Below, one piece after another: positions 1 to 64,000 of a stretch of DNA of 64,000 nucleotides. Position numbers and translations under genes: made by a program. The notes beneath the pieces were generated by a model. It was not told the DNA's origin. It made no database searches and saw only the letters and a program-made list of their open reading frames with translations. The DNA comes from Candidatus Norongarragalina meridionalis (GTDB lineage Archaea > Micrarchaeota > Micrarchaeia > Norongarragalinales > Norongarragalinaceae), in contig CABMDO010000019.1 in the NCBI GenBank assembly GCA_902384935.1, forward strand, positions 31,087 through 95,086, given 5' to 3'. Every line of letters starts with the position of its first letter. Position 1 is the stretch's first letter.

Positions 1-1046
1 AAGGTCCAAGCCAAGCTCCTTCGCCTTGCCGATTGCTCTTGCCAGTTCCTCGCCGCCGATCTCTTCCTCTTCCGACAACGCGAGCATCACGTACTTCGGC
101 TTGTCCGCCTTAGGAGTTTCGGGAGCGCCGTGGTTGCGGTGATAAAGGAGGAAGTCAAGTTCCGCTTTCCCTTCCTTCTTCACTCCGGGTATTGCCAGAA
201 TGAAGGTTTTCTTCACGCCGTGCGCGACGCGGATGGCGCGCGCCCATTCGCTTATGAGCATGCGCGCATCCCTCGGAAAGACGTGAATCACGTGCTTGGA
301 GTGCATCCACTCCCCGGTATCGAGCGCAGGGGACGCACCGGGGAAGTAAAGGCGGAAATGCGTGCCGAACTTGAAACCCGTTTTAACTACGAAACCGCGC
401 AGACGCAAGTCTTCGTAAACGTCGTAAAGCGCGGGGAAATCGGCGCGGCGCTTTTTGGCGTCGGCTTCGAGGCGCTTCTGCGTTATGTTGGTTTTGTAGC
501 CGCCGTGCTTCATCAGGAAAAGCGTTTCGTAGGCGTCGAGCTTCAGCAACCGTCCGTGCTTCTTGGACTTGTACGTTCCGTATTGCCCGAGCCAGTGGTC
601 GTTGTAAAGCGCCTGCCCTTCCTCATCGTCGTCGATTATGCTCATCAAATCGTCGTGGAAGAAAAGCCCGGTGGCGCGCACTTTGGGACAAGTGAAATCA
701 GCTGAAGGGTAACGAACTACGGGCGAGCGCCCATAATTCCCTTCGGCTTCGCCGATCGGCCTCGCTATCAAGCCGCGATCGCGCCAGTCGCGGTAGCAGA
801 AATAGCGCGCGAGGAATTTCTTTGAGTCGTACTTCGCGGCTAGCGCGTTGAACGAAACCGGCTTTTCCTTTGAAAAGCATTCGGCGTTGCGCACGTCCAT
901 TAGATAGAGCGCTTCCTCGGGCTGCAGCTCGAGTTTGTCCTTTTTCCCGTTGTGGCTGGAACCGAAGAAGCTCGTGTTCAGCGACTGCGTCGACGCGCAA
1001 TCGCTCGCGATGATGAGCTTTCCTTCGAGCTCGAACTGCACTGCCA
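1..1046 (-). CDS. endA: tRNA-splicing endonuclease, multi-unit form (3-prime/C-terminal part runs off the window)
   Basis: The ORF is open to the window edge, so it is absent from the ORF track. My translation from the ATG at 1046 reads MAVQFELEGKLIIASD... It has a degenerate first EndA-like unit (YFCYRDWRDRGLIARP). The second unit carries catalytic signatures: YEDLRLRGFVVKTGFKFGTHFRLYFPG...HSKHVIHVF...AHGVKKTFILA. The ORF then continues (LYHRNHG...GKAKELGLDL) past position 1. Confidence 0.8.
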
Positions 1047-1093
1047 TAATACGTATTTAAAGTAAGTCGCGGTTTAAAACGTGGTGGGGTTAC

Positions 1094-1627
1094 ATGGCTG
1101 ACGTTGTTCTCGACAGGGAGTCGTTCAGGGCGCTTTCGAGCGAAACGCGCGTCGCGATTCTCAAGAAACTCATGGAAAGGCGGATGACCGCCACCGAGCT
1201 GGCGAAGGATTTGAAAATAACCGCCCAGGCCGCTTCGGAGCATCTGCGAAAAATGGAGAAGGCGGGCATGGTTGTTCCCGCGAAACACAGCAAATGGGTT
1301 TACTTCGAACTTACGGAAAAGGGCAGGGCCGTTCTTGAGCCGGGAACAACTAAGCTTTTCGTTCTGCTGGCGGTATCCCTTATCGCGGTGGGATGGAGCA
1401 CGATGCGGCTGTTCTTCACCGAGCATATCGCGCAGGGGCCCGTACCCGCGCCGATAATCACCGGCGTGGAGGATGCCGGAAGGACGTTGGCTGCGACCTC
1501 CGCCGAAAAGGCGGCGAATACCTTCGCGTCTCAGGCGCCCGCAGGCGGGTTCGAAGCGTTCATATTAGTGCTCGGCGCAATCGGCGTCGGATACGCGCTG
1601 GCGTCGATAATGCGGGGAAGGCGCTAG
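1094..1627 (+). CDS. ArsR-family winged-helix regulator with C-terminal transmembrane segments
   Basis: The N-terminus FRALSSETRVAILKKLMERRMTATELAKDLKITAQAASEHLRKMEKAGMV is a typical ArsR/SmtB wHTH. The C-terminal half has two hydrophobic helices (LFVLLAVSLIAVGW; FILVLGAIGVGYALASIM). Confidence 0.7.
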   Translation: MADVVLDRESFRALSSETRVAILKKLMERRMTATELAKDLKITAQAASEHLRKMEKAGMVVPAKHSKWVYFELTEKGRAVLEPGTTKLFVLLAVSLIAVGWSTMRLFFTEHIAQGPVPAPIITGVEDAGRTLAATSAEKAANTFASQAPAGGFEAFILVLGAIGVGYALASIMRGRR

Positions 1628-1633
1628 AGAGCA

Positions 1634-2479
1634 GTGGCGACAATGACGCAATATGCTGGTTTCGATGAGGATACGACTAAAACACTTATCGAGGCGCTTA
1701 ATTTTACTAGAAGCCGCTTTGCTGAAAAACTCAAAGATAAACTAACGAAATTAGGTCCCGCGTATGTTAGCATTGTAAAAGAAGAAGCGCGACAGACGCT
1801 TCAAACGCTTAAGAATGCGCAAGAAATTGTCGAAACGAATATGGATAGACTATACGAAAGCAACGATGAAGAACAAAAAAAGTTAATGAACATCCTTGCA
1901 AGTACGCTACGATTCTATTTGTTAGATCTCCAAAATACTGCTAAAACTGAAAACTCTGCTACAATCGAAAGGAAGATGGAAGAGGTTAATCGGGTTTTAT
2001 TGCTGAAAACTTTTGAGAACGCTAAAGGCGATCTGTTTCTTAGGTATAGCCGAGTTGAACTGCCAAGTGAACCGGATAAAATGCTAGTATTTGTGTGTTA
2101 CAAAGCGTCTGAAGACAAGGAACTCGCAGGTAGATTGAAAACATTATTCGAAAGGGAAGGAGAGGTATCCGCTTTTGTCGCACACGACGATATCCGAGTT
2201 GGTGAAAATTGGGCACACGAGATAAGGAAAAATCTCGGGCAAGCCTGTGCTTTTGTGCCGCTAATCACTAAGAATTTCAAAGAAAGTTTTTGGACAAATC
2301 AAGAAACAGGTTTTGCTGAAGGAAGAGGAACGGAAATATATCCCATAATAATTGATGGGGAACTTCCGGGGTTTCTAGCAGAACGGCAAGGAGAGCACGC
2401 AACTTTAGACAAACTAGAAGACGCTGTAAAAAAAATTCTTGAACGCGTTAAGCATAGCAGGAATAAGCGAGGTAGTTAG
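1634..2479 (+). CDS. TIR-domain protein with alpha-helical N-terminal region
   Basis: The C-terminal ~130 aa reads MLVFVCYKASEDKELAGRLKTLFEREGEVSAFVAHDDIRVGENWAHEIRKNLGQACAFVPLITKNFKESFWTNQETGFA. This matches the TIR pattern (F[IV]SY..D..A..L...L...G..vF.D..I..G..W...I......FvpLit..f..S.W...E). The gene is visibly AT-richer than both flanks. Start is GTG 1634 or ATG 1643. Confidence 0.65.
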   Translation: MATMTQYAGFDEDTTKTLIEALNFTRSRFAEKLKDKLTKLGPAYVSIVKEEARQTLQTLKNAQEIVETNMDRLYESNDEEQKKLMNILASTLRFYLLDLQNTAKTENSATIERKMEEVNRVLLLKTFENAKGDLFLRYSRVELPSEPDKMLVFVCYKASEDKELAGRLKTLFEREGEVSAFVAHDDIRVGENWAHEIRKNLGQACAFVPLITKNFKESFWTNQETGFAEGRGTEIYPIIIDGELPGFLAERQGEHATLDKLEDAVKKILERVKHSRNKRGS

Positions 2480-2480
2480 C

Positions 2481-3599
2481 ATGCGCATCCTGATGCTGAA
2501 CCCGTTCTTTTTTCCTTATACGGGCGGAACGGAAAAGCATCTTCTCGAGGTTTCGAAGCGGCTCGCGCGGAAGCACGACGTCACCGTACTTACCGCTCGG
2601 CTGCCGAATACCGAAGCTCAGGAGGAGATAAACGGGGTATGCGTCGTGCGAACGCCTGCGCGGATTCTCGAAAACCTTCCGAAGCCCCTTCCGCCGCCGC
2701 TTCCCCTGATGCCGAAGCATAAGGAAGAATTGAAGCGATTAATCGCGGAGAACGACGTCGTGCACGGACACAATCGTTTCGTCTACGGCTTGAGCGAGAG
2801 CGCGCTTGCAAAGAAGATGGGCAGGAAGATGTGCTGGACGCTGCACAACGCGCGGCCCGAGGGCATAAACTTCCTGACGGACGTGGGCGGACAGGCGTTC
2901 GACGATTTGGTCGGAAGGCGGATTCTTAAGAGATGCGACGGCGTGCTCGCGGTAAGCAAGGCTACGATGGAGGCGACGCTGCCGCACGACTATGCGGGTG
3001 CGCGCGGAATCGCGTATAACGGCGTGGATACGAAGACGTTCAAGCCGATGAACGCGAAAACAATGCGCGAGCGGTTCGGGCTCCGCGGAAAAGTCGTGAT
3101 GACGAACTGCCGCCTCGTCGAGCAGAAGGGAATAAAATACCTGATTGATGCGATGCGCGGGATTGATGCGCAGCTCGTTGTTTTCGGGCGCGGCCCGCTG
3201 CTGGAAAAGCTGAAGAAGCGCGCCGAGGGAACCGACGCCGTTTTTATTTACGAGCACCTGAGCGACGCGGAACTCGCTGCGTTGTACGCCGCGTGCGACG
3301 TGTTCGTGCTTCCGTCGCTCTGGGAACCGTTCGGCATGGTTCTCGCTGAAGCGATGGCGTGCGGAAAGCCCGTGATAGGCACGAGAGTGGGGGGGATTCC
3401 CGAGATAGTGACGAAGGATTGCGGATTCCTCGCGCCGCCCGCGGATTCGAAGGCGCTCGCGGAAAGGCTTTTATTGCTTCTCGGCGACAACGGTTTGCGA
3501 AAGCGCATGGGAAGCGCAGGAAGGAGGCACGTGCTGCGGGAGTTCACGTGGGAAAAAACCGCGGCTGCTTACGAAAAAATCTACGGTGAAATCTCTTGA
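2481..3599 (+). CDS. Glycosyltransferase family 4 (GT-B fold)
   Basis: MRILMLNPFFFPYTGGTEKHLLEVSKRLA...; C-terminal EPFGMVLAEAMACGKPVIGTRVGGIPEIV (the E-x7-E region of GT4). I trimmed the track ORF (2439) to the ATG at 2481, just after the upstream stop. Confidence 0.8.
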   Translation: MRILMLNPFFFPYTGGTEKHLLEVSKRLARKHDVTVLTARLPNTEAQEEINGVCVVRTPARILENLPKPLPPPLPLMPKHKEELKRLIAENDVVHGHNRFVYGLSESALAKKMGRKMCWTLHNARPEGINFLTDVGGQAFDDLVGRRILKRCDGVLAVSKATMEATLPHDYAGARGIAYNGVDTKTFKPMNAKTMRERFGLRGKVVMTNCRLVEQKGIKYLIDAMRGIDAQLVVFGRGPLLEKLKKRAEGTDAVFIYEHLSDAELAALYAACDVFVLPSLWEPFGMVLAEAMACGKPVIGTRVGGIPEIVTKDCGFLAPPADSKALAERLLLLLGDNGLRKRMGSAGRRHVLREFTWEKTAAAYEKIYGEIS

Positions 3600-4018
3600 C
3601 AAGACCCTCGTTCGACGAATACTTCATGAAAATCGCGGACGTAGTGGCCGAGCGCGCCACGTGCCCGCGCAAGAAGGTGGGCGCGGTTATCGCGCGCAAC
3701 AGGCACATCATAGCGACGGGATACAACGGGGCGCCTAAAGGGCTGCCGCACTGCGACGAGGACGGCTGCCAGATGGTGAACGGGCACTGCGTGCGCACCA
3801 CCCACGCGGAACAGAACGCGGTTATCCAGTGCGCGCTGCACGGAGTCTCCTCCGACGGCGCCACGCTTTATACTACTGCGGGCCCCTGCCTGACGTGCGC
3901 GAAGATAATAGTCAACGCGGGAATCAAGCGCGTCGTGTTCAAGGAAAAATACGGCGAGCCCGAGGCGCTCGAACTTTTCGGGAAGGCGGGCGTGGAAGTC
4001 GTCGAGGGAATCAAATGA
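3596..4018 (+). CDS. dCMP (deoxycytidylate) deaminase
   Basis: Zinc motifs HAEQNA and PCLTCAKIIVNAGI; FMKIADVVAERATCPRKKVGAVI; about 140 aa. TTG start overlaps the GT4 stop. Confidence 0.85.
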   Translation: MTRPSFDEYFMKIADVVAERATCPRKKVGAVIARNRHIIATGYNGAPKGLPHCDEDGCQMVNGHCVRTTHAEQNAVIQCALHGVSSDGATLYTTAGPCLTCAKIIVNAGIKRVVFKEKYGEPEALELFGKAGVEVVEGIK

Positions 4019-5517
4019 GGAAGGACGTCCTCGTTCTCGTCACGGCGCTCGTGTTCGGCGCGCTGTTCTTCCTGTTCGCGTTCTCGGATCTCGACAATCT
4101 CGTGAAGGCGGTCGCGCTTCTTTCCGACCTGTTTCTCTGCGGCGTGATTCTCAAGCGGCTTACGGGCGTCGAGGGGTATTACGGGCTAATCATCGTCCGC
4201 GGATTGGCGGGATTCAGGGCGATGCGCTACATCGCGGACCATTACGCGGAAACGTGCAGGAAAATCGCCGACGCGGGGCTGAGCATCGGGTTCGGCGCGT
4301 TCTACGCTTATTACGTGTTCGGGAAAAAGAAAATCCTCTGGCACCTCGCGGCTATCGGGCTGTTCTTCGCTTTCTTCTGGTTCATACAGAACACCGCGGG
4401 ATTCGCGGTGATGACGAGCGCCCTCTTCTTCGCGGTGGGCATCGCGCTCGGGCTTTTCGGCCTGGGATTGATGTTCATAATGCAGCACGCGTACAACGTG
4501 CTCACCGTTTCCGGCACGCCGCCGGGCATAACGCTGCTGATTCCGGGCGTCACGGTGCCGTGGGAAACCCTGCCCGCGATAATCATAATAGCCACGGTGC
4601 ATGAAATCGCGCACGGCGTGATGTGCAACATCGAAAGGATAAAACTCAAATCATCGGGCGCGATGCTCTTCGGCTTCCTGCCGATAGGCGCTTTCGTCGA
4701 GCCCGACGAGGCGAGCATGAAGCGCGCCGCGATACACAAGCGCCGCCGCGTGCTCGTCGCCGGCAGCACGTCGAACATCCTGTTCTTCTTCGTTTTTCTC
4801 GGGCTCACGCTCGGCGCAACCGCGATACTGCAGACTACTGTGCAGGCTGTGGAGGTAGACAACGCGTCCTACGGGACGCTGACGCACGGCGAGCGCGTGC
4901 TGACGATGAACGGCGCTCCCGTGAAAATGGCGAAGGACTTGGACGCGCCGCTTTATTCCGGAGTGCTGATGGCGAACCTCACGACGAGCCTGGGCGAAAA
5001 AAGCGTCATGCTGGGATACGTCGAAGTATCATCGGTGACTAAGGGCAGGCCCGCATACGGCGTGCTGCAGAAGGGAGACCTCATCTATTCGATAAACGGC
5101 ATAACCGTGGATTCGCTGAAAACCATGGAGGACGCGTCCGCGGGAAAGAAGGCGGGCGACTCCGTCGTGCTGGGAACCGACCGCGGCACGATGCGCGTGC
5201 CCTACGATGAAAACGGCAAGATGGGCGTGGAGCTCACGGCGAAGAAGGCGGTGAACTTCAAAGACGTGCCGACCAACGACGCCGCGTACGCGCTGATGAC
5301 GCTCATCGTCGCGGTGCTCGGCTTCACCTACGTCTTGAATTTCCTGCTCGCGCTCTTCAATCTCCTGCCGTTGTTCATAACCGACGGGCACCAGATAGTG
5401 CTCGGGGACGCGGTCGCGAGGTTCGGCGAGAAAAAAGGAAGGAGGATCGCGCTCGCCATCGCACTGGGAACGCTGCTGATTCTCGCGATAAACGGGCTGC
5501 CGTGGTTCATACACTAA
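4015..5517 (+). CDS. Site-2 protease family (M50) membrane metalloprotease with PDZ domain
   Basis: HExxH (VHEIAHGVMC) in a TM helix and NLLPLFITDGHQIV (the NxxPxxxDG motif). A central soluble PDZ-like segment (GVLQKGDLIYSINGITV) is present, with multiple TM helices. ATG 4015 overlaps the upstream stop (ATGA); the Arg-rich N-extension in the track ORF was rejected. Confidence 0.8.
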   Translation: MRKDVLVLVTALVFGALFFLFAFSDLDNLVKAVALLSDLFLCGVILKRLTGVEGYYGLIIVRGLAGFRAMRYIADHYAETCRKIADAGLSIGFGAFYAYYVFGKKKILWHLAAIGLFFAFFWFIQNTAGFAVMTSALFFAVGIALGLFGLGLMFIMQHAYNVLTVSGTPPGITLLIPGVTVPWETLPAIIIIATVHEIAHGVMCNIERIKLKSSGAMLFGFLPIGAFVEPDEASMKRAAIHKRRRVLVAGSTSNILFFFVFLGLTLGATAILQTTVQAVEVDNASYGTLTHGERVLTMNGAPVKMAKDLDAPLYSGVLMANLTTSLGEKSVMLGYVEVSSVTKGRPAYGVLQKGDLIYSINGITVDSLKTMEDASAGKKAGDSVVLGTDRGTMRVPYDENGKMGVELTAKKAVNFKDVPTNDAAYALMTLIVAVLGFTYVLNFLLALFNLLPLFITDGHQIVLGDAVARFGEKKGRRIALAIALGTLLILAINGLPWFIH

Positions 5518-5557
5518 ATTAAAAAACTCGGCACGCGTTACGCGTTCGGGGTGTTTC

Positions 5558-5944
5558 ATGATGTTCAAGAGAATCGTCCAAAAAGCCAGGCACGTTTCGA
5601 ACAGGATAGTAGGCGTTTTCCGCCAGCGCCCCGAGATCCAAGTCGCGGGATTGCGCGAGGGCGACACCGCGTTAAAGGAATCCATCGAGGAGGAATGCCG
5701 AAAAACGCTCGGAAAAATCCGCAAGATGTTCAACGAGGCGGATGGAATCGAAATTTACGTGAAGGCGACGGGCGAAGGGAAGCAGCGGCTTTACGAGCTG
5801 AAGGGCACGCTGTTCACGGGCCGCGGGGAGATGCACGCCTCCGCCGAGGGCAGGGAGCTCTACGGCGCGCTCACGCGCGTGCTTTACGAATTCGAGAACG
5901 AAGCGCGTAGGGCGAAAAGCTGGAAAAATGACAAACGTTTATAA
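5558..5944 (+). CDS. Ribosome hibernation factor-like (HPF/RaiA, S30AE family-like) protein
   Basis: EIQVAGLREGDTALKESIEEECRKTLGKIRK...IEIYVKATGEG...YELKGTLFTGRGEMHASAEGRELYGALTRVLYEFENEARRAK follows the beta-alpha-beta-beta-beta-alpha HPF/YfiA pattern by eye. No HMM was run. Confidence 0.5.
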   Translation: MMFKRIVQKARHVSNRIVGVFRQRPEIQVAGLREGDTALKESIEEECRKTLGKIRKMFNEADGIEIYVKATGEGKQRLYELKGTLFTGRGEMHASAEGRELYGALTRVLYEFENEARRAKSWKNDKRL

Positions 5945-5971
5945 AGCGAAAGAAGCAGATTCTAGTAGAGG

Positions 5972-6811
5972 GTGATGCTGCATATGAAGAAAAGAGGACA
6001 GTACGGACAGCCGTCGTCGTCTTTCGGGGAAAGCGTAATCCCACTGGTACTGATACTGATACTCGCGATATTCATCGCGGGCAAGTTCGGCTTGGTCGAT
6101 ATGCACAGCATCCCGCTTATCGGCGGACTGTTCCCCGCGCCTTACCTCAAGGTAATGGTGGTGGGGCAGGCATCCACCGGATTGCTGGCGCTGCTGACGG
6201 CCGAGGATTACCGCGTCGCGGGGGTTTCGTATGCGGGTTCGATACCGCAGGAAGCCATCTACCCGGGCGTGTTCAATAACATCGACATAATCGTGCTCCA
6301 GAACGAGCGCGGCACGACGTGCGACCGCACGGCGCGCAAGACAATCGCGGACGCCGTCAAGGGCGGCAAGAAGCTGATCGTAATCGGCGACGCCTGTACG
6401 CGCGTGTCCGACGACCCGAACGCCCTCGGATGGGATATCGGAATCGGCTCGCTCGGCGACGTCATGCCCGTGCGCTACGGAGGGGTAATCGCCCACGAGC
6501 GCACCGGACAGGGATACATCTACGCCGACGGCAGGTTCAAGATAATCGCGCAGGACAACCCGATATTCAACGGAATCCTGAACTTCGGATTCACCGGCAA
6601 GCTGATAAGCGTGTTCCCGAACGCCAACTCGAACGTGCTCGCGTACGTGGACATGTACGGCGGAAAGCCGACGTCTCCCGCGACCTACGCGATAGTCGAG
6701 AGCACGGGATTCATGAACGGCAAGACGCTGTACTTCGCCTTCGACCCGTCGACCACGAGCAGGAACATGTTCCTGAACTCGCTGCTCTACGTCAAGAACG
6801 CGAAGGGTTGA
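5972..6811 (+). CDS. Membrane-anchored hypothetical protein (N-terminal TM helix, extracytoplasmic alpha/beta domain)
   Basis: Signal-anchor VIPLVLILILAIFIAG; normal codon/aa composition; followed by a hairpin plus T-tract. No family recognised. Confidence 0.5.
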   Translation: MMLHMKKRGQYGQPSSSFGESVIPLVLILILAIFIAGKFGLVDMHSIPLIGGLFPAPYLKVMVVGQASTGLLALLTAEDYRVAGVSYAGSIPQEAIYPGVFNNIDIIVLQNERGTTCDRTARKTIADAVKGGKKLIVIGDACTRVSDDPNALGWDIGIGSLGDVMPVRYGGVIAHERTGQGYIYADGRFKIIAQDNPIFNGILNFGFTGKLISVFPNANSNVLAYVDMYGGKPTSPATYAIVESTGFMNGKTLYFAFDPSTTSRNMFLNSLLYVKNAKG

Positions 6812-6834
6812 ACGAAAACTTTTTTTCGTTTTTC
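6811..6834 (+). terminator. Hairpin plus T-tract after the 5972..6811 CDS
   Basis: AACGAAAA (6811-6818) pairs with TTTTCGTT (6823-6830), followed by TTTC. T-rich tracts are typical archaeal termination signals. Confidence 0.4.
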
Positions 6835-6856
6835 ATGCGGCTAGCTGAGCGGGGAT

Positions 6857-7321
6857 TTGACGCTCGCCGCAGCGAGCGTCGTGCAGGAGGGATGCCAAAC
6901 GATAATCAGTATTGACTCGGGCGCGACAACTGCGTTCGCCGCGCTCGACCTGGATGGCAAACTTCTTGCGATGGAAAGCAGGAAGAACTGGAACAAGGGC
7001 GACTTCCTCCGGCGGCTCGAAAAATGGACGCCGCTCGTGGTTGCCTCGGACACCAACCCGCCCTTGAGGTTCGCAAAGAAGGTTGCGACGACGTTCAAAG
7101 CCCGGCTTTTCGCTCCGCCCCGTTCCCTCACGCATCGGGAAAAATGCCGCATTACCGCGCCCTACAACTACGGCAACACGCACGAGCGCGACGCGCTCGC
7201 AGCCGCCTTGAAGGCGTACAACACCACCGCCGCGAACAAGATGCGGCAGGTAAAGCGCAGGTTCGGCTCGCGGGAGGCGCAGGAAAGGGTAATGCGAGGG
7301 GAGAGAATGGCATCGCTTTAA
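6857..7321 (+). CDS. DUF460-like RNase H-fold protein (short form)
   Basis: IISIDSGATTAFAALDLDGKLLAMESRKNWNKGDFLRRLEKWTPLVVASDTNPPLRFAKKVATTFKARLFAP matches the N-terminal RuvC/YqgF-like module of archaeal DUF460 proteins as I remember them. TTG start is uncertain. Confidence 0.5.
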   Translation: MTLAAASVVQEGCQTIISIDSGATTAFAALDLDGKLLAMESRKNWNKGDFLRRLEKWTPLVVASDTNPPLRFAKKVATTFKARLFAPPRSLTHREKCRITAPYNYGNTHERDALAAALKAYNTTAANKMRQVKRRFGSREAQERVMRGERMASL

Positions 7322-7360
7322 AAAAGCCCGCTCCCTATAATTGGACAGGGTGACTTCTTT

Positions 7361-7543
7361 ATGGCCATCAAGTTAGACATAGCCAAGTGCATCGGGTGCG
7401 GCACCTGCGTCAAGGTGTGCCCCATGAACATATACGAACTCAAGGGAAAGAAAACCCACGTCAAGGAAGGGGCGGAGAAGGACTGCATCCAGTGCCACGC
7501 CTGCGAGGCGAACTGCCCCGTCAAGTGCATTACTATAGAATGA
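7361..7543 (+). CDS. 2x[4Fe-4S] ferredoxin
   Basis: Two CxxCxxCxxxCP motifs: CIGCGTCVKVCP and CIQCHACEANCP; 60 aa. Confidence 0.85.
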   Translation: MAIKLDIAKCIGCGTCVKVCPMNIYELKGKKTHVKEGAEKDCIQCHACEANCPVKCITIE

Positions 7544-7552
7544 GGTGACGCG

Positions 7553-7837
7553 ATGGACGAAGCGCCCGAAAAACGGGACGACACGGTGTACGTAGGCAAG
7601 AAGGAGCTGATGGTGTACGTCCTGGCGGTTGTTTCCAGGCTGAACGAGGGCAGGGACGTGCGCATCAAGGCGCGCGGCAAGGCGATTTCCAGCGCGGTGG
7701 ACATCACGCAGATAGTGAAGAACAAGTTCTACTCGACGCTGCAGGTGAAATCGTTCGACATAACTACCGAAGATCTGACGGGCGAGGACGGGACGCGCAG
7801 GAAGGTTTCGAGCGTCCTGCTCGTAGTCGGAAAATAG
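7553..7837 (+). CDS. albA: Alba (Sac10b) DNA/RNA-binding protein
   Basis: VYVGKKELMVYVLAVVSRLNEGRDVRIKARGKAISSAVDITQIV... is typical Alba; 94 aa. Confidence 0.85.
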   Translation: MDEAPEKRDDTVYVGKKELMVYVLAVVSRLNEGRDVRIKARGKAISSAVDITQIVKNKFYSTLQVKSFDITTEDLTGEDGTRRKVSSVLLVVGK

Positions 7838-7860
7838 TTAAATCCCCGCCCGCATTTTAG

Positions 7861-8346
7861 GTGCTTATGAAGACGCCGATATGCGAATCGTGCCTTGCGA
7901 CGGGCTCGCTGTGCGCGGGCTGCGAGGCGCGGCGCTCTTCGGGAGAGATAACCGAGGCTGACGTCGCCGTCGCACGCAAGCTGTACGAGCTCGGCGCGAC
8001 GGCGGGTTTCACGCGCGCCGAGGAAAAGGGGGGGCTCGTCGTGATAATCACGAAGGAGCCGTCCGCGGTGATCGGTCGCGGCGGAAGGAACGTCCTGGCG
8101 CTGAACGCGGCGCTCGGGAAGAAGATAAAGGTCGTGAACGAAAACGCGGGGGCGCACGAAAAGGCGGCGGAAATCCTGCTGCCGGCAAAGCTGCTCGGCA
8201 TAAACAAGGTTTTCAAAGCGGGCGGAGAGGAATACCGCGTGCGCGTGCAGAAGAAGGACATGCCCCGCCTGCCAGCGAACCTGCACGTCCTGAACGAGCT
8301 GCTGTCGGAAATGCTCGGCGGAAAAACGGAAATGAAATTCGAGTGA
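7861..8346 (+). CDS. Zinc-ribbon plus NusA-like KH-domain RNA-binding protein
   Basis: N-terminal CESC...CAGC followed by the KH GXXG motif (VIGRGGRNVLALNAALGKKIKVV). Start is GTG 7861 or ATG 7867. Confidence 0.55.
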   Translation: MLMKTPICESCLATGSLCAGCEARRSSGEITEADVAVARKLYELGATAGFTRAEEKGGLVVIITKEPSAVIGRGGRNVLALNAALGKKIKVVNENAGAHEKAAEILLPAKLLGINKVFKAGGEEYRVRVQKKDMPRLPANLHVLNELLSEMLGGKTEMKFE

Positions 8347-8352
8347 TGCAAT

Positions 8353-9387
8353 ATGAAGATAACGAAAGGCCACATAATCTACGGGTTCACGGTTTTCATC
8401 ATACTGGCGTTCGTGCTTGAGACGTTCGTCGTGGTGATGTGGAAGCCCGCCGAAACCGCGGCGACCCCGACGCCGTCGCCGCAGGTGCAGACGTTCGAGG
8501 GAACGGGTTTCGCCAAGGCGAAGATACTTTCCCTCGGCGGAACGCTGTTCGTGTTCTGCAATTCTACGCAGGACGCGGCTCCGCTCGTCAAGGATGTGCC
8601 GGGAGTTTCGCGCGTGTTCGCGACGGGAAATTCCGCCTACCTCGTGACCGCTCCGAACGCCACGCCGTACCTGGCGGCGGCGATAGACGGCGCGCTGGCG
8701 GGAATATGCGACGCGGTGGTTCTGCGCTCGTCGCACCTCGAATTCAAGGAAACGGCTACGCTTGCCGCGTCCTCCGGAAACGGGACGAAGATGCTGGCTA
8801 CCAAGGAACTGGACTACTTGCAGAGCGCCTTCCCGCCTTACGTTGACGCGGGGCATGTCGAGGGCGACAACGTAACGATGAAGGTTTACCTTTCGATAAA
8901 CGACGCCGGCGGGCTCAGCGTATCGATCGAGGAACAGAGGAGCGCCTTCGAATATAGGTTCGAGGGCGGCGGGTTCGCAACCGCCAAGATAGCGGAATTG
9001 AAGAACGAGCTTTACGTCAAGTGCAACGCAACTGATGCCGAGGGAAGGGCGGGCAACGTCAGCGGCGTGAAGAACGTCACGCGCTTCGACGAGCAGACGC
9101 TCTTCGTTGATTTCGAAGGAAACGCCACGGCGGTTGCGCAGGGCATCGCGAGCGCGCTGCCTGACTGCGCGCCGAAGGTGCTTAGGAGCGCCGCGTTCGA
9201 CTTTACCGACAGCGTGACGATTGCGTCCGAGAACAACGACACCCGCACGGTCCTCGGTTCGGACCTGGCGGGCGCCACGGGATTCGTCGCACCCGAACAC
9301 GCGGTAAACGAAACAGTGCTGCTTAGCGTGCGGCTCCAGATGAGCGGAGCAACCATACTGGGGACCGCGATACAGGAGGTAGGTTGA
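8353..9387 (+). CDS. Membrane-anchored extracytoplasmic protein with internal duplication, rich in N-x-S/T sequons
   Basis: N-terminal TM (FTVFIILAFVLETFVVVMW). Two related modules: FEGTGFAKAKILSLGGTLFVFCNSTQDA...VPGVSRVF and FEGGGFATAKIAELKNELYVKCNATDAE...VSGVKNVTRF. Confidence 0.5.
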   Translation: MKITKGHIIYGFTVFIILAFVLETFVVVMWKPAETAATPTPSPQVQTFEGTGFAKAKILSLGGTLFVFCNSTQDAAPLVKDVPGVSRVFATGNSAYLVTAPNATPYLAAAIDGALAGICDAVVLRSSHLEFKETATLAASSGNGTKMLATKELDYLQSAFPPYVDAGHVEGDNVTMKVYLSINDAGGLSVSIEEQRSAFEYRFEGGGFATAKIAELKNELYVKCNATDAEGRAGNVSGVKNVTRFDEQTLFVDFEGNATAVAQGIASALPDCAPKVLRSAAFDFTDSVTIASENNDTRTVLGSDLAGATGFVAPEHAVNETVLLSVRLQMSGATILGTAIQEVG

Positions 9388-9389
9388 CG

Positions 9390-10067
9390 ATGAAGGAAGG
9401 GGATTTCGCGAAAATCGAATACACGGGAAAAACCGCAGGGCGCGTCTTCGACACGACCGACGCCGAGAAGGCGAAGAAGGCGAACATATTCAACCCGCGC
9501 GCGAAATACGGCGCGGTTCTCGTGCCCGTAGGAAAGGGAGTGGCTGTGAAGGGGTTCGACGAAGCGCTTCTTGCGGCGAATAAGGGCGATTCCAAAACCG
9601 TCAAGCTCACTGCCGACAAGGCGTTCGGGCAGAGGAACGGACAGCTCGTGAAGCTGCTGCCGATGAACTCGTTCAAGCAGCAGAACATCGAGCCGAAACC
9701 CGGCATGGTGCTCGACTTCGACGGCCAGTCGGGCCGCGTACAGAGCGTATCGGGCGGACGCGTAATGGTCGATTTCAACCACGAACTCGCCGGACAGGAA
9801 ATCGAGTACGAATTCAAGGTCGTGGAAGTGTTTGACAAGCCCGAGGACAAGGTTCCGGCGCTTGCGCAGGACCTGGTTCCCGGCGTCAAGGCGTCATTCG
9901 CCGCCGGAACGGTCACGGCGATTGCAGGCGAAGACACGAAAAAGGACACGGAATTCATCGTGAGCAAGATGCGCTTCGTTTCGCAACTCTTCGCTTACGT
10001 GCCCGAGGTTAAGCGCGTCGCGTTCACCGAGGAGTACGCGAAGGAAGGAAAAGACGCAAGCCAATAA
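9390..10067 (+). CDS. FKBP-type peptidyl-prolyl cis-trans isomerase (SlyD-like, with insert-in-flap domain)
   Basis: GDFAKIEYTGKTAGRVFDTT...GFDEALLAANKGDSKTVKL...GRVMVDFNHELAGQEIEYEFKVVEV. The ATG at 9390 lies 12 nt after GGAGGT. Confidence 0.85.
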   Translation: MKEGDFAKIEYTGKTAGRVFDTTDAEKAKKANIFNPRAKYGAVLVPVGKGVAVKGFDEALLAANKGDSKTVKLTADKAFGQRNGQLVKLLPMNSFKQQNIEPKPGMVLDFDGQSGRVQSVSGGRVMVDFNHELAGQEIEYEFKVVEVFDKPEDKVPALAQDLVPGVKASFAAGTVTAIAGEDTKKDTEFIVSKMRFVSQLFAYVPEVKRVAFTEEYAKEGKDASQ

Positions 10068-10953
10068 GGTCCGTTCCCGACTCCAGCACGCGCACCAGAA
10101 TCATCAGCGCCGCAGCCGAAGCCATAGGCGTCTTCAGCGCCGCCGCGAAAAGAATCGCACCGAATCCTTCCTGCAATCCTATGCCCGCGACGCTCAGCGG
10201 GACGAACGAGAGCGCGGTTATCACCGCATTGAACGCCGTGAAAAGAAACAGCGAGCCTACGCTTATTTCCGCTATCCCGAGCGCCTTCGCCAGCAGCATC
10301 CATTCCGCGCCGCGGACAACCGCGCCCGCGGCGCTCATCAGCACGCTCTTCGCCAGAACGCGCTTCGCAACGCCTTTCTCGAAAACGGTTTCGTAGGCGG
10401 ACGACAGGCGGCCGCCGGAGGGAAGGAGGCGCAGTATTTTAGTTACAAAAACGCTTCTGCGCCAGCACGCCCACAAAACCGCGACTGAAAGCAGGAAAAG
10501 GAAAGCGCCCGCATAAAGAACCTCCTGCGAATGCAGTTCGGATACGAGAAGAAGCGCAGCCGCTACGGCGAGAAACCCGCGCACGAGGAAATCGCTTGCC
10601 AGCGAGATTCCAAGCACGCGACCGCCCACGCGCTTCTGCTGCAAACCCAGGTCTTGCGCCTTGAGCGCGACGAGCACGTATCCCGCACGCCCAGGCGTGT
10701 AATCGCTGAGCGCCATCCCGCCCATGTGCAGCCAGAACGCGCGGCTGAAGGAAACGTGCTTTCCCGAGAATTTTTCCGCGAGCCAGCGCAGCCGCCACGC
10801 GCTTACGACGTTGAGCAGGAGGTAGAACGCAATTGCGACGGGAATCCACAGCCAGTCGACTCCGTTGAACGCCGAGGAGAAATCGAAGGAATTCACGAAG
10901 AATACTGCGAGCGCGACTGCGACGACTATGTTCAGCGCGACGAGGGGGCGCAT
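10024..10953 (-). CDS. Flippase-like / lysyl-PG-synthase TM-region family (UPF0104) membrane protein
   Basis: About 8 predicted TM helices; ...SDYTPGRAGYVL... resembles the UPF0104 core. The 3-prime end overlaps the FKBP 3-prime end by 44 nt (convergent). Confidence 0.55.
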   Translation of the reverse strand: MRPLVALNIVVAVALAVFFVNSFDFSSAFNGVDWLWIPVAIAFYLLLNVVSAWRLRWLAEKFSGKHVSFSRAFWLHMGGMALSDYTPGRAGYVLVALKAQDLGLQQKRVGGRVLGISLASDFLVRGFLAVAAALLLVSELHSQEVLYAGAFLFLLSVAVLWACWRRSVFVTKILRLLPSGGRLSSAYETVFEKGVAKRVLAKSVLMSAAGAVVRGAEWMLLAKALGIAEISVGSLFLFTAFNAVITALSFVPLSVAGIGLQEGFGAILFAAALKTPMASAAALMILVRVLESGTDLIGLRLFLPSRTPR

Positions 10954-11039
10954 GAGAAAGGTTTCGGCAAGATGCTTAAATACCTGCGCTCACCAAAATA
11001 AGTTCCTGACTTGACGCATGCCGTGCATGCGTCGAACAA

Positions 11040-11111
11040 GGGCCGGTAGATCAACGGTAGATCGCATGCTCCGCAAGCATGAGGCTACGGGTTCAAATCC
11101 CGTCCGGTCCA
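11040..11111 (+). tRNA. tRNA-Ala (anticodon CGC), no encoded CCA
   Basis: Hand-folded cloverleaf. Acceptor GGGCCGG/CCGGTCC with the G3:U70 alanine identity pair. D arm GATC-AACGGTA-GATC. Anticodon stem CATGC/GCATG with loop TCCGCAA. T arm ACGGG-TTCAAAT-CCCGT. Discriminator A. Confidence 0.8.
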
Positions 11112-11130
11112 TACAGCCTCTTTTTACGCA

Positions 11131-11139
11131 ATATATTTA
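11131..11139 (+). promoter_or_regulatory. TATA-box-like element upstream of tRNA-Leu
   Basis: ATATATTTA lies 27-35 nt upstream of the tRNA 5-prime end (11166), the usual archaeal TATA-to-TSS spacing. Confidence 0.4.
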
Positions 11140-11165
11140 TGCTGCGGGAGTGAAACTAATTCCGT

Positions 11166-11285
11166 GCAGGGGTAGCAAAGCCTGGTCAAATGCGATGGAC
11201 TCAAGGTCGTTGACCGGGTAACGCCGGGCTCCGGTGCGTTATCCATTCCCTCAGGGGTTCGAGAGTTCGAATCTCTCCCCCTGCA
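11166..11285 (+). tRNA. tRNA-Leu (anticodon CAA) with a 35-nt intron at the canonical 37/38 position
   Basis: Acceptor GCAGGGG/CCCCTGC. D region GCAAAGCCTGGTCAAATGC (class II tRNA-Leu-like). Anticodon stem ATGGA...TCCAT is interrupted after CTCAAG. Long variable arm TCCCTCAGGGGTTC. T arm GAGAG-TTCGAAT-CTCTC. Discriminator A. Confidence 0.8.
11206..11240 (+). other. tRNA-Leu intron (GTCGTTGACCGGGTAACGCCGGGCTCCGGTGCGTT)
   Basis: This is the segment that must be removed to join the CTCAAG and A halves of the anticodon loop. The boundary is ambiguous by 1 nt (G|G). Confidence 0.7.
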
Positions 11286-11315
11286 CTTTTTATTCCGATA
11301 GCTCCTAGCATAGTC

Positions 11316-11639
11316 ATGCCCGAAATTCGGAAGGTGGAGCCGAAGAGCGCGTTCAAGGTTTTCGCGCTTACCGGCGGACTGCTCGGGCTACTGTACGCAC
11401 TGTTCGCAATCGCGGTGATGGAAATCCTGATGCAAACAGGCGGGGTCTACACGAGCCTGCGCGGGTTCGATCTCGCGCTCGGCGTCGGCGCTATCGTGCT
11501 GTTCCCGCTTGCAGTAGGCGGGGCGTTCGGGCTTATCGGTTTCATCGGCGCAATCGCCTACAATTTCTCCGCGAAAAAGGTGGGCGGCTTGCGCGTCCAC
11601 ACGGAAATAATCGAAGCGCCCAGAAAGGCGAGGAAATGA
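11316..11639 (+). CDS. Small membrane protein (3 TM helices), unknown function
   Basis: Gly/Ala/Leu-rich hydrophobic helices. The stop overlaps the gltX start (ATGA). Confidence 0.5.
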   Translation: MPEIRKVEPKSAFKVFALTGGLLGLLYALFAIAVMEILMQTGGVYTSLRGFDLALGVGAIVLFPLAVGGAFGLIGFIGAIAYNFSAKKVGGLRVHTEIIEAPRKARK

Positions 11640-13291
11640 AGGACGTAATTCTCAAATACGCGCTGAAGAACGCCTACGACTACGGGCGCGCCAACGCGGG
11701 CGCGGTTGCGGGCAAAGTCATAGCGGAAGCGCCTGAAGCGAAGAAGGACATGAAGAAAACCATGGCGGAGATAACGTCAGTAATCGCCGACGTCAACAAA
11801 ATGAAAAAAGCGGACATCGAGAAGGCACTTGCGAAATACACGTTTGCGGAAAAGAAGGAGGAAGAGAAGGGCATTACTCTCGAAGGCGCCGAACGCGGGC
11901 GCGTAGTAACCCGCTTCCTTCCCGAGCCCAACGGGTTCCTGCACCTCGGGCACGCGAAAGCCGCGCTTCTTTCCTACGAAGCCGCGAAGGAATATTCGGG
12001 AAAGTGCCTGCTGCGCTTCGACGACACCAATCCCGAAAAGGAGGAAACGGAATACGTCAAGGCGATTCAAGATGACCTGAAATGGCTGGGCTTGACTTTC
12101 TCGGACGTGCGCTTCACCTCGGACAGGATGACGGAGCTTTACGAAAAAGCCGAGCAGTTGATCGCGCAGGGAGACGCTTATGTTTGCGAGTGCCCGCAGG
12201 AAAAGATAAAGGCGGACCGCGAGGCGAAACGCGGATGCAAATGCCGCGAACGCAAGGACAGCGCGGTTGTCTGGAAGAATATGCCTAAAATGAAAGAGGG
12301 CTCCGCGATTCTGCGTCTGAAGGGCTGCGTGGATGCCGAGAACACGGTTATGCGCGACCCCACGCTGTTCCGCATAATGGACGCTAAGCATTACCGGCAG
12401 GGCACGAAATACCGCGTCTGGCCTACTTACGATTTCGAGGTCAGCATTTCGGACTCGCTGGACGGCGTGACGCACGCGTTCCGTTCGAAGGAGTACGAAC
12501 TCCGCGACGAACTTTACTATTACATCGTGGACAAGCTGAAAATGCGCAAGCCACTGATTTACGACTTTTCGCGCCTGAACATACGCGGAAACGTTCTCAG
12601 CAAGCGCCTCATCAAGCCGCTTATTGAGGAAAAGAAGGTAACGGGATGGGACGACCCGAGACTGCTCACGCTGAGGGGACTGAAACGACGGGGAGTAATG
12701 CCTGCGGCGATTCGTTCCTTTGTCCTTTCCTTCGGGCTAAGCAAGGTCGAAAGCAACCCGTCTATCGAGGCATTACTCTCGGAAAACCGAAAAATTCTCG
12801 AACCGACTTCCGAGCATTACTTCTTCATAGGCGAGCCAGTGAAGCTGAAGGTGAAAGGGCTCGTAAAAGAGGTTTCGCTGCGCAAGCATCCGGCGCAGGA
12901 CTTGGGGGAACGACACGTCGCCGTCAAGGAAGAGGTTTGGATCGATGGGAAGGACGCGGCTGCGCTGAAGAAGGGCGAAACGTTCCGGCTGAAGGATTTG
13001 TGCAACGCGAAAATCGTTGCGGTGGGTAAGACGATTGACGCGGAACTTGCAGCCGACGAGATGGTTCCCAAAAAGATACAGTGGGTTTCAGCAATTGAGG
13101 TGAAGCCGGCGGAATTAATGGTGATTGGCGACCTGCTAGTCGGCGACGACTACAACAAGGCGGGTTTGACCATTCGGAAGGGATTCTGCGAGAAGGCGTG
13201 CGAAACCCTGAAAGAAGGCGACGTCGTGCAGTTTGAAAGAATCGGGTACGCGAGGAAGGACGGCGCGAAGCGTTACGTTCTGAGTTGCTGA
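11636..13291 (+). CDS. gltX: Glutamyl-tRNA synthetase (archaeal/eukaryal GlxRS type)
   Basis: RVVTRFLPEPNGFLHLGHAKAALL (HIGH region), LLRFDDTNPEKE, VLSKRL (KMSKS-like); 551 aa. Confidence 0.9.
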   Translation: MKDVILKYALKNAYDYGRANAGAVAGKVIAEAPEAKKDMKKTMAEITSVIADVNKMKKADIEKALAKYTFAEKKEEEKGITLEGAERGRVVTRFLPEPNGFLHLGHAKAALLSYEAAKEYSGKCLLRFDDTNPEKEETEYVKAIQDDLKWLGLTFSDVRFTSDRMTELYEKAEQLIAQGDAYVCECPQEKIKADREAKRGCKCRERKDSAVVWKNMPKMKEGSAILRLKGCVDAENTVMRDPTLFRIMDAKHYRQGTKYRVWPTYDFEVSISDSLDGVTHAFRSKEYELRDELYYYIVDKLKMRKPLIYDFSRLNIRGNVLSKRLIKPLIEEKKVTGWDDPRLLTLRGLKRRGVMPAAIRSFVLSFGLSKVESNPSIEALLSENRKILEPTSEHYFFIGEPVKLKVKGLVKEVSLRKHPAQDLGERHVAVKEEVWIDGKDAAALKKGETFRLKDLCNAKIVAVGKTIDAELAADEMVPKKIQWVSAIEVKPAELMVIGDLLVGDDYNKAGLTIRKGFCEKACETLKEGDVVQFERIGYARKDGAKRYVLSC

Positions 13292-13304
13292 AGGGGGGAT
13301 AACG

Positions 13305-13751
13305 ATGAAGGAAAAGAAGAAGCGGAAGATAACGACGACGCACATAGCGATAGGCATCGTAATCCTGATCCTCCTCGTCCTCGCGGCACCCACGGCATAC
13401 AACTACCTGAATGCGACGTTCGGAGTGAAGGACTGCGGCGCCGACGTCGGATGCTTCAAGGAACGCGCGGGCACGTGCAGCCCCGCAAGAGTCAGGGTAA
13501 CCGAATCCACGCTGGTCGGAAGCGCAACCGCCTACGGCGAAATCCGCGGAATGGACATGGACAAATGCGTGTTCTACGGCAAGATAGAGAACGCGACCGG
13601 CGTGCTCGAAATATTCGCGCAGGAGGACGTGACGTGCCGCTTCTCTAAGGAATCCGACCTGACCGAGCTTCCGAGCCGCGCGTGCACCGGCCCGCTGGCA
13701 AACAAGGTGAACCTCGCGATGCGGTATCTCGGGCTCGGCGTCAAGGAGTAG
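13305..13751 (+). CDS. Membrane-anchored Cys-containing hypothetical protein
   Basis: Lys-rich N-terminus plus TM (IAIGIVILILLVLAAP), then a ~110-aa domain with 6 Cys. Confidence 0.5.
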   Translation: MKEKKKRKITTTHIAIGIVILILLVLAAPTAYNYLNATFGVKDCGADVGCFKERAGTCSPARVRVTESTLVGSATAYGEIRGMDMDKCVFYGKIENATGVLEIFAQEDVTCRFSKESDLTELPSRACTGPLANKVNLAMRYLGLGVKE

Positions 13752-13767
13752 TGCGCGCTCCCAAACC

Positions 13768-13776
13768 TATTTAAAT
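13768..13776 (+). promoter_or_regulatory. TATA-box-like element upstream of the L7Ae-S28e-L24e cluster
   Basis: TATTTAAAT sits in the 100-nt gap before rpl7ae. Confidence 0.4.
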
Positions 13777-13850
13777 CAGGATTGCCCTATTCAGATGCTC
13801 TGTTTTTCGAAGAGCCGATGAATCGTAAAGACGATGAGGTGAAGTGTGTT

Positions 13851-14297
13851 ATGGCGAAAGCGTACGTACTGTTTCAGACTGCCCCGGACGTTCAGGGCAA
13901 GTGCCTCGAAGCGATAGAGGCCGCCCGCAACGGCGGAAAGCTCGCGAAGGGCACGAACGAGACGACCAAGGCGATCGAGCGCGGCGAGGCAAAACTCGTC
14001 GTAATCGCGGAAGATGTTGATCCCGAAGAAGTGGTCATGCACCTGCCGTCGATATGCCAGGAGAAGCGCGTTCCTTTCGCGTACGTCTCCGAAAAGAAGT
14101 CGCTCGGAACCGCCGCCGGACTCGGCGTCGGAACCGCGGCTGTTGCCATTACCTCCGGAGCCGAGGGCTTCGTCAAGGAAGTCGCGGCAAAACTCGCGGG
14201 CGAAAAGAAGGCCGAGGAGAAGCACGCGGGCGCAGAGGGGGAGAAAACAGCGGAGAAGAAACCGCCGAAGAAGCCCAAGCAGGTTAAACCGAAGTAG
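13851..14297 (+). CDS. rpl7ae: Ribosomal protein L7Ae (eL8) with Lys/Glu-rich C-terminal tail
   Basis: [81 protein letters not shown] 13851 is preceded by GAGGTGA (track ORF starts at 13782). Tail is [31 protein letters not shown]. Confidence 0.9.
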
Positions 14298-14306
14298 GTG
14301 CGCTAA

Positions 14307-14609
14307 ATGGGTGGAATGAAAAAAGTCAAGAGCGTCGAGAAGCAGCAGGACAAGGATGCTGGCTCGAAGCCCGAGGAAAAGAAATCCTACGTCCCGCAGA
14401 GCGACGGCGCGAACGCGCGCATCATCGAGGTTCTCGGAAGAACGGGAGTTTTCGGTGAAATCAAGCAGTGCATGTGCAAGGTGCTTGACGGACGCGACAC
14501 GGGGCACGTCATAAGGCGCAACATCAAGGGACCCGTAAGGGTGGGCGACATCGTGCGTTTGCCGGAAACGGAGCGCGAGGCGAAGCCGCTGAAGACCGGG
14601 AGGAAGTGA
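14307..14609 (+). CDS. rps28e: Ribosomal protein S28e with ~30-aa Lys-rich N-terminal extension
   Basis: Core [57 protein letters not shown]. No in-frame alternative start lies closer to the core. Confidence 0.9.
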
Positions 14610-14615
14610 TAAACA

Positions 14616-14882
14616 ATGCCTACCTGTTCATACTGCGGAAAACTCGTTGCCATCGGAACCGGACTGCGCCTGTTCAAGAAGGACGGCACATCCCTCTACT
14701 ACTGTTCGCGCAAGTGCATCCGCAACCACGACTTGGGACGCAACCCGCGCAAGATGAAGTGGACGCAGGAGCCCAAAAAGACGCATCAGGCGGATGCGTC
14801 AAACAAGGCGAAAGCTGCGAAGGCGGAAGCTACTGCTGTGAAGACGCATCATGCGGATGCGTCCAGCAAGCCGAAGAAGTGA
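14616..14882 (+). CDS. rpl24e: Ribosomal protein L24e with repeat-containing C-terminal extension
   Basis: CSYCGKLVAIGTGLRLFKKDGTSLYYCSRKC zinc ribbon. The tail carries the duplicated KTHQADASNKAK / KTHHADASSKPK. Confidence 0.9.
   Translation: MPTCSYCGKLVAIGTGLRLFKKDGTSLYYCSRKCIRNHDLGRNPRKMKWTQEPKKTHQADASNKAKAAKAEATAVKTHHADASSKPKK
14780..14800. repeat. Palindromic hairpin element copy 1 (GACGCATC-AGGCG-GATGCGTC)
   Basis: Perfect 8-bp inverted repeat inside the rpl24e 3-prime region. It is part of the 23-nt direct repeat AAGACGCATCANGCGGATGCGTC. Confidence 0.8.
14843..14863. repeat. Palindromic hairpin element copy 2 (GACGCATC-ATGCG-GATGCGTC)
   Basis: Second copy, 63 nt downstream of copy 1 and 27 nt upstream of the valS ATG. 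Confidence 0.8.
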
Positions 14883-14889
14883 GTGCCGA

Positions 14890-17244
14890 ATGCTAGGCAA
14901 CCTCGACCACGCCGCGCTTCAGGAGAAGTGGAGCAAGCGCTGGGAAGAGGACGGCATATACAACTTCGACAGGCACGACCGCAAGCGCCCCACGTACGTA
15001 ATCGATACCCCTCCGCCGTTCCCGACGGGAGAGTTCCACACGGGCAACGTGCTCAACTGGGGATACTTCGATTTCGTGGCGCGCTACAAGCGCATGCGCG
15101 GCTTCAACGTATTGATGCCCCAGGGATGGGATTGCCACGGCTTCCCCACGGAAGTGAAGGTGGAGAAGAAATACGGACGCCTGCCGCGCGACGAATTCAT
15201 CCAGAAATGTTTGGAGTGGACGGATACCGTCATCGGCACCATGAAGCCCCAGATGAAGCTGCTCGGATACTCTATTGATTGGAAGAGCGAATACTACACG
15301 ACGAGCCCGTCGTACATCAAAGCGGTGCAGAAGTCACTAATCGACATGCACGAAAAGGGCTTTGTTTATCGCGCCAGCCATCCGGTTATCTGGTGCACGC
15401 ACTGCCGCAGCGCCATCGCGAAGGCGGAGAGCGAGGAACAGGCGCGCGAGACAGTTCTTAATTACATAGTGTTCAAGACGACGGACGGGAGGGAATTGCT
15501 CGTCGCCACCACAAGGCCGGAAATGCTCAATGCGTGCGTCGGCGTATTCGTGCATCCTTCGGACGAACGCCATCGCTCCCTTGTCGGTAAAAAAGTCAAA
15601 GTACCTGTTTTCAACCGCGAGGTTCCCGTAATGGAGGACGCCGACGTGGACAAGGAGTTCGGTACGGGCGCAGTAATGATATGCACCTTCGGCGACCGCC
15701 AGGACGTGGTGTGGGCGTACCGCCACAAGCTTCCGGTTATAGAGGCGATGGACGGCGCCGGAAGAATGAAGAATGCCGGAAAGTACGACGGCTTGAAAAC
15801 GGAAGAGGCGCGCAAGGAAATCCTCGCGGAGCTGCAGGCGCAGGGCTTGCTGAAAAAACAGGAAAAACTCGAACAAGTCGTCAAGGTTCACGACCGCTGC
15901 AAAAAGACGATTGAACTGCTCTCGTCGACGCAGTGGTTCATCAAGCTTTCCGATTCCAAGGAGATGGTGCTCAAGAAATCCGCGGAGATGCGCTGGATTC
16001 CAGAGCACATGCGCCAGCTTCTCGTCGACTGGACTGAAGGCTTGGAATGGGACTGGTGCATCTCGCGCCAGCGCCATTTCGGCGTTCCCATACCGTTCTG
16101 GTACTGCGAGAAGTGCGGAACCGTTTATCCCGCCAAGGAGCTGCCCGCGGAACCGTCCAAGGACAAGCCTCCCGTTGCCAAGTGCAAGTGCGGCGGCGAA
16201 CTCATAGGAGAAACGAGCGTCTGCGACGGTTGGGTGGATTCCAGCATAACGCCGCTCATAGTCGCGGGCTGGCCGGACAACTTCGATCCGAGGCTATACC
16301 CGAGCGACATGCGTCCGCAAGGCACGGACATCATACGCACGTGGGCGTTCTACACCATATTCCGCTGCTCCGTCCTTACGGGGGAGAAGCCGTTCCGCGA
16401 GATGCTGATAAACGGGATGGTATGCGGCTCGGATGGAAAGAAAATGAGCAAGAGCCTCGGAAACTACGTAGAGGCAAAAGACGTCGTCGCGAAGGCGAGC
16501 GTCGACGCACTGCGGCAGTGGGTCGCGCTGAGCGGAAGCACAGGCAAGGACAACATATTCTACTGGAAGGACGTCAACTACGCGCAATCCTTCCTCACGA
16601 AGCTCTGGAACGCGTCGAAATTCGTGGAAAAGGCGCTCGAAGGGTACGACGGGAAGGAAGGGAAGAAACGCGTCGCCGACAGATGGATGGAAGCGCGCTT
16701 GGACGAGACGATACGCGGCGTAACAAAGAGCATGGACGACTGCGACTTCTACGGCGCAATAACGTCGCTTTACAATTTCTTCTGGCACGACTTCTGCGAC
16801 TTCTATCTGGAGGATGTGAAGTACCGCATCTACGGAACCGACGCGGATTCAAAGAGAGCGGCGCAGGCGACGCTGAAGCGCGTGCTTCGCGACACCGTAA
16901 GCATGCTGGCGCCGTTCGCCTGCTATACGGCGGAAGAAATACACCGGGACATGTTCGATTCCGAGAGAAGCGTGCACGTTTCGAATTGGCCGAAAGCAGG
17001 GGAAACGACTAAGGACGAGACTCTCGAGAAAGTCGCAGGTGCGCTTCATGAAATAGTGGGGCAGGTAAGGCGCGCGAAGGCTGCTAAAAGCATGGCGCTG
17101 AACGCCGAACTCGAGAAGCTCACGATACAGGCGCCCGACGAGCTGGTGCCTATGCTTTCAGACGTCGAGGAGGACGTCAAGGGAATAACGAAGGCGAAGG
17201 CTCTTGAGTTCAGGAGCGGAGAGGTAATTTGCGCAAGTTTATAA
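14890..17244 (+). CDS. valS: Valyl-tRNA synthetase
   Basis: IDTPPPFPTGEFHTGNVLNW...RYKRMRGFNVLMPQGWDCHGFPTEVKVEKKYG. Editing-domain signature ATTRPEMLNACVGVFVHPSDERH. KMSKSLGNY. ATG 14890 was chosen (track ORF 14851 overlaps rpl24e). Confidence 0.85.
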   Translation: MLGNLDHAALQEKWSKRWEEDGIYNFDRHDRKRPTYVIDTPPPFPTGEFHTGNVLNWGYFDFVARYKRMRGFNVLMPQGWDCHGFPTEVKVEKKYGRLPRDEFIQKCLEWTDTVIGTMKPQMKLLGYSIDWKSEYYTTSPSYIKAVQKSLIDMHEKGFVYRASHPVIWCTHCRSAIAKAESEEQARETVLNYIVFKTTDGRELLVATTRPEMLNACVGVFVHPSDERHRSLVGKKVKVPVFNREVPVMEDADVDKEFGTGAVMICTFGDRQDVVWAYRHKLPVIEAMDGAGRMKNAGKYDGLKTEEARKEILAELQAQGLLKKQEKLEQVVKVHDRCKKTIELLSSTQWFIKLSDSKEMVLKKSAEMRWIPEHMRQLLVDWTEGLEWDWCISRQRHFGVPIPFWYCEKCGTVYPAKELPAEPSKDKPPVAKCKCGGELIGETSVCDGWVDSSITPLIVAGWPDNFDPRLYPSDMRPQGTDIIRTWAFYTIFRCSVLTGEKPFREMLINGMVCGSDGKKMSKSLGNYVEAKDVVAKASVDALRQWVALSGSTGKDNIFYWKDVNYAQSFLTKLWNASKFVEKALEGYDGKEGKKRVADRWMEARLDETIRGVTKSMDDCDFYGAITSLYNFFWHDFCDFYLEDVKYRIYGTDADSKRAAQATLKRVLRDTVSMLAPFACYTAEEIHRDMFDSERSVHVSNWPKAGETTKDETLEKVAGALHEIVGQVRRAKAAKSMALNAELEKLTIQAPDELVPMLSDVEEDVKGITKAKALEFRSGEVICASL

Positions 17245-17299
17245 AGAAGTTGACGCCATATTAGACGGCGCGCTTCTTTTCAGAAGGGTGACTTTGTTA

Positions 17300-17749
17300 A
17301 TGGCAAGAATGCATACGCGAAAGAAGGGACGTTCAAAGTCCCACAAGCCGCTTACCCAGGGGCATGCCTGGGTCAAGATGTCGCACAAGGAGATTACCGA
17401 CATCGTCCTGAGGCTCGCCAAGGAAGGCAAGACCGAGGCGTTGATCGGACAGACGCTCCGCGACCAGTACGCGGTTCCGAGCGTGAAGGCCATGACGGGC
17501 AAAAGCGTGACGCAGCTGCTTGCGGAGAACAAGGCTGCGAAGGAATATCCTACTGATTTGATAGAGCTCATACGCAAGGCGGTAAGGCTGCGCAAACACA
17601 TCGGGCAGAACAACCGCGACATTCACAACAAGGTCAGGCTTACGCGCATCGAGTCCAAGATAAAGAGGCTCGTGCGCTATTACCGCGGAAAGAAACTGCC
17701 GAAGAACTGGACGTACGAGCCGGAGAAGGCTGCGCTGTTGGTGAAGTGA
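17300..17749 (+). CDS. rps15: Ribosomal protein S15 (uS15/S13e)
   Basis: MARMHTRKKGRSKSHKP...LIRKAVRLRKHIGQNNRDIHNKVRLTRIESKIKRLVRYYR. Confidence 0.9.
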   Translation: MARMHTRKKGRSKSHKPLTQGHAWVKMSHKEITDIVLRLAKEGKTEALIGQTLRDQYAVPSVKAMTGKSVTQLLAENKAAKEYPTDLIELIRKAVRLRKHIGQNNRDIHNKVRLTRIESKIKRLVRYYRGKKLPKNWTYEPEKAALLVK

Positions 17750-17750
17750 G

Positions 17751-18407
17751 ATGGCTGTTCCCGTTGCAAAGAAAGTAGAGGGCTGGAAGGCGAAGAAGTG
17801 GTACCAGCTCGTCGCGCCGAAGGTACTCGGCGAGGGCGAAATCGCGCTGATACCCGCAACCGACGACGAGCACATCATCAACCGCATTATCAAGATCCCG
17901 CTCAAGGAAATCACGCGCGACATGTCTCACGCTTACACGAACGTCTTCCTCCGCGTATACGAGGTGCGCGAGAAGAAGGCGTACAGCAAGTACATCGGGC
18001 ACGAAATCGCGCGCGAACTCATCGGCACGATGGTTCGTCGGAAGAGGGACGCCCTGCTCGTCGTGTTCCCCGCCAAATCCAAGGAGGGAATCGACTTCAC
18101 GATCAAGGCCATCATAATCACGCAGAACCCGTGCAGCGGAAGGCAGAAGACGACGCTGCGCAAGGCGCTCATCAAGATACTTCAGGAAAAAGCCGCTTCC
18201 GAGGACTTCGGGCAGTTCATACATGAGGTTCTTTTCGGAAAAGTATCCGCCGAAGCGTTCGAGAAGCTCGACGGCATAATCGTGCCGCTGAAGCGCATCG
18301 AAATAAAGAAGACGGAACTCTACGAGGAATTCGACGTCGAGGAAACCAAGGCGGAAGAGAAAGCCGAGGAAAAAGTCGAAGCTCCCGTGGAATCCTCGAC
18401 CGCTTAG
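17751..18407 (+). CDS. rps3ae: Ribosomal protein S3Ae (eS1)
   Basis: KKVEGWKAKKWYQLVAPKVLGEGEIALIPA...NRIIKIPLKEITRD..., with an acidic/lysine C-terminal tail. Confidence 0.9.
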   Translation: MAVPVAKKVEGWKAKKWYQLVAPKVLGEGEIALIPATDDEHIINRIIKIPLKEITRDMSHAYTNVFLRVYEVREKKAYSKYIGHEIARELIGTMVRRKRDALLVVFPAKSKEGIDFTIKAIIITQNPCSGRQKTTLRKALIKILQEKAASEDFGQFIHEVLFGKVSAEAFEKLDGIIVPLKRIEIKKTELYEEFDVEETKAEEKAEEKVEAPVESSTA

Positions 18408-18414
18408 TTTTTTT
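18408..18414 (+). terminator. T7 tract immediately after the rps3ae stop
   Basis: TAG followed by TTTTTTT, between convergent rps3ae and gap. Confidence 0.35.
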
Positions 18415-18415
18415 C

Positions 18416-19420
18416 CTACTTCTTTTTATCCAGGAAGTCCAGCATGTCCACCATGCGGCAGGAGTAGCCCCACTCGTTGTCGTACCACGCCAGCGTCTTG
18501 CAGACGTTTCCGAGCGTGTTCGTGCAGAGACCGTCGACTGTCGCGGAATGCGGATCGCCTATGATGTCGCAGGACACTATCGGCTCCTCGGTGTACGCGA
18601 GGATGCCCTTCATCTGTCCGACGGCGCGCTTGAAGGCGTTGTTCACGTCGTCGCGGCTCGCCTCCTTCTCGAGCTCAACCGTCAAATCGTTGGCGGAACC
18701 GTCGGACACCGGCACGCGCAAGGCAATGCCGTCGAGCTTGCCCTTCAGCGCGGGTATCACTTCGCCTATGGCCTTTGCGGCGCCAGTCGTAGTGGGTATA
18801 ATCGAAAGAGCGGCTGCGCGTGCGCGCCGCAGATCCTTGTGCGTCCCGTCGAGGGTACGCTGGTCGTTCGTGTAGGCGTGAATCGTGCTCATGAAACCGC
18901 GCTTGATGCCGAAGGAATCGTTCAGAACCTTCGCTACGGGAGCGAGGCAGTTCGTCGTGCACGAAGCCATCGAAAGAATCGTGTGCTTCTTCGGGTCGTA
19001 CGCAGACTCGTTGACGCCGAGCACTAACGTTACATCCGCGCCCTTCATCGGCGCGCTGACTATCACCTTTTTCGCGCCTGCCTTGATGTGCTCCTGCGCC
19101 TTTTCGCGCTCCGTGTACTTGCCCGTGCAGTCGTGCACCGCGTCGATGTCGAGCTTCTGCCACGGCAGGCTGCCCGCCTCCTTCTCGTTGTAGAACGGGA
19201 ATTCCAAATCGCCGACGCGGAGCGCGTTGCCTTTCGCTTCCACCTTCGCGCCGAGCACTCCGTGTATGGAATCGTATTTCAGGAGATGGGCGTTCGTCTT
19301 CGCGTCGCCGCTGTCGTTGATGGCGACGAGTTCGTGCCTGTCGAAGAAGCCTTCCTTGCACAATGCGGAACGCAAAACGCAGCGCCCGATTCTGCCGAAG
19401 CCGTTTATCGCGAATCTCAC
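18416..19420 (-). CDS. gap: Glyceraldehyde-3-phosphate dehydrogenase, class I (bacterial/eukaryal type)
   Basis: MRFAINGFGRIGRCVLR; active-site SCTTNCLAP; WYDNEWGYS; 334 aa. Confidence 0.9.
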   Translation of the reverse strand: MRFAINGFGRIGRCVLRSALCKEGFFDRHELVAINDSGDAKTNAHLLKYDSIHGVLGAKVEAKGNALRVGDLEFPFYNEKEAGSLPWQKLDIDAVHDCTGKYTEREKAQEHIKAGAKKVIVSAPMKGADVTLVLGVNESAYDPKKHTILSMASCTTNCLAPVAKVLNDSFGIKRGFMSTIHAYTNDQRTLDGTHKDLRRARAAALSIIPTTTGAAKAIGEVIPALKGKLDGIALRVPVSDGSANDLTVELEKEASRDDVNNAFKRAVGQMKGILAYTEEPIVSCDIIGDPHSATVDGLCTNTLGNVCKTLAWYDNEWGYSCRMVDMLDFLDKKK

Positions 19421-19424
19421 GCAA

Positions 19425-20081
19425 TCACCTCAGTCGGCGCGGTTTCGCGCCGGAAAAATCTACGATTTGCGACGGTTTGTTTTTGCACGCGCCGTCGAAA
19501 AATATCAAGTCCGCTTCTTTCCGCAGCCGGACGTCGAGATCTTTCAGCTTCTTCATCGCTTTTCCGCCTGAAACGTTCGCGCTCGTCGTCACCACGGGCG
19601 TCCCCGAGGCGCGCACCACCGCCGAAACCCAATGCTTCGGGATGCGCACGCCCAGGGTTTGTTTGACGCACGCCGAAGCGTGCGTCGTGCAACCGCAGAC
19701 GTTCTTTGCAACGGCGTTCCGCTTTTTCAGCGCTAGGATGGCGGTGAAGGGGCCGGGCATTTTTTTCAGAAACGCTTCGGCTTCCTTCCCCACGACGCAG
19801 TTCTCCGCTATCCACGCCTTGGACGGCGCGATAACGGACAAAGGCCCAGCCTTGCGCTTGATGCGCCTCAGCCGCGCTACCGCCTTTGCGTTGCGCGCGT
19901 CGCATCCGAGTCCGTAAACGGTGTCCGTCGGATAGACGAACACCATTCCCGAGCGAATCGCTCCGAGCATGAACCGCTTCAGCACCGCTAAAGCTTTCCA
20001 ACCCTGCGCTTCGTCTTGCGCTTCAGGCGCTTGCGCTTCTTCTTTATCCATTTCCACCGCATGTGGTGGCGTTTTTTCCAT
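19425..20081 (-). CDS. sua5: L-threonylcarbamoyladenylate synthase (Sua5/YrdC/TsaC family, YrdC domain only)
   Basis: VFVYPTDTVYGLGCDARNAKAVARLRRIKRKAGPLSVI...VVTTSANVSG. Confidence 0.8.
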   Translation of the reverse strand: MEKTPPHAVEMDKEEAQAPEAQDEAQGWKALAVLKRFMLGAIRSGMVFVYPTDTVYGLGCDARNAKAVARLRRIKRKAGPLSVIAPSKAWIAENCVVGKEAEAFLKKMPGPFTAILALKKRNAVAKNVCGCTTHASACVKQTLGVRIPKHWVSAVVRASGTPVVTTSANVSGGKAMKKLKDLDVRLRKEADLIFFDGACKNKPSQIVDFSGAKPRRLR

Positions 20082-20185
20082 TTTCTAGGTCTAGCACCCA
20101 TAAAGTATCTACCGAAATAGCGCGGCAAACTATTTAAGCGCTTGTGCTTCGGGCATTTTCGCGCCCAAACGGGCTAGGCGCCAGT

Positions 20186-20557
20186 TCAGCGCTTTTTGGG
20201 AGCCGGCTTGCTCGCATCTAAGAGTTCCTGGGCTAGCAAATGATCAATTGCCAGCTTCAGGGAAGTGCTGCGCGGCGAGACTCGCCGGACAACGCCAAGT
20301 TTTATCAGATTTCCGGCGGTGTCGTTCCACAGGGCGTCCTTCGCTTTCTGCTCTTGTTCCGGCGTCAAACGCACATCCAGTCTCATCGGACTGCCTTTGT
20401 GTTTGGCCGAAATGTAGGGCCACGCCAGCCTGCTTCCCAGGAGCGTTTCGAAATCCTCGTTCGTGAAAACTCCGCCTTCGCCCTTCTCCACCAGATGCTC
20501 GAAAACGTGGATCGCATCTTCCGGCATGCCCCGCTTCTTCAGTATTTTCCTAAGCAT
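20186..20557 (-). CDS. Hypothetical protein
   Basis: The only ORF with plausible composition in this interval. No family recognised. Confidence 0.45.
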   Translation of the reverse strand: MLRKILKKRGMPEDAIHVFEHLVEKGEGGVFTNEDFETLLGSRLAWPYISAKHKGSPMRLDVRLTPEQEQKAKDALWNDTAGNLIKLGVVRRVSPRSTSLKLAIDHLLAQELLDASKPAPKKR

Positions 20558-20607
20558 TAAACCACCGAAAGAAGCTCGTTATTTTTCGTTAATAATCGTT
20601 TGCTAGA

Positions 20608-22638
20608 CTAAGCCTTCGTTTTCCCTGCCAGAATCGCCTTCAGTTCGTCCTTTGAACGCGCCTCGAAAGCTTCCGGAGTCTTGATGCCGGAATTCCAAAG
20701 CCTGCGTGCACGGACGCGCCCGATTCCCCGCATCTTGCAGAGCGGAAGCAGTTCTTCCTTTATGCCGTGCTTGATGCGCGTGCGGAGTATTTTGGCGTTC
20801 TTGTAGGCGAAGGAGGCATTCAGCATAAACGCGATTTCCTGCATCGCGTAGGCGAGCCATTCCATGTTGCGCATGCGGCTGTGCAGCACCCCCGGCGGAA
20901 TCTGGAATTCCGTGAGCACGTCCTCCTCGCCCGACTCGTTTATCCAGGCGTTCAGGAGTTTCGCGCTCTTGTATTTCTCGAGAATCTCGTGGTCGTGGGC
21001 GGGAAATTCCTCGAACAGGGCGTACGCTTCTTCCCAAAGAGTCTGTTCCTCGCCTCTCTTGAGGGAAACCAACGGCTTCGCCTCGGTTGCGGAGTTGATT
21101 GCGAGCAAAGCGTCGAAAACTCCCGTTTCCTTTTTCCCGATGAAGTCGATGAACTCCGACGCGCTGAGCGGATCTATGTACAGCTCCGCGACGCGTTTCC
21201 CTACGGGCGTTGCAACCAGGGAATCGCCGCGCTGGCGCACGAAATCCAGCTCCTTCAGAAGCTCGACGACTCGTTCGACGTTGCCGCATAACGAAGAAAT
21301 GTCGCCGTACTGGTGCGCGTAAAAAGTGCGCTCGAAAAATCCGAAAAGCGAGGGGAAGTCGTTGCAGTCCGAGGACGAGATGAGCCCGAGGCAGTGCGAG
21401 CGCAGCACGGGTTCCGAAGAAAGCTTCGAGAATATGTCCTCGGGCTTGCCGAAAATGTATCGTTCAATGACCGCCTCGCGGTCCTTCGGCGCGCAGCATA
21501 AAACGCCGACTCCCTTGTCGTCGTAGCGAGGACGTCCTGCCCTGCCAGTCATCTGGGCGACTTCGAGCGCGGGGATGAATTCGGAAAACGCGCCGTTGAA
21601 CCTCTTCAGGTCGCGGACGATAACCCACGACGCGGGGTAGTCGATTCCCATGGCGAGCGTCGTGGTGCAGACAATCGCCTTGACGCACCTGTCCTTCTTG
21701 AAGCCGCGTTCGATAAGCTCCCGCTGGCGGTTGCATATGCCCGCGTGATGGAACGCTACGCCGTCTTTGAGGCAGTCGGCGAGCGCATGGCACTGCGAGG
21801 TCGGTTGCCCCAGCGCCTTGAGCGCTTTTTCCGCCAGAAGCGCGCACTCCTCCTTTTCCTCTTCCGACAAAAACGCCTTCGTCGTCTTCCGCAGCTCGTC
21901 CGCGAGCGTTTCCGCGTTTCGCCGCGTGTAAACGAAAACCAGCGCCTGCGCGCCCTGCTTCTCCGACAACGCCAACCGCACCAAATCGTGCTCGTCCTCA
22001 GCGGCGACCTTTGCTGCGTCGAAATGCACGCTCTTCCCGTCGCAAACTCCGAGCTTCAGAGGAGTCGGGCGGTAGGTGCTGAGTATGAGCTTGGCGTCCA
22101 GCCATTTCGCGATGTCGTACGCGTTCGGAATCGTCGCGCTCAGGCAGAGCAGTTTGCAGCCCAAACCGAGCAGTTTCGTGATTACGATTTCAAGAGTGGC
22201 GCCGCGCGACGCATCGTTGAGCACGTGCACCTCGTCGACTACTGCGAGCCCTACGTCCTTTATCCACGGCGCGCCGTGCCTCAGCAGCGAATCCATCTTT
22301 TCGCTGGTAACAACGACAACATCGTAGGCAGCCAACTGCTCCGACGAGGAATCTAGGTCGCCGGTGCTTACGCCCACGCTGAAGCCCAGAGGCTCGAGCG
22401 ACTGCTTGAATTCCGTGTGCTTTTCCGACGCCAGCGCCCGCAAAGGCACGACGTAAACCGCCTTCTTTTTCATCCTGGGCGCGAGAATCGACAGGAGCGC
22501 GAGCAGAGTCTTTCCGGACGCCGTCGGCGCGCTCACCACGACGCGCTCCTCCTCGAGCAATCCCTCGGATATCGCCTGCTTCTGAAGCGGGTTAAGCGAC
22601 TCGTAGCCGAGCTTCTGCAGCTGCTCCTGGAGCTCCAT
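20608..22638 (-). CDS. Ski2-like/Hel308-type superfamily 2 DNA/RNA helicase
   Basis: Walker A SAPTASGKT, DEVH box, SAT (LSATIPN), HHAGI, MGIDYPA, QMTGRAGR. C-terminal winged-helix/ratchet-like region; 676 aa. Confidence 0.8.
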   Translation of the reverse strand: MELQEQLQKLGYESLNPLQKQAISEGLLEEERVVVSAPTASGKTLLALLSILAPRMKKKAVYVVPLRALASEKHTEFKQSLEPLGFSVGVSTGDLDSSSEQLAAYDVVVVTSEKMDSLLRHGAPWIKDVGLAVVDEVHVLNDASRGATLEIVITKLLGLGCKLLCLSATIPNAYDIAKWLDAKLILSTYRPTPLKLGVCDGKSVHFDAAKVAAEDEHDLVRLALSEKQGAQALVFVYTRRNAETLADELRKTTKAFLSEEEKEECALLAEKALKALGQPTSQCHALADCLKDGVAFHHAGICNRQRELIERGFKKDRCVKAIVCTTTLAMGIDYPASWVIVRDLKRFNGAFSEFIPALEVAQMTGRAGRPRYDDKGVGVLCCAPKDREAVIERYIFGKPEDIFSKLSSEPVLRSHCLGLISSSDCNDFPSLFGFFERTFYAHQYGDISSLCGNVERVVELLKELDFVRQRGDSLVATPVGKRVAELYIDPLSASEFIDFIGKKETGVFDALLAINSATEAKPLVSLKRGEEQTLWEEAYALFEEFPAHDHEILEKYKSAKLLNAWINESGEEDVLTEFQIPPGVLHSRMRNMEWLAYAMQEIAFMLNASFAYKNAKILRTRIKHGIKEELLPLCKMRGIGRVRARRLWNSGIKTPEAFEARSKDELKAILAGKTKA

Positions 22639-22740
22639 GCGATAAAAAGCGCGTCTTTCGTTAAAAACGCGCCGACGCTTCGGTTCCAGTGAAGGAAGGG
22701 TTAAAAGCCGCCTGCGCCAGCATACTTTAGGTGATGTGAC

Positions 22741-23175
22741 ATGGTAAAACTGCTCAGCCCCCTGCTATCGGATAGAGGCACCGCCAGATTTTATGCAAAT
22801 GCTTCGGAAGGAGGATATGGCGCGGTTGGTAGACGGGGAGACGCCAGTGATTTTGGCTTAACTCCAAAAGAACTGAGTCAACACATCAAAAACCCTACAA
22901 TCGCCGAAATTCTTAGAAAATACAAAATGAGAATCGACCAGAATATGCTTAAGCGAGGCATTTTGGAGGTATACAGCCACGGCTTCAAAGTGAAGGACGA
23001 ACATATATTAAAAACTGGAATCAGCCTCTCCGAATATCGTCGTTACGACGAGTTTGAACCTGGCTTAACAAAGGTGAACAGCTACACGTTGTCTAGTGAA
23101 ACTCCGGAAGTGAAAAACGCGCAAAAAGCGTTTGCGGAGATAGTGAGCGTAATCACGAAGTTAGCTGGAAACTAG
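22741..23175 (+). CDS. Hypothetical protein (AT-richer orphan)
   Basis: 144-aa ORF with lower GC than neighbours. No recognisable motif. Confidence 0.4.
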   Translation: MVKLLSPLLSDRGTARFYANASEGGYGAVGRRGDASDFGLTPKELSQHIKNPTIAEILRKYKMRIDQNMLKRGILEVYSHGFKVKDEHILKTGISLSEYRRYDEFEPGLTKVNSYTLSSETPEVKNAQKAFAEIVSVITKLAGN

Positions 23176-23226
23176 GTGCCGAAGCGGACAACGGAGCGAT
23201 GCCTGCTAATTTAGAAAACAGGAGAA

Positions 23227-23940
23227 TTGTGGCTTCCACTGCCTTTAAAAAAGCGCGGCGGCGAAATAAAGAAGGGGATTCTCGTGATAGTCCTGAATTT
23301 TAAGGCGTATGCGGAAAGCGGCGGGGAGCACGCGCTCCTGCTTGCGCGCATCGCCCGCGAAAGCGCCTCGCTCTGGAACAAGCCCGTATTCGTCTGTCCC
23401 TCTCTGCTGGATACGCAGCGCGTCTGCCATGAGCTTCCTCAGTTCGACAAGTTCCGGGTAATCGCACAGCATTGCGACGCGAACGACGAGGGGGCGCACA
23501 CCGGAAGCGTTCCGGCGGCTGCGATTAAAAAAGCGGGGGCGTACGGCACATTACTCAATCACTCGGAAAAGAAATTGAAACAACTTGAGGAATACGTTAT
23601 TTCTGCTAAGAAGGCTGGGCTGTACGTAATTGTTTGTGCCGCAACGGCAAAGGAGTGCGGGCGCGCCGCGAAGATGAAGCCCGACGCGGTTGCGTTCGAG
23701 CCTCCCGACCTGATAGGCTCCGGAATTTCGGTTACTACGCGCCCCGAAGCGGCGAAGAAGTGCATTTCCGCGATTAGGAAGACGAAAGGCGTTCTTGCGC
23801 TGGTAGGCGCAGGGGTGAGCAATGCGGAAGACGTTGCCACCGCGAAGAAACTGGGCGCGGACGGAGTTCTGCTGGCGTCGGCGTACGTGAAGGCGCACGA
23901 CCACAAGGCGTTCCTGAACAAACTGCTGGAGGCTGACTGA
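23227..23940 (+). CDS. tpiA: Triosephosphate isomerase, archaeal short type
   Basis: VIVLNFKAYAESGG..., GTLLNHSEKK, AFEPPDLIGSG, LVGAGVS. Start is uncertain (TTG 23227 vs GTG 23284). Confidence 0.8.
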   Translation: MWLPLPLKKRGGEIKKGILVIVLNFKAYAESGGEHALLLARIARESASLWNKPVFVCPSLLDTQRVCHELPQFDKFRVIAQHCDANDEGAHTGSVPAAAIKKAGAYGTLLNHSEKKLKQLEEYVISAKKAGLYVIVCAATAKECGRAAKMKPDAVAFEPPDLIGSGISVTTRPEAAKKCISAIRKTKGVLALVGAGVSNAEDVATAKKLGADGVLLASAYVKAHDHKAFLNKLLEAD

Positions 23941-23941
23941 A

Positions 23942-24856
23942 ATGGTGAAACATCTTTTGGGTTTGATGGGGGTTCCCGCGTCGGACATGGAGCATTACAT
24001 CGAGCTCGCGCGGAACATAAAGGCGAAGAAGGTGAAGCCGATTCTTTCGCAAAAAACGCTGGCGATGCTCTTCGAGAAAAGCTCGACGCGAACGCGCATT
24101 TCCTTCGAGGTGGGGATGACGCAGCTCGGCGGGCACGCGATTTTCCTGGACACGAAAACAAGCCAGCTCGGACGCGGCGAAACAATCGCGGACACTGCGC
24201 GCACGCTGAGCAGGTTCGTGGACGGGGTGATGGTGCGGCTGTACAAGCACACCGACGCCGAGGAGCTTGCGAAGCACAGCTCGGTTCCCATCATAAACGG
24301 ACTTACCGACTTCGAGCACCCGTGCCAGACGCTCGGCGACATGCTCACGGTTGTCGAACACAAGGGAAAACTCAACGGACTTAAAGTCGCCTTTGTCGGA
24401 GACTGCGCTTTCAACATGAGCAACTCCACGATTCTCGGATTCGGAACACTCGGCGCGGACGTCGTGGCGGTATGCCCCGACAAGCCCGAATACAAGCCTT
24501 CTGCGGATTTCCTCGCAAAGGCGAGGAAGCAGGTGAAGGGAAAAATCAGCGTGGTGCACGACCCCGTCGAAGGAGTGAAGGATGCCGACGTGATTCACAC
24601 CGACGTCTGGACGAGCATGGGCCAGGAAACGGAGAAGGAAAAGCGGCTCAACGACCTGCGCGCTTTCCAGCTCAACGCCGAACTTCTGAAGCATGCAAAA
24701 GCGGACCACATCGTGATGCACTGCCTTCCCGCGCACAGGGGCGAGGAAATCACCGCCGACGTAATCGATGGGAAGCACTCCGTGGTATGGGATCAGGCCG
24801 AAAACCGCCTGCACATCCAGAAGGCGATAATGGCGTCGCTGATGGGCGGGTATTGA
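23942..24856 (+). CDS. argF: Ornithine carbamoyltransferase
   Basis: FEKSSTRTRISFE, HPCQTLGD, DVWTSMGQE, HCLPAHRGEE. Confidence 0.85.
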   Translation: MVKHLLGLMGVPASDMEHYIELARNIKAKKVKPILSQKTLAMLFEKSSTRTRISFEVGMTQLGGHAIFLDTKTSQLGRGETIADTARTLSRFVDGVMVRLYKHTDAEELAKHSSVPIINGLTDFEHPCQTLGDMLTVVEHKGKLNGLKVAFVGDCAFNMSNSTILGFGTLGADVVAVCPDKPEYKPSADFLAKARKQVKGKISVVHDPVEGVKDADVIHTDVWTSMGQETEKEKRLNDLRAFQLNAELLKHAKADHIVMHCLPAHRGEEITADVIDGKHSVVWDQAENRLHIQKAIMASLMGGY

Positions 24857-24857
24857 A

Positions 24858-25658
24858 TTGAAACTGCTTCATTCGCTTCCGCCGTACAACTTCGCTGGGC
24901 AGGAAAACGATTTCCGCAGCGCGAAGTTCGTCGTCGTTCCTGTACCGTACGATTCGACGTGCTCCTTCAACGCGGGAACGCGCGATGCGCCGCATATGAT
25001 GATAGCCGCGTCGCGGTTCATGGAGGAAAAGAAGTGCGGCGGCATTTTTACGACTGAAGAGCTGGAGCCGTGCCGCGCGGACGCTAAGGAGACGATGCGC
25101 CGCATAACGCAGGTTGTTGGCGACGTTCTTGACGCGAAGAAGGTGCCAGTCGTATTGGGAGGCGAACACACGGTAACGTACGGAGCGCTGAAGGCTTTCC
25201 ACGGCGACGACTTTTCCATTCTCGCGCTTGACGCTCATCTCGACTTCCGCGATGAGTTCGAAGGCAGCCCGCTTTCACATGCGTGCACGCTGCGCCGTGC
25301 CTCGGAAATTGCGCCAGTAACCGTCGTAGGATGCCGCTCGTGGGGCGCGGAGGAAGCGAAGGATGCAAAGAAGAAAGGCGTGCGCGTTTTCGGCTCCCGC
25401 TTCGACGCGAAGGAAGTCGCGAAGGGACTGAAGAAGAACGTTTACGTTTCAATTGATTTCGACGCTCTCGACGGTTTTCCGACGGGAATGCCCGAACCGA
25501 ACGGCGTGCGATATTCGGACGCTTTCGAGCTACTGCAAACCGTTTTAAAAACGCGGCGCTTAATCGGGTTGGACGGGACCGAGCTCCTGCCTGCCAGCGC
25601 CGGCGAGGCGTATCCGGCGGCGAAGCTCGTTTATGAAATCCTGTGCATGGTGGGGTGA
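24858..25658 (+). CDS. speB: Agmatinase/arginase-family ureohydrolase
   Basis: Mn-ligand motifs LGGEHTVT, LDAHLDFRD, SIDFDALD...PEPNG. TTG start. Confidence 0.75.
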   Translation: MKLLHSLPPYNFAGQENDFRSAKFVVVPVPYDSTCSFNAGTRDAPHMMIAASRFMEEKKCGGIFTTEELEPCRADAKETMRRITQVVGDVLDAKKVPVVLGGEHTVTYGALKAFHGDDFSILALDAHLDFRDEFEGSPLSHACTLRRASEIAPVTVVGCRSWGAEEAKDAKKKGVRVFGSRFDAKEVAKGLKKNVYVSIDFDALDGFPTGMPEPNGVRYSDAFELLQTVLKTRRLIGLDGTELLPASAGEAYPAAKLVYEILCMVG

Positions 25659-26626
25659 AGGGGTTGGACGCTCTCAAGAACTTGCGGATTTTTCACGGAA
25701 ACGCCACGCCTGATCTGGCTAAGGCGATCGCGAAGGAATTGCATACCCAGCCCGCCGAGGCGGTCACCAAGCGGTTCGCCGACGGCGAGGTTTGGGTTGA
25801 CATCGAAGAAAGCGTGCGCGGGAAGCACGCGTTCATCGTGCAATCGACGTGCGGACCAGTTAACGACAACCTCATGGAACTCCTCGTCATAACTGACGCG
25901 CTGAAGCGCGCCACTGTTTCGCGCATAACCGCGGTGATTCCCTATTACGGCTACGGAAGGCAGGACAAGAAGGCGCATCCGCGCGAACCCATAAGCGCGC
26001 GGCTCGTAGCGAACCTCATCGAGAAAGCGGGCGCGGACGACGTGCTTTCGGTCGACCTGCACAGCGGGCAGATTCAGGGCTTCTTCCAGATTCCGGTTGA
26101 CAACCTCACGGCGCGCCCGTTGATGGTGAATCACGCGCGCAAGACGTTCAGCAACATGAAGGACGTAATCGTGGTTTCGCCCGACGCCGGAGGGGCGAAA
26201 AGGGCGCAGGAGTTCGCGAATGCGCTCGGCACCCCGCTCGCCATAATACACAAGGCCCGCCCGATGCCGAACAAGTCGCAGGTGACGCACGTTGTCGGAT
26301 ACACGAATTCCAAAACCGCGCTCCTATGCGACGACATCGTCGACACCGCGGGTTCGCTCGCGAACGCCGCCGACGCGCTCGTGGCGCAGGGCGCGAAGGA
26401 GGTTTACGCCTACTGCACGCACGCTGTGCTTTCGGACGACGCAGTCAACCGCATCCAGAAATCCAAAATCAAGAAGCTCATCGTGACGGACTCGATACCG
26501 CTCAGCCCGCAGGCGCGCGCCTGCAGGAAAATCGAAGTCGTTTCTCTCGCGCCGCTGATCGCGCAGGCGATAGAGCGCAACCAGCGCAACATATCCGTCA
26601 GTGAGCTGTTCAGGAACGGGTACTGA
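25643..26626 (+). CDS. prs: Ribose-phosphate pyrophosphokinase (PRPP synthetase)
   Basis: LRIFHGNATPDLAKAIAKEL..FADGEVWVDIEESVRGKHAFIVQST, DLHSGQIQGFF, VVSPDAGGAKRA, CDDIVDTAGS. Exact start is uncertain (GTG 25643/25655). Confidence 0.9.
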   Translation: MHGGVKGLDALKNLRIFHGNATPDLAKAIAKELHTQPAEAVTKRFADGEVWVDIEESVRGKHAFIVQSTCGPVNDNLMELLVITDALKRATVSRITAVIPYYGYGRQDKKAHPREPISARLVANLIEKAGADDVLSVDLHSGQIQGFFQIPVDNLTARPLMVNHARKTFSNMKDVIVVSPDAGGAKRAQEFANALGTPLAIIHKARPMPNKSQVTHVVGYTNSKTALLCDDIVDTAGSLANAADALVAQGAKEVYAYCTHAVLSDDAVNRIQKSKIKKLIVTDSIPLSPQARACRKIEVVSLAPLIAQAIERNQRNISVSELFRNGY

Positions 26627-27510
26627 TGCTCGGATACGCCGCCGCGCTGTTGTCCGGATTCCTCGCGAAACTTACGGACAGCCAGGTTGACGAGCAGCTC
26701 TGGTTCGGCAGGAACGCCAGCTACGTTACGGCGATTCTTTACGGAGGACTGGGCGGATTTCTGACCACGCTTTCTCCGCAGTTCGCAACTGTTTTCTGGG
26801 CTATTCTCGTCGCGGTACTAGTCACGGGAAAAATAGACTCCAAGGAACACCAACTGGCGGTGGGCGCGTTCATAGTCGCAGCATTTTTGCTCGGCACGAA
26901 AACCCCGGACGCGGCCATACTCCTTTTCCTCGCGTCCGCAGCCGCGCTTGACGAGAAACTCAACGATTTGGCGGACTACGGCGAACTGAAAAGCGGAGTC
27001 GTGAAAAAAATCGCCCGCTACCGCATCCTGCTCGACGTCGCCGCGCTCGCGATTTCCGCCATAACCCGCGACGTTTCCTACATCGCCGCGGTGCTTTCGT
27101 TCGACATCGGCTATCAGGCGGGAACGTTCGCCTCCAAGAAAATCGCGAACCCCCATCCGCCCGTCCGCGGCACGCACCTGATGCTCGACTTGCGGGAAGG
27201 CGGCGCGCGCGGACTCGATTCGGAAAAAATCGTCGAAAAATTCCTGAAGGACGTGCCGAAGGCGCTGCGCATGCGCGCCATAACGAAACCGGTGCTGAAG
27301 CGCGTCGGGACGGGCAGGGATTACGGCATAAGCGGGTTCGTCATGATCGCCGAAAGCCACATTTCCGTGCATACTTATCCGAGAAAGCGCGCCGCATTCA
27401 TAGACGCGTTCTCGTGCAGGGAGTTCGACGTCGCGGTCGTGAAGGAAATGGCGGAGCGCACGTTCGGCGGAAAGGCGGAAGCCAAAAGCGAGAAGCGCTC
27501 TATTTCCTGA
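26626..27510 (+). CDS. Fusion protein: N-terminal multi-TM domain plus C-terminal pyruvoyl-dependent AdoMet-decarboxylase-like (SpeH-type) domain
   Basis: Residues 1-~175 form 4-5 hydrophobic helices. The C-terminus GTHLMLDL...YGISGFVMIAESHISVHTYPRKRAAFIDAFSCREFD contains the SpeH self-cleavage ES|H..HT.P signature. There is no stop between the two parts. Confidence 0.7.
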   Translation: MLGYAAALLSGFLAKLTDSQVDEQLWFGRNASYVTAILYGGLGGFLTTLSPQFATVFWAILVAVLVTGKIDSKEHQLAVGAFIVAAFLLGTKTPDAAILLFLASAAALDEKLNDLADYGELKSGVVKKIARYRILLDVAALAISAITRDVSYIAAVLSFDIGYQAGTFASKKIANPHPPVRGTHLMLDLREGGARGLDSEKIVEKFLKDVPKALRMRAITKPVLKRVGTGRDYGISGFVMIAESHISVHTYPRKRAAFIDAFSCREFDVAVVKEMAERTFGGKAEAKSEKRSIS

Positions 27511-28117
27511 AAACCGCGTGAATCTGCTCGCGGGGAAGCGTCTTTCCTTCGTAGGAAACGGTCCATCTTTCCGAAGAAAGGGAGACGCGCTTCCAGTCTT
27601 TGAAAAGCGACGTCACTTCCTTCTCGGAGAAATAATGGGTCGGAATTCCTTTCCTTACGAAACAGTCGCTCCGCTTGACGCCTTTTCCTTTCCGGAAATC
27701 GCCTTCGCCGAATACGCGCAGGAAAAGGAGCCCGTTTTTCTTGAGAACGCGGCGGATTTCGGAGACGGCCTTGGCGCGTTCCTCCTTTCTCAGATGTCCT
27801 ATCACGTGGAAACAGATGACGGCGTCGAAAAACGAATCCGCGAACAGGAGGCGCCTGACATCCTGCATGGAAACGAAGCAATGCTCCCCGCGTTTCCTGC
27901 ACATCTCATAGGACTGCCGCACCGCCTCGGGCGAAAAATCAACCGCGTAAAGATGCCATCCTTTTCCGAACAATGCGCTAAGGTTCTTGCCGTTCCCAAC
28001 GCCCAGCTCAAGAACGCGGCTGCCTTTTTTTATCGCGGGTTTTGGGGAGAAATTAGTTGTTCCGCGCCACGCAAGCGCGTTGCGCGCATAAGCGGCGTCC
28101 CATGATTCGCGGCTCAC
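27500..28117 (-). CDS. Class I SAM-dependent methyltransferase
   Basis: Motif I VLELGVGNGKN; post-I YAVDFS; FDAVICFHVIGHL. GTG 28117 was chosen just downstream of the upstream gene stop. The Arg/Thr-rich N-extension of the track ORF (to 28294) was rejected. Confidence 0.7.
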   Translation of the reverse strand: MSRESWDAAYARNALAWRGTTNFSPKPAIKKGSRVLELGVGNGKNLSALFGKGWHLYAVDFSPEAVRQSYEMCRKRGEHCFVSMQDVRRLLFADSFFDAVICFHVIGHLRKEERAKAVSEIRRVLKKNGLLFLRVFGEGDFRKGKGVKRSDCFVRKGIPTHYFSEKEVTSLFKDWKRVSLSSERWTVSYEGKTLPREQIHAVFRK

Positions 28118-28121
28118 GTTC

Positions 28122-29378
28122 TCAAACCTCGTAAGTCTTGTCCTGTTCCGGCGCGATGGCGTCGAATCCTTCCTCTTCGGTAAGTTGTTCCGCAAGCGCG
28201 TCGCACACCCCGGTGTCGCCGTGGATGCAGAATATCCTGTCGGGGTTGACGCGGCGCGCGTACTCGAGCAAATCATCGGCGCCCGCGTGCGCACTGAAAT
28301 CGAAGTGCTTCACTGGCAGCGAAATGTCTATTTTCTTGCCGTGGTCGCGTATCTTCTTCTGTTCCTCGAGCATTCTTCCGTTGGTTCCCGCAACCTGGTA
28401 GCCCGTCAGGAATACTACGCCTTTTCCGGTGGCGTTGAGCTCGCGCATGTACGACAGCGCGGGCCCGCCGTCGAGCATTCCCGCGGTTGTGACGATGACG
28501 CACGGTTTCTTCGAGATGCGCCTGCGGGTTTCGCGATCTTCTACCAGGTTGGCGCGCTCCATCGCGCCGAACAGCGCCTTGGAGTTCCTGCAGTAAGACG
28601 GGAAATCGCAGGCTATCTGGGAAACCGTCTTGCCCATCCCGTCAAGATAAATCGGCGCGCGCGTTTTCGCCGCAAGCACCTGCAGTATCTCCTGCGTGCG
28701 TCCAACGGCGAAGCATGGCACGAGAACGGTGAGGTTTTCGGCAATCGCATCATTCACCGCGTCGCAGAACTGCTTTTCGAGTTCCTCGCGGGGCGGATGT
28801 ATGCGCTGCGCGTACGTGCTTTCCGTGACGAGCACGTCCACGTCTTCGTCAGGAGGCTTTGCTCCAAGATGCATGCGCGTCGGCGACGTCTTGAAATCCC
28901 CGGTATAAAGAAGCGTCTTTTTTCCGCGAATTAGCGCCTGCGCGCTGCCGAGGATGTGCCCTGCATCCAGGAACCGAAGCGTAGTCCCGTCGAAGAACTG
29001 GTAATCCGATTCATAAGACAACGCAGTCAGGCGCTTGTTCATGCGCTTTACGTGCTGCGCGCCGTACGGAAGCGGCGTCTTGTTCTGCAGGGCGACTTTT
29101 TCGGAATCCGCGAGCAGCAGATTCATGACGGGAATCGTCGGAAAAGTCATGAACGCGGGCACGTCGTGGTGCTTGTACAGCGCGGGCAGCGCGCCGGAGT
29201 GGTCCATGTGGGCGTGCGTGACAATCGCGGCGTCAACCTTGTGCTGCTCGAGATTCGGCGCAAGATTCCCGTCGTGGATGCGTATTCCGACGTCGAGGAA
29301 CATCCGCGCCTCGTCGGACTGGAGCCAGAAGCAGCTCTTTCCCACCTCGTTGCACGCGCCGAGGAAGCAGAGTTTCAT
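28122..29378 (-). CDS. Metallo-beta-lactamase/beta-CASP ribonuclease (aCPSF2-like)
   Basis: AAIVTHAHMDHSGALP (HxHxDH); beta-CASP-like core; C-terminal IHGD; 418 aa. Confidence 0.8.
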   Translation of the reverse strand: MKLCFLGACNEVGKSCFWLQSDEARMFLDVGIRIHDGNLAPNLEQHKVDAAIVTHAHMDHSGALPALYKHHDVPAFMTFPTIPVMNLLLADSEKVALQNKTPLPYGAQHVKRMNKRLTALSYESDYQFFDGTTLRFLDAGHILGSAQALIRGKKTLLYTGDFKTSPTRMHLGAKPPDEDVDVLVTESTYAQRIHPPREELEKQFCDAVNDAIAENLTVLVPCFAVGRTQEILQVLAAKTRAPIYLDGMGKTVSQIACDFPSYCRNSKALFGAMERANLVEDRETRRRISKKPCVIVTTAGMLDGGPALSYMRELNATGKGVVFLTGYQVAGTNGRMLEEQKKIRDHGKKIDISLPVKHFDFSAHAGADDLLEYARRVNPDRIFCIHGDTGVCDALAEQLTEEEGFDAIAPEQDKTYEV

Positions 29379-29430
29379 TCACGAAGGGAAGGACGGGAAC
29401 GTTTTTTAATGATTGCCGAGTGCTTAACGC

Positions 29431-30078
29431 ATGCTCCCGGAATACGAACTCCTCAGCTACGAGGACTCGCGGCAGCTGGCGGCGAAATACGGCTTGCCGC
29501 TCGTCAAGGGAAGGCGCTTCAGGACGCTGGACGAAGCCAAGAAAATCATCCACGAGTTCAAGCCGCCGTTCGTGCTTAAAGTCATCGGCCCCGGCGTGAT
29601 GCACAAAACCGAGAAGCGGCTCATCGCGCTCAACCTGGAATCGCTCGACGAGATAAGCGTCGCCATGGACAAGCTGATGCGAAACGCGAAGGGCATGAAC
29701 GTGGACGGATTCCTGATGCAGGAACAAAAAGCGGGAGTGGAGCTCATAATCGGCGGGAAACGCGATACGGCGTTCGGAGCGGTGGTGCTTTTCGGCTCCG
29801 GCGGAATCATGGCGGAACTTTACGGCGACGTGGCGATGCGCGTCGCGCCGCTTTCGCGCAAGGACGCGCTGGACATGATATCCGAAACCAAGGCAAGGGC
29901 GTTCTTCACCGAGCGGGGCTTCAGGGGAAGGCGGGCAGACGAGGAGCACGTGATAAAACTGCTTATGGAAACGTCGCGGCTGATGCTGAACGAGCAGCGC
30001 GTGATGGAACTGGATTTCAACCCCGTAATCGCGGACAGCCGCGAAGCCGTGATAGTGGACGCGAGGATACTGGTATGA
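29431..30078 (+). CDS. ADP-forming acetyl-CoA synthetase, beta (ATP-grasp) subunit
   Basis: ATP-grasp_5-like: PFVLKVIGPGVMHKTEKRLIALNL...GFLMQEQKAGVELIIGGKRD..FG..VLFGSGGI..E...D; coupled (ATGA) to the alpha subunit. Confidence 0.75.
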   Translation: MLPEYELLSYEDSRQLAAKYGLPLVKGRRFRTLDEAKKIIHEFKPPFVLKVIGPGVMHKTEKRLIALNLESLDEISVAMDKLMRNAKGMNVDGFLMQEQKAGVELIIGGKRDTAFGAVVLFGSGGIMAELYGDVAMRVAPLSRKDALDMISETKARAFFTERGFRGRRADEEHVIKLLMETSRLMLNEQRVMELDFNPVIADSREAVIVDARILV

Positions 30079-31463
30079 AGCGAAGCCTGGACGCATTGCT
30101 GGAGCCGAAGAGCGTGGCGGTGATAGGCGCGTCGCGGGAGCCCAGAAGCGTAGGGTACGGCGTGCTGCAGGGCTTGCTGAAGGGCTGCGTGATGCCGTCG
30201 AAATACGCGAAGCGCTTCCCTGGAAAGGTTTACGCGGTTAACCCGAACGCGAAGACCATACAAGGCGTGAAATGCCACGCAAGCGTGAAGGACATCGCGG
30301 GCGATGTTGACCTGGCGGTGATATGCGTCCCCGCGAAAATCGTCCCGCCGGTGCTGCGGGAGTGTGCCGAAAAGAGGGTGAAGGCGGCGGTCGTGGTATC
30401 CGCTGGTTTCGCCGAAGTCGGGGACGCGGAACTGCAGGAGGAACTCGCGACAATCGCGAAAAAAGGCGGGATGCGGCTCCTCGGCCCGAACTGCCTCGGC
30501 GTGATACGCCCCTCGAAATCGCTTAACGCTTCTTTCGGATTGAGCATGCCCCGCGCTGGCGGGGCGGCGTTCATCACGCAGTCCGGCGCGCTCGCGGACA
30601 GCGTCATCGACTGGGCGCTCGAGGAGATGTACCCGTTCAGCGCAATAGTGAGCCTGGGAAACCAGGCGGACGTGGACGAGGCGGATCTCGTTGAATGGTT
30701 CGCAGGCGACGGGGAAACAAAAGCGATTGCGCTTTATCTCGAGGGCGTGAAGGATGGAAAGAAGCTGATGGCGGCGGTGCGCAAGGCGGTTGCCGCCGGA
30801 AAGACGGTGCTCGTGCTGAAGGGCGGCAGGCTCAGCGGAGGCGCGAAGGCGGTTTCATCGCACACCGGCGCGCTTGCCGGCTCGTACGCGGTTTTCGAAG
30901 CCGCGATGCGCCAGAGCGGAGCCGTCGTGACATACGGCCTGGCGGACTTGCTCGGGCTCGCGCAGGCGGCGAGCGAACAGCCCAAGGCGGGCAACTCGGT
31001 GGTGGTCGTGACGAACGGCGGCGGCGCGGGCGTTCTGTGCACCGACTACTGCGAGGAGTTCGGGGTGAATCTCGTAAAAATCAGGGAGGCGACGCTGCGC
31101 AAGCTGGACGCCACGAAGCTGATGCATCCCGCGTATTCGAGACGCAACCCGCTGGACCTGATAGGGGACGCGGGCGCGAAAAGATACGAGGCGGCGCTGG
31201 ACGTCCTTCTGGCGGACGACGCGATAAAAGCGGCAATCGTAATCCAAACGCTCCAAACGATGACGGAATCGGAAGGCGATGCGCGGGCGGTGCTGCGCAT
31301 TCGGAAAAAATATCCGAAGAAGCCCGTCATCTGCGTCTTCATGGGAGGGAAGTACAGCAAGGCGGCCATGCAACTGCTCGGCGAGAACGGCGTGCCCAAC
31401 TACGACGACCCGCGGAAGGCCGCCAAGGCGATGGCGCTGCTCGTCGGCGCGCAGCGTTTTTAA
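30075..31463 (+). CDS. ADP-forming acetyl-CoA synthetase, alpha (CoA-binding/ligase) subunit
   Basis: LLEPKSVAVIGASREPRSVGYGV, NPNAKTIQGVKCHASVKDI, RLLGPNCLGV, ITQSGAL, SSHTGALAG (phospho-His loop). Confidence 0.8.
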   Translation: MKRSLDALLEPKSVAVIGASREPRSVGYGVLQGLLKGCVMPSKYAKRFPGKVYAVNPNAKTIQGVKCHASVKDIAGDVDLAVICVPAKIVPPVLRECAEKRVKAAVVVSAGFAEVGDAELQEELATIAKKGGMRLLGPNCLGVIRPSKSLNASFGLSMPRAGGAAFITQSGALADSVIDWALEEMYPFSAIVSLGNQADVDEADLVEWFAGDGETKAIALYLEGVKDGKKLMAAVRKAVAAGKTVLVLKGGRLSGGAKAVSSHTGALAGSYAVFEAAMRQSGAVVTYGLADLLGLAQAASEQPKAGNSVVVVTNGGGAGVLCTDYCEEFGVNLVKIREATLRKLDATKLMHPAYSRRNPLDLIGDAGAKRYEAALDVLLADDAIKAAIVIQTLQTMTESEGDARAVLRIRKKYPKKPVICVFMGGKYSKAAMQLLGENGVPNYDDPRKAAKAMALLVGAQRF

Positions 31464-31485
31464 CCCTTGACTGCCTGAGTTATTC

Positions 31486-32508
31486 GTGGACATCTTATCG
31501 GTGCTGCAGCAGAAGTCCAAGGCCGTAGACGCGGCGCTGCCGCTGTTCCTGCCCAAGCGCGAGGGTTCGGGCTGGCTTCGCGATTATCGCGACATGCTGT
31601 GGGACTACAACCTGCGCGGCGGGAAGCGTTTGCGTCCTGCGCTGTGCATGCTCTCGTGCGAGGCGTGGTGGGGGAAGCAGGAGCAGGCTGTTCCCACCGC
31701 AGTGGCGCTCGAACTCCTGCAGAACTTCTTCCTGATTCACGACGACATAGAGGACGAAAGCGAGCAACGACGCGGAAAACCGTGCCTGCACAGGTTGTGG
31801 GGCGTACCGTATGCGATTAACGCGGGCGACGCCACTTTCGTGAAAGTGTGGGAGACGCTGATGGCGAACCGCGGCGTTTTGGGGGACGAGAAAGCGCTTG
31901 AAATTTACGAGGAGTTCGTCGCGCTCTGCAATAAAACTACCGAGGGACAGATGCGCGAGATGTACTGGGTGCGCGAAAAGAAATGGGACATCACGGAAAA
32001 GGACTACTTCGACATGGCGGGGGAGAAGGCGGGCTATTATACTGTTGTTGCGCCCCTTAGGCTGGGCGCCATATGCGCGGGACGCAGCGGGCTCAAAAGC
32101 AACTTCGACTCCTGGGGCATGAAATGGGGAATCGCGTTCCAGATTCAGGACGACTTGCTCAACGCGGTGGGCGGGAAGAAATACGGCAAGGAAATCGGCG
32201 GGGACATCTACGAGGGAAAGCGCACGCTCCTGCTGATACACCTGATGGAACATTGCAGCTACAAGGAAAAGAAGGAAATCCTGAAAATCATGAACAAACC
32301 GAGGCAGAAAAAAACAGCCGCCGAAGTGAAGAAGGTTCTTTCGTTGATGAAGAAATGCGGAAGCGTCGAGTATGCGAGGCGAACGGCGAAAGAGCTGGCT
32401 GAGGAAGCGAAAATCGGGTTCGAAAAAAGCTTTTCGGACGCGCGGCAGGGAGCGGCTAAGGAATCGCTGCGCGCGCTCATAGATTACGTCATAGAGAGGG
32501 ATGTCTGA
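31486..32508 (+). CDS. idsA: Polyprenyl (geranylgeranyl) diphosphate synthase
   Basis: First DDxxD region FFLIHDDIEDESEQRRGKP; second FQIQDDLLN; GTG start. Confidence 0.85.
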   Translation: MDILSVLQQKSKAVDAALPLFLPKREGSGWLRDYRDMLWDYNLRGGKRLRPALCMLSCEAWWGKQEQAVPTAVALELLQNFFLIHDDIEDESEQRRGKPCLHRLWGVPYAINAGDATFVKVWETLMANRGVLGDEKALEIYEEFVALCNKTTEGQMREMYWVREKKWDITEKDYFDMAGEKAGYYTVVAPLRLGAICAGRSGLKSNFDSWGMKWGIAFQIQDDLLNAVGGKKYGKEIGGDIYEGKRTLLLIHLMEHCSYKEKKEILKIMNKPRQKKTAAEVKKVLSLMKKCGSVEYARRTAKELAEEAKIGFEKSFSDARQGAAKESLRALIDYVIERDV

Positions 32509-33332
32509 TGAAGGTTATCCGCGCCAGCAAAGCAGGGTTCTGCTTCGGCGTAAAGCGCGCCGTGAAGCTTTCCGAAGAAGCGTCCAAGAAAAAGGGGTCC
32601 GTGCATACTCTCGGCCCCGTGGTGCACAACCCGCAGGCTATCGAACGCCTGGAGCAGATGGGCGTCAAGGAGATAAACGAAATCAAGGAGGCGCGGAAGG
32701 GCATAGTCATCATACGCGCCCACGGAATTCCGCCCGAGGACTACAAGGAATTGGAGAGCAAGGGCATCGAAATCGTGGACGCGACGTGCCCCTTCGTCAA
32801 GAAGGCGCAGGACTACGCGCGAATGCTGCACGACGAGGGCTACACGATCGTCATCATCGGCGAGAAGGAGCATCCCGAGGTGCGCGGAATCAAGGGGCAC
32901 GCGAAAGAAGCGACGGTTATAGAGACGCCCGAGGAAGCCGAGAGGCTGCAGATGTGCGGCAAGATGGGCGTAGTCGTGCAAACCACTCAGGAGCAGGCGG
33001 TTGTGGGCAAAATCATCCCGATTCTTTTCAACAAAACCAAGGAGCTGCGCGTGTTCAACACGATTTGCAGCGCAACTGGCGAACGCCAAGAGGCGGTGAA
33101 GGGGTTCGCGAAAAAGGTCGACGTCATCGTCGTGGTAGGCGGCAGGAACAGCGGAAACACGCGACGGCTTGCACAGATTGCCGAGCGAATCGCGCCCACG
33201 TACCACATCGAAACCGCCAGGGAACTCAAGAAGGAATGGTTCAAGGGCGCGAAAACCGTCGGCGTCGCAGCGGGCGCGAGCACGCCCGACTTCGTAATCG
33301 ACGAAGTGGTGAAGAAGCTTGAAAGTTACTGA
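32508..33332 (+). CDS. ispH: 4-hydroxy-3-methylbut-2-enyl diphosphate reductase (IspH/LytB)
   Basis: GFCFGVKRAV, VHNPQ, ATCPFVKK, NTICSATGERQ, VVVGGRNSGNTRRL. Confidence 0.9.
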   Translation: MKVIRASKAGFCFGVKRAVKLSEEASKKKGSVHTLGPVVHNPQAIERLEQMGVKEINEIKEARKGIVIIRAHGIPPEDYKELESKGIEIVDATCPFVKKAQDYARMLHDEGYTIVIIGEKEHPEVRGIKGHAKEATVIETPEEAERLQMCGKMGVVVQTTQEQAVVGKIIPILFNKTKELRVFNTICSATGERQEAVKGFAKKVDVIVVVGGRNSGNTRRLAQIAERIAPTYHIETARELKKEWFKGAKTVGVAAGASTPDFVIDEVVKKLESY

Positions 33333-34116
33333 GCGCGCCGACGCAAAGGTGAATCTCCTTCTCGACGCAGGCGGCGTCAAGAACGGCTTCCACTCCGTAG
33401 ACATGGTTTTCCAGGAAATTTCGCTCCACGACGACGTCGCCATCGAAAAGGCGAAGGATTTTTCGGTGAAATGCGCGGGAAACATCCGCGAGAACACCGC
33501 GGAAAAGGCGGCGCGCCTGTTTTTCGAGAAAACCGAGATGCTGTGCTGCGCGAAAATCTCGATAACCAAGAGGATTCCGGTTGCCGCGGGACTTGGCGGG
33601 GGAAGCTCGGACGCCGCCGCGGTGATACGCGGGCTCGACAGGCTATATGGAACCGAACTCACGAAGGACGAAATGAAGGACATAGGCCGCGCAGTAGGCT
33701 CGGACGTCTGCTTCTTCCTCGAAGGCGGCGCATGCCTCGCCCGGGAAAGGGAGTTCAACCTGACGAAGCTCAGGCCGAAGGCGCGTTTTTACGTCGCGCT
33801 GGAGACGCCGAACGTCGCGCTGCCTGAAAAGAAAACCGCGTGGATTTATTCCAAATACGACGGGCTTGCTAAGAAGCGGCACTACGACGCGGACAGGATG
33901 GCTTACGCGGTGGAGCACGGCGACGCGAAAGACGTCGCTGCGTTGCTTGGAAACTCGCTGGAGGACGTCGTCCTGAAGGCGTTCCCCGAATGCGCCGCCG
34001 CGAAGGAACGGATGATGAAAAAGGGCGCGCTCGGCAGCCTCGTGAGCGGCGCAGGACCCACGGTGTTCGGGATATTCGACAAAAAAATCTCGGGCGCTTA
34101 CGAGGTGGTTGCATGA
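33319..34116 (+). CDS. ispE: 4-diphosphocytidyl-2-C-methyl-D-erythritol kinase (IspE)
   Basis: AKVNLLLD, GHMP motif IPVAAGLGGGSSDAAAVIRGL, SGAGPTVFG. TTG start overlaps the ispH end. Confidence 0.85.
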   Translation: MKVTERADAKVNLLLDAGGVKNGFHSVDMVFQEISLHDDVAIEKAKDFSVKCAGNIRENTAEKAARLFFEKTEMLCCAKISITKRIPVAAGLGGGSSDAAAVIRGLDRLYGTELTKDEMKDIGRAVGSDVCFFLEGGACLAREREFNLTKLRPKARFYVALETPNVALPEKKTAWIYSKYDGLAKKRHYDADRMAYAVEHGDAKDVAALLGNSLEDVVLKAFPECAAAKERMMKKGALGSLVSGAGPTVFGIFDKKISGAYEVVA

Positions 34117-34493
34117 CGCTGCCGAAGATTGAGAACACGGAAAAGGCATTCGACGCCCTGAAGAAAAGCGGGGGCGGAAGGATGCTGGTCACTAACGGAG
34201 TTGTACGCGGCGTGATGTTCGATCCGGAAGTCCGTAGAATTCTCGTTACGTTCAAGAACAAAATGGACGAGGAAAATACCTTTAAGGCGCTCGCCTTCGC
34301 CGCAAGGCGGGAAATCGGTCCGCTTGCGCTGGTCAAGAAAAGCAAAGAGTACGGGATAGAGGTTTATCCGAATGGAAACGAACCTACGGCGCTAAGGGAT
34401 CCGATAACATTCGGGGGCGAAGGCGCGGAAGCGCCGATGGCTTACCGCGAGGAAATGCTGAGACTGCTTAAACACGTTGTTTTTCCTTCGTGA
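34113..34493 (+). CDS. Hypothetical 126-aa protein, last gene of the idsA-ispH-ispE unit
   Basis: ATG 34113 overlaps the ispE stop (ATGA): MTLPKIENTEKAFDALKKSGGGRMLV... No family recognised. The Arg-rich upstream part of track ORF 33990 was rejected. Confidence 0.4.
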   Translation: MTLPKIENTEKAFDALKKSGGGRMLVTNGVVRGVMFDPEVRRILVTFKNKMDEENTFKALAFAARREIGPLALVKKSKEYGIEVYPNGNEPTALRDPITFGGEGAEAPMAYREEMLRLLKHVVFPS

Positions 34494-34956
34494 CGAGCAC
34501 CACGGCGTACGCCATCACGCCGTCTCCTTTTCCAAAAGCGGACAGCGTTTCTCCCGTAGTCGCGGTGATGCCGACTTTATCCGAAGGAATGCCCAGTATT
34601 TTCGAAAGCGACAATTGCATTTTTTCGAACGAAGGCTCTATCTTGGGTTTCGCGCACTCGATGGACACGGAAACGTTGGAAACGGAATAGCCCGCTTCCT
34701 TTACTTTCTTCAGCGCGACCTTCACGTATTCGCGGCTGTCTGTGATTCCTTTTTTGCACAGGTCGTCCGCATAAGAAGAAAGGGAACGGCCGCCTACTGA
34801 AGAGGCAAGCGCGTTGCATAGGGCGTGAAGAACCACGTCGCCGTCGGAATTCGCCTTGAAGCCGCGCTCGCCCTCGAAAACCACGCCGCCCAAGACGCAT
34901 TTTTTCCCTTCGGCAAACGCATGCGAATCGTGCCCCAAACCAACGCGGAATTCCAT
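34468..34956 (-). CDS. ispF: 2-C-methyl-D-erythritol 2,4-cyclodiphosphate synthase (IspF)
   Basis: FRVGLGHDSHAF, SDGDVVLHALCNAL, ITATTGE; 162 aa. Confidence 0.9.
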   Translation of the reverse strand: MEFRVGLGHDSHAFAEGKKCVLGGVVFEGERGFKANSDGDVVLHALCNALASSVGGRSLSSYADDLCKKGITDSREYVKVALKKVKEAGYSVSNVSVSIECAKPKIEPSFEKMQLSLSKILGIPSDKVGITATTGETLSAFGKGDGVMAYAVVLVTKEKQRV

Positions 34957-34965
34957 TCAAATCAC

Positions 34966-36252
34966 CTACAGAAGCGTTTTTACCCTCGCGTAAACCTCGC
35001 GCAGCCTGTTCTCCGCGAGTTCGCACGCCCTCGCGAGCAGCGGGTTCTGCGGCTTCAGGCGCGACTGGATGTCCGCGAAGCGCTCGTCCAAACCCATCAC
35101 CAATCCGCCCTGCCCAACGCACAAATCCGCGTAAGTAAGTATCTCCGCCGCGAGGGAAGACGGAATCAGATCCTGAGGCTCGAACCCGTACTGCGACAGG
35201 TCCGTTCCGCGGAGTTTCGCCTCCTCGAATGCTGCGTTGTGCGAAAGCACGACGCGCGCCACGCCTTCCTCGTTCTTTTCGCGGAGGAAAACCGCGGCAT
35301 CGACCGCGTGCACGCCGGCTTTTTTCAGCGGCTCGGCGTAGCCTATGTCGTGGAGCAGCGCCGCGATGCGCAGTTCCTCCACGTCGAGCAGCTCGATACG
35401 CTTGACAAGCGATGCCTGCGAATATTTTCCCTTGGAGAGGTTTTCCTTGAGTTTGAGCGCGGTTTCCGCCGCGACGCGCGTTACCTCCAAATCGTGCTTG
35501 TAACGCGTCGGGTTCTCGCCGAGATACTGCTTCAGCAGGCGCATCGCATCGTCGTACGTAAAGCGGGTTTTCGTCATCCTCCTCCGCAAAACGTCTTCCG
35601 CGAAAACGATGTCTTCGAGCGTCGTAATCTTGATGTTCTCGTAGCTTCCTTCGACGATTTTGACGGGCACGCCGATGCGCTCGACGAGCTGCACGTCGTC
35701 GGTGCCGTAGAATTTTTCCGAAATCGCCTTCTCGAACGCCTTCATCGCGACGTCGTAAACGATGCACTGGGGCGTTTGCACCGCCCACAGGGCGGCGCGC
35801 ACAGGCGTCTCCTGCACGAGCATGTCTGCGCCGACGCGCTTCACCGTCTCCTTCACGCGCGTCCCCACCACTGCCGCGCCAGTCTCCTTCGCGGCGTTTA
35901 TGCAGTCCGTGATTTCCTTCTGCGTCACGAGCGGGTTCGCGCCGTTGTGAATTGCGACGATATCGCACTTCGGGCACGCCTTCAAGCCGTTGTAAACCGA
36001 ATCCTGGCGCTCCTGTCCGCCGACTACCACGGCGCGGATTTTCTTGAATCCGAAATCCTTGGCCATCGACTGGAAGTCTGGCACGCGCTCCTCGCCGCAC
36101 ACGACGAGTATGTCCGTCACGAACGGATTGTCCTCGAACGCCTGTATCGCGTGCGCGGAAACGGGTTTTCCGAGCAACGGAAAGAGCTGCTTGCTTATGC
36201 CGCCGAGCCTCTTCGCCTTGCCCGATGCGGCGATGATTGCGACTACTTTCAT
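34966..36252 (-). CDS. ispD: 2-C-methyl-D-erythritol 4-phosphate cytidylyltransferase (IspD) fused to a C-terminal HD-domain phosphohydrolase
   Basis: MKVVAIIAASGKAKRLGGISKQ..., VAIHNGANPLV, VQTPQ, ENIKITT = IspD (~225 aa). Then ...YKHDLEVTRVAAE...IAALLHDIGY...HAVDAA...LSHN = HD domain (~200 aa). ATG 36252 overlaps the ispG stop (ATGA). The Arg-rich upstream part of track ORF (to 36744) lies inside ispG and was rejected. Confidence 0.8.
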   Translation of the reverse strand: MKVVAIIAASGKAKRLGGISKQLFPLLGKPVSAHAIQAFEDNPFVTDILVVCGEERVPDFQSMAKDFGFKKIRAVVVGGQERQDSVYNGLKACPKCDIVAIHNGANPLVTQKEITDCINAAKETGAAVVGTRVKETVKRVGADMLVQETPVRAALWAVQTPQCIVYDVAMKAFEKAISEKFYGTDDVQLVERIGVPVKIVEGSYENIKITTLEDIVFAEDVLRRRMTKTRFTYDDAMRLLKQYLGENPTRYKHDLEVTRVAAETALKLKENLSKGKYSQASLVKRIELLDVEELRIAALLHDIGYAEPLKKAGVHAVDAAVFLREKNEEGVARVVLSHNAAFEEAKLRGTDLSQYGFEPQDLIPSSLAAEILTYADLCVGQGGLVMGLDERFADIQSRLKPQNPLLARACELAENRLREVYARVKTLL

Positions 36253-37322
36253 GCCTTTCGCCTCTCCTTCAGCATAGCGTCGATTTCCTCGAACAGCGCG
36301 CCGACGATTTCGCTTTCCTTCACCTTGCGCACTACCTGCCCCTTGCGGAATATCACTCCGACTCCCCGTCCGCCGGCGACTCCGACATCCGCTTCGCGCG
36401 CCTCGCCCGGGCCGTTTACGACGCAGCCCATCACCGCGACGTGGAACGGCTCCTTGTACGTCTGCAGCTTCGCCTCCACTTCCTCGGCGATTTTTATGAG
36501 GTTGATTTCCGTGCGTCCGCACGTGGGGCACGACGTCATGATGGGGCCGCGCTCGCGCAAACCCAAGTCCTTGAGTATTTCGTATCCGACCCTGACTTCC
36601 TCCAGCGGGGACGCGGTAAGCGAAACGCGTATCGTGTCGCCGATTCCCTCCATCAGCAGGGCACCGAGCGCCATCGAGGACTTGATGCTTCCGCCGAGCG
36701 TCGTTCCTGCCTCGGTAACGCCGAGATGAAGGGGATAGTCGCACTGCTTCGCCATGAGCTTGTACGCCGCGACAGTCCTGGGAACGTCGCTGAACTTAAG
36801 CGAAACGACGATGTCGCGGAAATCCAGCGATTCGAGAATCCTGATGTGCCCGAACGCGCTTTCCACCGCCGCTTCGGGCGTCGGACGCCCGTATTTCTGC
36901 AGCAGCGCAGGTTCGAGCGAACCCGCGTTGACGCCGATGCGCATCGGGATGCCCGCATTTTTCGCCGCTTTGACTACGGCGCGCGTCTTTTCCTCGCCTC
37001 CGATGTTTCCGGGGTTTATGCGGAGCTTTGAAACGCCGTTGTCGATGCATTTCAACGCGAGTTTGTAATCGAAATGGATGTCGGAGCAGACGGGGATGGG
37101 CGAATCCCTCGCAATAATCTTGACCGCGTCCGCGGCTTTTTCGTCCGGAATCGCGACGCGAACGAGTTCGCATCCCCTTTCGGCGAGCGCTTCGATCTGC
37201 TCGAGCGTTTTCTTTGCGTCGCGAGTGTCGGTATTGCACATGCTCTGCACTACGACCGGCGCGCCGCCGCCGATTTTTACGGAACCCGCCTTCACCTGCC
37301 GGGATTTACGCCTTGGAAACAT
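36249..37322 (-). CDS. ispG: 4-hydroxy-3-methylbut-2-en-1-yl diphosphate synthase (IspG/GcpE)
   Basis: VKIGGGAPVVVQSMCNT, LRINPGNIG, [4Fe-4S] ligand region SCPTCGRT...VMGCVVNGPGE. ATG 37322 chosen (17-nt overlap with dxr). Confidence 0.9.
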   Translation of the reverse strand: MFPRRKSRQVKAGSVKIGGGAPVVVQSMCNTDTRDAKKTLEQIEALAERGCELVRVAIPDEKAADAVKIIARDSPIPVCSDIHFDYKLALKCIDNGVSKLRINPGNIGGEEKTRAVVKAAKNAGIPMRIGVNAGSLEPALLQKYGRPTPEAAVESAFGHIRILESLDFRDIVVSLKFSDVPRTVAAYKLMAKQCDYPLHLGVTEAGTTLGGSIKSSMALGALLMEGIGDTIRVSLTASPLEEVRVGYEILKDLGLRERGPIMTSCPTCGRTEINLIKIAEEVEAKLQTYKEPFHVAVMGCVVNGPGEAREADVGVAGGRGVGVIFRKGQVVRKVKESEIVGALFEEIDAMLKERRKA

Positions 37323-38457
37323 ATCCTTCAGCCTCTTTTCTCGCCCATGCATCTGCGGCGAGTATCTCTTCGAGCGACGGCGAGGAAACTGTGCGGTGCG
37401 CCGCAACCACTTTCGAAACCGTCTTCGGAATGCCCATAAAACCTATTTTTTTGTTCAGGAACGCGAACACCGCTATTTCGTTGGCGGCGTTCATAACCGC
37501 GGGAATCGTGCCGCCTTTTTCTCCCGCGTCGAGCGCCATGCGGAAGCACGGGAAGCGCGCCTCGTCGATTTTTTTGAACGAAAGCGTTCCTACGTCCGCC
37601 AGATTCAACCTTTTCAGGGAAGGGTTCGGCAGCCTCTCGGGATAGGAAAGCGCGTACTGTATCGGAAGCCGCATATCGGGGAGCCCGAGCTGCGCCATCA
37701 CGGACGTGTCTTCGAATTCCACGAGCGAATGAATCACGCTCTGCGGGTGAATCACCGCCTCGATTTTTTCGTAGGGAACGCCGTAGAGCCAGTGCGCCTC
37801 GATTACTTCCAAACCCTTGTTCATCAGCGTCGCGGAATCAATCGTGATTTTCCCGCCCATCGCCCAGTTCGGATGCTTCAGCGCCTGCTCGGGCGTCGCC
37901 TTTTCCATCTGCGCAAGGGTCCAGTCGCGGAACGAGCCTCCGGACGCGGTTATGATGATGCGCGCTATGCTTTTCCAGTTCTCGCCGTGGAGGCACTGGA
38001 AAATCGCGGAGTGCTCGCTGTCTATGGGCAGGAGCGTGACGCCTTCCTTCTTGACAAGAGGCATTACTACGCTTCCGCCCGCAACGAGCGTTTCCTTGTT
38101 CGCGAGAGCAATATTCTTTTTCGCTTTGATTGCCGCCACGGTTGGTTTCAAGCCAGCTGCGCCGACTATGGCGGTTACCACGGTATCGCATCCGTCCATG
38201 GTTGCCAGCGCGTTCAGCCCGTCTTCGCCGTGAAGGACTTCCACGCCCGGAAGTTTCGGCCCGAGTTTTTTCGCGTCATCCTCCTTTGAAACGCAAACCA
38301 TCTTCGGCTTGAACTTTTTCGCTTGCGCCTCGATTAATTCCACGTTCCCGCCTGCGCTGAGCCCTACGACTTTGAACTTTTCGGGAAAGCGGCCTACTAC
38401 GTCGAGCGTCTGGGTGCCGATGGAACCCGTAGAGCCGAGAATGCAGATGCGCTTCAT
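37306..38457 (-). CDS. dxr: 1-deoxy-D-xylulose 5-phosphate reductoisomerase (Dxr/IspC)
   Basis: ICILGSTGSIGTQTLDV, LANKETLV, PIDSEHSAIFQCL, NAANE. ATG 38457 overlaps the dxs stop (ATGA); the alternative start is 38466. Confidence 0.9.
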   Translation of the reverse strand: MKRICILGSTGSIGTQTLDVVGRFPEKFKVVGLSAGGNVELIEAQAKKFKPKMVCVSKEDDAKKLGPKLPGVEVLHGEDGLNALATMDGCDTVVTAIVGAAGLKPTVAAIKAKKNIALANKETLVAGGSVVMPLVKKEGVTLLPIDSEHSAIFQCLHGENWKSIARIIITASGGSFRDWTLAQMEKATPEQALKHPNWAMGGKITIDSATLMNKGLEVIEAHWLYGVPYEKIEAVIHPQSVIHSLVEFEDTSVMAQLGLPDMRLPIQYALSYPERLPNPSLKRLNLADVGTLSFKKIDEARFPCFRMALDAGEKGGTIPAVMNAANEIAVFAFLNKKIGFMGIPKTVSKVVAAHRTVSSPSLEEILAADAWARKEAEGYVSKA

Positions 38458-40322
38458 TTTCCGCACAACCTTTCGATTGCCTTGAGGACTCCTTCCTTGT
38501 TCAAGCCGTACTGCGCGAGGAGGATTTCCGGCGCGCCGTGTTCGATGAACTCGTCGGGATAGCCGAGGCAGTGCACCTTGGCTTCCACTCCCCTGGCGGT
38601 GAGCATCTCTAGAACCTCGCTCCCGAACCCGCCCGCAAGCACGCCGTCCTCAACCGTGAGCACGCGCCCCGTCTTTTTGGCGTATTCGATGATGAGCGTT
38701 TCGTCGAGCGGCTTCAGATACTGCGGGTCTATTACCGCGACGGAATGCTTCGACTCCTTCGCGGCTTCGAGCGCGACGTTCGCCATCACGCCGGCTCCTA
38801 TGATTACGACGTCCTTGCCGTCCTTCATCAGATGCGCCTTGCCAATCGGAAGCTCATTGAATTCCTTCTTCAGCGGCAACCCCGGGCCGGAACCGCGCGG
38901 GTAGCGCACCGCCACCGGGCCGTTGTGTTTCACGGCGGTGTAAAGCATGTCCTGCAACTGCGGCTCGTTCGATGCGGACATTATCACGAGATTGGGTACC
39001 GAGCGTAAGAACGAGATGTCGAACACGCCGTGGTGCGTCGGCCCGTCGTCGCCCACTATTCCCGCGCGATCAATCGCGAACGTCACGGGAAGGTTCTGCA
39101 GGCAGACGTCGTGTATCACCTGGTCGTAGGCGCGCTGGAGGAACGACGAATAAACCGCAAAAACAGGATGCAATCCGTTCGCAGCCATTCCCGCGGCGAA
39201 CGTTACGGCATGTTGTTCCGCGATTCCCACGTCGAAGAAGTTCTCGGGGAACGCTTCCGCCAACTTTATGGTTCCGGTTCCCGAAGGCATCGCGGCGGTT
39301 ATGCCCACTATCCTCTTGTTCTGCCTGACGAGTTCGACGAGGGTTTCACCGAACACGTCCTGGAACGCGGGTTTGCCTTTGGGTTTCGAGGGTTTGCCGC
39401 TTTCGGGGTCGAACGGCGCGCATCCGTGGAAGCGCGGCGCGTCGTCCTCGGCGTATTCGCAGCCCTTGCCTTTCTGCGTTATGACGTGCACCAGCACCGG
39501 GCCGCGCATCTTCTTCACCGATTCGAACGTTTCTATAAGTTTCGAAATGTCGTGCCCGTCTATGGGCCCGATGTACGTAAAGCCCAGTTCCTCGAAAACC
39601 AATCCGCTCGTGAGTACCGCTAGCGCTGCTTCCCTCAGCCTGCGGACGGTGTCGACGAGCTCCTTCTGCTCTGGCGGAATCTGGGAAAGCAGGTAATAGA
39701 TATCCTGCCGAACGCGGTTGTAGACGGGCCAGTTCGGCACCTTTTTGGCCAGGCGGTTGGTGTAGAAGGACATCGCGCCCACGTTGGGCGAGATGGACAT
39801 GAAGTTGTCGTTCAGGACTACCACCAAATCCGTGCCGCGGTGCCCTGCCTGGTTCAACGCTTCGAAGGACATGCCGCCGGTCATGGCGCCGTCGCCGATT
39901 ACCGCGAGAACCTTGTAACTCTCGCCTTTGGTATCGCGCGCCTGCGCTATGCCCAGAGCCGCCGAGATTGACGTGGAGGAATGCCCCGTACCGAAAACGT
40001 CGTGCTCGCTTTCGCACATTTTCGGGAACCCGCTGATGCCCTTGTACTGCCGTATGGTGCCGAAGCGCTCCTTCCTGCCGGTAAGCAGCTTGTGCACGTA
40101 GCACTGGTGCCCCACGTCCCAGACGAATTTATCGCGGGGCGAGTTGAAGACGTAGTGCATGGCTATGGTGAGCTCGACCACGCCGAGATTCGGCGCAAGA
40201 TGCCCTCCGGTAACCGACACCGTCTTGATAATCGTCTCCCGTATCTCCTCGGCGAGTTTGGGCAGCTCCGCAATGGAAAGCCGCTTCAAATCGCTGGGTG
40301 AGTCTATGTTTTCCAGAAGCAT
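38454..40322 (-). CDS. dxs: 1-deoxy-D-xylulose 5-phosphate synthase (Dxs)
   Basis: TGGHLAPNLGVVELTIAMHYVF, VWDVGHQCYVHKLLTGR, ThDP motif IGDGAMTGGMSFEALN, IAEQHAVTFAAG; 622 aa. Confidence 0.9.
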   Translation of the reverse strand: MLLENIDSPSDLKRLSIAELPKLAEEIRETIIKTVSVTGGHLAPNLGVVELTIAMHYVFNSPRDKFVWDVGHQCYVHKLLTGRKERFGTIRQYKGISGFPKMCESEHDVFGTGHSSTSISAALGIAQARDTKGESYKVLAVIGDGAMTGGMSFEALNQAGHRGTDLVVVLNDNFMSISPNVGAMSFYTNRLAKKVPNWPVYNRVRQDIYYLLSQIPPEQKELVDTVRRLREAALAVLTSGLVFEELGFTYIGPIDGHDISKLIETFESVKKMRGPVLVHVITQKGKGCEYAEDDAPRFHGCAPFDPESGKPSKPKGKPAFQDVFGETLVELVRQNKRIVGITAAMPSGTGTIKLAEAFPENFFDVGIAEQHAVTFAAGMAANGLHPVFAVYSSFLQRAYDQVIHDVCLQNLPVTFAIDRAGIVGDDGPTHHGVFDISFLRSVPNLVIMSASNEPQLQDMLYTAVKHNGPVAVRYPRGSGPGLPLKKEFNELPIGKAHLMKDGKDVVIIGAGVMANVALEAAKESKHSVAVIDPQYLKPLDETLIIEYAKKTGRVLTVEDGVLAGGFGSEVLEMLTARGVEAKVHCLGYPDEFIEHGAPEILLAQYGLNKEGVLKAIERLCGK

Positions 40323-40345
40323 AGACAGGATTAGGCGCGCCGAAA

Positions 40346-40354
40346 CATTAAAAC
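40346..40354 (-). promoter_or_regulatory. TATA-box-like element for the dxs operon (leaderless spacing)
   Basis: Minus-strand TTTTAATG lies ~25-32 nt upstream of the dxs ATG (40322). Confidence 0.35.
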
Positions 40355-40403
40355 CCTTTCGCCAAACGTCAATCGTCCCTTCGGCAAACGACGAAGGAAG
40401 CCG

Positions 40404-40411
40404 ATTTAAAA
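40404..40411 (+). promoter_or_regulatory. TATA-box-like element for the 40435 gene (leaderless spacing)
   Basis: ATTTAAAA lies 24-31 nt upstream of ATG 40435. Confidence 0.35.
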
Positions 40412-40434
40412 CCGAGCTGCGTTGTGTTGAACAT

Positions 40435-40851
40435 ATGGAAAGCTGGCTCCTCTACGCGCTCGGCGCGATGCTTCTTCTTGCTGGCGGAAATTTCGCTTTC
40501 AAGATACTGGCGAAGGACTTCAATTTCGCGAATTCGCTCGAAAACAAGACAGTGCCCATCGCGCTCATAGCGCTTGCGTGCGGGGCGGCGATTTACTTCT
40601 TCGTGTTTCCGGGCGCCTCTCCCGCGATGCTCACGTGGCTCGCCGCCGCGGTGCTGTGCTCTTTGTTCGGGTATTTCCTGGTGATAGCGGCGTTGAACAC
40701 CGGAAAGGTGGCGCTCGTAGGCGCGGTGCTGAGCCTGAGCACGATAGTGCTGGCGCTATTGTCGATTAAATTCCTGGGCGACTCGTTCACGCCGATGCAG
40801 GCGGTTGCCATGCTGCTGGCGGTGTGCAGCATAGCTATACTCGCGTTCTAG
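40435..40851 (+). CDS. Small EamA/DMT-superfamily-like membrane transporter (single domain)
   Basis: MESWLLYALGAMLLLAGGNFAFKILAK... with 4-5 TM helices. The upstream part of track ORF 40159 overlaps dxs and was rejected. Confidence 0.55.
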   Translation: MESWLLYALGAMLLLAGGNFAFKILAKDFNFANSLENKTVPIALIALACGAAIYFFVFPGASPAMLTWLAAAVLCSLFGYFLVIAALNTGKVALVGAVLSLSTIVLALLSIKFLGDSFTPMQAVAMLLAVCSIAILAF

Positions 40852-41095
40852 AAAACAGCGGCTTCTTGGCGCGGGCGGTGTGCGCGCGGAACGTCGTCTT
40901 CTTCGTGTCCGAGTCGTCGGGCTTGCCGTTCTTCGCGATGTCGATTTGCTCCGCGATCCAGTCCTTGGCGATACCCTGCGTCTTCATCTCCTTCTGGCAG
41001 TCGTCCTTCAGCGCGCAGGACTCGCAGACGCGCCAGTAGGCGCACTGAAACAGCCACTTGCGGATGACCTTTTTCTTCTTGTCGATAATCCCCAC
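40835..41095 (-). CDS. Small Cys-containing hypothetical protein
   Basis: KWLFQCAYWRVCESCALKDDC (4 Cys) plus a Lys-rich tail. No family recognised; competing ORFs in other frames look worse. Confidence 0.35.
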   Translation of the reverse strand: MGIIDKKKKVIRKWLFQCAYWRVCESCALKDDCQKEMKTQGIAKDWIAEQIDIAKNGKPDDSDTKKTTFRAHTARAKKPLFSRTRV

Positions 41096-41140
41096 GCGAA
41101 CACCCCGTAACTCGAACAGTATATATACTCACAGAAGGAG

Positions 41141-42088
41141 TTAATATATCTTGCTATTGGCGAGTAGTAACAATCTTGACAAGCGCAGGCATTCGTCGAG
41201 CGCCGCCTGCGTTTTTTCCGGTTTTCCGCGGCAGCCGCCTACGGACTCGTGCCCGCCACCCGAACCGCCGAAGGAACGGCCCGCTTTCTCCATTATTTTG
41301 CCGATGTTTCCCTTCGCCGCGGCCCGCTTGGCGCCCGAAATCCTGCCTTCCTTGGGATTGGCGACAAACGCGAAGTCCGCGCCCGCGTCGGTCAGGGCAA
41401 GCGCGGCGCCCAGCTCGAACGAACCCGCGTTGCTCCAGGCTACGATGCCTTTTCCCGCTTTTTCGTACTGCGCCCGTTGCATCGCCTTCAGAACCGCGAT
41501 TTTCTGCGGCATGTCGGGTTCTTCGCGCACGAACGCCGCCGTCTTCGCGTAATCCGCCTTTTTCAGCAACTCCGCCACGATTGGGAAAGTCGCCGCGTTC
41601 GCGCCCGCGAAGAAAGCCGTGTCCGAAAGAATGCCCGCGAGAAGGAGCGAGGACTGCTTCGCGTTCAGCTGCACCTTCATTTCCTTGGCGAGCAGGAATA
41701 TGGCTTCGCACGTGCTTGCCGCACCCCGCTCGACGTGGACGTATCCGCGCACGTGGTTGGAATGGAAATGGTGGTCTATTGCCACGATGCGCTTTCCCTT
41801 CAGCTGCAGACCGCCCAGCAAATCGGGGTTGCTGACGTCGACGAGAATGACGTTGTCGGCGTCTGTTGCCGGAAGAGCGGAAGGAATGGGAAGGCGCAAC
41901 GCTTCCATTACTTTCCGTGCTTGCCTGTTCGCCGTATCAACCAGATGAACCGAGGAAGTGATGCCGCGCCGCTTAAGGATGTCGCGAAGCACCATTGCTC
42001 CCGCCAGCGCGTCCACATCGGCAATCGAGTGCGGATAAATCGCGGTTTCGCCGCGCAACGACGAAAGTTCCCTCGCAAGCCGCTTCAT
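41141..42088 (-). CDS. DHH/DHHA1 phosphoesterase (NrnA/RecJ-like)
   Basis: HSIADVDALAGA (DHH motif I/II region), VILVDVS, IDHH, SDT, C-terminal DHHA1 GGSGGGHESVGG. ATG 42088 chosen. Confidence 0.75.
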   Translation of the reverse strand: MKRLARELSSLRGETAIYPHSIADVDALAGAMVLRDILKRRGITSSVHLVDTANRQARKVMEALRLPIPSALPATDADNVILVDVSNPDLLGGLQLKGKRIVAIDHHFHSNHVRGYVHVERGAASTCEAIFLLAKEMKVQLNAKQSSLLLAGILSDTAFFAGANAATFPIVAELLKKADYAKTAAFVREEPDMPQKIAVLKAMQRAQYEKAGKGIVAWSNAGSFELGAALALTDAGADFAFVANPKEGRISGAKRAAAKGNIGKIMEKAGRSFGGSGGGHESVGGCRGKPEKTQAALDECLRLSRLLLLANSKIY

Positions 42089-42138
42089 GAAAAAAGAAAG
42101 GAGCAAGGGTTTAAAATCAGCCTTGCCGAAAGGAATTC

Positions 42139-43179
42139 GTGATACTCGACGCGCAGGCGCTCGAAGCCAAACTGACGCCCGAAGCCGCACTTTCGATAAT
42201 ACAGAAATCCCTCGCGCAGAAAGGCTGGAAGAAGCACGAGGTTGCGGACATAAAGCTCGTGTACACGCCGTTCTGGACTTTTTCCTTTGACGTCGTCACA
42301 GGAGGCCAGGGCCCCACGCCCACGGGCCGCACGGCGCTGAACGCCTTTTCCGGCGAGCTCAACGATCTGGTTCCGATAATACTCGACCGCCCAATCAAGC
42401 GCTCCAAGACTGCGCAGGAAGGCGCCGAGATTGAAAGCACGAGCGTCTCGCAGCACGAGGCGAAGGACACCGCGGCGATGAAGATAGCGGCGCACGTCGG
42501 CGGCATAACGAAGGACATGATAGCGGTTTCCGCGCTGAACAAGATTTACGTTCCTTTTTACCGCGTGTGGGTGAACGTCGCGGACGATACCTACAAAATA
42601 GAGGTTGACGCGGCGATGGGCGCGCCGATGGGGCTCGACGAGATTCCGACGCGCCAGAAGGGCTGGGAAGAAGCCACGTCGGAAACAATCGACAAGATGA
42701 AAACGCCGAAAGGATGGGCGCAGCTCGGCGCGCAAACTGCGGGCGCCGCCGTCGGGGCGACGAAACCCGGCGGGGAAATGACGCGCTACCTGATACTCGG
42801 CGCAGTCATACTCGTGCTTCTCTGGTTCGTGTTCGGACGCGGGAGCGCCGGGGACGTTTCGTGCAATCTCGATGACAACTACATCGGCTCGCCGTCGTTT
42901 TTCGGGGTATTGGGCAGCCGCCCCATAGAGCCCGCCTACGGGCTTAATCGGACGCTTTACGTCCGCGGGCAGTGCGACATAGCGAACCGGGGAAAGGACC
43001 CGATTCCGGTTGTAATCGTTTCCGTCGGCATCAACAGCGGCGGCATCACGATAGCGAGAAGCACCATAGTATCGAGGGATATCCCGGCGACGACAAGCGG
43101 CGCTACTCAGAAGAAATTCGAACTGAACTGGACGGACACAGGCGCGAAGGACTTCTCATTCGAATACGAAAAGCTTTAG
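42139..43179 (+). CDS. Hypothetical protein with one central TM helix
   Basis: 346-aa ORF; TM at YLILGAVILVLLWFVF. No family recognised. GTG start. Confidence 0.45.
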   Translation: MILDAQALEAKLTPEAALSIIQKSLAQKGWKKHEVADIKLVYTPFWTFSFDVVTGGQGPTPTGRTALNAFSGELNDLVPIILDRPIKRSKTAQEGAEIESTSVSQHEAKDTAAMKIAAHVGGITKDMIAVSALNKIYVPFYRVWVNVADDTYKIEVDAAMGAPMGLDEIPTRQKGWEEATSETIDKMKTPKGWAQLGAQTAGAAVGATKPGGEMTRYLILGAVILVLLWFVFGRGSAGDVSCNLDDNYIGSPSFFGVLGSRPIEPAYGLNRTLYVRGQCDIANRGKDPIPVVIVSVGINSGGITIARSTIVSRDIPATTSGATQKKFELNWTDTGAKDFSFEYEKL

Positions 43180-43190
43180 GGTTGGGGAAG

Positions 43191-44027
43191 ATGCAGTCGG
43201 AATCACCGAAGTATCCGTTTCTTTCGGCGTCCAAGGGAAGCGTGGGCGCGGAACTGAAGGAGGACGAGATAGAGCGCGCCGCCGCGTTCCTGATGGACGC
43301 GCTGCGCGGAAAGGCGCACGTCCCTTCCTCCAAGGTATACGCGCTCTCACGGCTGCTGCTGCACGCGCTCGACGACGGCTGGGCGTACGGGAAATTCTCC
43401 GACGCGATGGCGAAAACCGTCGAGGACAAGGATACCGAAGCCGTAGCGCTCGACTTCTTCCCGTCTTATTCCCACGGAAAAATCCCGCTTCCCGAATACC
43501 TGAAAGGAGGCGGTTCCCTTTCCGGGGCGTCGCTCGACAAGGGGTTCGTCTCCGTCGACGCGGGCGAGCTGCGCTCGCTCGTCCGCAACGCGGTCCGCAA
43601 AAAAATACTCGACTTCCGAAGCGCGCGGCGCGACTTGATCCCGAAGCGCGTGCTGGAAATAGCCGAGGAGATGCGGAAAAAGCTGCCGAAGCCGTCGCAT
43701 GTAACGGCTCGCGGGAAAAACCTCGAGCTTCCGTGCGTGCAGGTTCTTCTGAAAGGCGAACCCGAGGGTTCGCGCTATTACGGCGCCATGGCTCTTGCGA
43801 TTGCATGCGTGCGCGACGGGGTTTCGAAGGACGCCGCCATGGAAGTGATGGAGGAATACGCAAACAGATGCGCCCACGGAACGCATCCCTTTTCCAGTCG
43901 CGAGGCGCGTGACGTAGCCGAATGGGTTTACCGCCATCCAAACGTCCGCTTTTCCTGCAGGCGCATGCAGGACAACAACCTGGCGCCGACGGAACTTTGC
44001 GACAGATGCAGGTGGAAACCCCGATGA
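43191..44027 (+). CDS. priL: DNA primase large subunit PriL (short form)
   Basis: Sits immediately upstream of priS and overlaps it (ATGA). LELPCVQVLLKGEPEGSRYYGAMALAIACVRDGVSKD...ANRC...FSCRRM...LCDRC resembles the PriL Fe-S C-terminal domain (PPC..ll..). Only 278 aa. Confidence 0.6.
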   Translation: MQSESPKYPFLSASKGSVGAELKEDEIERAAAFLMDALRGKAHVPSSKVYALSRLLLHALDDGWAYGKFSDAMAKTVEDKDTEAVALDFFPSYSHGKIPLPEYLKGGGSLSGASLDKGFVSVDAGELRSLVRNAVRKKILDFRSARRDLIPKRVLEIAEEMRKKLPKPSHVTARGKNLELPCVQVLLKGEPEGSRYYGAMALAIACVRDGVSKDAAMEVMEEYANRCAHGTHPFSSREARDVAEWVYRHPNVRFSCRRMQDNNLAPTELCDRCRWKPR

Positions 44028-45118
44028 ACGGCGACTACGTGCGCGAACGGCTGTCGTGGTTCTATTCGCGTTTTGACACGCCTCCGCACGAAGTGGCGAA
44101 GCGCGAATTCGGATTCGGCTGGAACTCGAAGATAGACCAGAGGCACAAATCCTTCCCTTCCCCGAAGGAACTGCGCGAGTTTCTGCGCCGCGAATCGCCG
44201 CTCTACGCGTCGTACTCCGTCGCCTATTACCAGATTCCCGACGGACGCCCCATGCAGCGCAAGGGCTTTCTCGGCGCGGAGATCGCTTTCGACATAGACA
44301 AGCCGAGGATAGGCGAGCACGGGCATAACGGGATAATATGCCCCGCCTGTTTGGACGCGGCGCGGACGGACGCGCTTCAACTGCTCGAGGAATACCTGCT
44401 CGGCGATTTCGGTTTCTCCTCCCACGAAGTAACCGCGAACTTCTCCGGAAGCAAGGGCTATCACCTGCACGTGGATTCCGAGGCGGTGCGGCAGCTCGGC
44501 TCGGACGCGCGCCGAGAAATCGTGGAATACGCTTCCGAACCCCGCGGAGAGCTGCTCGTGGAGGAGGAAATACTCGGCGACGCGCGCGAGTTCTACGAGG
44601 AGAAGAAGCGGGGCGCGTCGAAGCTGCTCAGGGGACCGGATGAAAAGGCGCGGGGATGGGGCAAAAAATTCCACGACGAAGCCGTCGCCGGCTTGAAAGC
44701 GTCTCCGCTCGACGACGAGAAGAAGAAGCTCGCGCTGGAAAACCTGCGGCGCGGGAACTACGGCGCCGTTAAAGGAACCGAAAAAATATGGGAAGCCGCG
44801 CTTGCGGCGGCGAAAGCGAAGCATGCGCTCGTCCTCGATAAACAAGTTACTCTCGATACCGCGCGGCTGATACGAATGCCCGAAACAATCCACGGCGGAA
44901 CCGGGTTCGTGGCGAAGAAGTGCGACTTGAAGAAGTTCGACCCGCTGCGCGACGCCCTCGCTTTCCCTGAAAAGAACATGGTGCGCGTGAAACCGGCGAA
45001 AAACGCGGCGTTCGAACTGATGGGAAAAACGTTCGAGGTAAAAGAAGGCGTTCCCGTCGACATGCCCGAGCCCGCGGCGATGCTTCTCCTGCTCAAAGGA
45101 TACGCAACGCTCGCCTAA
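44024..45118 (+). CDS. priS: DNA primase small (catalytic) subunit PriS
   Basis: EIAFDIDK (catalytic DxD), zinc knuckle ICPACLDAA, NFSGSKGYHLHVD, RMPETIHGGTG. Confidence 0.8.
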   Translation: MNGDYVRERLSWFYSRFDTPPHEVAKREFGFGWNSKIDQRHKSFPSPKELREFLRRESPLYASYSVAYYQIPDGRPMQRKGFLGAEIAFDIDKPRIGEHGHNGIICPACLDAARTDALQLLEEYLLGDFGFSSHEVTANFSGSKGYHLHVDSEAVRQLGSDARREIVEYASEPRGELLVEEEILGDAREFYEEKKRGASKLLRGPDEKARGWGKKFHDEAVAGLKASPLDDEKKKLALENLRRGNYGAVKGTEKIWEAALAAAKAKHALVLDKQVTLDTARLIRMPETIHGGTGFVAKKCDLKKFDPLRDALAFPEKNMVRVKPAKNAAFELMGKTFEVKEGVPVDMPEPAAMLLLLKGYATLA

Positions 45119-45528
45119 TTCGGCCTTTTAGGCGGATTATAGACGCGAAGAACTTCGGGTTTCCGTGCCAGCAACTTCCGGATTTTTTCGAGCAATTCGG
45201 GAGCGGCATAAACGAGAAGTTGCGAGGGATCGTACTCGACGCCCATGGCTTCGCGATATTCGCCCATGGTAATCTTGCCGTCCCACATCATCCGCTCGAG
45301 TTTCCGCTTGAGCCTGTGCTCCGGCGTGTTTTTCGGGAACCGATAGAAAAGGAATGAATTCTTCCACTCCTCGTACGTAGGCCTCCGTCCGAGCGCCTTT
45401 TCCGTCAACCTGCCCGTGATTATCGCGGCTTTTCGGGAACGCAATCTCTTTAGTTCCAACGGCTTTACGCGCACCAACGGCATGACCATATTCGGAAGCG
45501 GCACTTTAAAAAACCGCGGCGCGCTCAA
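45115..45528 (-). CDS. Basic hypothetical protein
   Basis: 137-aa ORF between priS and the GINS-like gene. Arg/Lys-rich; no family recognised. True start may be an internal Met. Confidence 0.4.
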   Translation of the reverse strand: MSAPRFFKVPLPNMVMPLVRVKPLELKRLRSRKAAIITGRLTEKALGRRPTYEEWKNSFLFYRFPKNTPEHRLKRKLERMMWDGKITMGEYREAMGVEYDPSQLLVYAAPELLEKIRKLLARKPEVLRVYNPPKRPN

Positions 45529-45543
45529 TAGTTCACGGATTAT

Positions 45544-46044
45544 ATGGAAGTCAGCTACGACGCGCTGAGGCGCGTCCTTCTCGATGAACGCAAGTCTGCC
45601 GGAGTTCAGTCCCTAGACGAGGGCTTTTACGAGTCGTACCGCGAACACCTGCGCAAACTCAGGGCGGGAACGAACGACGCCGCGGGCATAAAGGCGTTCG
45701 ACGACATGGCGCGCGCGCTCAAGGAGCTTTCGTGGCTGCGCCTGAACAAAATAACGCTGAAAGCGCTGCGCGATTCGCAGAAAAACACGATGGACGGCGA
45801 GGGACTCGCCTTGGAAGAAAAAGGGTTTTATACGGACGCAGTCAATATAATGCAGAAATTCGGGGAATGCGCGGAATGCGCTCCTGCGGAGAGGAAGCAC
45901 AGGCTTCGGGCGAAGGCGGACGTACCCGCGTTCGCGTCGCAGGACGGAAGCGGGCTGGGCCCGTTCAAGAAAGGCGAAATTCTCGATGTTCCTGAAGACG
46001 CGGGCGCGCTTCTGTTGAAGCGGGGGCTCGCGGAGGAGATTTGA
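45544..46044 (+). CDS. GINS subunit (Gins51/Gins15-like)
   Basis: YDALRRVLLDERKSAGVQSLDEGFYESYREHLRKL...LRLNKITLKAL (A-domain pattern L..ER.s..L..L..dFY......R..KI...A). C-terminal GPFKKGEILDVPEDAGALLLKRGLAEEI (B-domain-like). Adjacent to the primase genes. Confidence 0.55.
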   Translation: MEVSYDALRRVLLDERKSAGVQSLDEGFYESYREHLRKLRAGTNDAAGIKAFDDMARALKELSWLRLNKITLKALRDSQKNTMDGEGLALEEKGFYTDAVNIMQKFGECAECAPAERKHRLRAKADVPAFASQDGSGLGPFKKGEILDVPEDAGALLLKRGLAEEI

Positions 46045-46046
46045 AA

Positions 46047-46334
46047 ATGATAGTACCGAAGCAGATAAAGGCGTACTGCCCGAAGTGCCGCAAGCACACG
46101 GACCACAAGGTGAAGATAAGCACCAGCAAATACAAGCCCGGCCGCAAGCTCGCCTGGGGAACCCGCAAGCACGAACGCAAGCTCGAGGGATACCACGGAA
46201 AGGTCAAGGGCAAGGCCAAGGTGAAGAAACAGGGCATACGCAACAAGATGATGCTCGAATGCTCCGTCTGCAAGAAAAGGCACGAGCGCGTGATAAGCGG
46301 ACGCATGAAGAAGAAGGCGGAGACTGCGAAATAG
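46047..46334 (+). CDS. rpl44e: Ribosomal protein L44e (eL42)
   Basis: MIVPKQIKAYCPKCRKHTDHKV...ECSVCKKRH. The ATG is 10 nt after GGAGGA. Confidence 0.9.
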   Translation: MIVPKQIKAYCPKCRKHTDHKVKISTSKYKPGRKLAWGTRKHERKLEGYHGKVKGKAKVKKQGIRNKMMLECSVCKKRHERVISGRMKKKAETAK

Positions 46335-46342
46335 GTGATTAA

Positions 46343-46504
46343 ATGAGCAAATTCCTGCGCGTCCGCTGCGATTGCGGAGAAGACATGGTGGTTTACGGCG
46401 ATTCGAAAACAGCCGTCTACTGCGAGAAGTGCGGCAACCTGGTGGCGGAACCCAAGGGAGGGCGCGCCGTGATTAACTGCCGCATCATAGAAGTGCTTTC
46501 ATGA
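46343..46504 (+). CDS. rps27e: Ribosomal protein S27e (eS27)
   Basis: Not in the ORF track (53 aa). My translation: MSKFLRVRCDCGEDMVVYGDSKTAVYCEKCGNLVAEPKGGRAVINCRIIEVLS, with the C4 zinc ribbon. Canonical L44e-S27e pairing. Confidence 0.85.
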   Translation: MSKFLRVRCDCGEDMVVYGDSKTAVYCEKCGNLVAEPKGGRAVINCRIIEVLS

Positions 46505-47289
46505 AGGGCGAGTCGCGCATAACGCGCAAAACCGTGAAGCTGAAGAATCCCGTACTAATAGCGGGGCTTCCTGGAATCGGGTTCGTCGGAAAAATGGCGA
46601 TCGACCATCTGGTAGGCACGATGAAGGCGGAGCACTTCGCGACTCTTTATTCCCCGCACTTTCCTAACCAGGTGCTCGCGATGAAAAGCGGGGCGCTTAA
46701 GCCGTTCACGATGAAGTTCTACGCGAAACGCCTCGGAAAGCGCGACTACGTTTTCCTGCGCGGCGATTTGCAGCCCATAACCGTCGAAGGGCAGTACGAG
46801 GTCAGCGCGCGGATTCTTTCCCTGTTCGGGGATCTGGGAGGAAAGGACGTAATCGCGATGGCTGGCTACGCAGTCGGCAGCGCGGGGGAAAAGCGCGGCA
46901 TCTACTGCGCCGGAACCAGCAAAAAATTCAATGACGAGATGAAAAAGGCTGGCGCCACCAAGTTGTTCGACAAGATTATCCCGATAGTAGGCATGGCTGG
47001 GCTTCTTCCCGCACTCGCGCGCGGCTACGGGATGCGCGGGGCATGCTTGCTCGTGGAAACCAACGGGCACAACATAGACGGGCACGGAGCGAAGGCGCTC
47101 GTTGAACTGCTCGCGCGCTACACTGGACAGAAATTCGACACGAAACTTCTTGAGAAGCGCGCCGCGAAGGCGGAAGCCGAGCTGACGAAGATGGAGCAGC
47201 AGGCGCGCGCGGCGCAGCAGGCACCGGCGCCTGCGCAGGCTGTTGACGCGGACCAGACGCGCCTGGACGCGACGCGCTACATACGGTGA
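46501..47289 (+). CDS. PAC2-family (proteasome assembly chaperone-like) protein
   Basis: LKNPVLIAGLPGIGFVGKMAIDHLV...GDLQP... matches the archaeal PAC2/COG1938 pattern by eye. Ala/Gln-rich C-terminal tail. Confidence 0.65.
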   Translation: MKGESRITRKTVKLKNPVLIAGLPGIGFVGKMAIDHLVGTMKAEHFATLYSPHFPNQVLAMKSGALKPFTMKFYAKRLGKRDYVFLRGDLQPITVEGQYEVSARILSLFGDLGGKDVIAMAGYAVGSAGEKRGIYCAGTSKKFNDEMKKAGATKLFDKIIPIVGMAGLLPALARGYGMRGACLLVETNGHNIDGHGAKALVELLARYTGQKFDTKLLEKRAAKAEAELTKMEQQARAAQQAPAPAQAVDADQTRLDATRYIR

Positions 47290-47295
47290 AAACCG

Positions 47296-47757
47296 ATGCT
47301 AGGAACCGCGATTGAAAAGGCGGGGGATATGACGAAAATATCCCTAAACCAAAATGTGTGGGTATTGCTCATAGGACTTGTAGGTCTTGGCGTTTCCGAA
47401 TTATATAAGTTAGAAACGCTGTACTGGTTTTCGTTTGGCATTTCGCTGGTAATGAGCGTTTCAGTTTGCGTCTCCATGGCGTGGTATACTTTCGACTATA
47501 TGAAAAAGAAAGAGAAACTTAGGGGGCCGATTCTTCCAGCGTATAGGCGCGACGCACCACAAAAAATGAAAATTAGTTATAAGTGGTTATTACTAACGGC
47601 TATTCTTTTTGCAATGGCGGTTGCACTAATGGTGACGGCTATAGACTGGTTTAAGTGGCCTATTCCGACAGCGCGAGAATTTGTAATTGCGATGATCGCT
47701 GGAGCTTTTGGCGGTGCATTCCTCATCTTTATTGAGAAGAAAGTTTGGACTGATTAA
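47296..47757 (+). CDS. AT-richer membrane protein, unknown function
   Basis: 4 hydrophobic helices; visibly lower GC than flanks. Confidence 0.45.
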   Translation: MLGTAIEKAGDMTKISLNQNVWVLLIGLVGLGVSELYKLETLYWFSFGISLVMSVSVCVSMAWYTFDYMKKKEKLRGPILPAYRRDAPQKMKISYKWLLLTAILFAMAVALMVTAIDWFKWPIPTAREFVIAMIAGAFGGAFLIFIEKKVWTD

Positions 47758-47760
47758 TTT

Positions 47761-48072
47761 TCAGTAAAGCGTCAGCGTGAAGGAACGGGGGTTCGACGGA
47801 TCGACTTTTATGCCCAGGGTTTCCTTGTCCTTCATACCCAGCGCCCTGAACAACGCCATCGGCAGGCGGACGGCGAAGGAATTCCCCTGCTGCGTAACCT
47901 TTGCCGTCAATTTCTGGCGGTCAAGCTTTCTGAGAGCGAGCAGGCGCTCAGCTGCGTCTGCATCCAAATACTCCTCGCCGCATGAACATCGCCAGCCTGG
48001 AACCGTGGTTCCTTCTATGCGAAGGGATGCACGCTTCGCCAGCTTCCCGCACTTTACGCATTTCATCGTCAT
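47761..48072 (-). CDS. Putative antitoxin: YgiT/MqsA-like zinc ribbon fused to SpoVT/AbrB-like domain
   Basis: MKCVKCGKLAKRASLRIEGTTVPGWRCSCGEEYL (CxxC...CxC), then SFAVRLPMALFRALGMKDKETLGIKV (AbrB-type swapped hairpin). The start overlaps the stop of the upstream DUF4258-like gene by 4 nt (48069-48072). Confidence 0.55.
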   Translation of the reverse strand: MTMKCVKCGKLAKRASLRIEGTTVPGWRCSCGEEYLDADAAERLLALRKLDRQKLTAKVTQQGNSFAVRLPMALFRALGMKDKETLGIKVDPSNPRSFTLTLY

Positions 48073-48293
48073 TTTCCCACCTTGCTTACGTGAATAACCG
48101 CCCAGACGTGCCGCTTTTCATGCAAATCCCACGACTCCGCAACAACCACTTTCAAGCCGCGGAGGCAACGTTCCACGACGCCGCGCATCCTGCGCCTGCC
48201 CGAATCCCGTCCGCAATTGAGGCATTCGAGGACGTCTTCGACGGACAATTCGTATTCCGCGATTTCGGAGTACGCCGCCTTCGTGAAGCGCAT
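48069..48293 (-). CDS. DUF4258-like putative toxin
   Basis: MRFTKAAYSEIAEYELSVEDVLECL...LKVVVAESWD...VWAVIHV resembles DUF4258 (RFTKHA..R.IS.eeV.evL ... vVV ... ViTv). Track ORF extends to 48365; internal ATG 48293 is preferred. Confidence 0.5.
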   Translation of the reverse strand: MRFTKAAYSEIAEYELSVEDVLECLNCGRDSGRRRMRGVVERCLRGLKVVVAESWDLHEKRHVWAVIHVSKVGK

Positions 48294-48421
48294 GTCCTCG
48301 CGCCGAAAGGTTTCTACCCTACGTATATACGTATAGTTTATACTTTTAAGGGTTCCGCTTGCCATACGCGGAGCATGCGAGGGCGGAATTTAAAGCAGCC
48401 GCGGCGCGTCGGTTCCAGTGT

Positions 48422-49453
48422 TTAGTAAAGCGTTTCGGCATTCAACGGATAGCTAGTGCACTGCCTGATGTCCTCGAGACCCATCGCGCTCTGGGAAATT
48501 CTCGAGAACCCTATTCCGCATCCGGAGTGGAGAATCGGATTCTGCTTCACCATGGCGAGGTAATCACCGAACTCCTCGATGGAAACTCCGCGATTGCTGA
48601 GTATGCGGTACATCGGGCTTTCGAGAAGGCGCTTGTAAAGGATATCGTAATCGTTTTCGCGCTCGGCGCTCCCCACCGCCTCGCCGCTGTACGGCATTAT
48701 CAGGTCCGCGCTGTTCACGACGAGCGGGTTGTCGCGGTTCTGCCGCATGTTGAAGAATTTTATCGCGGTAGGGAAGTGCGTTATGAAGAGCGGCTTCCCT
48801 CCGAGCGCCTGCACGAGGAAGAGCTCGTGCTGCCTTTTCAGGTCGTCTCCCCACGCGATCTGGAAATGCGTGTCCGACAGCAGCTTCACCGCGTCGGTAT
48901 AGGTTATGCGGTTGAAGGGCGAAAGATACGTTTCCAGCTCTGCGACGTCGCGTCCGAGGAATTCAAGCTCGGGACGCGCGTTCTTCAGCGCGTTCCGAAG
49001 CATCGCCTTCACCGTTCCCTCGACGTTCGCGAGCATGCTTTCGAAATCGCCCTGGTGCTCGAATTCCAGAAGCTGGAACTGGTTGAGGTGGCGCTCGTCC
49101 GCCGACGCCTCGGCGCGCGAACTCGTTATCACGGTCCATACCCTGCTGTGGCGCGGTATCTTCGCCTCGAGGTAGAGCTGCCCCGTTTGCGCCAGATACG
49201 CCTGCCTGCCGAAGTGTTCGACCGAGTAAAGCGTGTCCACGTTCTCGCAAGCGCCGGTTATGCGCGTTATGGTGGGAACGTCCATCCACGTGAAGCCGTT
49301 TTCGTGGAAATATTCAAGGGCTCCCCAGTAAAGCGCGTCGTTGACGCGGTCTATGGCGACGAACTCGTCGCCGTTTATCTTCTGGAACCTGCCTTCCGTG
49401 CTTTTCAGCATCTCAAGCTGTGCCTGCATGCCCTCACCCCGAACACTCTCCAC
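48422..49453 (-). CDS. Class IIb aminoacyl-tRNA-synthetase catalytic core without anticodon-binding domain (archaeal AsnA-type asparagine synthetase-like)
   Basis: Motif 1 GFTWMDVPTI; motif 2 region SSRAE..DERHLNQFQLLEFE; motif 3 GCGIGFSRISQSAMGLEDIRQCTSYP. No N-terminal OB fold. Confidence 0.65.
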   Translation of the reverse strand: MESVRGEGMQAQLEMLKSTEGRFQKINGDEFVAIDRVNDALYWGALEYFHENGFTWMDVPTITRITGACENVDTLYSVEHFGRQAYLAQTGQLYLEAKIPRHSRVWTVITSSRAEASADERHLNQFQLLEFEHQGDFESMLANVEGTVKAMLRNALKNARPELEFLGRDVAELETYLSPFNRITYTDAVKLLSDTHFQIAWGDDLKRQHELFLVQALGGKPLFITHFPTAIKFFNMRQNRDNPLVVNSADLIMPYSGEAVGSAERENDYDILYKRLLESPMYRILSNRGVSIEEFGDYLAMVKQNPILHSGCGIGFSRISQSAMGLEDIRQCTSYPLNAETLY

Positions 49454-49495
49454 GGAAAGGGATATATTGGTTTGTTGTAAAAATACTTACAACAT

Positions 49496-50209
49496 ATGAA
49501 GGAAGAAACGCTGATGAAGGCGTGCGGACTGTCGCGGAACGAGGCCAAGGTTTACCTCGCACTCGTAAAGATTGGCTCCTCCAAAGCAGGGCGAGTTTCC
49601 AAGGAAGCGGCCATAGACCGCACGTCCACGTACAACTCGCTGAAAGGGCTGATGGAGAAGGGGCTGGCGTCCTATGTGACGATAGGCAAGGTGAAGTGGT
49701 TCCAGGCTGCGCATCCGCGGAACATACGCGAATACCTCGAAGGGAAGCTCGAGGAAGTGACGGAAATAATGCCCGAGCTGGAGCGCGAATACTCGGCGGC
49801 GAAACTGCAGAACAATGTTCGGTTATACAAGGGCACGAAGGGCGTGAAGACCGTGCTAAAGATGGTCTTGGATGCGCGGAAGGAAAGCCGCGTGTTCGGC
49901 TCCGAGAACCAGCTGGACGAGCGCATGCCCGAATTCGCGGCGAAATTCAAGGCGCAGGCGGCGAAGCGGGGAATCAGGACGAGAAGCATCGTAAGGAAGG
50001 GGAGGATTGTGGAGAAAGAAAGGCTACGGGACGTGCGGTTCATTACTCTCGAATCGGAATCACCGGTAGTTACCAATATTTTCGGCAACAAGATAGCGAT
50101 AATCGTCTGGACGGAGACGCCCGAGGCGATCCTGATAGACAACGCCGACGCCGCCGAGGCATACCGCGGATACTTCGATTTCATGTGGAATCGGACGGAG
50201 AAACGGTGA
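49496..50209 (+). CDS. TrmB-family transcriptional regulator
   Basis: GLSRNEAKVYLALVKIGSSKAGRVSKEAAIDRTSTYNSLKGLMEKGLASYV wHTH plus a TrmB C-terminal-like domain. Confidence 0.75.
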   Translation: MKEETLMKACGLSRNEAKVYLALVKIGSSKAGRVSKEAAIDRTSTYNSLKGLMEKGLASYVTIGKVKWFQAAHPRNIREYLEGKLEEVTEIMPELEREYSAAKLQNNVRLYKGTKGVKTVLKMVLDARKESRVFGSENQLDERMPEFAAKFKAQAAKRGIRTRSIVRKGRIVEKERLRDVRFITLESESPVVTNIFGNKIAIIVWTETPEAILIDNADAAEAYRGYFDFMWNRTEKR

Positions 50210-50212
50210 AAA

Positions 50213-50482
50213 TCAGCGCGTCTTGGTGACGGTTATTCCGGTCCGCCGCTCGAACTCCTTGGCAGAAAGCAGCTTTTCCTTGCCGAGTGTGACGTCGCGC
50301 TCGATGCGCTTCGCCTCGCGCAGGTCCTCTTCGTCCTCGCGTTGCTCGAGAAGCTTGTATTTGTTGTCAAGTTCTAGCAGGCCCAGCATGATTGCGTCTG
50401 TCTTCGTCTTTGCTATGCCCGCTTTCACCGCGCCCGCCATTATCTGCTCCGGGATTCCGACCAGTTTAACGTTCATGTTCAT
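50213..50482 (-). CDS. Putative ribbon-helix-helix-like antitoxin/small regulator
   Basis: VKLVGIPEQIMAGAVKAGIAKTKTDAIMLGLLEL (strand-helix-helix), then an acidic linker and ...LSAKEFERRTGI. Family not firmly recognised. Confidence 0.4.
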   Translation of the reverse strand: MNMNVKLVGIPEQIMAGAVKAGIAKTKTDAIMLGLLELDNKYKLLEQREDEEDLREAKRIERDVTLGKEKLLSAKEFERRTGITVTKTR

Positions 50483-50575
50483 AGTATCACAATAATTAGC
50501 ATATAAACCGCTATATAAAGTATAGTGGTAGGCACGCCAGCCCTGTTTTAAAGGATTCTCGGCACTTCGTCCTTC

Positions 50576-50833
50576 GTGTCGGACTACGAAGCGGTATTCA
50601 CAAAAAGCTTTGCGGAATCACTGCGAAAGCTCGACAAGTACGCCAAGGAAGTCGCGGAAAAGCGAATCGCGAAAATAATCGAGAAACCGCGGCTTTCCAA
50701 GAACCTCTGCGGCGATGCGTTCTATTTCGGCGAGAGATTCCTGCAATACAGGGTAGTTTTCAAGCTTGAGGGGAAAACCATAACGTTTCTGCGGCTGGGA
50801 AAGCGCGACAACGTCTATTCGCAATCTTTTTAA
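50576..50833 (+). CDS. RelE/ParE-superfamily toxin-like protein
   Basis: YEAVFTKSFAESLRKLDKYAKEVAEKRIAKIIEKP...LQYRVVFKLEGKTITFLRLGKRDNVY follows the RelE/ParE pattern (Y.i.f...a.k.l.kl...........i..l...P...........YRi.y.i.....i.il.ig.R..vY). GTG start. Confidence 0.6.
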   Translation: MSDYEAVFTKSFAESLRKLDKYAKEVAEKRIAKIIEKPRLSKNLCGDAFYFGERFLQYRVVFKLEGKTITFLRLGKRDNVYSQSF

Positions 50834-51151
50834 CGCCGAATTCTCACATCTTGACTGCATGATAAGTTTCGCGAAAAGGTTTTTGATAACGGTCGCGATA
50901 GTTTACGGATTTGGCGGTATTTTACGTACACAATAATTCGCCGGCAATTCGGACCTTACCGGTCATTATCTCGGTAATCATTATCACGATAATACCGATA
51001 GCGGTAATGATGTGGTACTGGCTCCCGAAATACAAGATGAAATGGTAGCCCCACGAGTTCGAGACGGCTTTGCTCTAAAGCCGTTTAAGACGAAAAGCGT
51101 ATATAGTTCTAAAATAAAAGCGGTGTTAAGCAAGGCGAAATGTAAATGGTA

Positions 51152-51316
51152 ATGGGCAATTTTTTGGGCGCCGCAATCGTGGCAATAATAAATCTTATTT
51201 TAGTCGATATAGGCGCATTCAAAACGGTAAAGAAAATATCGAGAACCCAATTGGTATTGATAAATATCGTTTTGGATTTATTAATAATTTTATTCATGTC
51301 TTTTGCTTTTAAATAA
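51152..51316 (+). CDS. Possible 54-aa two-TM micro-protein in the AT-rich islet
   Basis: My translation: MGNFLGAAIVAIINLILVDIGAFKTVKKISRTQLVLINIVLDLLIILFMSFAFK. It competes with antisense track ORF 51109..51297. No other support. Confidence 0.25.
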   Translation: MGNFLGAAIVAIINLILVDIGAFKTVKKISRTQLVLINIVLDLLIILFMSFAFK

Positions 51317-51403
51317 AAAAGGCTTGTTCCTGAATTATCAAGTCTGTTCCTTTATTCGTCTTTTCAGAGGCATTTCGGAGCAAAGCCCTCAGGGACGTAA
51401 TCT

Positions 51404-51411
51404 TTTTAAAT
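51404..51411 (+). promoter_or_regulatory. TATA-box-like element upstream of the L30e-NusA-S12-S7-EF2 operon
   Basis: TTTTAAAT ~125 nt upstream of the rpl30e ATG, implying a long leader. Confidence 0.35.
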
Positions 51412-51478
51412 GCCGGTTTCCCATATATGCTCCACTCATTTTACGCGAGACGTAAAAGTGGGGAGTAAACCTGCATGC

Positions 51479-51498
51479 GATGCATCTGCGGATGCATC
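51479..51498. repeat. Palindromic hairpin GATGCATC-TGCG-GATGCATC in the rpl30e leader
   Basis: Perfect 8-bp stem. The core is related to the 14780/14843 elements. Confidence 0.7.
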
Positions 51499-51536
51499 AA
51501 GCAAGGCGGGTTTGAGAACCATTAGGATTCAAAGGT

Positions 51537-51857
51537 ATGATGCATATGGCAGGCATAGAAGTAGACAAAAGCATAAGGTTGTGCGTCGACTCCGGCAAGG
51601 TGGAGCTGGGCGCGGACAAGACGAAGAAGCTTCTCCTTACGGGGGAGCCGAAGCTCGTCGTCATAGCCGCGAACTGCCCGACTAACACCGCGCAGGAGCT
51701 CAGGCGCTACGGCGAGCTGGCGGGCGTTCCCATACTCGATTATCCGGGAACCAGCATCGAGCTCGGCGTGGTTTGCGGAAGGCCCTTTACCGTCAGCGCA
51801 ATGGCGGTGATGAACGCGGGCAACTCCGAAATCATGCAGGCGGTGAAGAAGAAGTGA
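51537..51857 (+). CDS. rpl30e: Ribosomal protein L30e
   Basis: DKSIRLCVDSGKVELGADKTKKLLLTGEPKLVVIAANCP...ELGVVCGRPFTVSAMAVMNAGNS. Confidence 0.9.
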   Translation: MMHMAGIEVDKSIRLCVDSGKVELGADKTKKLLLTGEPKLVVIAANCPTNTAQELRRYGELAGVPILDYPGTSIELGVVCGRPFTVSAMAVMNAGNSEIMQAVKKK

Positions 51858-52264
51858 CGGCAAGGACGCTCACGAACGAGGAACTGCAGATAATGAACAT
51901 GTTCGAACAGAACACGGGCGCACGCGCAGAGGACGTGGTTATTGCCACGGACTCCGTCGTGTTCGTCGTACAGAAAGGCGATCTCGGACGCGCCATAGGC
52001 AAGCACGGCGCGAACATAGAGCGTTTGCACCGCGTTTTCGGCAGGGAAGTGGAAGTCGTCGAGAACTCCGAGGAAATCGGGGAATTCGTCGGCAATCTCT
52101 TCCGCCCTGCGATGATAGAGAGGCTCGACAACGCTAACGGAACCGTCACGATAAAGGTGGCGGACAAGGACAAGGGGCTCGCCATAGGCCGCGGGGGGAA
52201 ACGCGTGAATCGCGCGCGCATGCTCCTCAAGCGCCTGTTCGACAGCGAGCTGAGGGTGGTTTAG
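51854..52264 (+). CDS. nusA: Archaeal NusA-like transcription termination/antitermination factor (two KH domains)
   Basis: Two GXXG KH motifs ([12 protein letters not shown]; [12 protein letters not shown]). Canonical position between rpl30e and rps12. GTG 51854 overlaps the rpl30e stop. Confidence 0.85.
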
Positions 52265-52265
52265 G

Positions 52266-52694
52266 ATGGCACGGGGCGAATTCGCAGGAAGGATTCTCAA
52301 GTTGCAGCGCAAGAGACACAGGTGGCTGAAGAAGCCCTGGAAGCGCAAGGCTCTCAAAATCAAGGAGAAGTACGATCCGCTCGAGGGCGCGCCGCAGGCG
52401 AAGGGCATCGTTCTCAAGAAGGAAGGCAAGGAACAGAAGCAACCGCACTCGGGAATCATAAAGTGCGTGCGCGTGCAGCTCCTGAAGAACGGCAAAAAAG
52501 TAAGCGCCCACGTCCCGAAGGACAAGGCGATTACGAAGATAGACGAACACGACGAGGTTACGATTGAAGGGCTCGGAGGCTCGCAGCGCGGGCAGATGGG
52601 CTCCATCCCCGGCGTTCGCTATCGCGTCGTCGCGGTGAACGGCGTCTCGCTCGAGGAACTCAGAACCGGCAAGAAGGAGAAGCCGAAGAGGTAA
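52266..52694 (+). CDS. rps12: Ribosomal protein S12 (uS12)
   Basis: [45 protein letters not shown]...[14 protein letters not shown]. Confidence 0.95.
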
Positions 52695-52700
52695 TTTGAA

Positions 52701-53303
52701 ATGGAAACCAAGCTGTTCGGCAAATACTCGTACGACGTCAAGGTGAACGACATCAGCCTTGCCCAGAACATATCGCTGAAGCCGCTCGAAATCCCGCACA
52801 CGTTCGCGCGCCACGGCAACAAGCAATTCGCGAAAGGAAAGGTGAACATAGTGGAACGCCTCGCGAACAAGCTCATGCGCGGAGGAACAGGCGAGAAAGT
52901 CGGCGGGCGCGTGATTCGCACGCACGGACGGCTACAGGGAAAGAAGCTGAAGGTGCTGAAGGTAATCCGGGACGCGTTCGCGATAATCGAGAAGAAAACG
53001 GGAAAGAATCCGCTTCAGTTGCTCGTCGACGCGCTTGAGAACAGCGCGCCTTCAGAGGACATAACGCGCGTACGCTTCGGAGGCGTTTCCTACCAGGTAG
53101 CCGTGGATATCAGCGCGCAGAGGCGCCTTGATTTGGCGCTTAGGAACGTCGCTCTGGCCGCAATCATGAGCGCATTCAACAGCAAGACGACGCTGGCGGA
53201 AGCGCTGGCGAACGAGCTCACGCTTGCCGGAATGAACGACCAGACGAGTTACGCTATCAAACGCAAGAACGAGATGGAGCGCATCTCGAGATCCGCGAGG
53301 TAA
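52701..53303 (+). CDS. rps7: Ribosomal protein S7 (uS7)
   Basis: ...VERLANKLMRGG...NPLQLLVDALENSAPSEDITRVRFGGVSYQVAVDIS..RRLDLALRN. Confidence 0.95.
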   Translation: METKLFGKYSYDVKVNDISLAQNISLKPLEIPHTFARHGNKQFAKGKVNIVERLANKLMRGGTGEKVGGRVIRTHGRLQGKKLKVLKVIRDAFAIIEKKTGKNPLQLLVDALENSAPSEDITRVRFGGVSYQVAVDISAQRRLDLALRNVALAAIMSAFNSKTTLAEALANELTLAGMNDQTSYAIKRKNEMERISRSAR

Positions 53304-53308
53304 TCCTA

Positions 53309-55495
53309 ATGGCACGAAAAGAAGTCGTAGTCGAAGACGTTGTCCGCCTAATGGCGAACCGCGACAGGATACGCAACGTCGGAATCGTCGCGCACGTGGA
53401 CCACGGAAAAACCACGCTCAGCGACTCTCTCGTCGCGAGGGCGGGGCTCATCTCCAAGGAGCTCGCGGGCGAGCAGCGCGTGCTGGATTACGACGAGCAG
53501 GAGCAGGCGCGCGGCATTACCATCAAGGCGGCAAATATTTCGCTCGGCTTTACGTACGACAAACAGGAATATCTCGTCAATCTTATCGACACTCCCGGGC
53601 ACGTGGACTTCGGAGGGCACGTCACGCGCGCAATGCGCGCCGTAGACGGCGTCGTTCTCGTGGTGGACAGCGTCGAGGCGGTAATGCCGCAGACGGAAAC
53701 CGTCCTCAGGCAGGCGCTTAAGGAAAAGGTGCGCCCGGTTCTTTTCATCAACAAGATAGACCGCCTCATCAACGAGCTGAAGCTCGACGCCAAGGGCATG
53801 CAGGACAGGTTCATCAAAATCATCACGAGCGTCAACAATCTCATCGAGACGTACGGCCCTCCCGAGTTCAAGGAGGAGTGGATGATAAAGGTCGAAAAAG
53901 GGAACGTCGCGTTCGGAACGGGATTCCACAAATGGGCGATCAGCTACCCGCGCATGAAGGAGACGGGAATCACGTTCGGTGATATTTACAAATTCTGCGC
54001 CGAGGGAAACCACACGGAATTGCAGAAGAAGGCGCCAGTCGACGAGGTAATACTCGAGATGGTCGTCAAGCACCTCCCGTCGCCGAACACGTCGCAGAGA
54101 TACAGGATTCCCGTCATCTGGCAGGGCGACATCGCGAGCGAGCACGGCAAGGGCATGGTGAACTGCGACCCGAACGCAAAGGTTACGTTCATGGTAACCG
54201 CAATCCAGGTGGACGAGCACGCCGGCGAAGTGGCAATCGGACGCATTTATTCGGGCACCGCCCGCAAGGGAATGGACCTCTACATGGGTTCCCAGTACAA
54301 GACCGAGAAGCTGCAGGGAGTCGCGATTTACATGGGACCCGACCGCGTTCCCGTCGAGGCGGCGACTGCCGGAAACATCATCGCGCTGGTCGGACTCGGA
54401 GAGGTTTACGCCGGAGAGACGCTCTCGGAAGGCCAGATGGTGCCGTTCGAGAAGATAAAGCACCACTCCGAACCCGTCGTAACCAAGAGCATCGAAGCGA
54501 AGAACCCGCGCGACTTGGTAAAGCTGATCGACGCCCTCCGCAAGATAGCGAAGGAAGACCCGACGGTCCGCGTTGAAATCAACCAGGAAACCGGCGAGCA
54601 TCTGCTTTCGGGAATGGGAGAGCTGCACCTCGAAATCATCGAATACAAGATATCGCACGAGCGCGGCGTGGCAATCGAGACGTCGCCGCCCATCGTCGTC
54701 TATCACGAGACAATCGGCGAGGAAGGCCCCGAAGTCGAGGGAAAATCGCCGAACAAGCACAACAAGTTCAAGATACAGGTGGAGCCGCTGCCCGAAACCG
54801 TTTTGAAGGCGATAAACGAAGGCGAAATCGACGACAAGACAAAGGGCAAGGACCTCATCGAGCGCCTTATCAAAGCAGGAATGGAGCGCGACGACGCGAA
54901 GAAGGTGATTTGCGTCTACGGAAGCAACGTCTTCATCGATTCTACGAAGGGAGTGCAGGGCTTGCAGGACATCCGCGAGCTCCTGACGGAAGCGTACAAG
55001 GACGCGATGAAGGCGGGTCCGCAGGCGAAGGAGTCGTGCGTCGGCGTGGTCGTGCGCCTCAACGACGCCACCATCCACGTGGACCCCGCGCATCGCGGTC
55101 CGTCGCAGATTATACCCGCAATAAAACGCCCGATATTCGCGAGCATGCTGCAGGCGAAGCCCGCACTGCTCGAACCCAAGCAGAAGCTCGTCGTCACGGC
55201 GCCGACCGACTACCTGAGCGGAGTCATCAACCAAATAAACGCGAGGCGCGGACAGGTTACGGACATCGCACAGGACTTGGGCGCGTCGAACGTCACCGCC
55301 AACGTGCCCGTTGCCACGATGTTCGGATTCGCGAATGACATCCGCGGCGCGACGCAGGGCCGCGCGGCGTGGTATTACGAATTCCTGGGCTACGAAAAGT
55401 TGCCCGCATCGCTGCAGGGAACAACAATCGCGTCCATACGCAAGCGCAAGGGCGAATCCGAGATGGTGCCGACTGCGCGCGACTTCATGGAATAA
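53309..55495 (+). CDS. fusA: Translation elongation factor 2 (aEF-2)
   Basis: IRNVGIVAHVDHGKTTLSD, DTPGHVDFGG, NKIDR; domain IV/V present; 728 aa. Confidence 0.95.
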   Translation: MARKEVVVEDVVRLMANRDRIRNVGIVAHVDHGKTTLSDSLVARAGLISKELAGEQRVLDYDEQEQARGITIKAANISLGFTYDKQEYLVNLIDTPGHVDFGGHVTRAMRAVDGVVLVVDSVEAVMPQTETVLRQALKEKVRPVLFINKIDRLINELKLDAKGMQDRFIKIITSVNNLIETYGPPEFKEEWMIKVEKGNVAFGTGFHKWAISYPRMKETGITFGDIYKFCAEGNHTELQKKAPVDEVILEMVVKHLPSPNTSQRYRIPVIWQGDIASEHGKGMVNCDPNAKVTFMVTAIQVDEHAGEVAIGRIYSGTARKGMDLYMGSQYKTEKLQGVAIYMGPDRVPVEAATAGNIIALVGLGEVYAGETLSEGQMVPFEKIKHHSEPVVTKSIEAKNPRDLVKLIDALRKIAKEDPTVRVEINQETGEHLLSGMGELHLEIIEYKISHERGVAIETSPPIVVYHETIGEEGPEVEGKSPNKHNKFKIQVEPLPETVLKAINEGEIDDKTKGKDLIERLIKAGMERDDAKKVICVYGSNVFIDSTKGVQGLQDIRELLTEAYKDAMKAGPQAKESCVGVVVRLNDATIHVDPAHRGPSQIIPAIKRPIFASMLQAKPALLEPKQKLVVTAPTDYLSGVINQINARRGQVTDIAQDLGASNVTANVPVATMFGFANDIRGATQGRAAWYYEFLGYEKLPASLQGTTIASIRKRKGESEMVPTARDFME

Positions 55496-55575
55496 GGATT
55501 CCGAGGAAAAGCCTTAAAAACGGGTTTCGACAGGATATAGTTCCTGCTTATCCCGCAGAACTGATCGCGTTGCAG

Positions 55576-55603
55576 GACGCGCCGTGATTCGAGAAAGCGC
55601 GTC
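55576..55603 (+). promoter_or_regulatory. Hairpin (GACGCGC / GCGCGTC, 14-nt loop) in the rpl1 leader
   Basis: 7-bp perfect inverted repeat, 31 nt upstream of the rpl1 ATG. Function unknown. Confidence 0.3.
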
Positions 55604-55633
55604 AGGTCCGCTATCAGAAGGGGATTGACAGAC

Positions 55634-56272
55634 ATGCCGATAACGAAGGAACACATTACGAAGGCTCTTGAAGCCGCCCTAGCCGAGGGCAAAGGCAAGC
55701 GCAAGTTCACGCAGAGCGTCGACCTCGCGGTGGGCTTCAAGGACATCGATTTCAACAAGGCGGAAAACAGGCTGAATCTGGACATTGTCCTCCCGCACCC
55801 GCCGAAGAAGGCGAAAATCGCGATTTACGCGGACGCCACCATCATGACGAAGGCGCGCGAAGTCGCGGACCTTATTATCATGGCGGACGAGATTCCGGTT
55901 TACGCTTCCGACAAGAAGAAGCAGAAGCAGTTGCTCGACTACAACGGGCTCGCGGCTCCGTCGCTCATGGTGCCGATCGGAAAGGCGCTCGGACAGTTCC
56001 TCGGAGCCAAGGGAAGGCTGCCGAAGCCGATTATGCCGAACGCCGACCTGAAGGAAGTGGTGGAGCGCACGCGCAGGACCATCAACATCAAGAGCAAGGG
56101 CAAGTACCTTCCCGCGGTAAGCTGCATAATCGGAAACGAGAACATGCCCGTCGCGGAGATGACGGAGAACGTGCTTACGATTTTCGAAGCCATAGAAAAG
56201 AAGGTGCCCGAGCACAACATCAAGAGCGTTTTCATCAAGACCACGATGGGCAAGCCCGCGAAGCTATTGTGA
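55634..56272 (+). CDS. rpl1: Ribosomal protein L1 (uL1)
   Basis: MPITKEHITKALEAALAEGKGKRKFTQSVDLAVGFKDIDF... (track ORF starts at TTG 55625). Confidence 0.9.
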   Translation: MPITKEHITKALEAALAEGKGKRKFTQSVDLAVGFKDIDFNKAENRLNLDIVLPHPPKKAKIAIYADATIMTKAREVADLIIMADEIPVYASDKKKQKQLLDYNGLAAPSLMVPIGKALGQFLGAKGRLPKPIMPNADLKEVVERTRRTINIKSKGKYLPAVSCIIGNENMPVAEMTENVLTIFEAIEKKVPEHNIKSVFIKTTMGKPAKLL

Positions 56273-56276
56273 TAAC

Positions 56277-57119
56277 ATGCCGACGAAGAAGGAAAAAATT
56301 GAATCCGTCGCGCGCATAAAGAAGGACTTGGCGCGCCACAAGACGGTAGCGATCGCCACGATCGCCAGCCTTCCGGCGAAGCACTATCTTTCGATAAAGA
56401 AGCAGACGCGCAAGGACGTTACTATTGAATTCGCGCGCCAGACCCTGCTGAAAAGGGCGCTCGAAGAGAGCGGACGCGCGGAACTGAAGCCCCTCGAAGC
56501 AAAGTTCACGAATGGCGCGGTAATCATAGTGTCCGACCTCGATGCGTTCAAGCTTTACGCTCTGTTCAAACGCAGCAAGAGCAAGACGTTCGCGAAGCCC
56601 GGCGCAATCGCACCGTCCGACATAACCGTGCCCGCAGGCGAAACTAGCCTCGCTCCGGGCCCCGTGCTCACGGAGCTGAAGCAGGCGAAGATAGACGCGA
56701 GAATTTCCGGCACGAAGGTAACCATCGCGAGGGACGCGTTGGTTGCGAAGAAGGGCGAGCCCATCAGCGACCCCGTTGCGAAGATACTCATGAAGCTCGG
56801 AATCGAGCCGTTCGAAATCGGAATCGACATTATTTCGGTGTACGACAACGGCACGATTTACGAAGGCGCCGCGCTCAACATCGACGAGGAGGGCTTCAGG
56901 CAGAGCCTAATCGACTGCCACCGTGAGGCGCTGAATCTGTGCGTGTTCGCCGAAATCTGGAACGAAACCAGCGCGCCGCTCATCGTTCAGAAAGCCGCGC
57001 GCGAAGGAAATGCGATAAACAAGCTTATAGAATCGAAGAAACCTGCTGCGCCTGCAGAAGCGCCCGCCGTTGAAGCGGCGCCTGCTGCTGCGCCCGCGCA
57101 GGAAAAAGAGGGATCATGA
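56277..57119 (+). CDS. rpl10: Ribosomal protein L10 (uL10/P0)
   Basis: Typical archaeal P0 N-domain, Ala/Pro-rich hinge and acidic C-terminus. Position between L1 and P1. Confidence 0.9.
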   Translation: MPTKKEKIESVARIKKDLARHKTVAIATIASLPAKHYLSIKKQTRKDVTIEFARQTLLKRALEESGRAELKPLEAKFTNGAVIIVSDLDAFKLYALFKRSKSKTFAKPGAIAPSDITVPAGETSLAPGPVLTELKQAKIDARISGTKVTIARDALVAKKGEPISDPVAKILMKLGIEPFEIGIDIISVYDNGTIYEGAALNIDEEGFRQSLIDCHREALNLCVFAEIWNETSAPLIVQKAAREGNAINKLIESKKPAAPAEAPAVEAAPAAAPAQEKEGS

Positions 57120-57421
57120 TGAAAGACGTATACGCGGCTTTGCTCCTGCACTCTGCAGGGCAGAAGGTCACTGAGGACTCCGTGTCCAAGGTTCTCGCCG
57201 CCGCAGGCATCAAGGAAGATGCGACGAAGGTGAAGGCGCTTTGCATAGCGCTCGAGGGCGTCAACATCGACGAGGCAATCAAGCAGGCCGCAGTCGTTGC
57301 CGCTCCCGCAGCAGCTGGCGGAGCCGCCGCAGGCGAGAAGAAGGAAGCAGCCCCTGACGAAAAGAGCGAAGCCCAGAAGGAAGAGGAAGCGTCCGCAGGA
57401 CTCGCCGCGCTGTTCGGGTAA
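57116..57421 (+). CDS. rpl12: Ribosomal stalk protein L12 (aP1)
   Basis: MKDVYAALLLHSAGQKVTEDSV...; Ala-rich hinge; conserved C-terminus EEASAGLAALFG. Confidence 0.9.
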   Translation: MMKDVYAALLLHSAGQKVTEDSVSKVLAAAGIKEDATKVKALCIALEGVNIDEAIKQAAVVAAPAAAGGAAAGEKKEAAPDEKSEAQKEEEASAGLAALFG

Positions 57422-57576
57422 AATCAGAACCGAGCGGTGCGACGTTCCAAAGCGTACGTGCCGCCCGTTACCGAAAACGCGGCGTTCGCCTAGCGTCGGG
57501 GATGCACACCTAATCCTAATTTTAGTTTTTCAGTTGACCCAGCGAAGCAATAAGCAAAGATATAAATTGTTTCTTC

Positions 57577-57999
57577 GTGCCCAGTTATTCGGAGGTGCAT
57601 GCAGTGTTGTTTTTTATAAAATCTAGGAGAGCATATGCAGGAATACGATATAATGTAGAGCCGCCTAGAAGCGTAAGACATGCAGTCGAAATTAAGAAAA
57701 ACATACTGGATTACGTTTCAGGCACACGCAACCCTCAAACGAACTTAACAATAAGAACATACCAGCGCGTTGGACTCTTGGGACCCGAAGACATAAAAGA
57801 AATTAGGAATTACCGCAAAGGGAAAATTGAAAAACGTGGAAAGAATGGTAAAACAATAGTTAAACACATCACAGTTATACAACTCCAAAAATGGATGATT
57901 GACTTCTCCTCCAAAATCCACGATAGGATTAGAACCAACGAAAAACTTGCGGGCAAATTAGACAGAGAATTTCCGCACGTGATTAGGAGTTCTAACTAG
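57577..57999 (+). CDS. AT-rich orphan ORF
   Basis: Only long ORF in the AT-rich 57.43-58.0 kb interval. Non-ATG start; Lys/Ile-rich; no family recognised. Confidence 0.3.
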   Translation: MPSYSEVHAVLFFIKSRRAYAGIRYNVEPPRSVRHAVEIKKNILDYVSGTRNPQTNLTIRTYQRVGLLGPEDIKEIRNYRKGKIEKRGKNGKTIVKHITVIQLQKWMIDFSSKIHDRIRTNEKLAGKLDREFPHVIRSSN

Positions 58000-59507
58000 A
58001 CGTTCGTGAACTCGCGCATGCTGTTGCGGATGAGCTGCTCCACCTGCTCAATCGGGAAGCGCACCTGCTTGCCCGAATCCCTATCCCTGACGGTGACGGT
58101 GCCGTCCGTGAGCGTGTCGTAGTCAACTGTGACGCAATAAGGAGTTCCGACTTCGTCCTGGCGCGCGTAGCGCCTGCCGATGCTTCCGGACTCGTCATAT
58201 TCGCAGGCGAAGTGCTTGCGCAGTTCCTCGAACACTGCTCTGCCCTTCTCCGCCAAACCGTCCTTCTTCATCAGCGGGAACACCGCCACGGTTACGGGTG
58301 CGATTTCGGGGTGAAGGTGCAGGACGTTTCTCACGCCCTCCTTGTCGGGCTTTTCCTCGAATGCGTCCACAAGGAGCGCAAGAAATACGCGGTCAATTCC
58401 GCCGGACGGTTCTATCACCACGGGCACGAACTTCTGCTTCGACGCCTCGTCGAAAAGCGACATATCCTTTCCGGAAGCTTTTGCATGCTGCGTCACGTCG
58501 TAGTCCCCGCGGTTAGCCACGCCGAGCAACTCCTTCCAGCCCCACTCGCCGTAATTGAATTCAACGTCCCACGTTTCACGGGAATAATGCGAGAGCTCGC
58601 CCGAGACGTGCTGCCTGAGGCGCATGCTTTTGTTCTTCAACCCGATTGACTGCAGCCACGAAACGCATTCCGCGAGCCAGTAAGCGTGCCATTTGGTGCC
58701 GATTATCTTTTTGTCTATCATATCGGCAAAGGAAATAATGGCGGCTTCCGACTTCTTTTCCTGCGCCTCGGCGGTGAGAACCGCGATTTCGACGGAGAGC
58801 AGACTTTCGGGAAGCGTGCATTCGTTCAGCTTATCTGGATGCACGAAATATTCCACTTCCATCTGCGTGAACTCGCGAACCCTGAAAAGGAAATTCCGGG
58901 GGGCAATCTCGTTCCTGAACGCCCTGCCCAACTGGGCTATGCCGAACGGCACCTGCTTTCTGCTCGCGAGCGAAACCGTCTTGTAATCGGTGAAGATGTT
59001 CTGCGCGGTTTCTGGGCGCAGATAAATCTCGCTCGCCTCGTCGGCAACGGCGCCGGCGTACGTCTTGAACATGAGGTTGAACGGCTTCGCTTCGCCGAGT
59101 TCGCCCTTGCACTTGGGGCAGCGGAGCTTGTGCTCCTTGATGAGTTCGCCGAGCTTTTCCATCGGCAACCCCTCGACGCTGATTTTCAGCTCTTCCTCCA
59201 CGAGATGATCCGCGCGGAAGCGCGAGCGGCATTTGACGCAGGAAACAAGAGGGTCGTTGAACGCGTCCAGATGCCCAGACGCCTTCCATACCGCTCTCGG
59301 AAGAAGCAACGCGCCGTCCACGCCGACGACATCCTCGCGGTGCTTGACGAAGCAATCCCACCACGAGTGCTCCACGTTTCTCTTCAGATGCGCGCCGTAT
59401 CCCGCGTACTCGAAGAATCCCGCCAACTGCCCGTAGGCGTCCGCTGACGCGAGCACGAACCCTCGGCGCGAGCAGAGGTTGACTACTTTTTCCATGCTGG
59501 AAGCCAT
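57996..59507 (-). CDS. glyS: Glycyl-tRNA synthetase (archaeal/eukaryal alpha2 type)
   Basis: RRGFVLASADAYGQLAGFFEYAGYG, class II motif 2 GRAFRNEIAPRNFLFRVREFTQMEVEYF, motif 3 region SGGIDRV, anticodon-binding C-domain. Confidence 0.9.
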   Translation of the reverse strand: MASSMEKVVNLCSRRGFVLASADAYGQLAGFFEYAGYGAHLKRNVEHSWWDCFVKHREDVVGVDGALLLPRAVWKASGHLDAFNDPLVSCVKCRSRFRADHLVEEELKISVEGLPMEKLGELIKEHKLRCPKCKGELGEAKPFNLMFKTYAGAVADEASEIYLRPETAQNIFTDYKTVSLASRKQVPFGIAQLGRAFRNEIAPRNFLFRVREFTQMEVEYFVHPDKLNECTLPESLLSVEIAVLTAEAQEKKSEAAIISFADMIDKKIIGTKWHAYWLAECVSWLQSIGLKNKSMRLRQHVSGELSHYSRETWDVEFNYGEWGWKELLGVANRGDYDVTQHAKASGKDMSLFDEASKQKFVPVVIEPSGGIDRVFLALLVDAFEEKPDKEGVRNVLHLHPEIAPVTVAVFPLMKKDGLAEKGRAVFEELRKHFACEYDESGSIGRRYARQDEVGTPYCVTVDYDTLTDGTVTVRDRDSGKQVRFPIEQVEQLIRNSMREFTNV

Positions 59508-59584
59508 ACGGTATTTAATAGGCGGGGGATTAAATATCTTGTCTGGCGCGCCGTGCGGGCATTGACGCCAAGACGGGTGATTTC

Positions 59585-64000: not shown

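Follow-up and report, generated by a model that had tools for sequence, protein, structure and literature searches.

A complete MEP/DOXP isoprenoid gene cluster in an archaeal chromosome, probably of the Micrarchaeota order Norongarragalinales

In this work, we found that positions 31486-40322 of the window (the whole 64-kb stretch of DNA analysed) encode all seven enzymes of the MEP pathway, along with a prenyltransferase resembling GGPP synthase; the genes form two translationally coupled units that converge. Very probably, this locus is the chromosomal MEP/DOXP cluster of an archaeon from the DPANN phylum Micrarchaeota, with Norongarragalinales as the most likely order. All nine ORFs were confirmed at the positions given in an earlier note on this DNA. 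The minus-strand unit has the order dxs-dxr-ispG-ispD(HD)-ispF, and the plus-strand unit has the order prenyl synthase-ispH-ispE(-orf126). Searches against Pfam and NCBIfam identified Dxs, Dxr, IspG, IspD (plus HD), IspF, IspH, IspE, and a polyprenyl synthase; each of the seven MEP enzymes exceeds an NCBIfam equivalog cut-off, and given nine strong family matches, chance resemblance is not an issue. Catalytic and cofactor motifs are intact in Dxs, Dxr, IspG, IspH, IspE, and IspF. Judging from these scores and motifs, together with the purifying selection described below, the MEP set is complete and apparently functional, as the earlier note had proposed.

The minus-strand unit begins with dxs (38454..40322; TIGR00204, 821 bits against a cut-off of 466), which has the Pfam domains DXP_synthase_N, Transket_pyr, and Transketolase_C and the ThDP motif GDG..N at residues 143-180. 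A TATA-box-like TTTTAAT (40347..40353, minus strand), read from the sequence 25-31 nt upstream of the dxs ATG, is a putative archaeal promoter that may give a leaderless transcript. The next gene, dxr (37306..38457; DXP reductoisomerase, 383 aa; NF009114, 588 bits against 461), is joined to dxs by an ATGA overlap; its coupled start is 38457 (ATG, MKRIC...), versus 38466 from longest-ORF coordinates. Dxr contains GSTGSIG at residues 8-14, DSEH, and NKGLEVIE. A 17-nt overlap leads into ispG (gcpE; 36249..37322; HMBPP synthase, 357 aa; NF001540, 509 bits against 345), for which the start at 37322 likewise corrects the longest-ORF coordinate. The nearest structure to IspG is Aquifex 3NOY (E 2.7e-110), with which both the CPTC at residues 265-268 and the GC..N..GE ligand residues at 299-307 align. 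Another ATGA overlap joins ispG to ispD, and a 9-nt gap separates ispD from ispF (34468..34956; MEcPP synthase, 162 aa; TIGR00151, 165 bits against 116), which has the motifs GLGHDSH and DVVLH. The sequence thus agrees with the coupling claimed earlier at dxs/dxr, dxr/ispG, and ispG/ispD.

The plus-strand unit opens with a short-chain trans-prenyl diphosphate synthase (31486..32508, 340 aa, GTG start; Pfam polyprenyl_synt, E 4.5e-62). A TATA-box-like TTTTTAA (31457..31463, plus strand), read 23-29 nt upstream of this GTG and overlapping the stop codon of the upstream ACS gene, is a putative promoter element. The label of GGPP synthase previously given to this enzyme is plausible: the nearest solved structures are GGPP synthases (1WMW, 1WY0, and 5JFQ), but the best NCBIfam matches, IdsA and GGPP_syn, fall under their equivalog cut-offs. 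Its FARM motif is DDIED, with Phe-Phe at -5/-4, and its SARM motif is DDLLN. The stop codon overlaps the start of ispH (lytB; 32508..33332, plus strand; HMBPP reductase, 274 aa; TIGR00216, 306 bits against 188) by 1 nt in TGATG. The nearest structure to IspH is Aquifex 3DNF (E 1.2e-80), and the cluster cysteines Cys12/94/187 all align. A 14-nt overlap with a TTG start follows at ispE (33319..34116, plus strand; CDP-ME kinase, 265 aa; TIGR00154, 177 bits against 139), the GHMP loop of which is PVAAGLGGGS.

The ispD gene (34966..36252, minus strand; start at 36252, again correcting the longest-ORF coordinate) encodes a 428-aa fusion of IspD (approximately residues 1-230; TIGR00453, 198 bits against 181) with a C-terminal HD phosphohydrolase domain (approximately residues 231-428; Pfam HD at residues 251-377). 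The HD metal residues are conserved, the AF2 model has a pLDDT of 97.9, and the dN/dS is 0.06-0.07 with each half computed apart; these values indicate that the HD domain is intact and selectively constrained. When 1.84 billion representative proteins were searched, none of the 150 best matches had an IspD-sized N-terminal extension, apart from the cluster representative for the window's own lineage (P0002), which was set aside in this count; the IspD domain was also absent in all ten matches from this search that were examined with Pfam. A related arrangement exists in the DVU_1551 family NTP transferase (NCBIfam NF045665), which combines a nucleotidyltransferase with an HD-like C-terminal region. 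Residues 5-130 of the window protein match positions 2-124 of this profile and its HD region matches positions 201-290, so the general nucleotidyltransferase-HD layout has precedent. However, the score of 54.6 is far under the cut-off of 315, and the N-terminal half is a bona fide IspD equivalog rather than a MobA-like enzyme. The IspD-HD fusion is a new detail, though a minor one.

The chromosome that carries these genes is archaeal, as had been claimed. The flanks encode PriS, Gins51 (GINS), L44e, DHH, and L7Ae, as well as a 120-nt tRNA that probably contains an intron. The 120 best EF-2 matches bearing organism names are all from Micrarchaeota or unclassified archaea. This EF-2 is 96% identical to that of the NCBI MAG GCA_043799765.1 (Candidatus Micrarchaeota), in which the flank from DHH to L10 is syntenic (L085), and 71-73% identical to those of CG1_02_60_51 and CG1_02_55_22, which are listed as GTDB o__Norongarragalinales in the supplement of PMC12892359. 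This single marker makes Norongarragalinales the most likely order.

The cluster, whole or in part, occurs in the same archaeal context on six contigs (L081, L082/L086, L083, L087, and L088) of five other assemblies (ENA ERZ27293400 and JGI 3300025150/Ga0210057, 3300004210/Ga0066639, Ga0066637, and Ga0210017) with 78-95% amino-acid identity; for Dxs, the identity to L081-L083 and L087 is 87-92%. The linkage of prenyltransferase and MEP genes also holds in these relatives, the prenyl synthase adjoining ispH in L086-L088. The dS to close relatives sharing the cluster is about 0.7-1.1. Among all eight genes, dN/dS ranges from 0.04 to 0.16 (ispH, 0.04; ispG, 0.08; dxr, 0.09; dxs and ispE, 0.10; ispF, 0.16), similar to the neighbouring DHH gene (0.11), which indicates that the cluster is under purifying selection. 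The composition is alike inside and outside the block, with codon-usage scores of 0.07-0.28 against a window mean of 0.20 +/- 0.12 and a tetranucleotide correlation (0.984) at the level of any other segment.

A more distant archaeal contig, L084, encodes Hjc, PTH2, and S3Ae, and its housekeeping proteins are just 41-49% identical to those of the window. It holds dxs, ispE, dxr-ispG-ispD-ispF, ispH, and a prenyl synthase together, and the core dxr-ispG-ispD-ispF is collinear with that of the window. The presence of the cluster in close relatives and of this collinear core in L084 indicates that the acquisition was not recent, in line with the ameliorated composition and with the earlier proposal. 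In a neighbour-joining tree of IspD without support values and with most leaves unlabelled, a clade of 36 sequences unites the window with L084; of the five labelled DPANN/archaeal sequences it includes four, and it has no labelled bacterial one.

In the explanation that we favour, the genes stem from an ancient transfer from bacteria to DPANN; they now behave like native ones and would be expressed from archaeal-type promoters. The enzymes would convert pyruvate and glyceraldehyde-3-phosphate to DXP, MEP, CDP-ME, CDP-MEP, MEcPP, HMBPP, and finally IPP and DMAPP, which the short-chain prenyltransferase, probably a GGPP synthase, would then condense towards products made from GGPP, archaeal ether lipids among them. 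We infer this connection with lipids, since no gene for GGGPS, DGGGPS, G1PDH, or CarS was found among the ORFs scanned in the 64-kb window. This lack of linked GGGPS, DGGGPS, and G1PDH genes is also what may be expected if the pathway functions mainly for non-membrane isoprenoids, or to supply DXP for cofactors, rather than for ether lipids. The non-membrane isoprenoids in question are polyprenol sugar carriers, quinones, and those for tRNA or protein prenylation. The Phe-Phe at -5/-4 in the prenyl synthase fits such a use, as Phe residues so placed ahead of the first aspartate-rich motif can, in other enzymes, favour products that are shorter (C15). Furthermore, lipid precursors may already come from the mevalonate (MVA) pathway, according to PMC12892359. 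We nevertheless regard this use as distinctly unlikely: the nearest solved homologues of the prenyl synthase make C20 GGPP, according to the same paper, every major lineage of Micrarchaeota has GGGPS, DGGGPS, and CDP-archaeol synthase, and all downstream uses draw on shared pools of IPP and DMAPP.

Whether MEP is the sole source of IPP and DMAPP in this lineage, having replaced the MVA pathway as the earlier note considered possible, is a separate matter. No MVA gene was found among the window ORFs scanned, the MEP genes are strongly constrained, and Woesearchaeota genomes have been reported as MEP-only (PMC8421398). However, the window is only 64 kb of the genome, and the EF-2 evidence points to Norongarragalinales, for which, as for Micrarchaeales, PMC12892359 reports complete MVA and complete MEP pathways; such a replacement seems unlikely. 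An assembly chimera, or bacterial contamination fused to archaeal flanks, is highly improbable. When Dxs is compared with GTDB species-representative genomes, its nearest matches all come from bacteria (at most 56% identity), but the occurrence of these genes on six contigs of other assemblies, where comparable flanks carry the same archaeal genes, and the uniform codon and tetranucleotide usage effectively refute it, and the GGPPS-type prenyl synthase is joined to ispH and ispE via overlapping stop/start codons. Decay of the genes into non-functional relics of an old transfer has a negligible probability, with no point found in its favour; every reading frame is intact, all enzymes exceed equivalog cut-offs, and this reading is refuted by the intact motifs and the dN/dS of 0.04-0.16.

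The suggestion that such a pathway is unprecedented in archaea did not hold, because archaeal MEP genes have been published for Woesearchaeota and Micrarchaeota (PMC6107057; PMC8204110; PMC8421398; PMC12892359). MEP enzymes were reported in DPANN archaea in 2018 and described as grouping with those of CPR (PMC6107057), and a 52-genome Woesearchaeota clade with co-located MEP genes followed in 2021 (PMC8204110; also PMC8421398); PMC8204110 cites Castelle and Banfield (2018) for the Woesearchaeota genes. For Micrarchaeota, a 2025 study in Natl Sci Rev (PMC12892359) reports the complete pathway in Norongarragalinales, Zaosheniarchaeales, and Micrarchaeales. That case involves the same phylum, probably the same order, and the same seven-enzyme bacterial pathway; horizontal acquisition was concluded there too, and those lineages have genes for GGPP and archaeal lipids. 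The part of the text available covers presence/absence and gain/loss reconstruction, and nothing was found in it on how the operons are laid out, on the fusion of IspD with HD, or on the operon of prenyl synthase, ispH, and ispE.

Other known systems differ from the window in gene arrangement. Woesearchaeota are also DPANN with co-located bacterial MEP genes near prenyl-transfer genes (Castelle and Banfield, 2018; PMC8204110; PMC8421398), and their IspD sequences group with that of the window in the neighbour-joining tree without support values. However, they belong to another phylum, mostly have an IspDF fusion (PMC8421398; e.g., P0019, 388 aa with IspD and YgbB domains) rather than IspD-HD and a separate IspF, and have a reported UbiA prenyltransferase neighbour instead of a GGPPS-type synthase. 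Operons of Parcubacteria (CPR), such as L010 and L012, also have all seven genes in one block, with identities to the window of 62-64% for IspG, 51-52% for Dxs, and 51-56% for IspF. These operons lie in a genuinely bacterial setting (YceG, EngA, LytR, YbeY, and signal peptidase I), the order is ispH-dxr-ispDF-ispE-ispG-uppS-dxs with IspD and IspF fused, and the prenyl gene linked to them codes for UppS, a cis-prenyltransferase, and not for a trans-prenyl synthase. The bacterial ispA-dxs operon, with FPP synthase upstream of dxs, likewise links a trans-prenyl diphosphate synthase to MEP genes, and in many of L001-L070 the gene immediately upstream of dxs encodes a polyprenyl synthase. However, those IspA-type enzymes are merely 27-33% identical to the window enzyme, which is nearest to Thermus and Pyrococcus GGPP synthases and stands first in the ispH-ispE unit, not in that of dxs.

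Another new detail, also minor, is that orf126 (34113..34493, plus strand) lies within a 369-bp insertion that separates ispE from ispF and is specific to this strain. It is absent in L081-L083, L087, and L088, where ispE and ispF abut. No family match was found in Pfam or NCBIfam, nor any detectable relatives, including the viral ones that were sought, and AF2, run on the single sequence, gives a poor model (pLDDT 49). In the window, orf126 is joined to ispE by an ATGA overlap and converges with ispF in a 26-nt overlap of their 3' ends; its codon score of 0.07 is low, yet inside the range of the window.

Bacteria and archaea are classically separated by a lipid divide, one element of which is the split between the MEP and mevalonate (MVA) routes to isoprenoids. 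A complete archaeal MEP pathway is relevant to the rigidity of this divide and to the way in which reduced-genome DPANN lineages gain biosynthetic independence. In the window, we found all seven MEP genes co-located within 8.8 kb (31486-40322), in a block of nine open reading frames (ORFs) that form two convergent units. The minus-strand unit contains dxs (38454-40322), dxr (37306-38457), ispG (36249-37322), an ispD gene with a fused HD domain (34966-36252; hereafter ispD-HD), and ispF (34468-34956). The plus-strand unit contains a polyprenyl diphosphate synthase gene (31486-32508), ispH (32508-33332), ispE (33319-34116), and a 126-codon ORF (orf126, 34113-34493). All seven MEP enzymes score above their NCBIfam equivalog cut-offs (Dxs, 821 bits against 466; Dxr, 588 against 461; IspG, 509 against 345; IspD, 198 against 181; IspF, 165 against 116; IspH, 306 against 188; and IspE, 177 against 139), and the Pfam assignments are concordant.

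The earlier note, made from the sequence alone, had described this two-unit arrangement with tightly coupled junctions and intact active sites, and our results agree with that description apart from slight corrections to start coordinates. ATGA overlaps, read from the sequence, join dxs to dxr, ispG to ispD-HD, and ispE to orf126; dxr and ispG overlap by 17 nt, the prenyl synthase and ispH genes meet at TGATG, and ispE begins at a TTG codon 14 nt inside ispH. All the catalytic and cofactor motifs described were located in the proteins, namely, the ThDP motif GDG..N, the NADPH motif GSTGSIG, the GHMP loop, the Zn/Mg ligands of IspF, and the Fe-S cysteines, with the Fe-S ligand residues of IspH and IspG aligning to those of the Aquifex structures 3DNF and 3NOY, respectively.

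The genes that flank the block are those of an archaeal host, as had been claimed before. They encode the DNA primase small subunit, a Gins51-type GINS protein, ribosomal protein L44e, a DHH phosphoesterase, a beta-CASP RNase, both subunits of ADP-forming acetyl-CoA synthetase, and an L7Ae-family protein. For EF-2 (53309-55495), only archaeal matches were found, and those named to phylum are all Candidatus Micrarchaeota. The best match (96%) is on contig JAZDNL010000037.1 of the metagenome-assembled genome (MAG) GCA_043799765.1, the gene order of which matches that of the window between the DHH gene and ribosomal protein L10. EF-2 identity is 73% to CG1_02_60_51 and 71% to CG1_02_55_22, but only ~63% to Burarchaeum and Fermentimicrarchaeum; the former two are listed under the GTDB order Norongarragalinales in a published supplement (PMC12892359). 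Based on these EF-2 matches, the window is a piece of a Micrarchaeota chromosome, most probably from the order Norongarragalinales, a placement drawn from this one marker. Several EF-2 homologs from Micrarchaeota (P0128, P0137, P0145, and others) are ~1250 aa long and contain intein/LAGLIDADG domains; the EF-2 of the window has 728 aa and no intein.

Two other explanations for such a block are that it is an assembly chimera or that its genes are decaying. An exact look-up of the Dxs from the window returned no identical protein on record. However, the cluster recurs in syntenic form on six contigs that belong to five other assemblies, and GCA_043799765.1 shares the gene order of the flank. In the contigs L081 (ENA ERZ27293400), L082 (JGI 3300025150), and L083 (JGI 3300004210), dxs-dxr-ispG-ispD-HD-ispF is convergent with ispE. 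The DHH-side flank is kept in L081 and L082 and extends in L081 via PriS, a GINS-like gene, and L44e up to S27e; L083 terminates at the EamA gene adjoining dxs. The full two-unit layout, including the prenyl synthase gene, is found in L087 (Ga0066637_10000313, 28.8 kb) and L088 (Ga0210017_1002899), the proteins of which share 80-95% amino-acid identity with those of the window, and L086 holds the prenyl synthase-ispH end. Composition is also alike inside and outside the block, as the earlier note had judged: codon-usage scores of the nine block genes (0.07-0.28) are within the range of the window (0.20 +/- 0.12), and the tetranucleotide correlation between the block and the rest of the window is 0.984, no lower than that of any other 8.8-kb segment. 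In comparison with L087, all eight genes have a dN/dS of 0.04-0.16 (dS ~0.7-1.1), and the neighboring DHH gene has 0.11. The related contigs with the same cluster, the matching codon and tetranucleotide composition, and the low dN/dS led us to reject both an assembly chimera and pseudogenization. The archaeal host is well supported, and so is, at the level of sequence comparison, that these eight genes are functional and native-like in behavior.

The occurrence of this pathway in archaea has been documented previously. MEP enzymes were reported in a few DPANN archaea (Hoshino and Gaucher, 2018; PMC6107057). Within Woesearchaeota, a monophyletic clade of 52 genomes has the pathway with its genes co-located (Castelle et al., 2021; PMC8204110), as also reported by Castelle and Banfield (2018), and a further study confirmed the woesearchaeal pathway and noted IspDF fusions (Huang et al., 2021; PMC8421398). 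For Micrarchaeota, a 2025 study (PMC12892359) reports a complete MEP pathway in the orders Norongarragalinales, Zaosheniarchaeales, and Micrarchaeales and states that most of its genes were gained by horizontal transfer. The phenomenon has therefore been published for this very group of archaea, and the claim of novelty falls, given that the pathway is present in close archaeal relatives whose genomes had been described before, the very case that the earlier note had named as removing it. The further proposal that MEP replaced MVA in this lineage is not supported at the order level, as the same study reports that Norongarragalinales, together with Micrarchaeales, also have complete MVA pathways. 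Because the point is in print for both Woesearchaeota and Micrarchaeota, we regard the window not as a discovery but as a clean and contiguous instance; what it adds is the operon layout, the coupling with a GGPP synthase-type prenyl synthase, and the strong purifying selection.

The prenyl synthase belongs to the polyprenyl_synt family (PF00348, E = 4.5e-62) and has the aspartate-rich motifs DDIED (FARM) and DDLLN (SARM). Its nearest solved homologs are GGPP synthases, namely, those of Thermus thermophilus (1WMW, E = 7e-68), Pyrococcus horikoshii (1WY0), and Geoglobus (5JFQ). Phenylalanine occupies both the -5 and the -4 positions before the first aspartate-rich motif, and an aromatic residue at -5 is a trait of type-I GGPP synthases. 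Based on these structural homologs and the residue at -5, the product is likely C20; however, the residue at -4 and the sub-cut-off NCBIfam scores (IdsA, 231 bits against 468; GGPP_syn, 189 against 500) suggest that C15 is also possible.

With all steps encoded, the seven enzymes would convert pyruvate and glyceraldehyde-3-phosphate to IPP and DMAPP, which the short-chain trans-prenyltransferase, translationally coupled to ispH, may then use. The MEP products would in this way feed GGPP-dependent syntheses such as those of archaeal ether lipids. Since no GGGPS, DGGGPS, or G1PDH was found among the window ORFs scanned, the link to lipids draws on general knowledge and on PMC12892359. In both units, a TATA-like heptamer precedes the first start codon by 23-31 nt, which would fit archaeal promoters and leaderless transcripts. 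Divergent from dxs, there is a gene for a small EamA-family membrane protein (40435-40851, plus strand; ~138 aa), the position of which is kept in L081-L083; this protein may be a transporter that shares its regulation with the cluster.

The small residual lead of the window is the IspD-HD fusion. The HD part comprises ~200 residues in the C-terminal half of the protein (34966-35650), and this is not a bifunctional IspDF, as IspF is encoded separately, by a gene whose start lies 9 nt past the ispD-HD stop. A word-indexed search of 5.8 billion proteins found the IspD-HD architecture only in P0001 and P0002, two proteins at 88-92% identity from the same lineage, and all other IspD matches are stand-alone IspD or IspDF. 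In a word-indexed search with the HD domain, P0002 was the sole match. When the HD half was run by HMMER against 1.84 billion cluster representatives, a single match fell below 1e-30, again P0002; the next was at 4.5e-19, and among the best 150 matches none outside the cluster of its own lineage has an IspD-sized N-terminal extension. The others listed are stand-alone proteins of ~190 residues or fusions, and the ten checked by Pfam have GntR, HAD, peptide deformylase, or STAS domains, or HD alone. A full-text literature search found no mention of an IspD-HD fusion. A loose precedent for a nucleotidyltransferase-HD layout is provided by the DVU_1551 nucleotidyltransferase family of NCBIfam, which weakly matches both halves.

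The HD domain (PF01966, E = 1.5e-9) is intact. In the numbering of the 200-residue query (IspD-HD residues 229-428), H25, H73, D74, H87, D90, H110, and D148 are invariant or nearly so across 44 homologs, so that the H...HD...D metal residues are conserved, and an AF2 model of very high confidence (pLDDT 97.9) is all-helical. No sequence match to this domain was found in the PDB; the best Foldseek matches of the model are the HD hydrolases 3CCG and 2PQ7, which are weak (TM-score 0.39-0.48). The domain scores 33.7-35.8 bits against TIGR00295, a hypothetical equivalog of HD proteins with a cut-off of 172, and falls outside that family. At least five assemblies carry the fusion in intact form, and its HD half is under the same purifying selection as its IspD half (omega 0.065-0.07).

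IspD consumes CTP and IspF releases CMP. The HD domain might remove PPi or recycle CMP/CDP around these two steps; alternatively, it might hydrolyze CDP-ME, CDP-MEP, or MEcPP and act as a regulatory valve. It is a guess that the domain takes part in the turnover of nucleotides or pyrophosphate near the CTP-dependent step, and we consider it rather unlikely that IspD-HD is a bifunctional MEP enzyme whose HD domain acts on a pathway-linked phosphate or nucleotide. The nearest stand-alone HD relatives (L089 and L091-L093) are convergent with and overlap a NUDIX hydrolase gene, inside integrative elements of actinobacterial look that contain WhiB, RepSA, FtsK/SpoIIIE, and integrase genes. This HD-NUDIX arrangement looks like a recurrent pair in these elements. 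As no isoprenoid genes were found near the closest stand-alone homologs in the contexts examined, these provide no functional clue for the fusion. IspD-HD could nevertheless be a modest lead for enzymologists interested in the regulation of the MEP pathway.

The remaining gene of the block, orf126, lies inside a 369-bp insertion between ispE and ispF. This insertion is missing from all five related contigs that cover the junction (L081-L083, L087, and L088), in which ispE and ispF abut. Besides being ATGA-coupled to ispE, orf126 shares 26 nt with the 3' end of ispF. It has no Pfam or NCBIfam family, no viral relative, and no detectable relatives in our searches, and an AF2 model built from the single sequence is of poor quality. 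Either a small gene particular to this strain or an insertion without function may be at hand.

Regarding the origin of the pathway, we scanned the GTDB species-representative genomes for Dxs with exact 8-mer patterns, a scan that probably missed archaeal relatives. Among the matches listed, the closest are bacterial (Thermodesulfobacteriales, Eubacteriales, Neomoorella, Desulfobulbia, and Parcubacteria; 46-56% identity), and none is archaeal. A closer locus was found in L084, a distant 360-kb archaeal contig that encodes Hjc, PTH2, S3Ae, and S15 and the housekeeping proteins of which are only 41-49% identical to those of the window. L084 groups dxs, ispE, dxr-ispG-ispD-ispF, an ispH-NUDIX fusion, and a prenyl synthase gene. 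Its MEP enzymes share 53-67% identity with those of the window (31% for IspE), and for Dxs, Dxr, IspG, IspF, IspH, and IspD it is nearer to the window than any bacterial locus compared. The IspH-NUDIX protein of L084 (11201-12445, minus strand; 414 aa) may be an IspH-IDI-type or a Nudix hydrolase fusion and is a second lineage-specific fusion of an MEP enzyme in DPANN-like archaea.

In a neighbor-joining tree of IspD, in which most leaves are unlabeled, the window and L084 fall in a clade of 36 sequences. This clade includes four of the five archaeal-labeled sequences (Woesearchaeota, Nanoarchaeota, Diapherotrites, and "archaeon") and none labeled bacterial. The published view is that of an old transfer from bacteria to DPANN archaea, possibly linked to CPR bacteria (PMC6107057). 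Our tree agrees with it, although we count this as suggestive only since the tree has no support values. In two Parcubacteria loci (L010, 3424-11872; L012, 667-11875), the seven MEP genes and uppS form one block, and IspD and IspF are fused, unlike in the window. It is plausible that such CPR operons are related to the DPANN clusters or were their donors. That these two loci are mislabeled DPANN sequences was considered and rejected, as the flanks of L010 are bacterial (YceG, EngA, LytR, and YbeY).

Several other features of the window were observed. A TIR-domain gene (1634-2479) has a codon score of -0.43 against the window mean of 0.20 and a GC3 of 0.35, and was probably acquired recently as a defense-type gene. 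The glyceraldehyde-3-phosphate dehydrogenase (18416-19420, minus strand) has the Pfam domains Gp_dh_N and Gp_dh_C, which we take to mark the class I (bacterial/eukaryotic) enzyme and not the usual archaeal type; it is possibly another bacterial-type gene in this archaeon. A 120-nt tRNA (11166-11285), located 55 nt downstream of tRNA-Ala(CGC), was called by Rfam but missed by ARAGORN, which suggests that it contains an intron. A ParE-like toxin ORF (50576-50833) and a divergent small ORF form a pair (50213-50833) in a region where GC dips to 49% (50-52 kb). This pair is also kept in L085, a contig of the related MAG GCA_043799765.1, and a MazE-like pair of small ORFs is located at 47761-48365. 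Finally, a 294-aa protein (26626-27510) has an AdoMet decarboxylase domain confined to its C-terminal third (residues 184-284), preceded by a hydrophobic N-terminal extension that matches no family.
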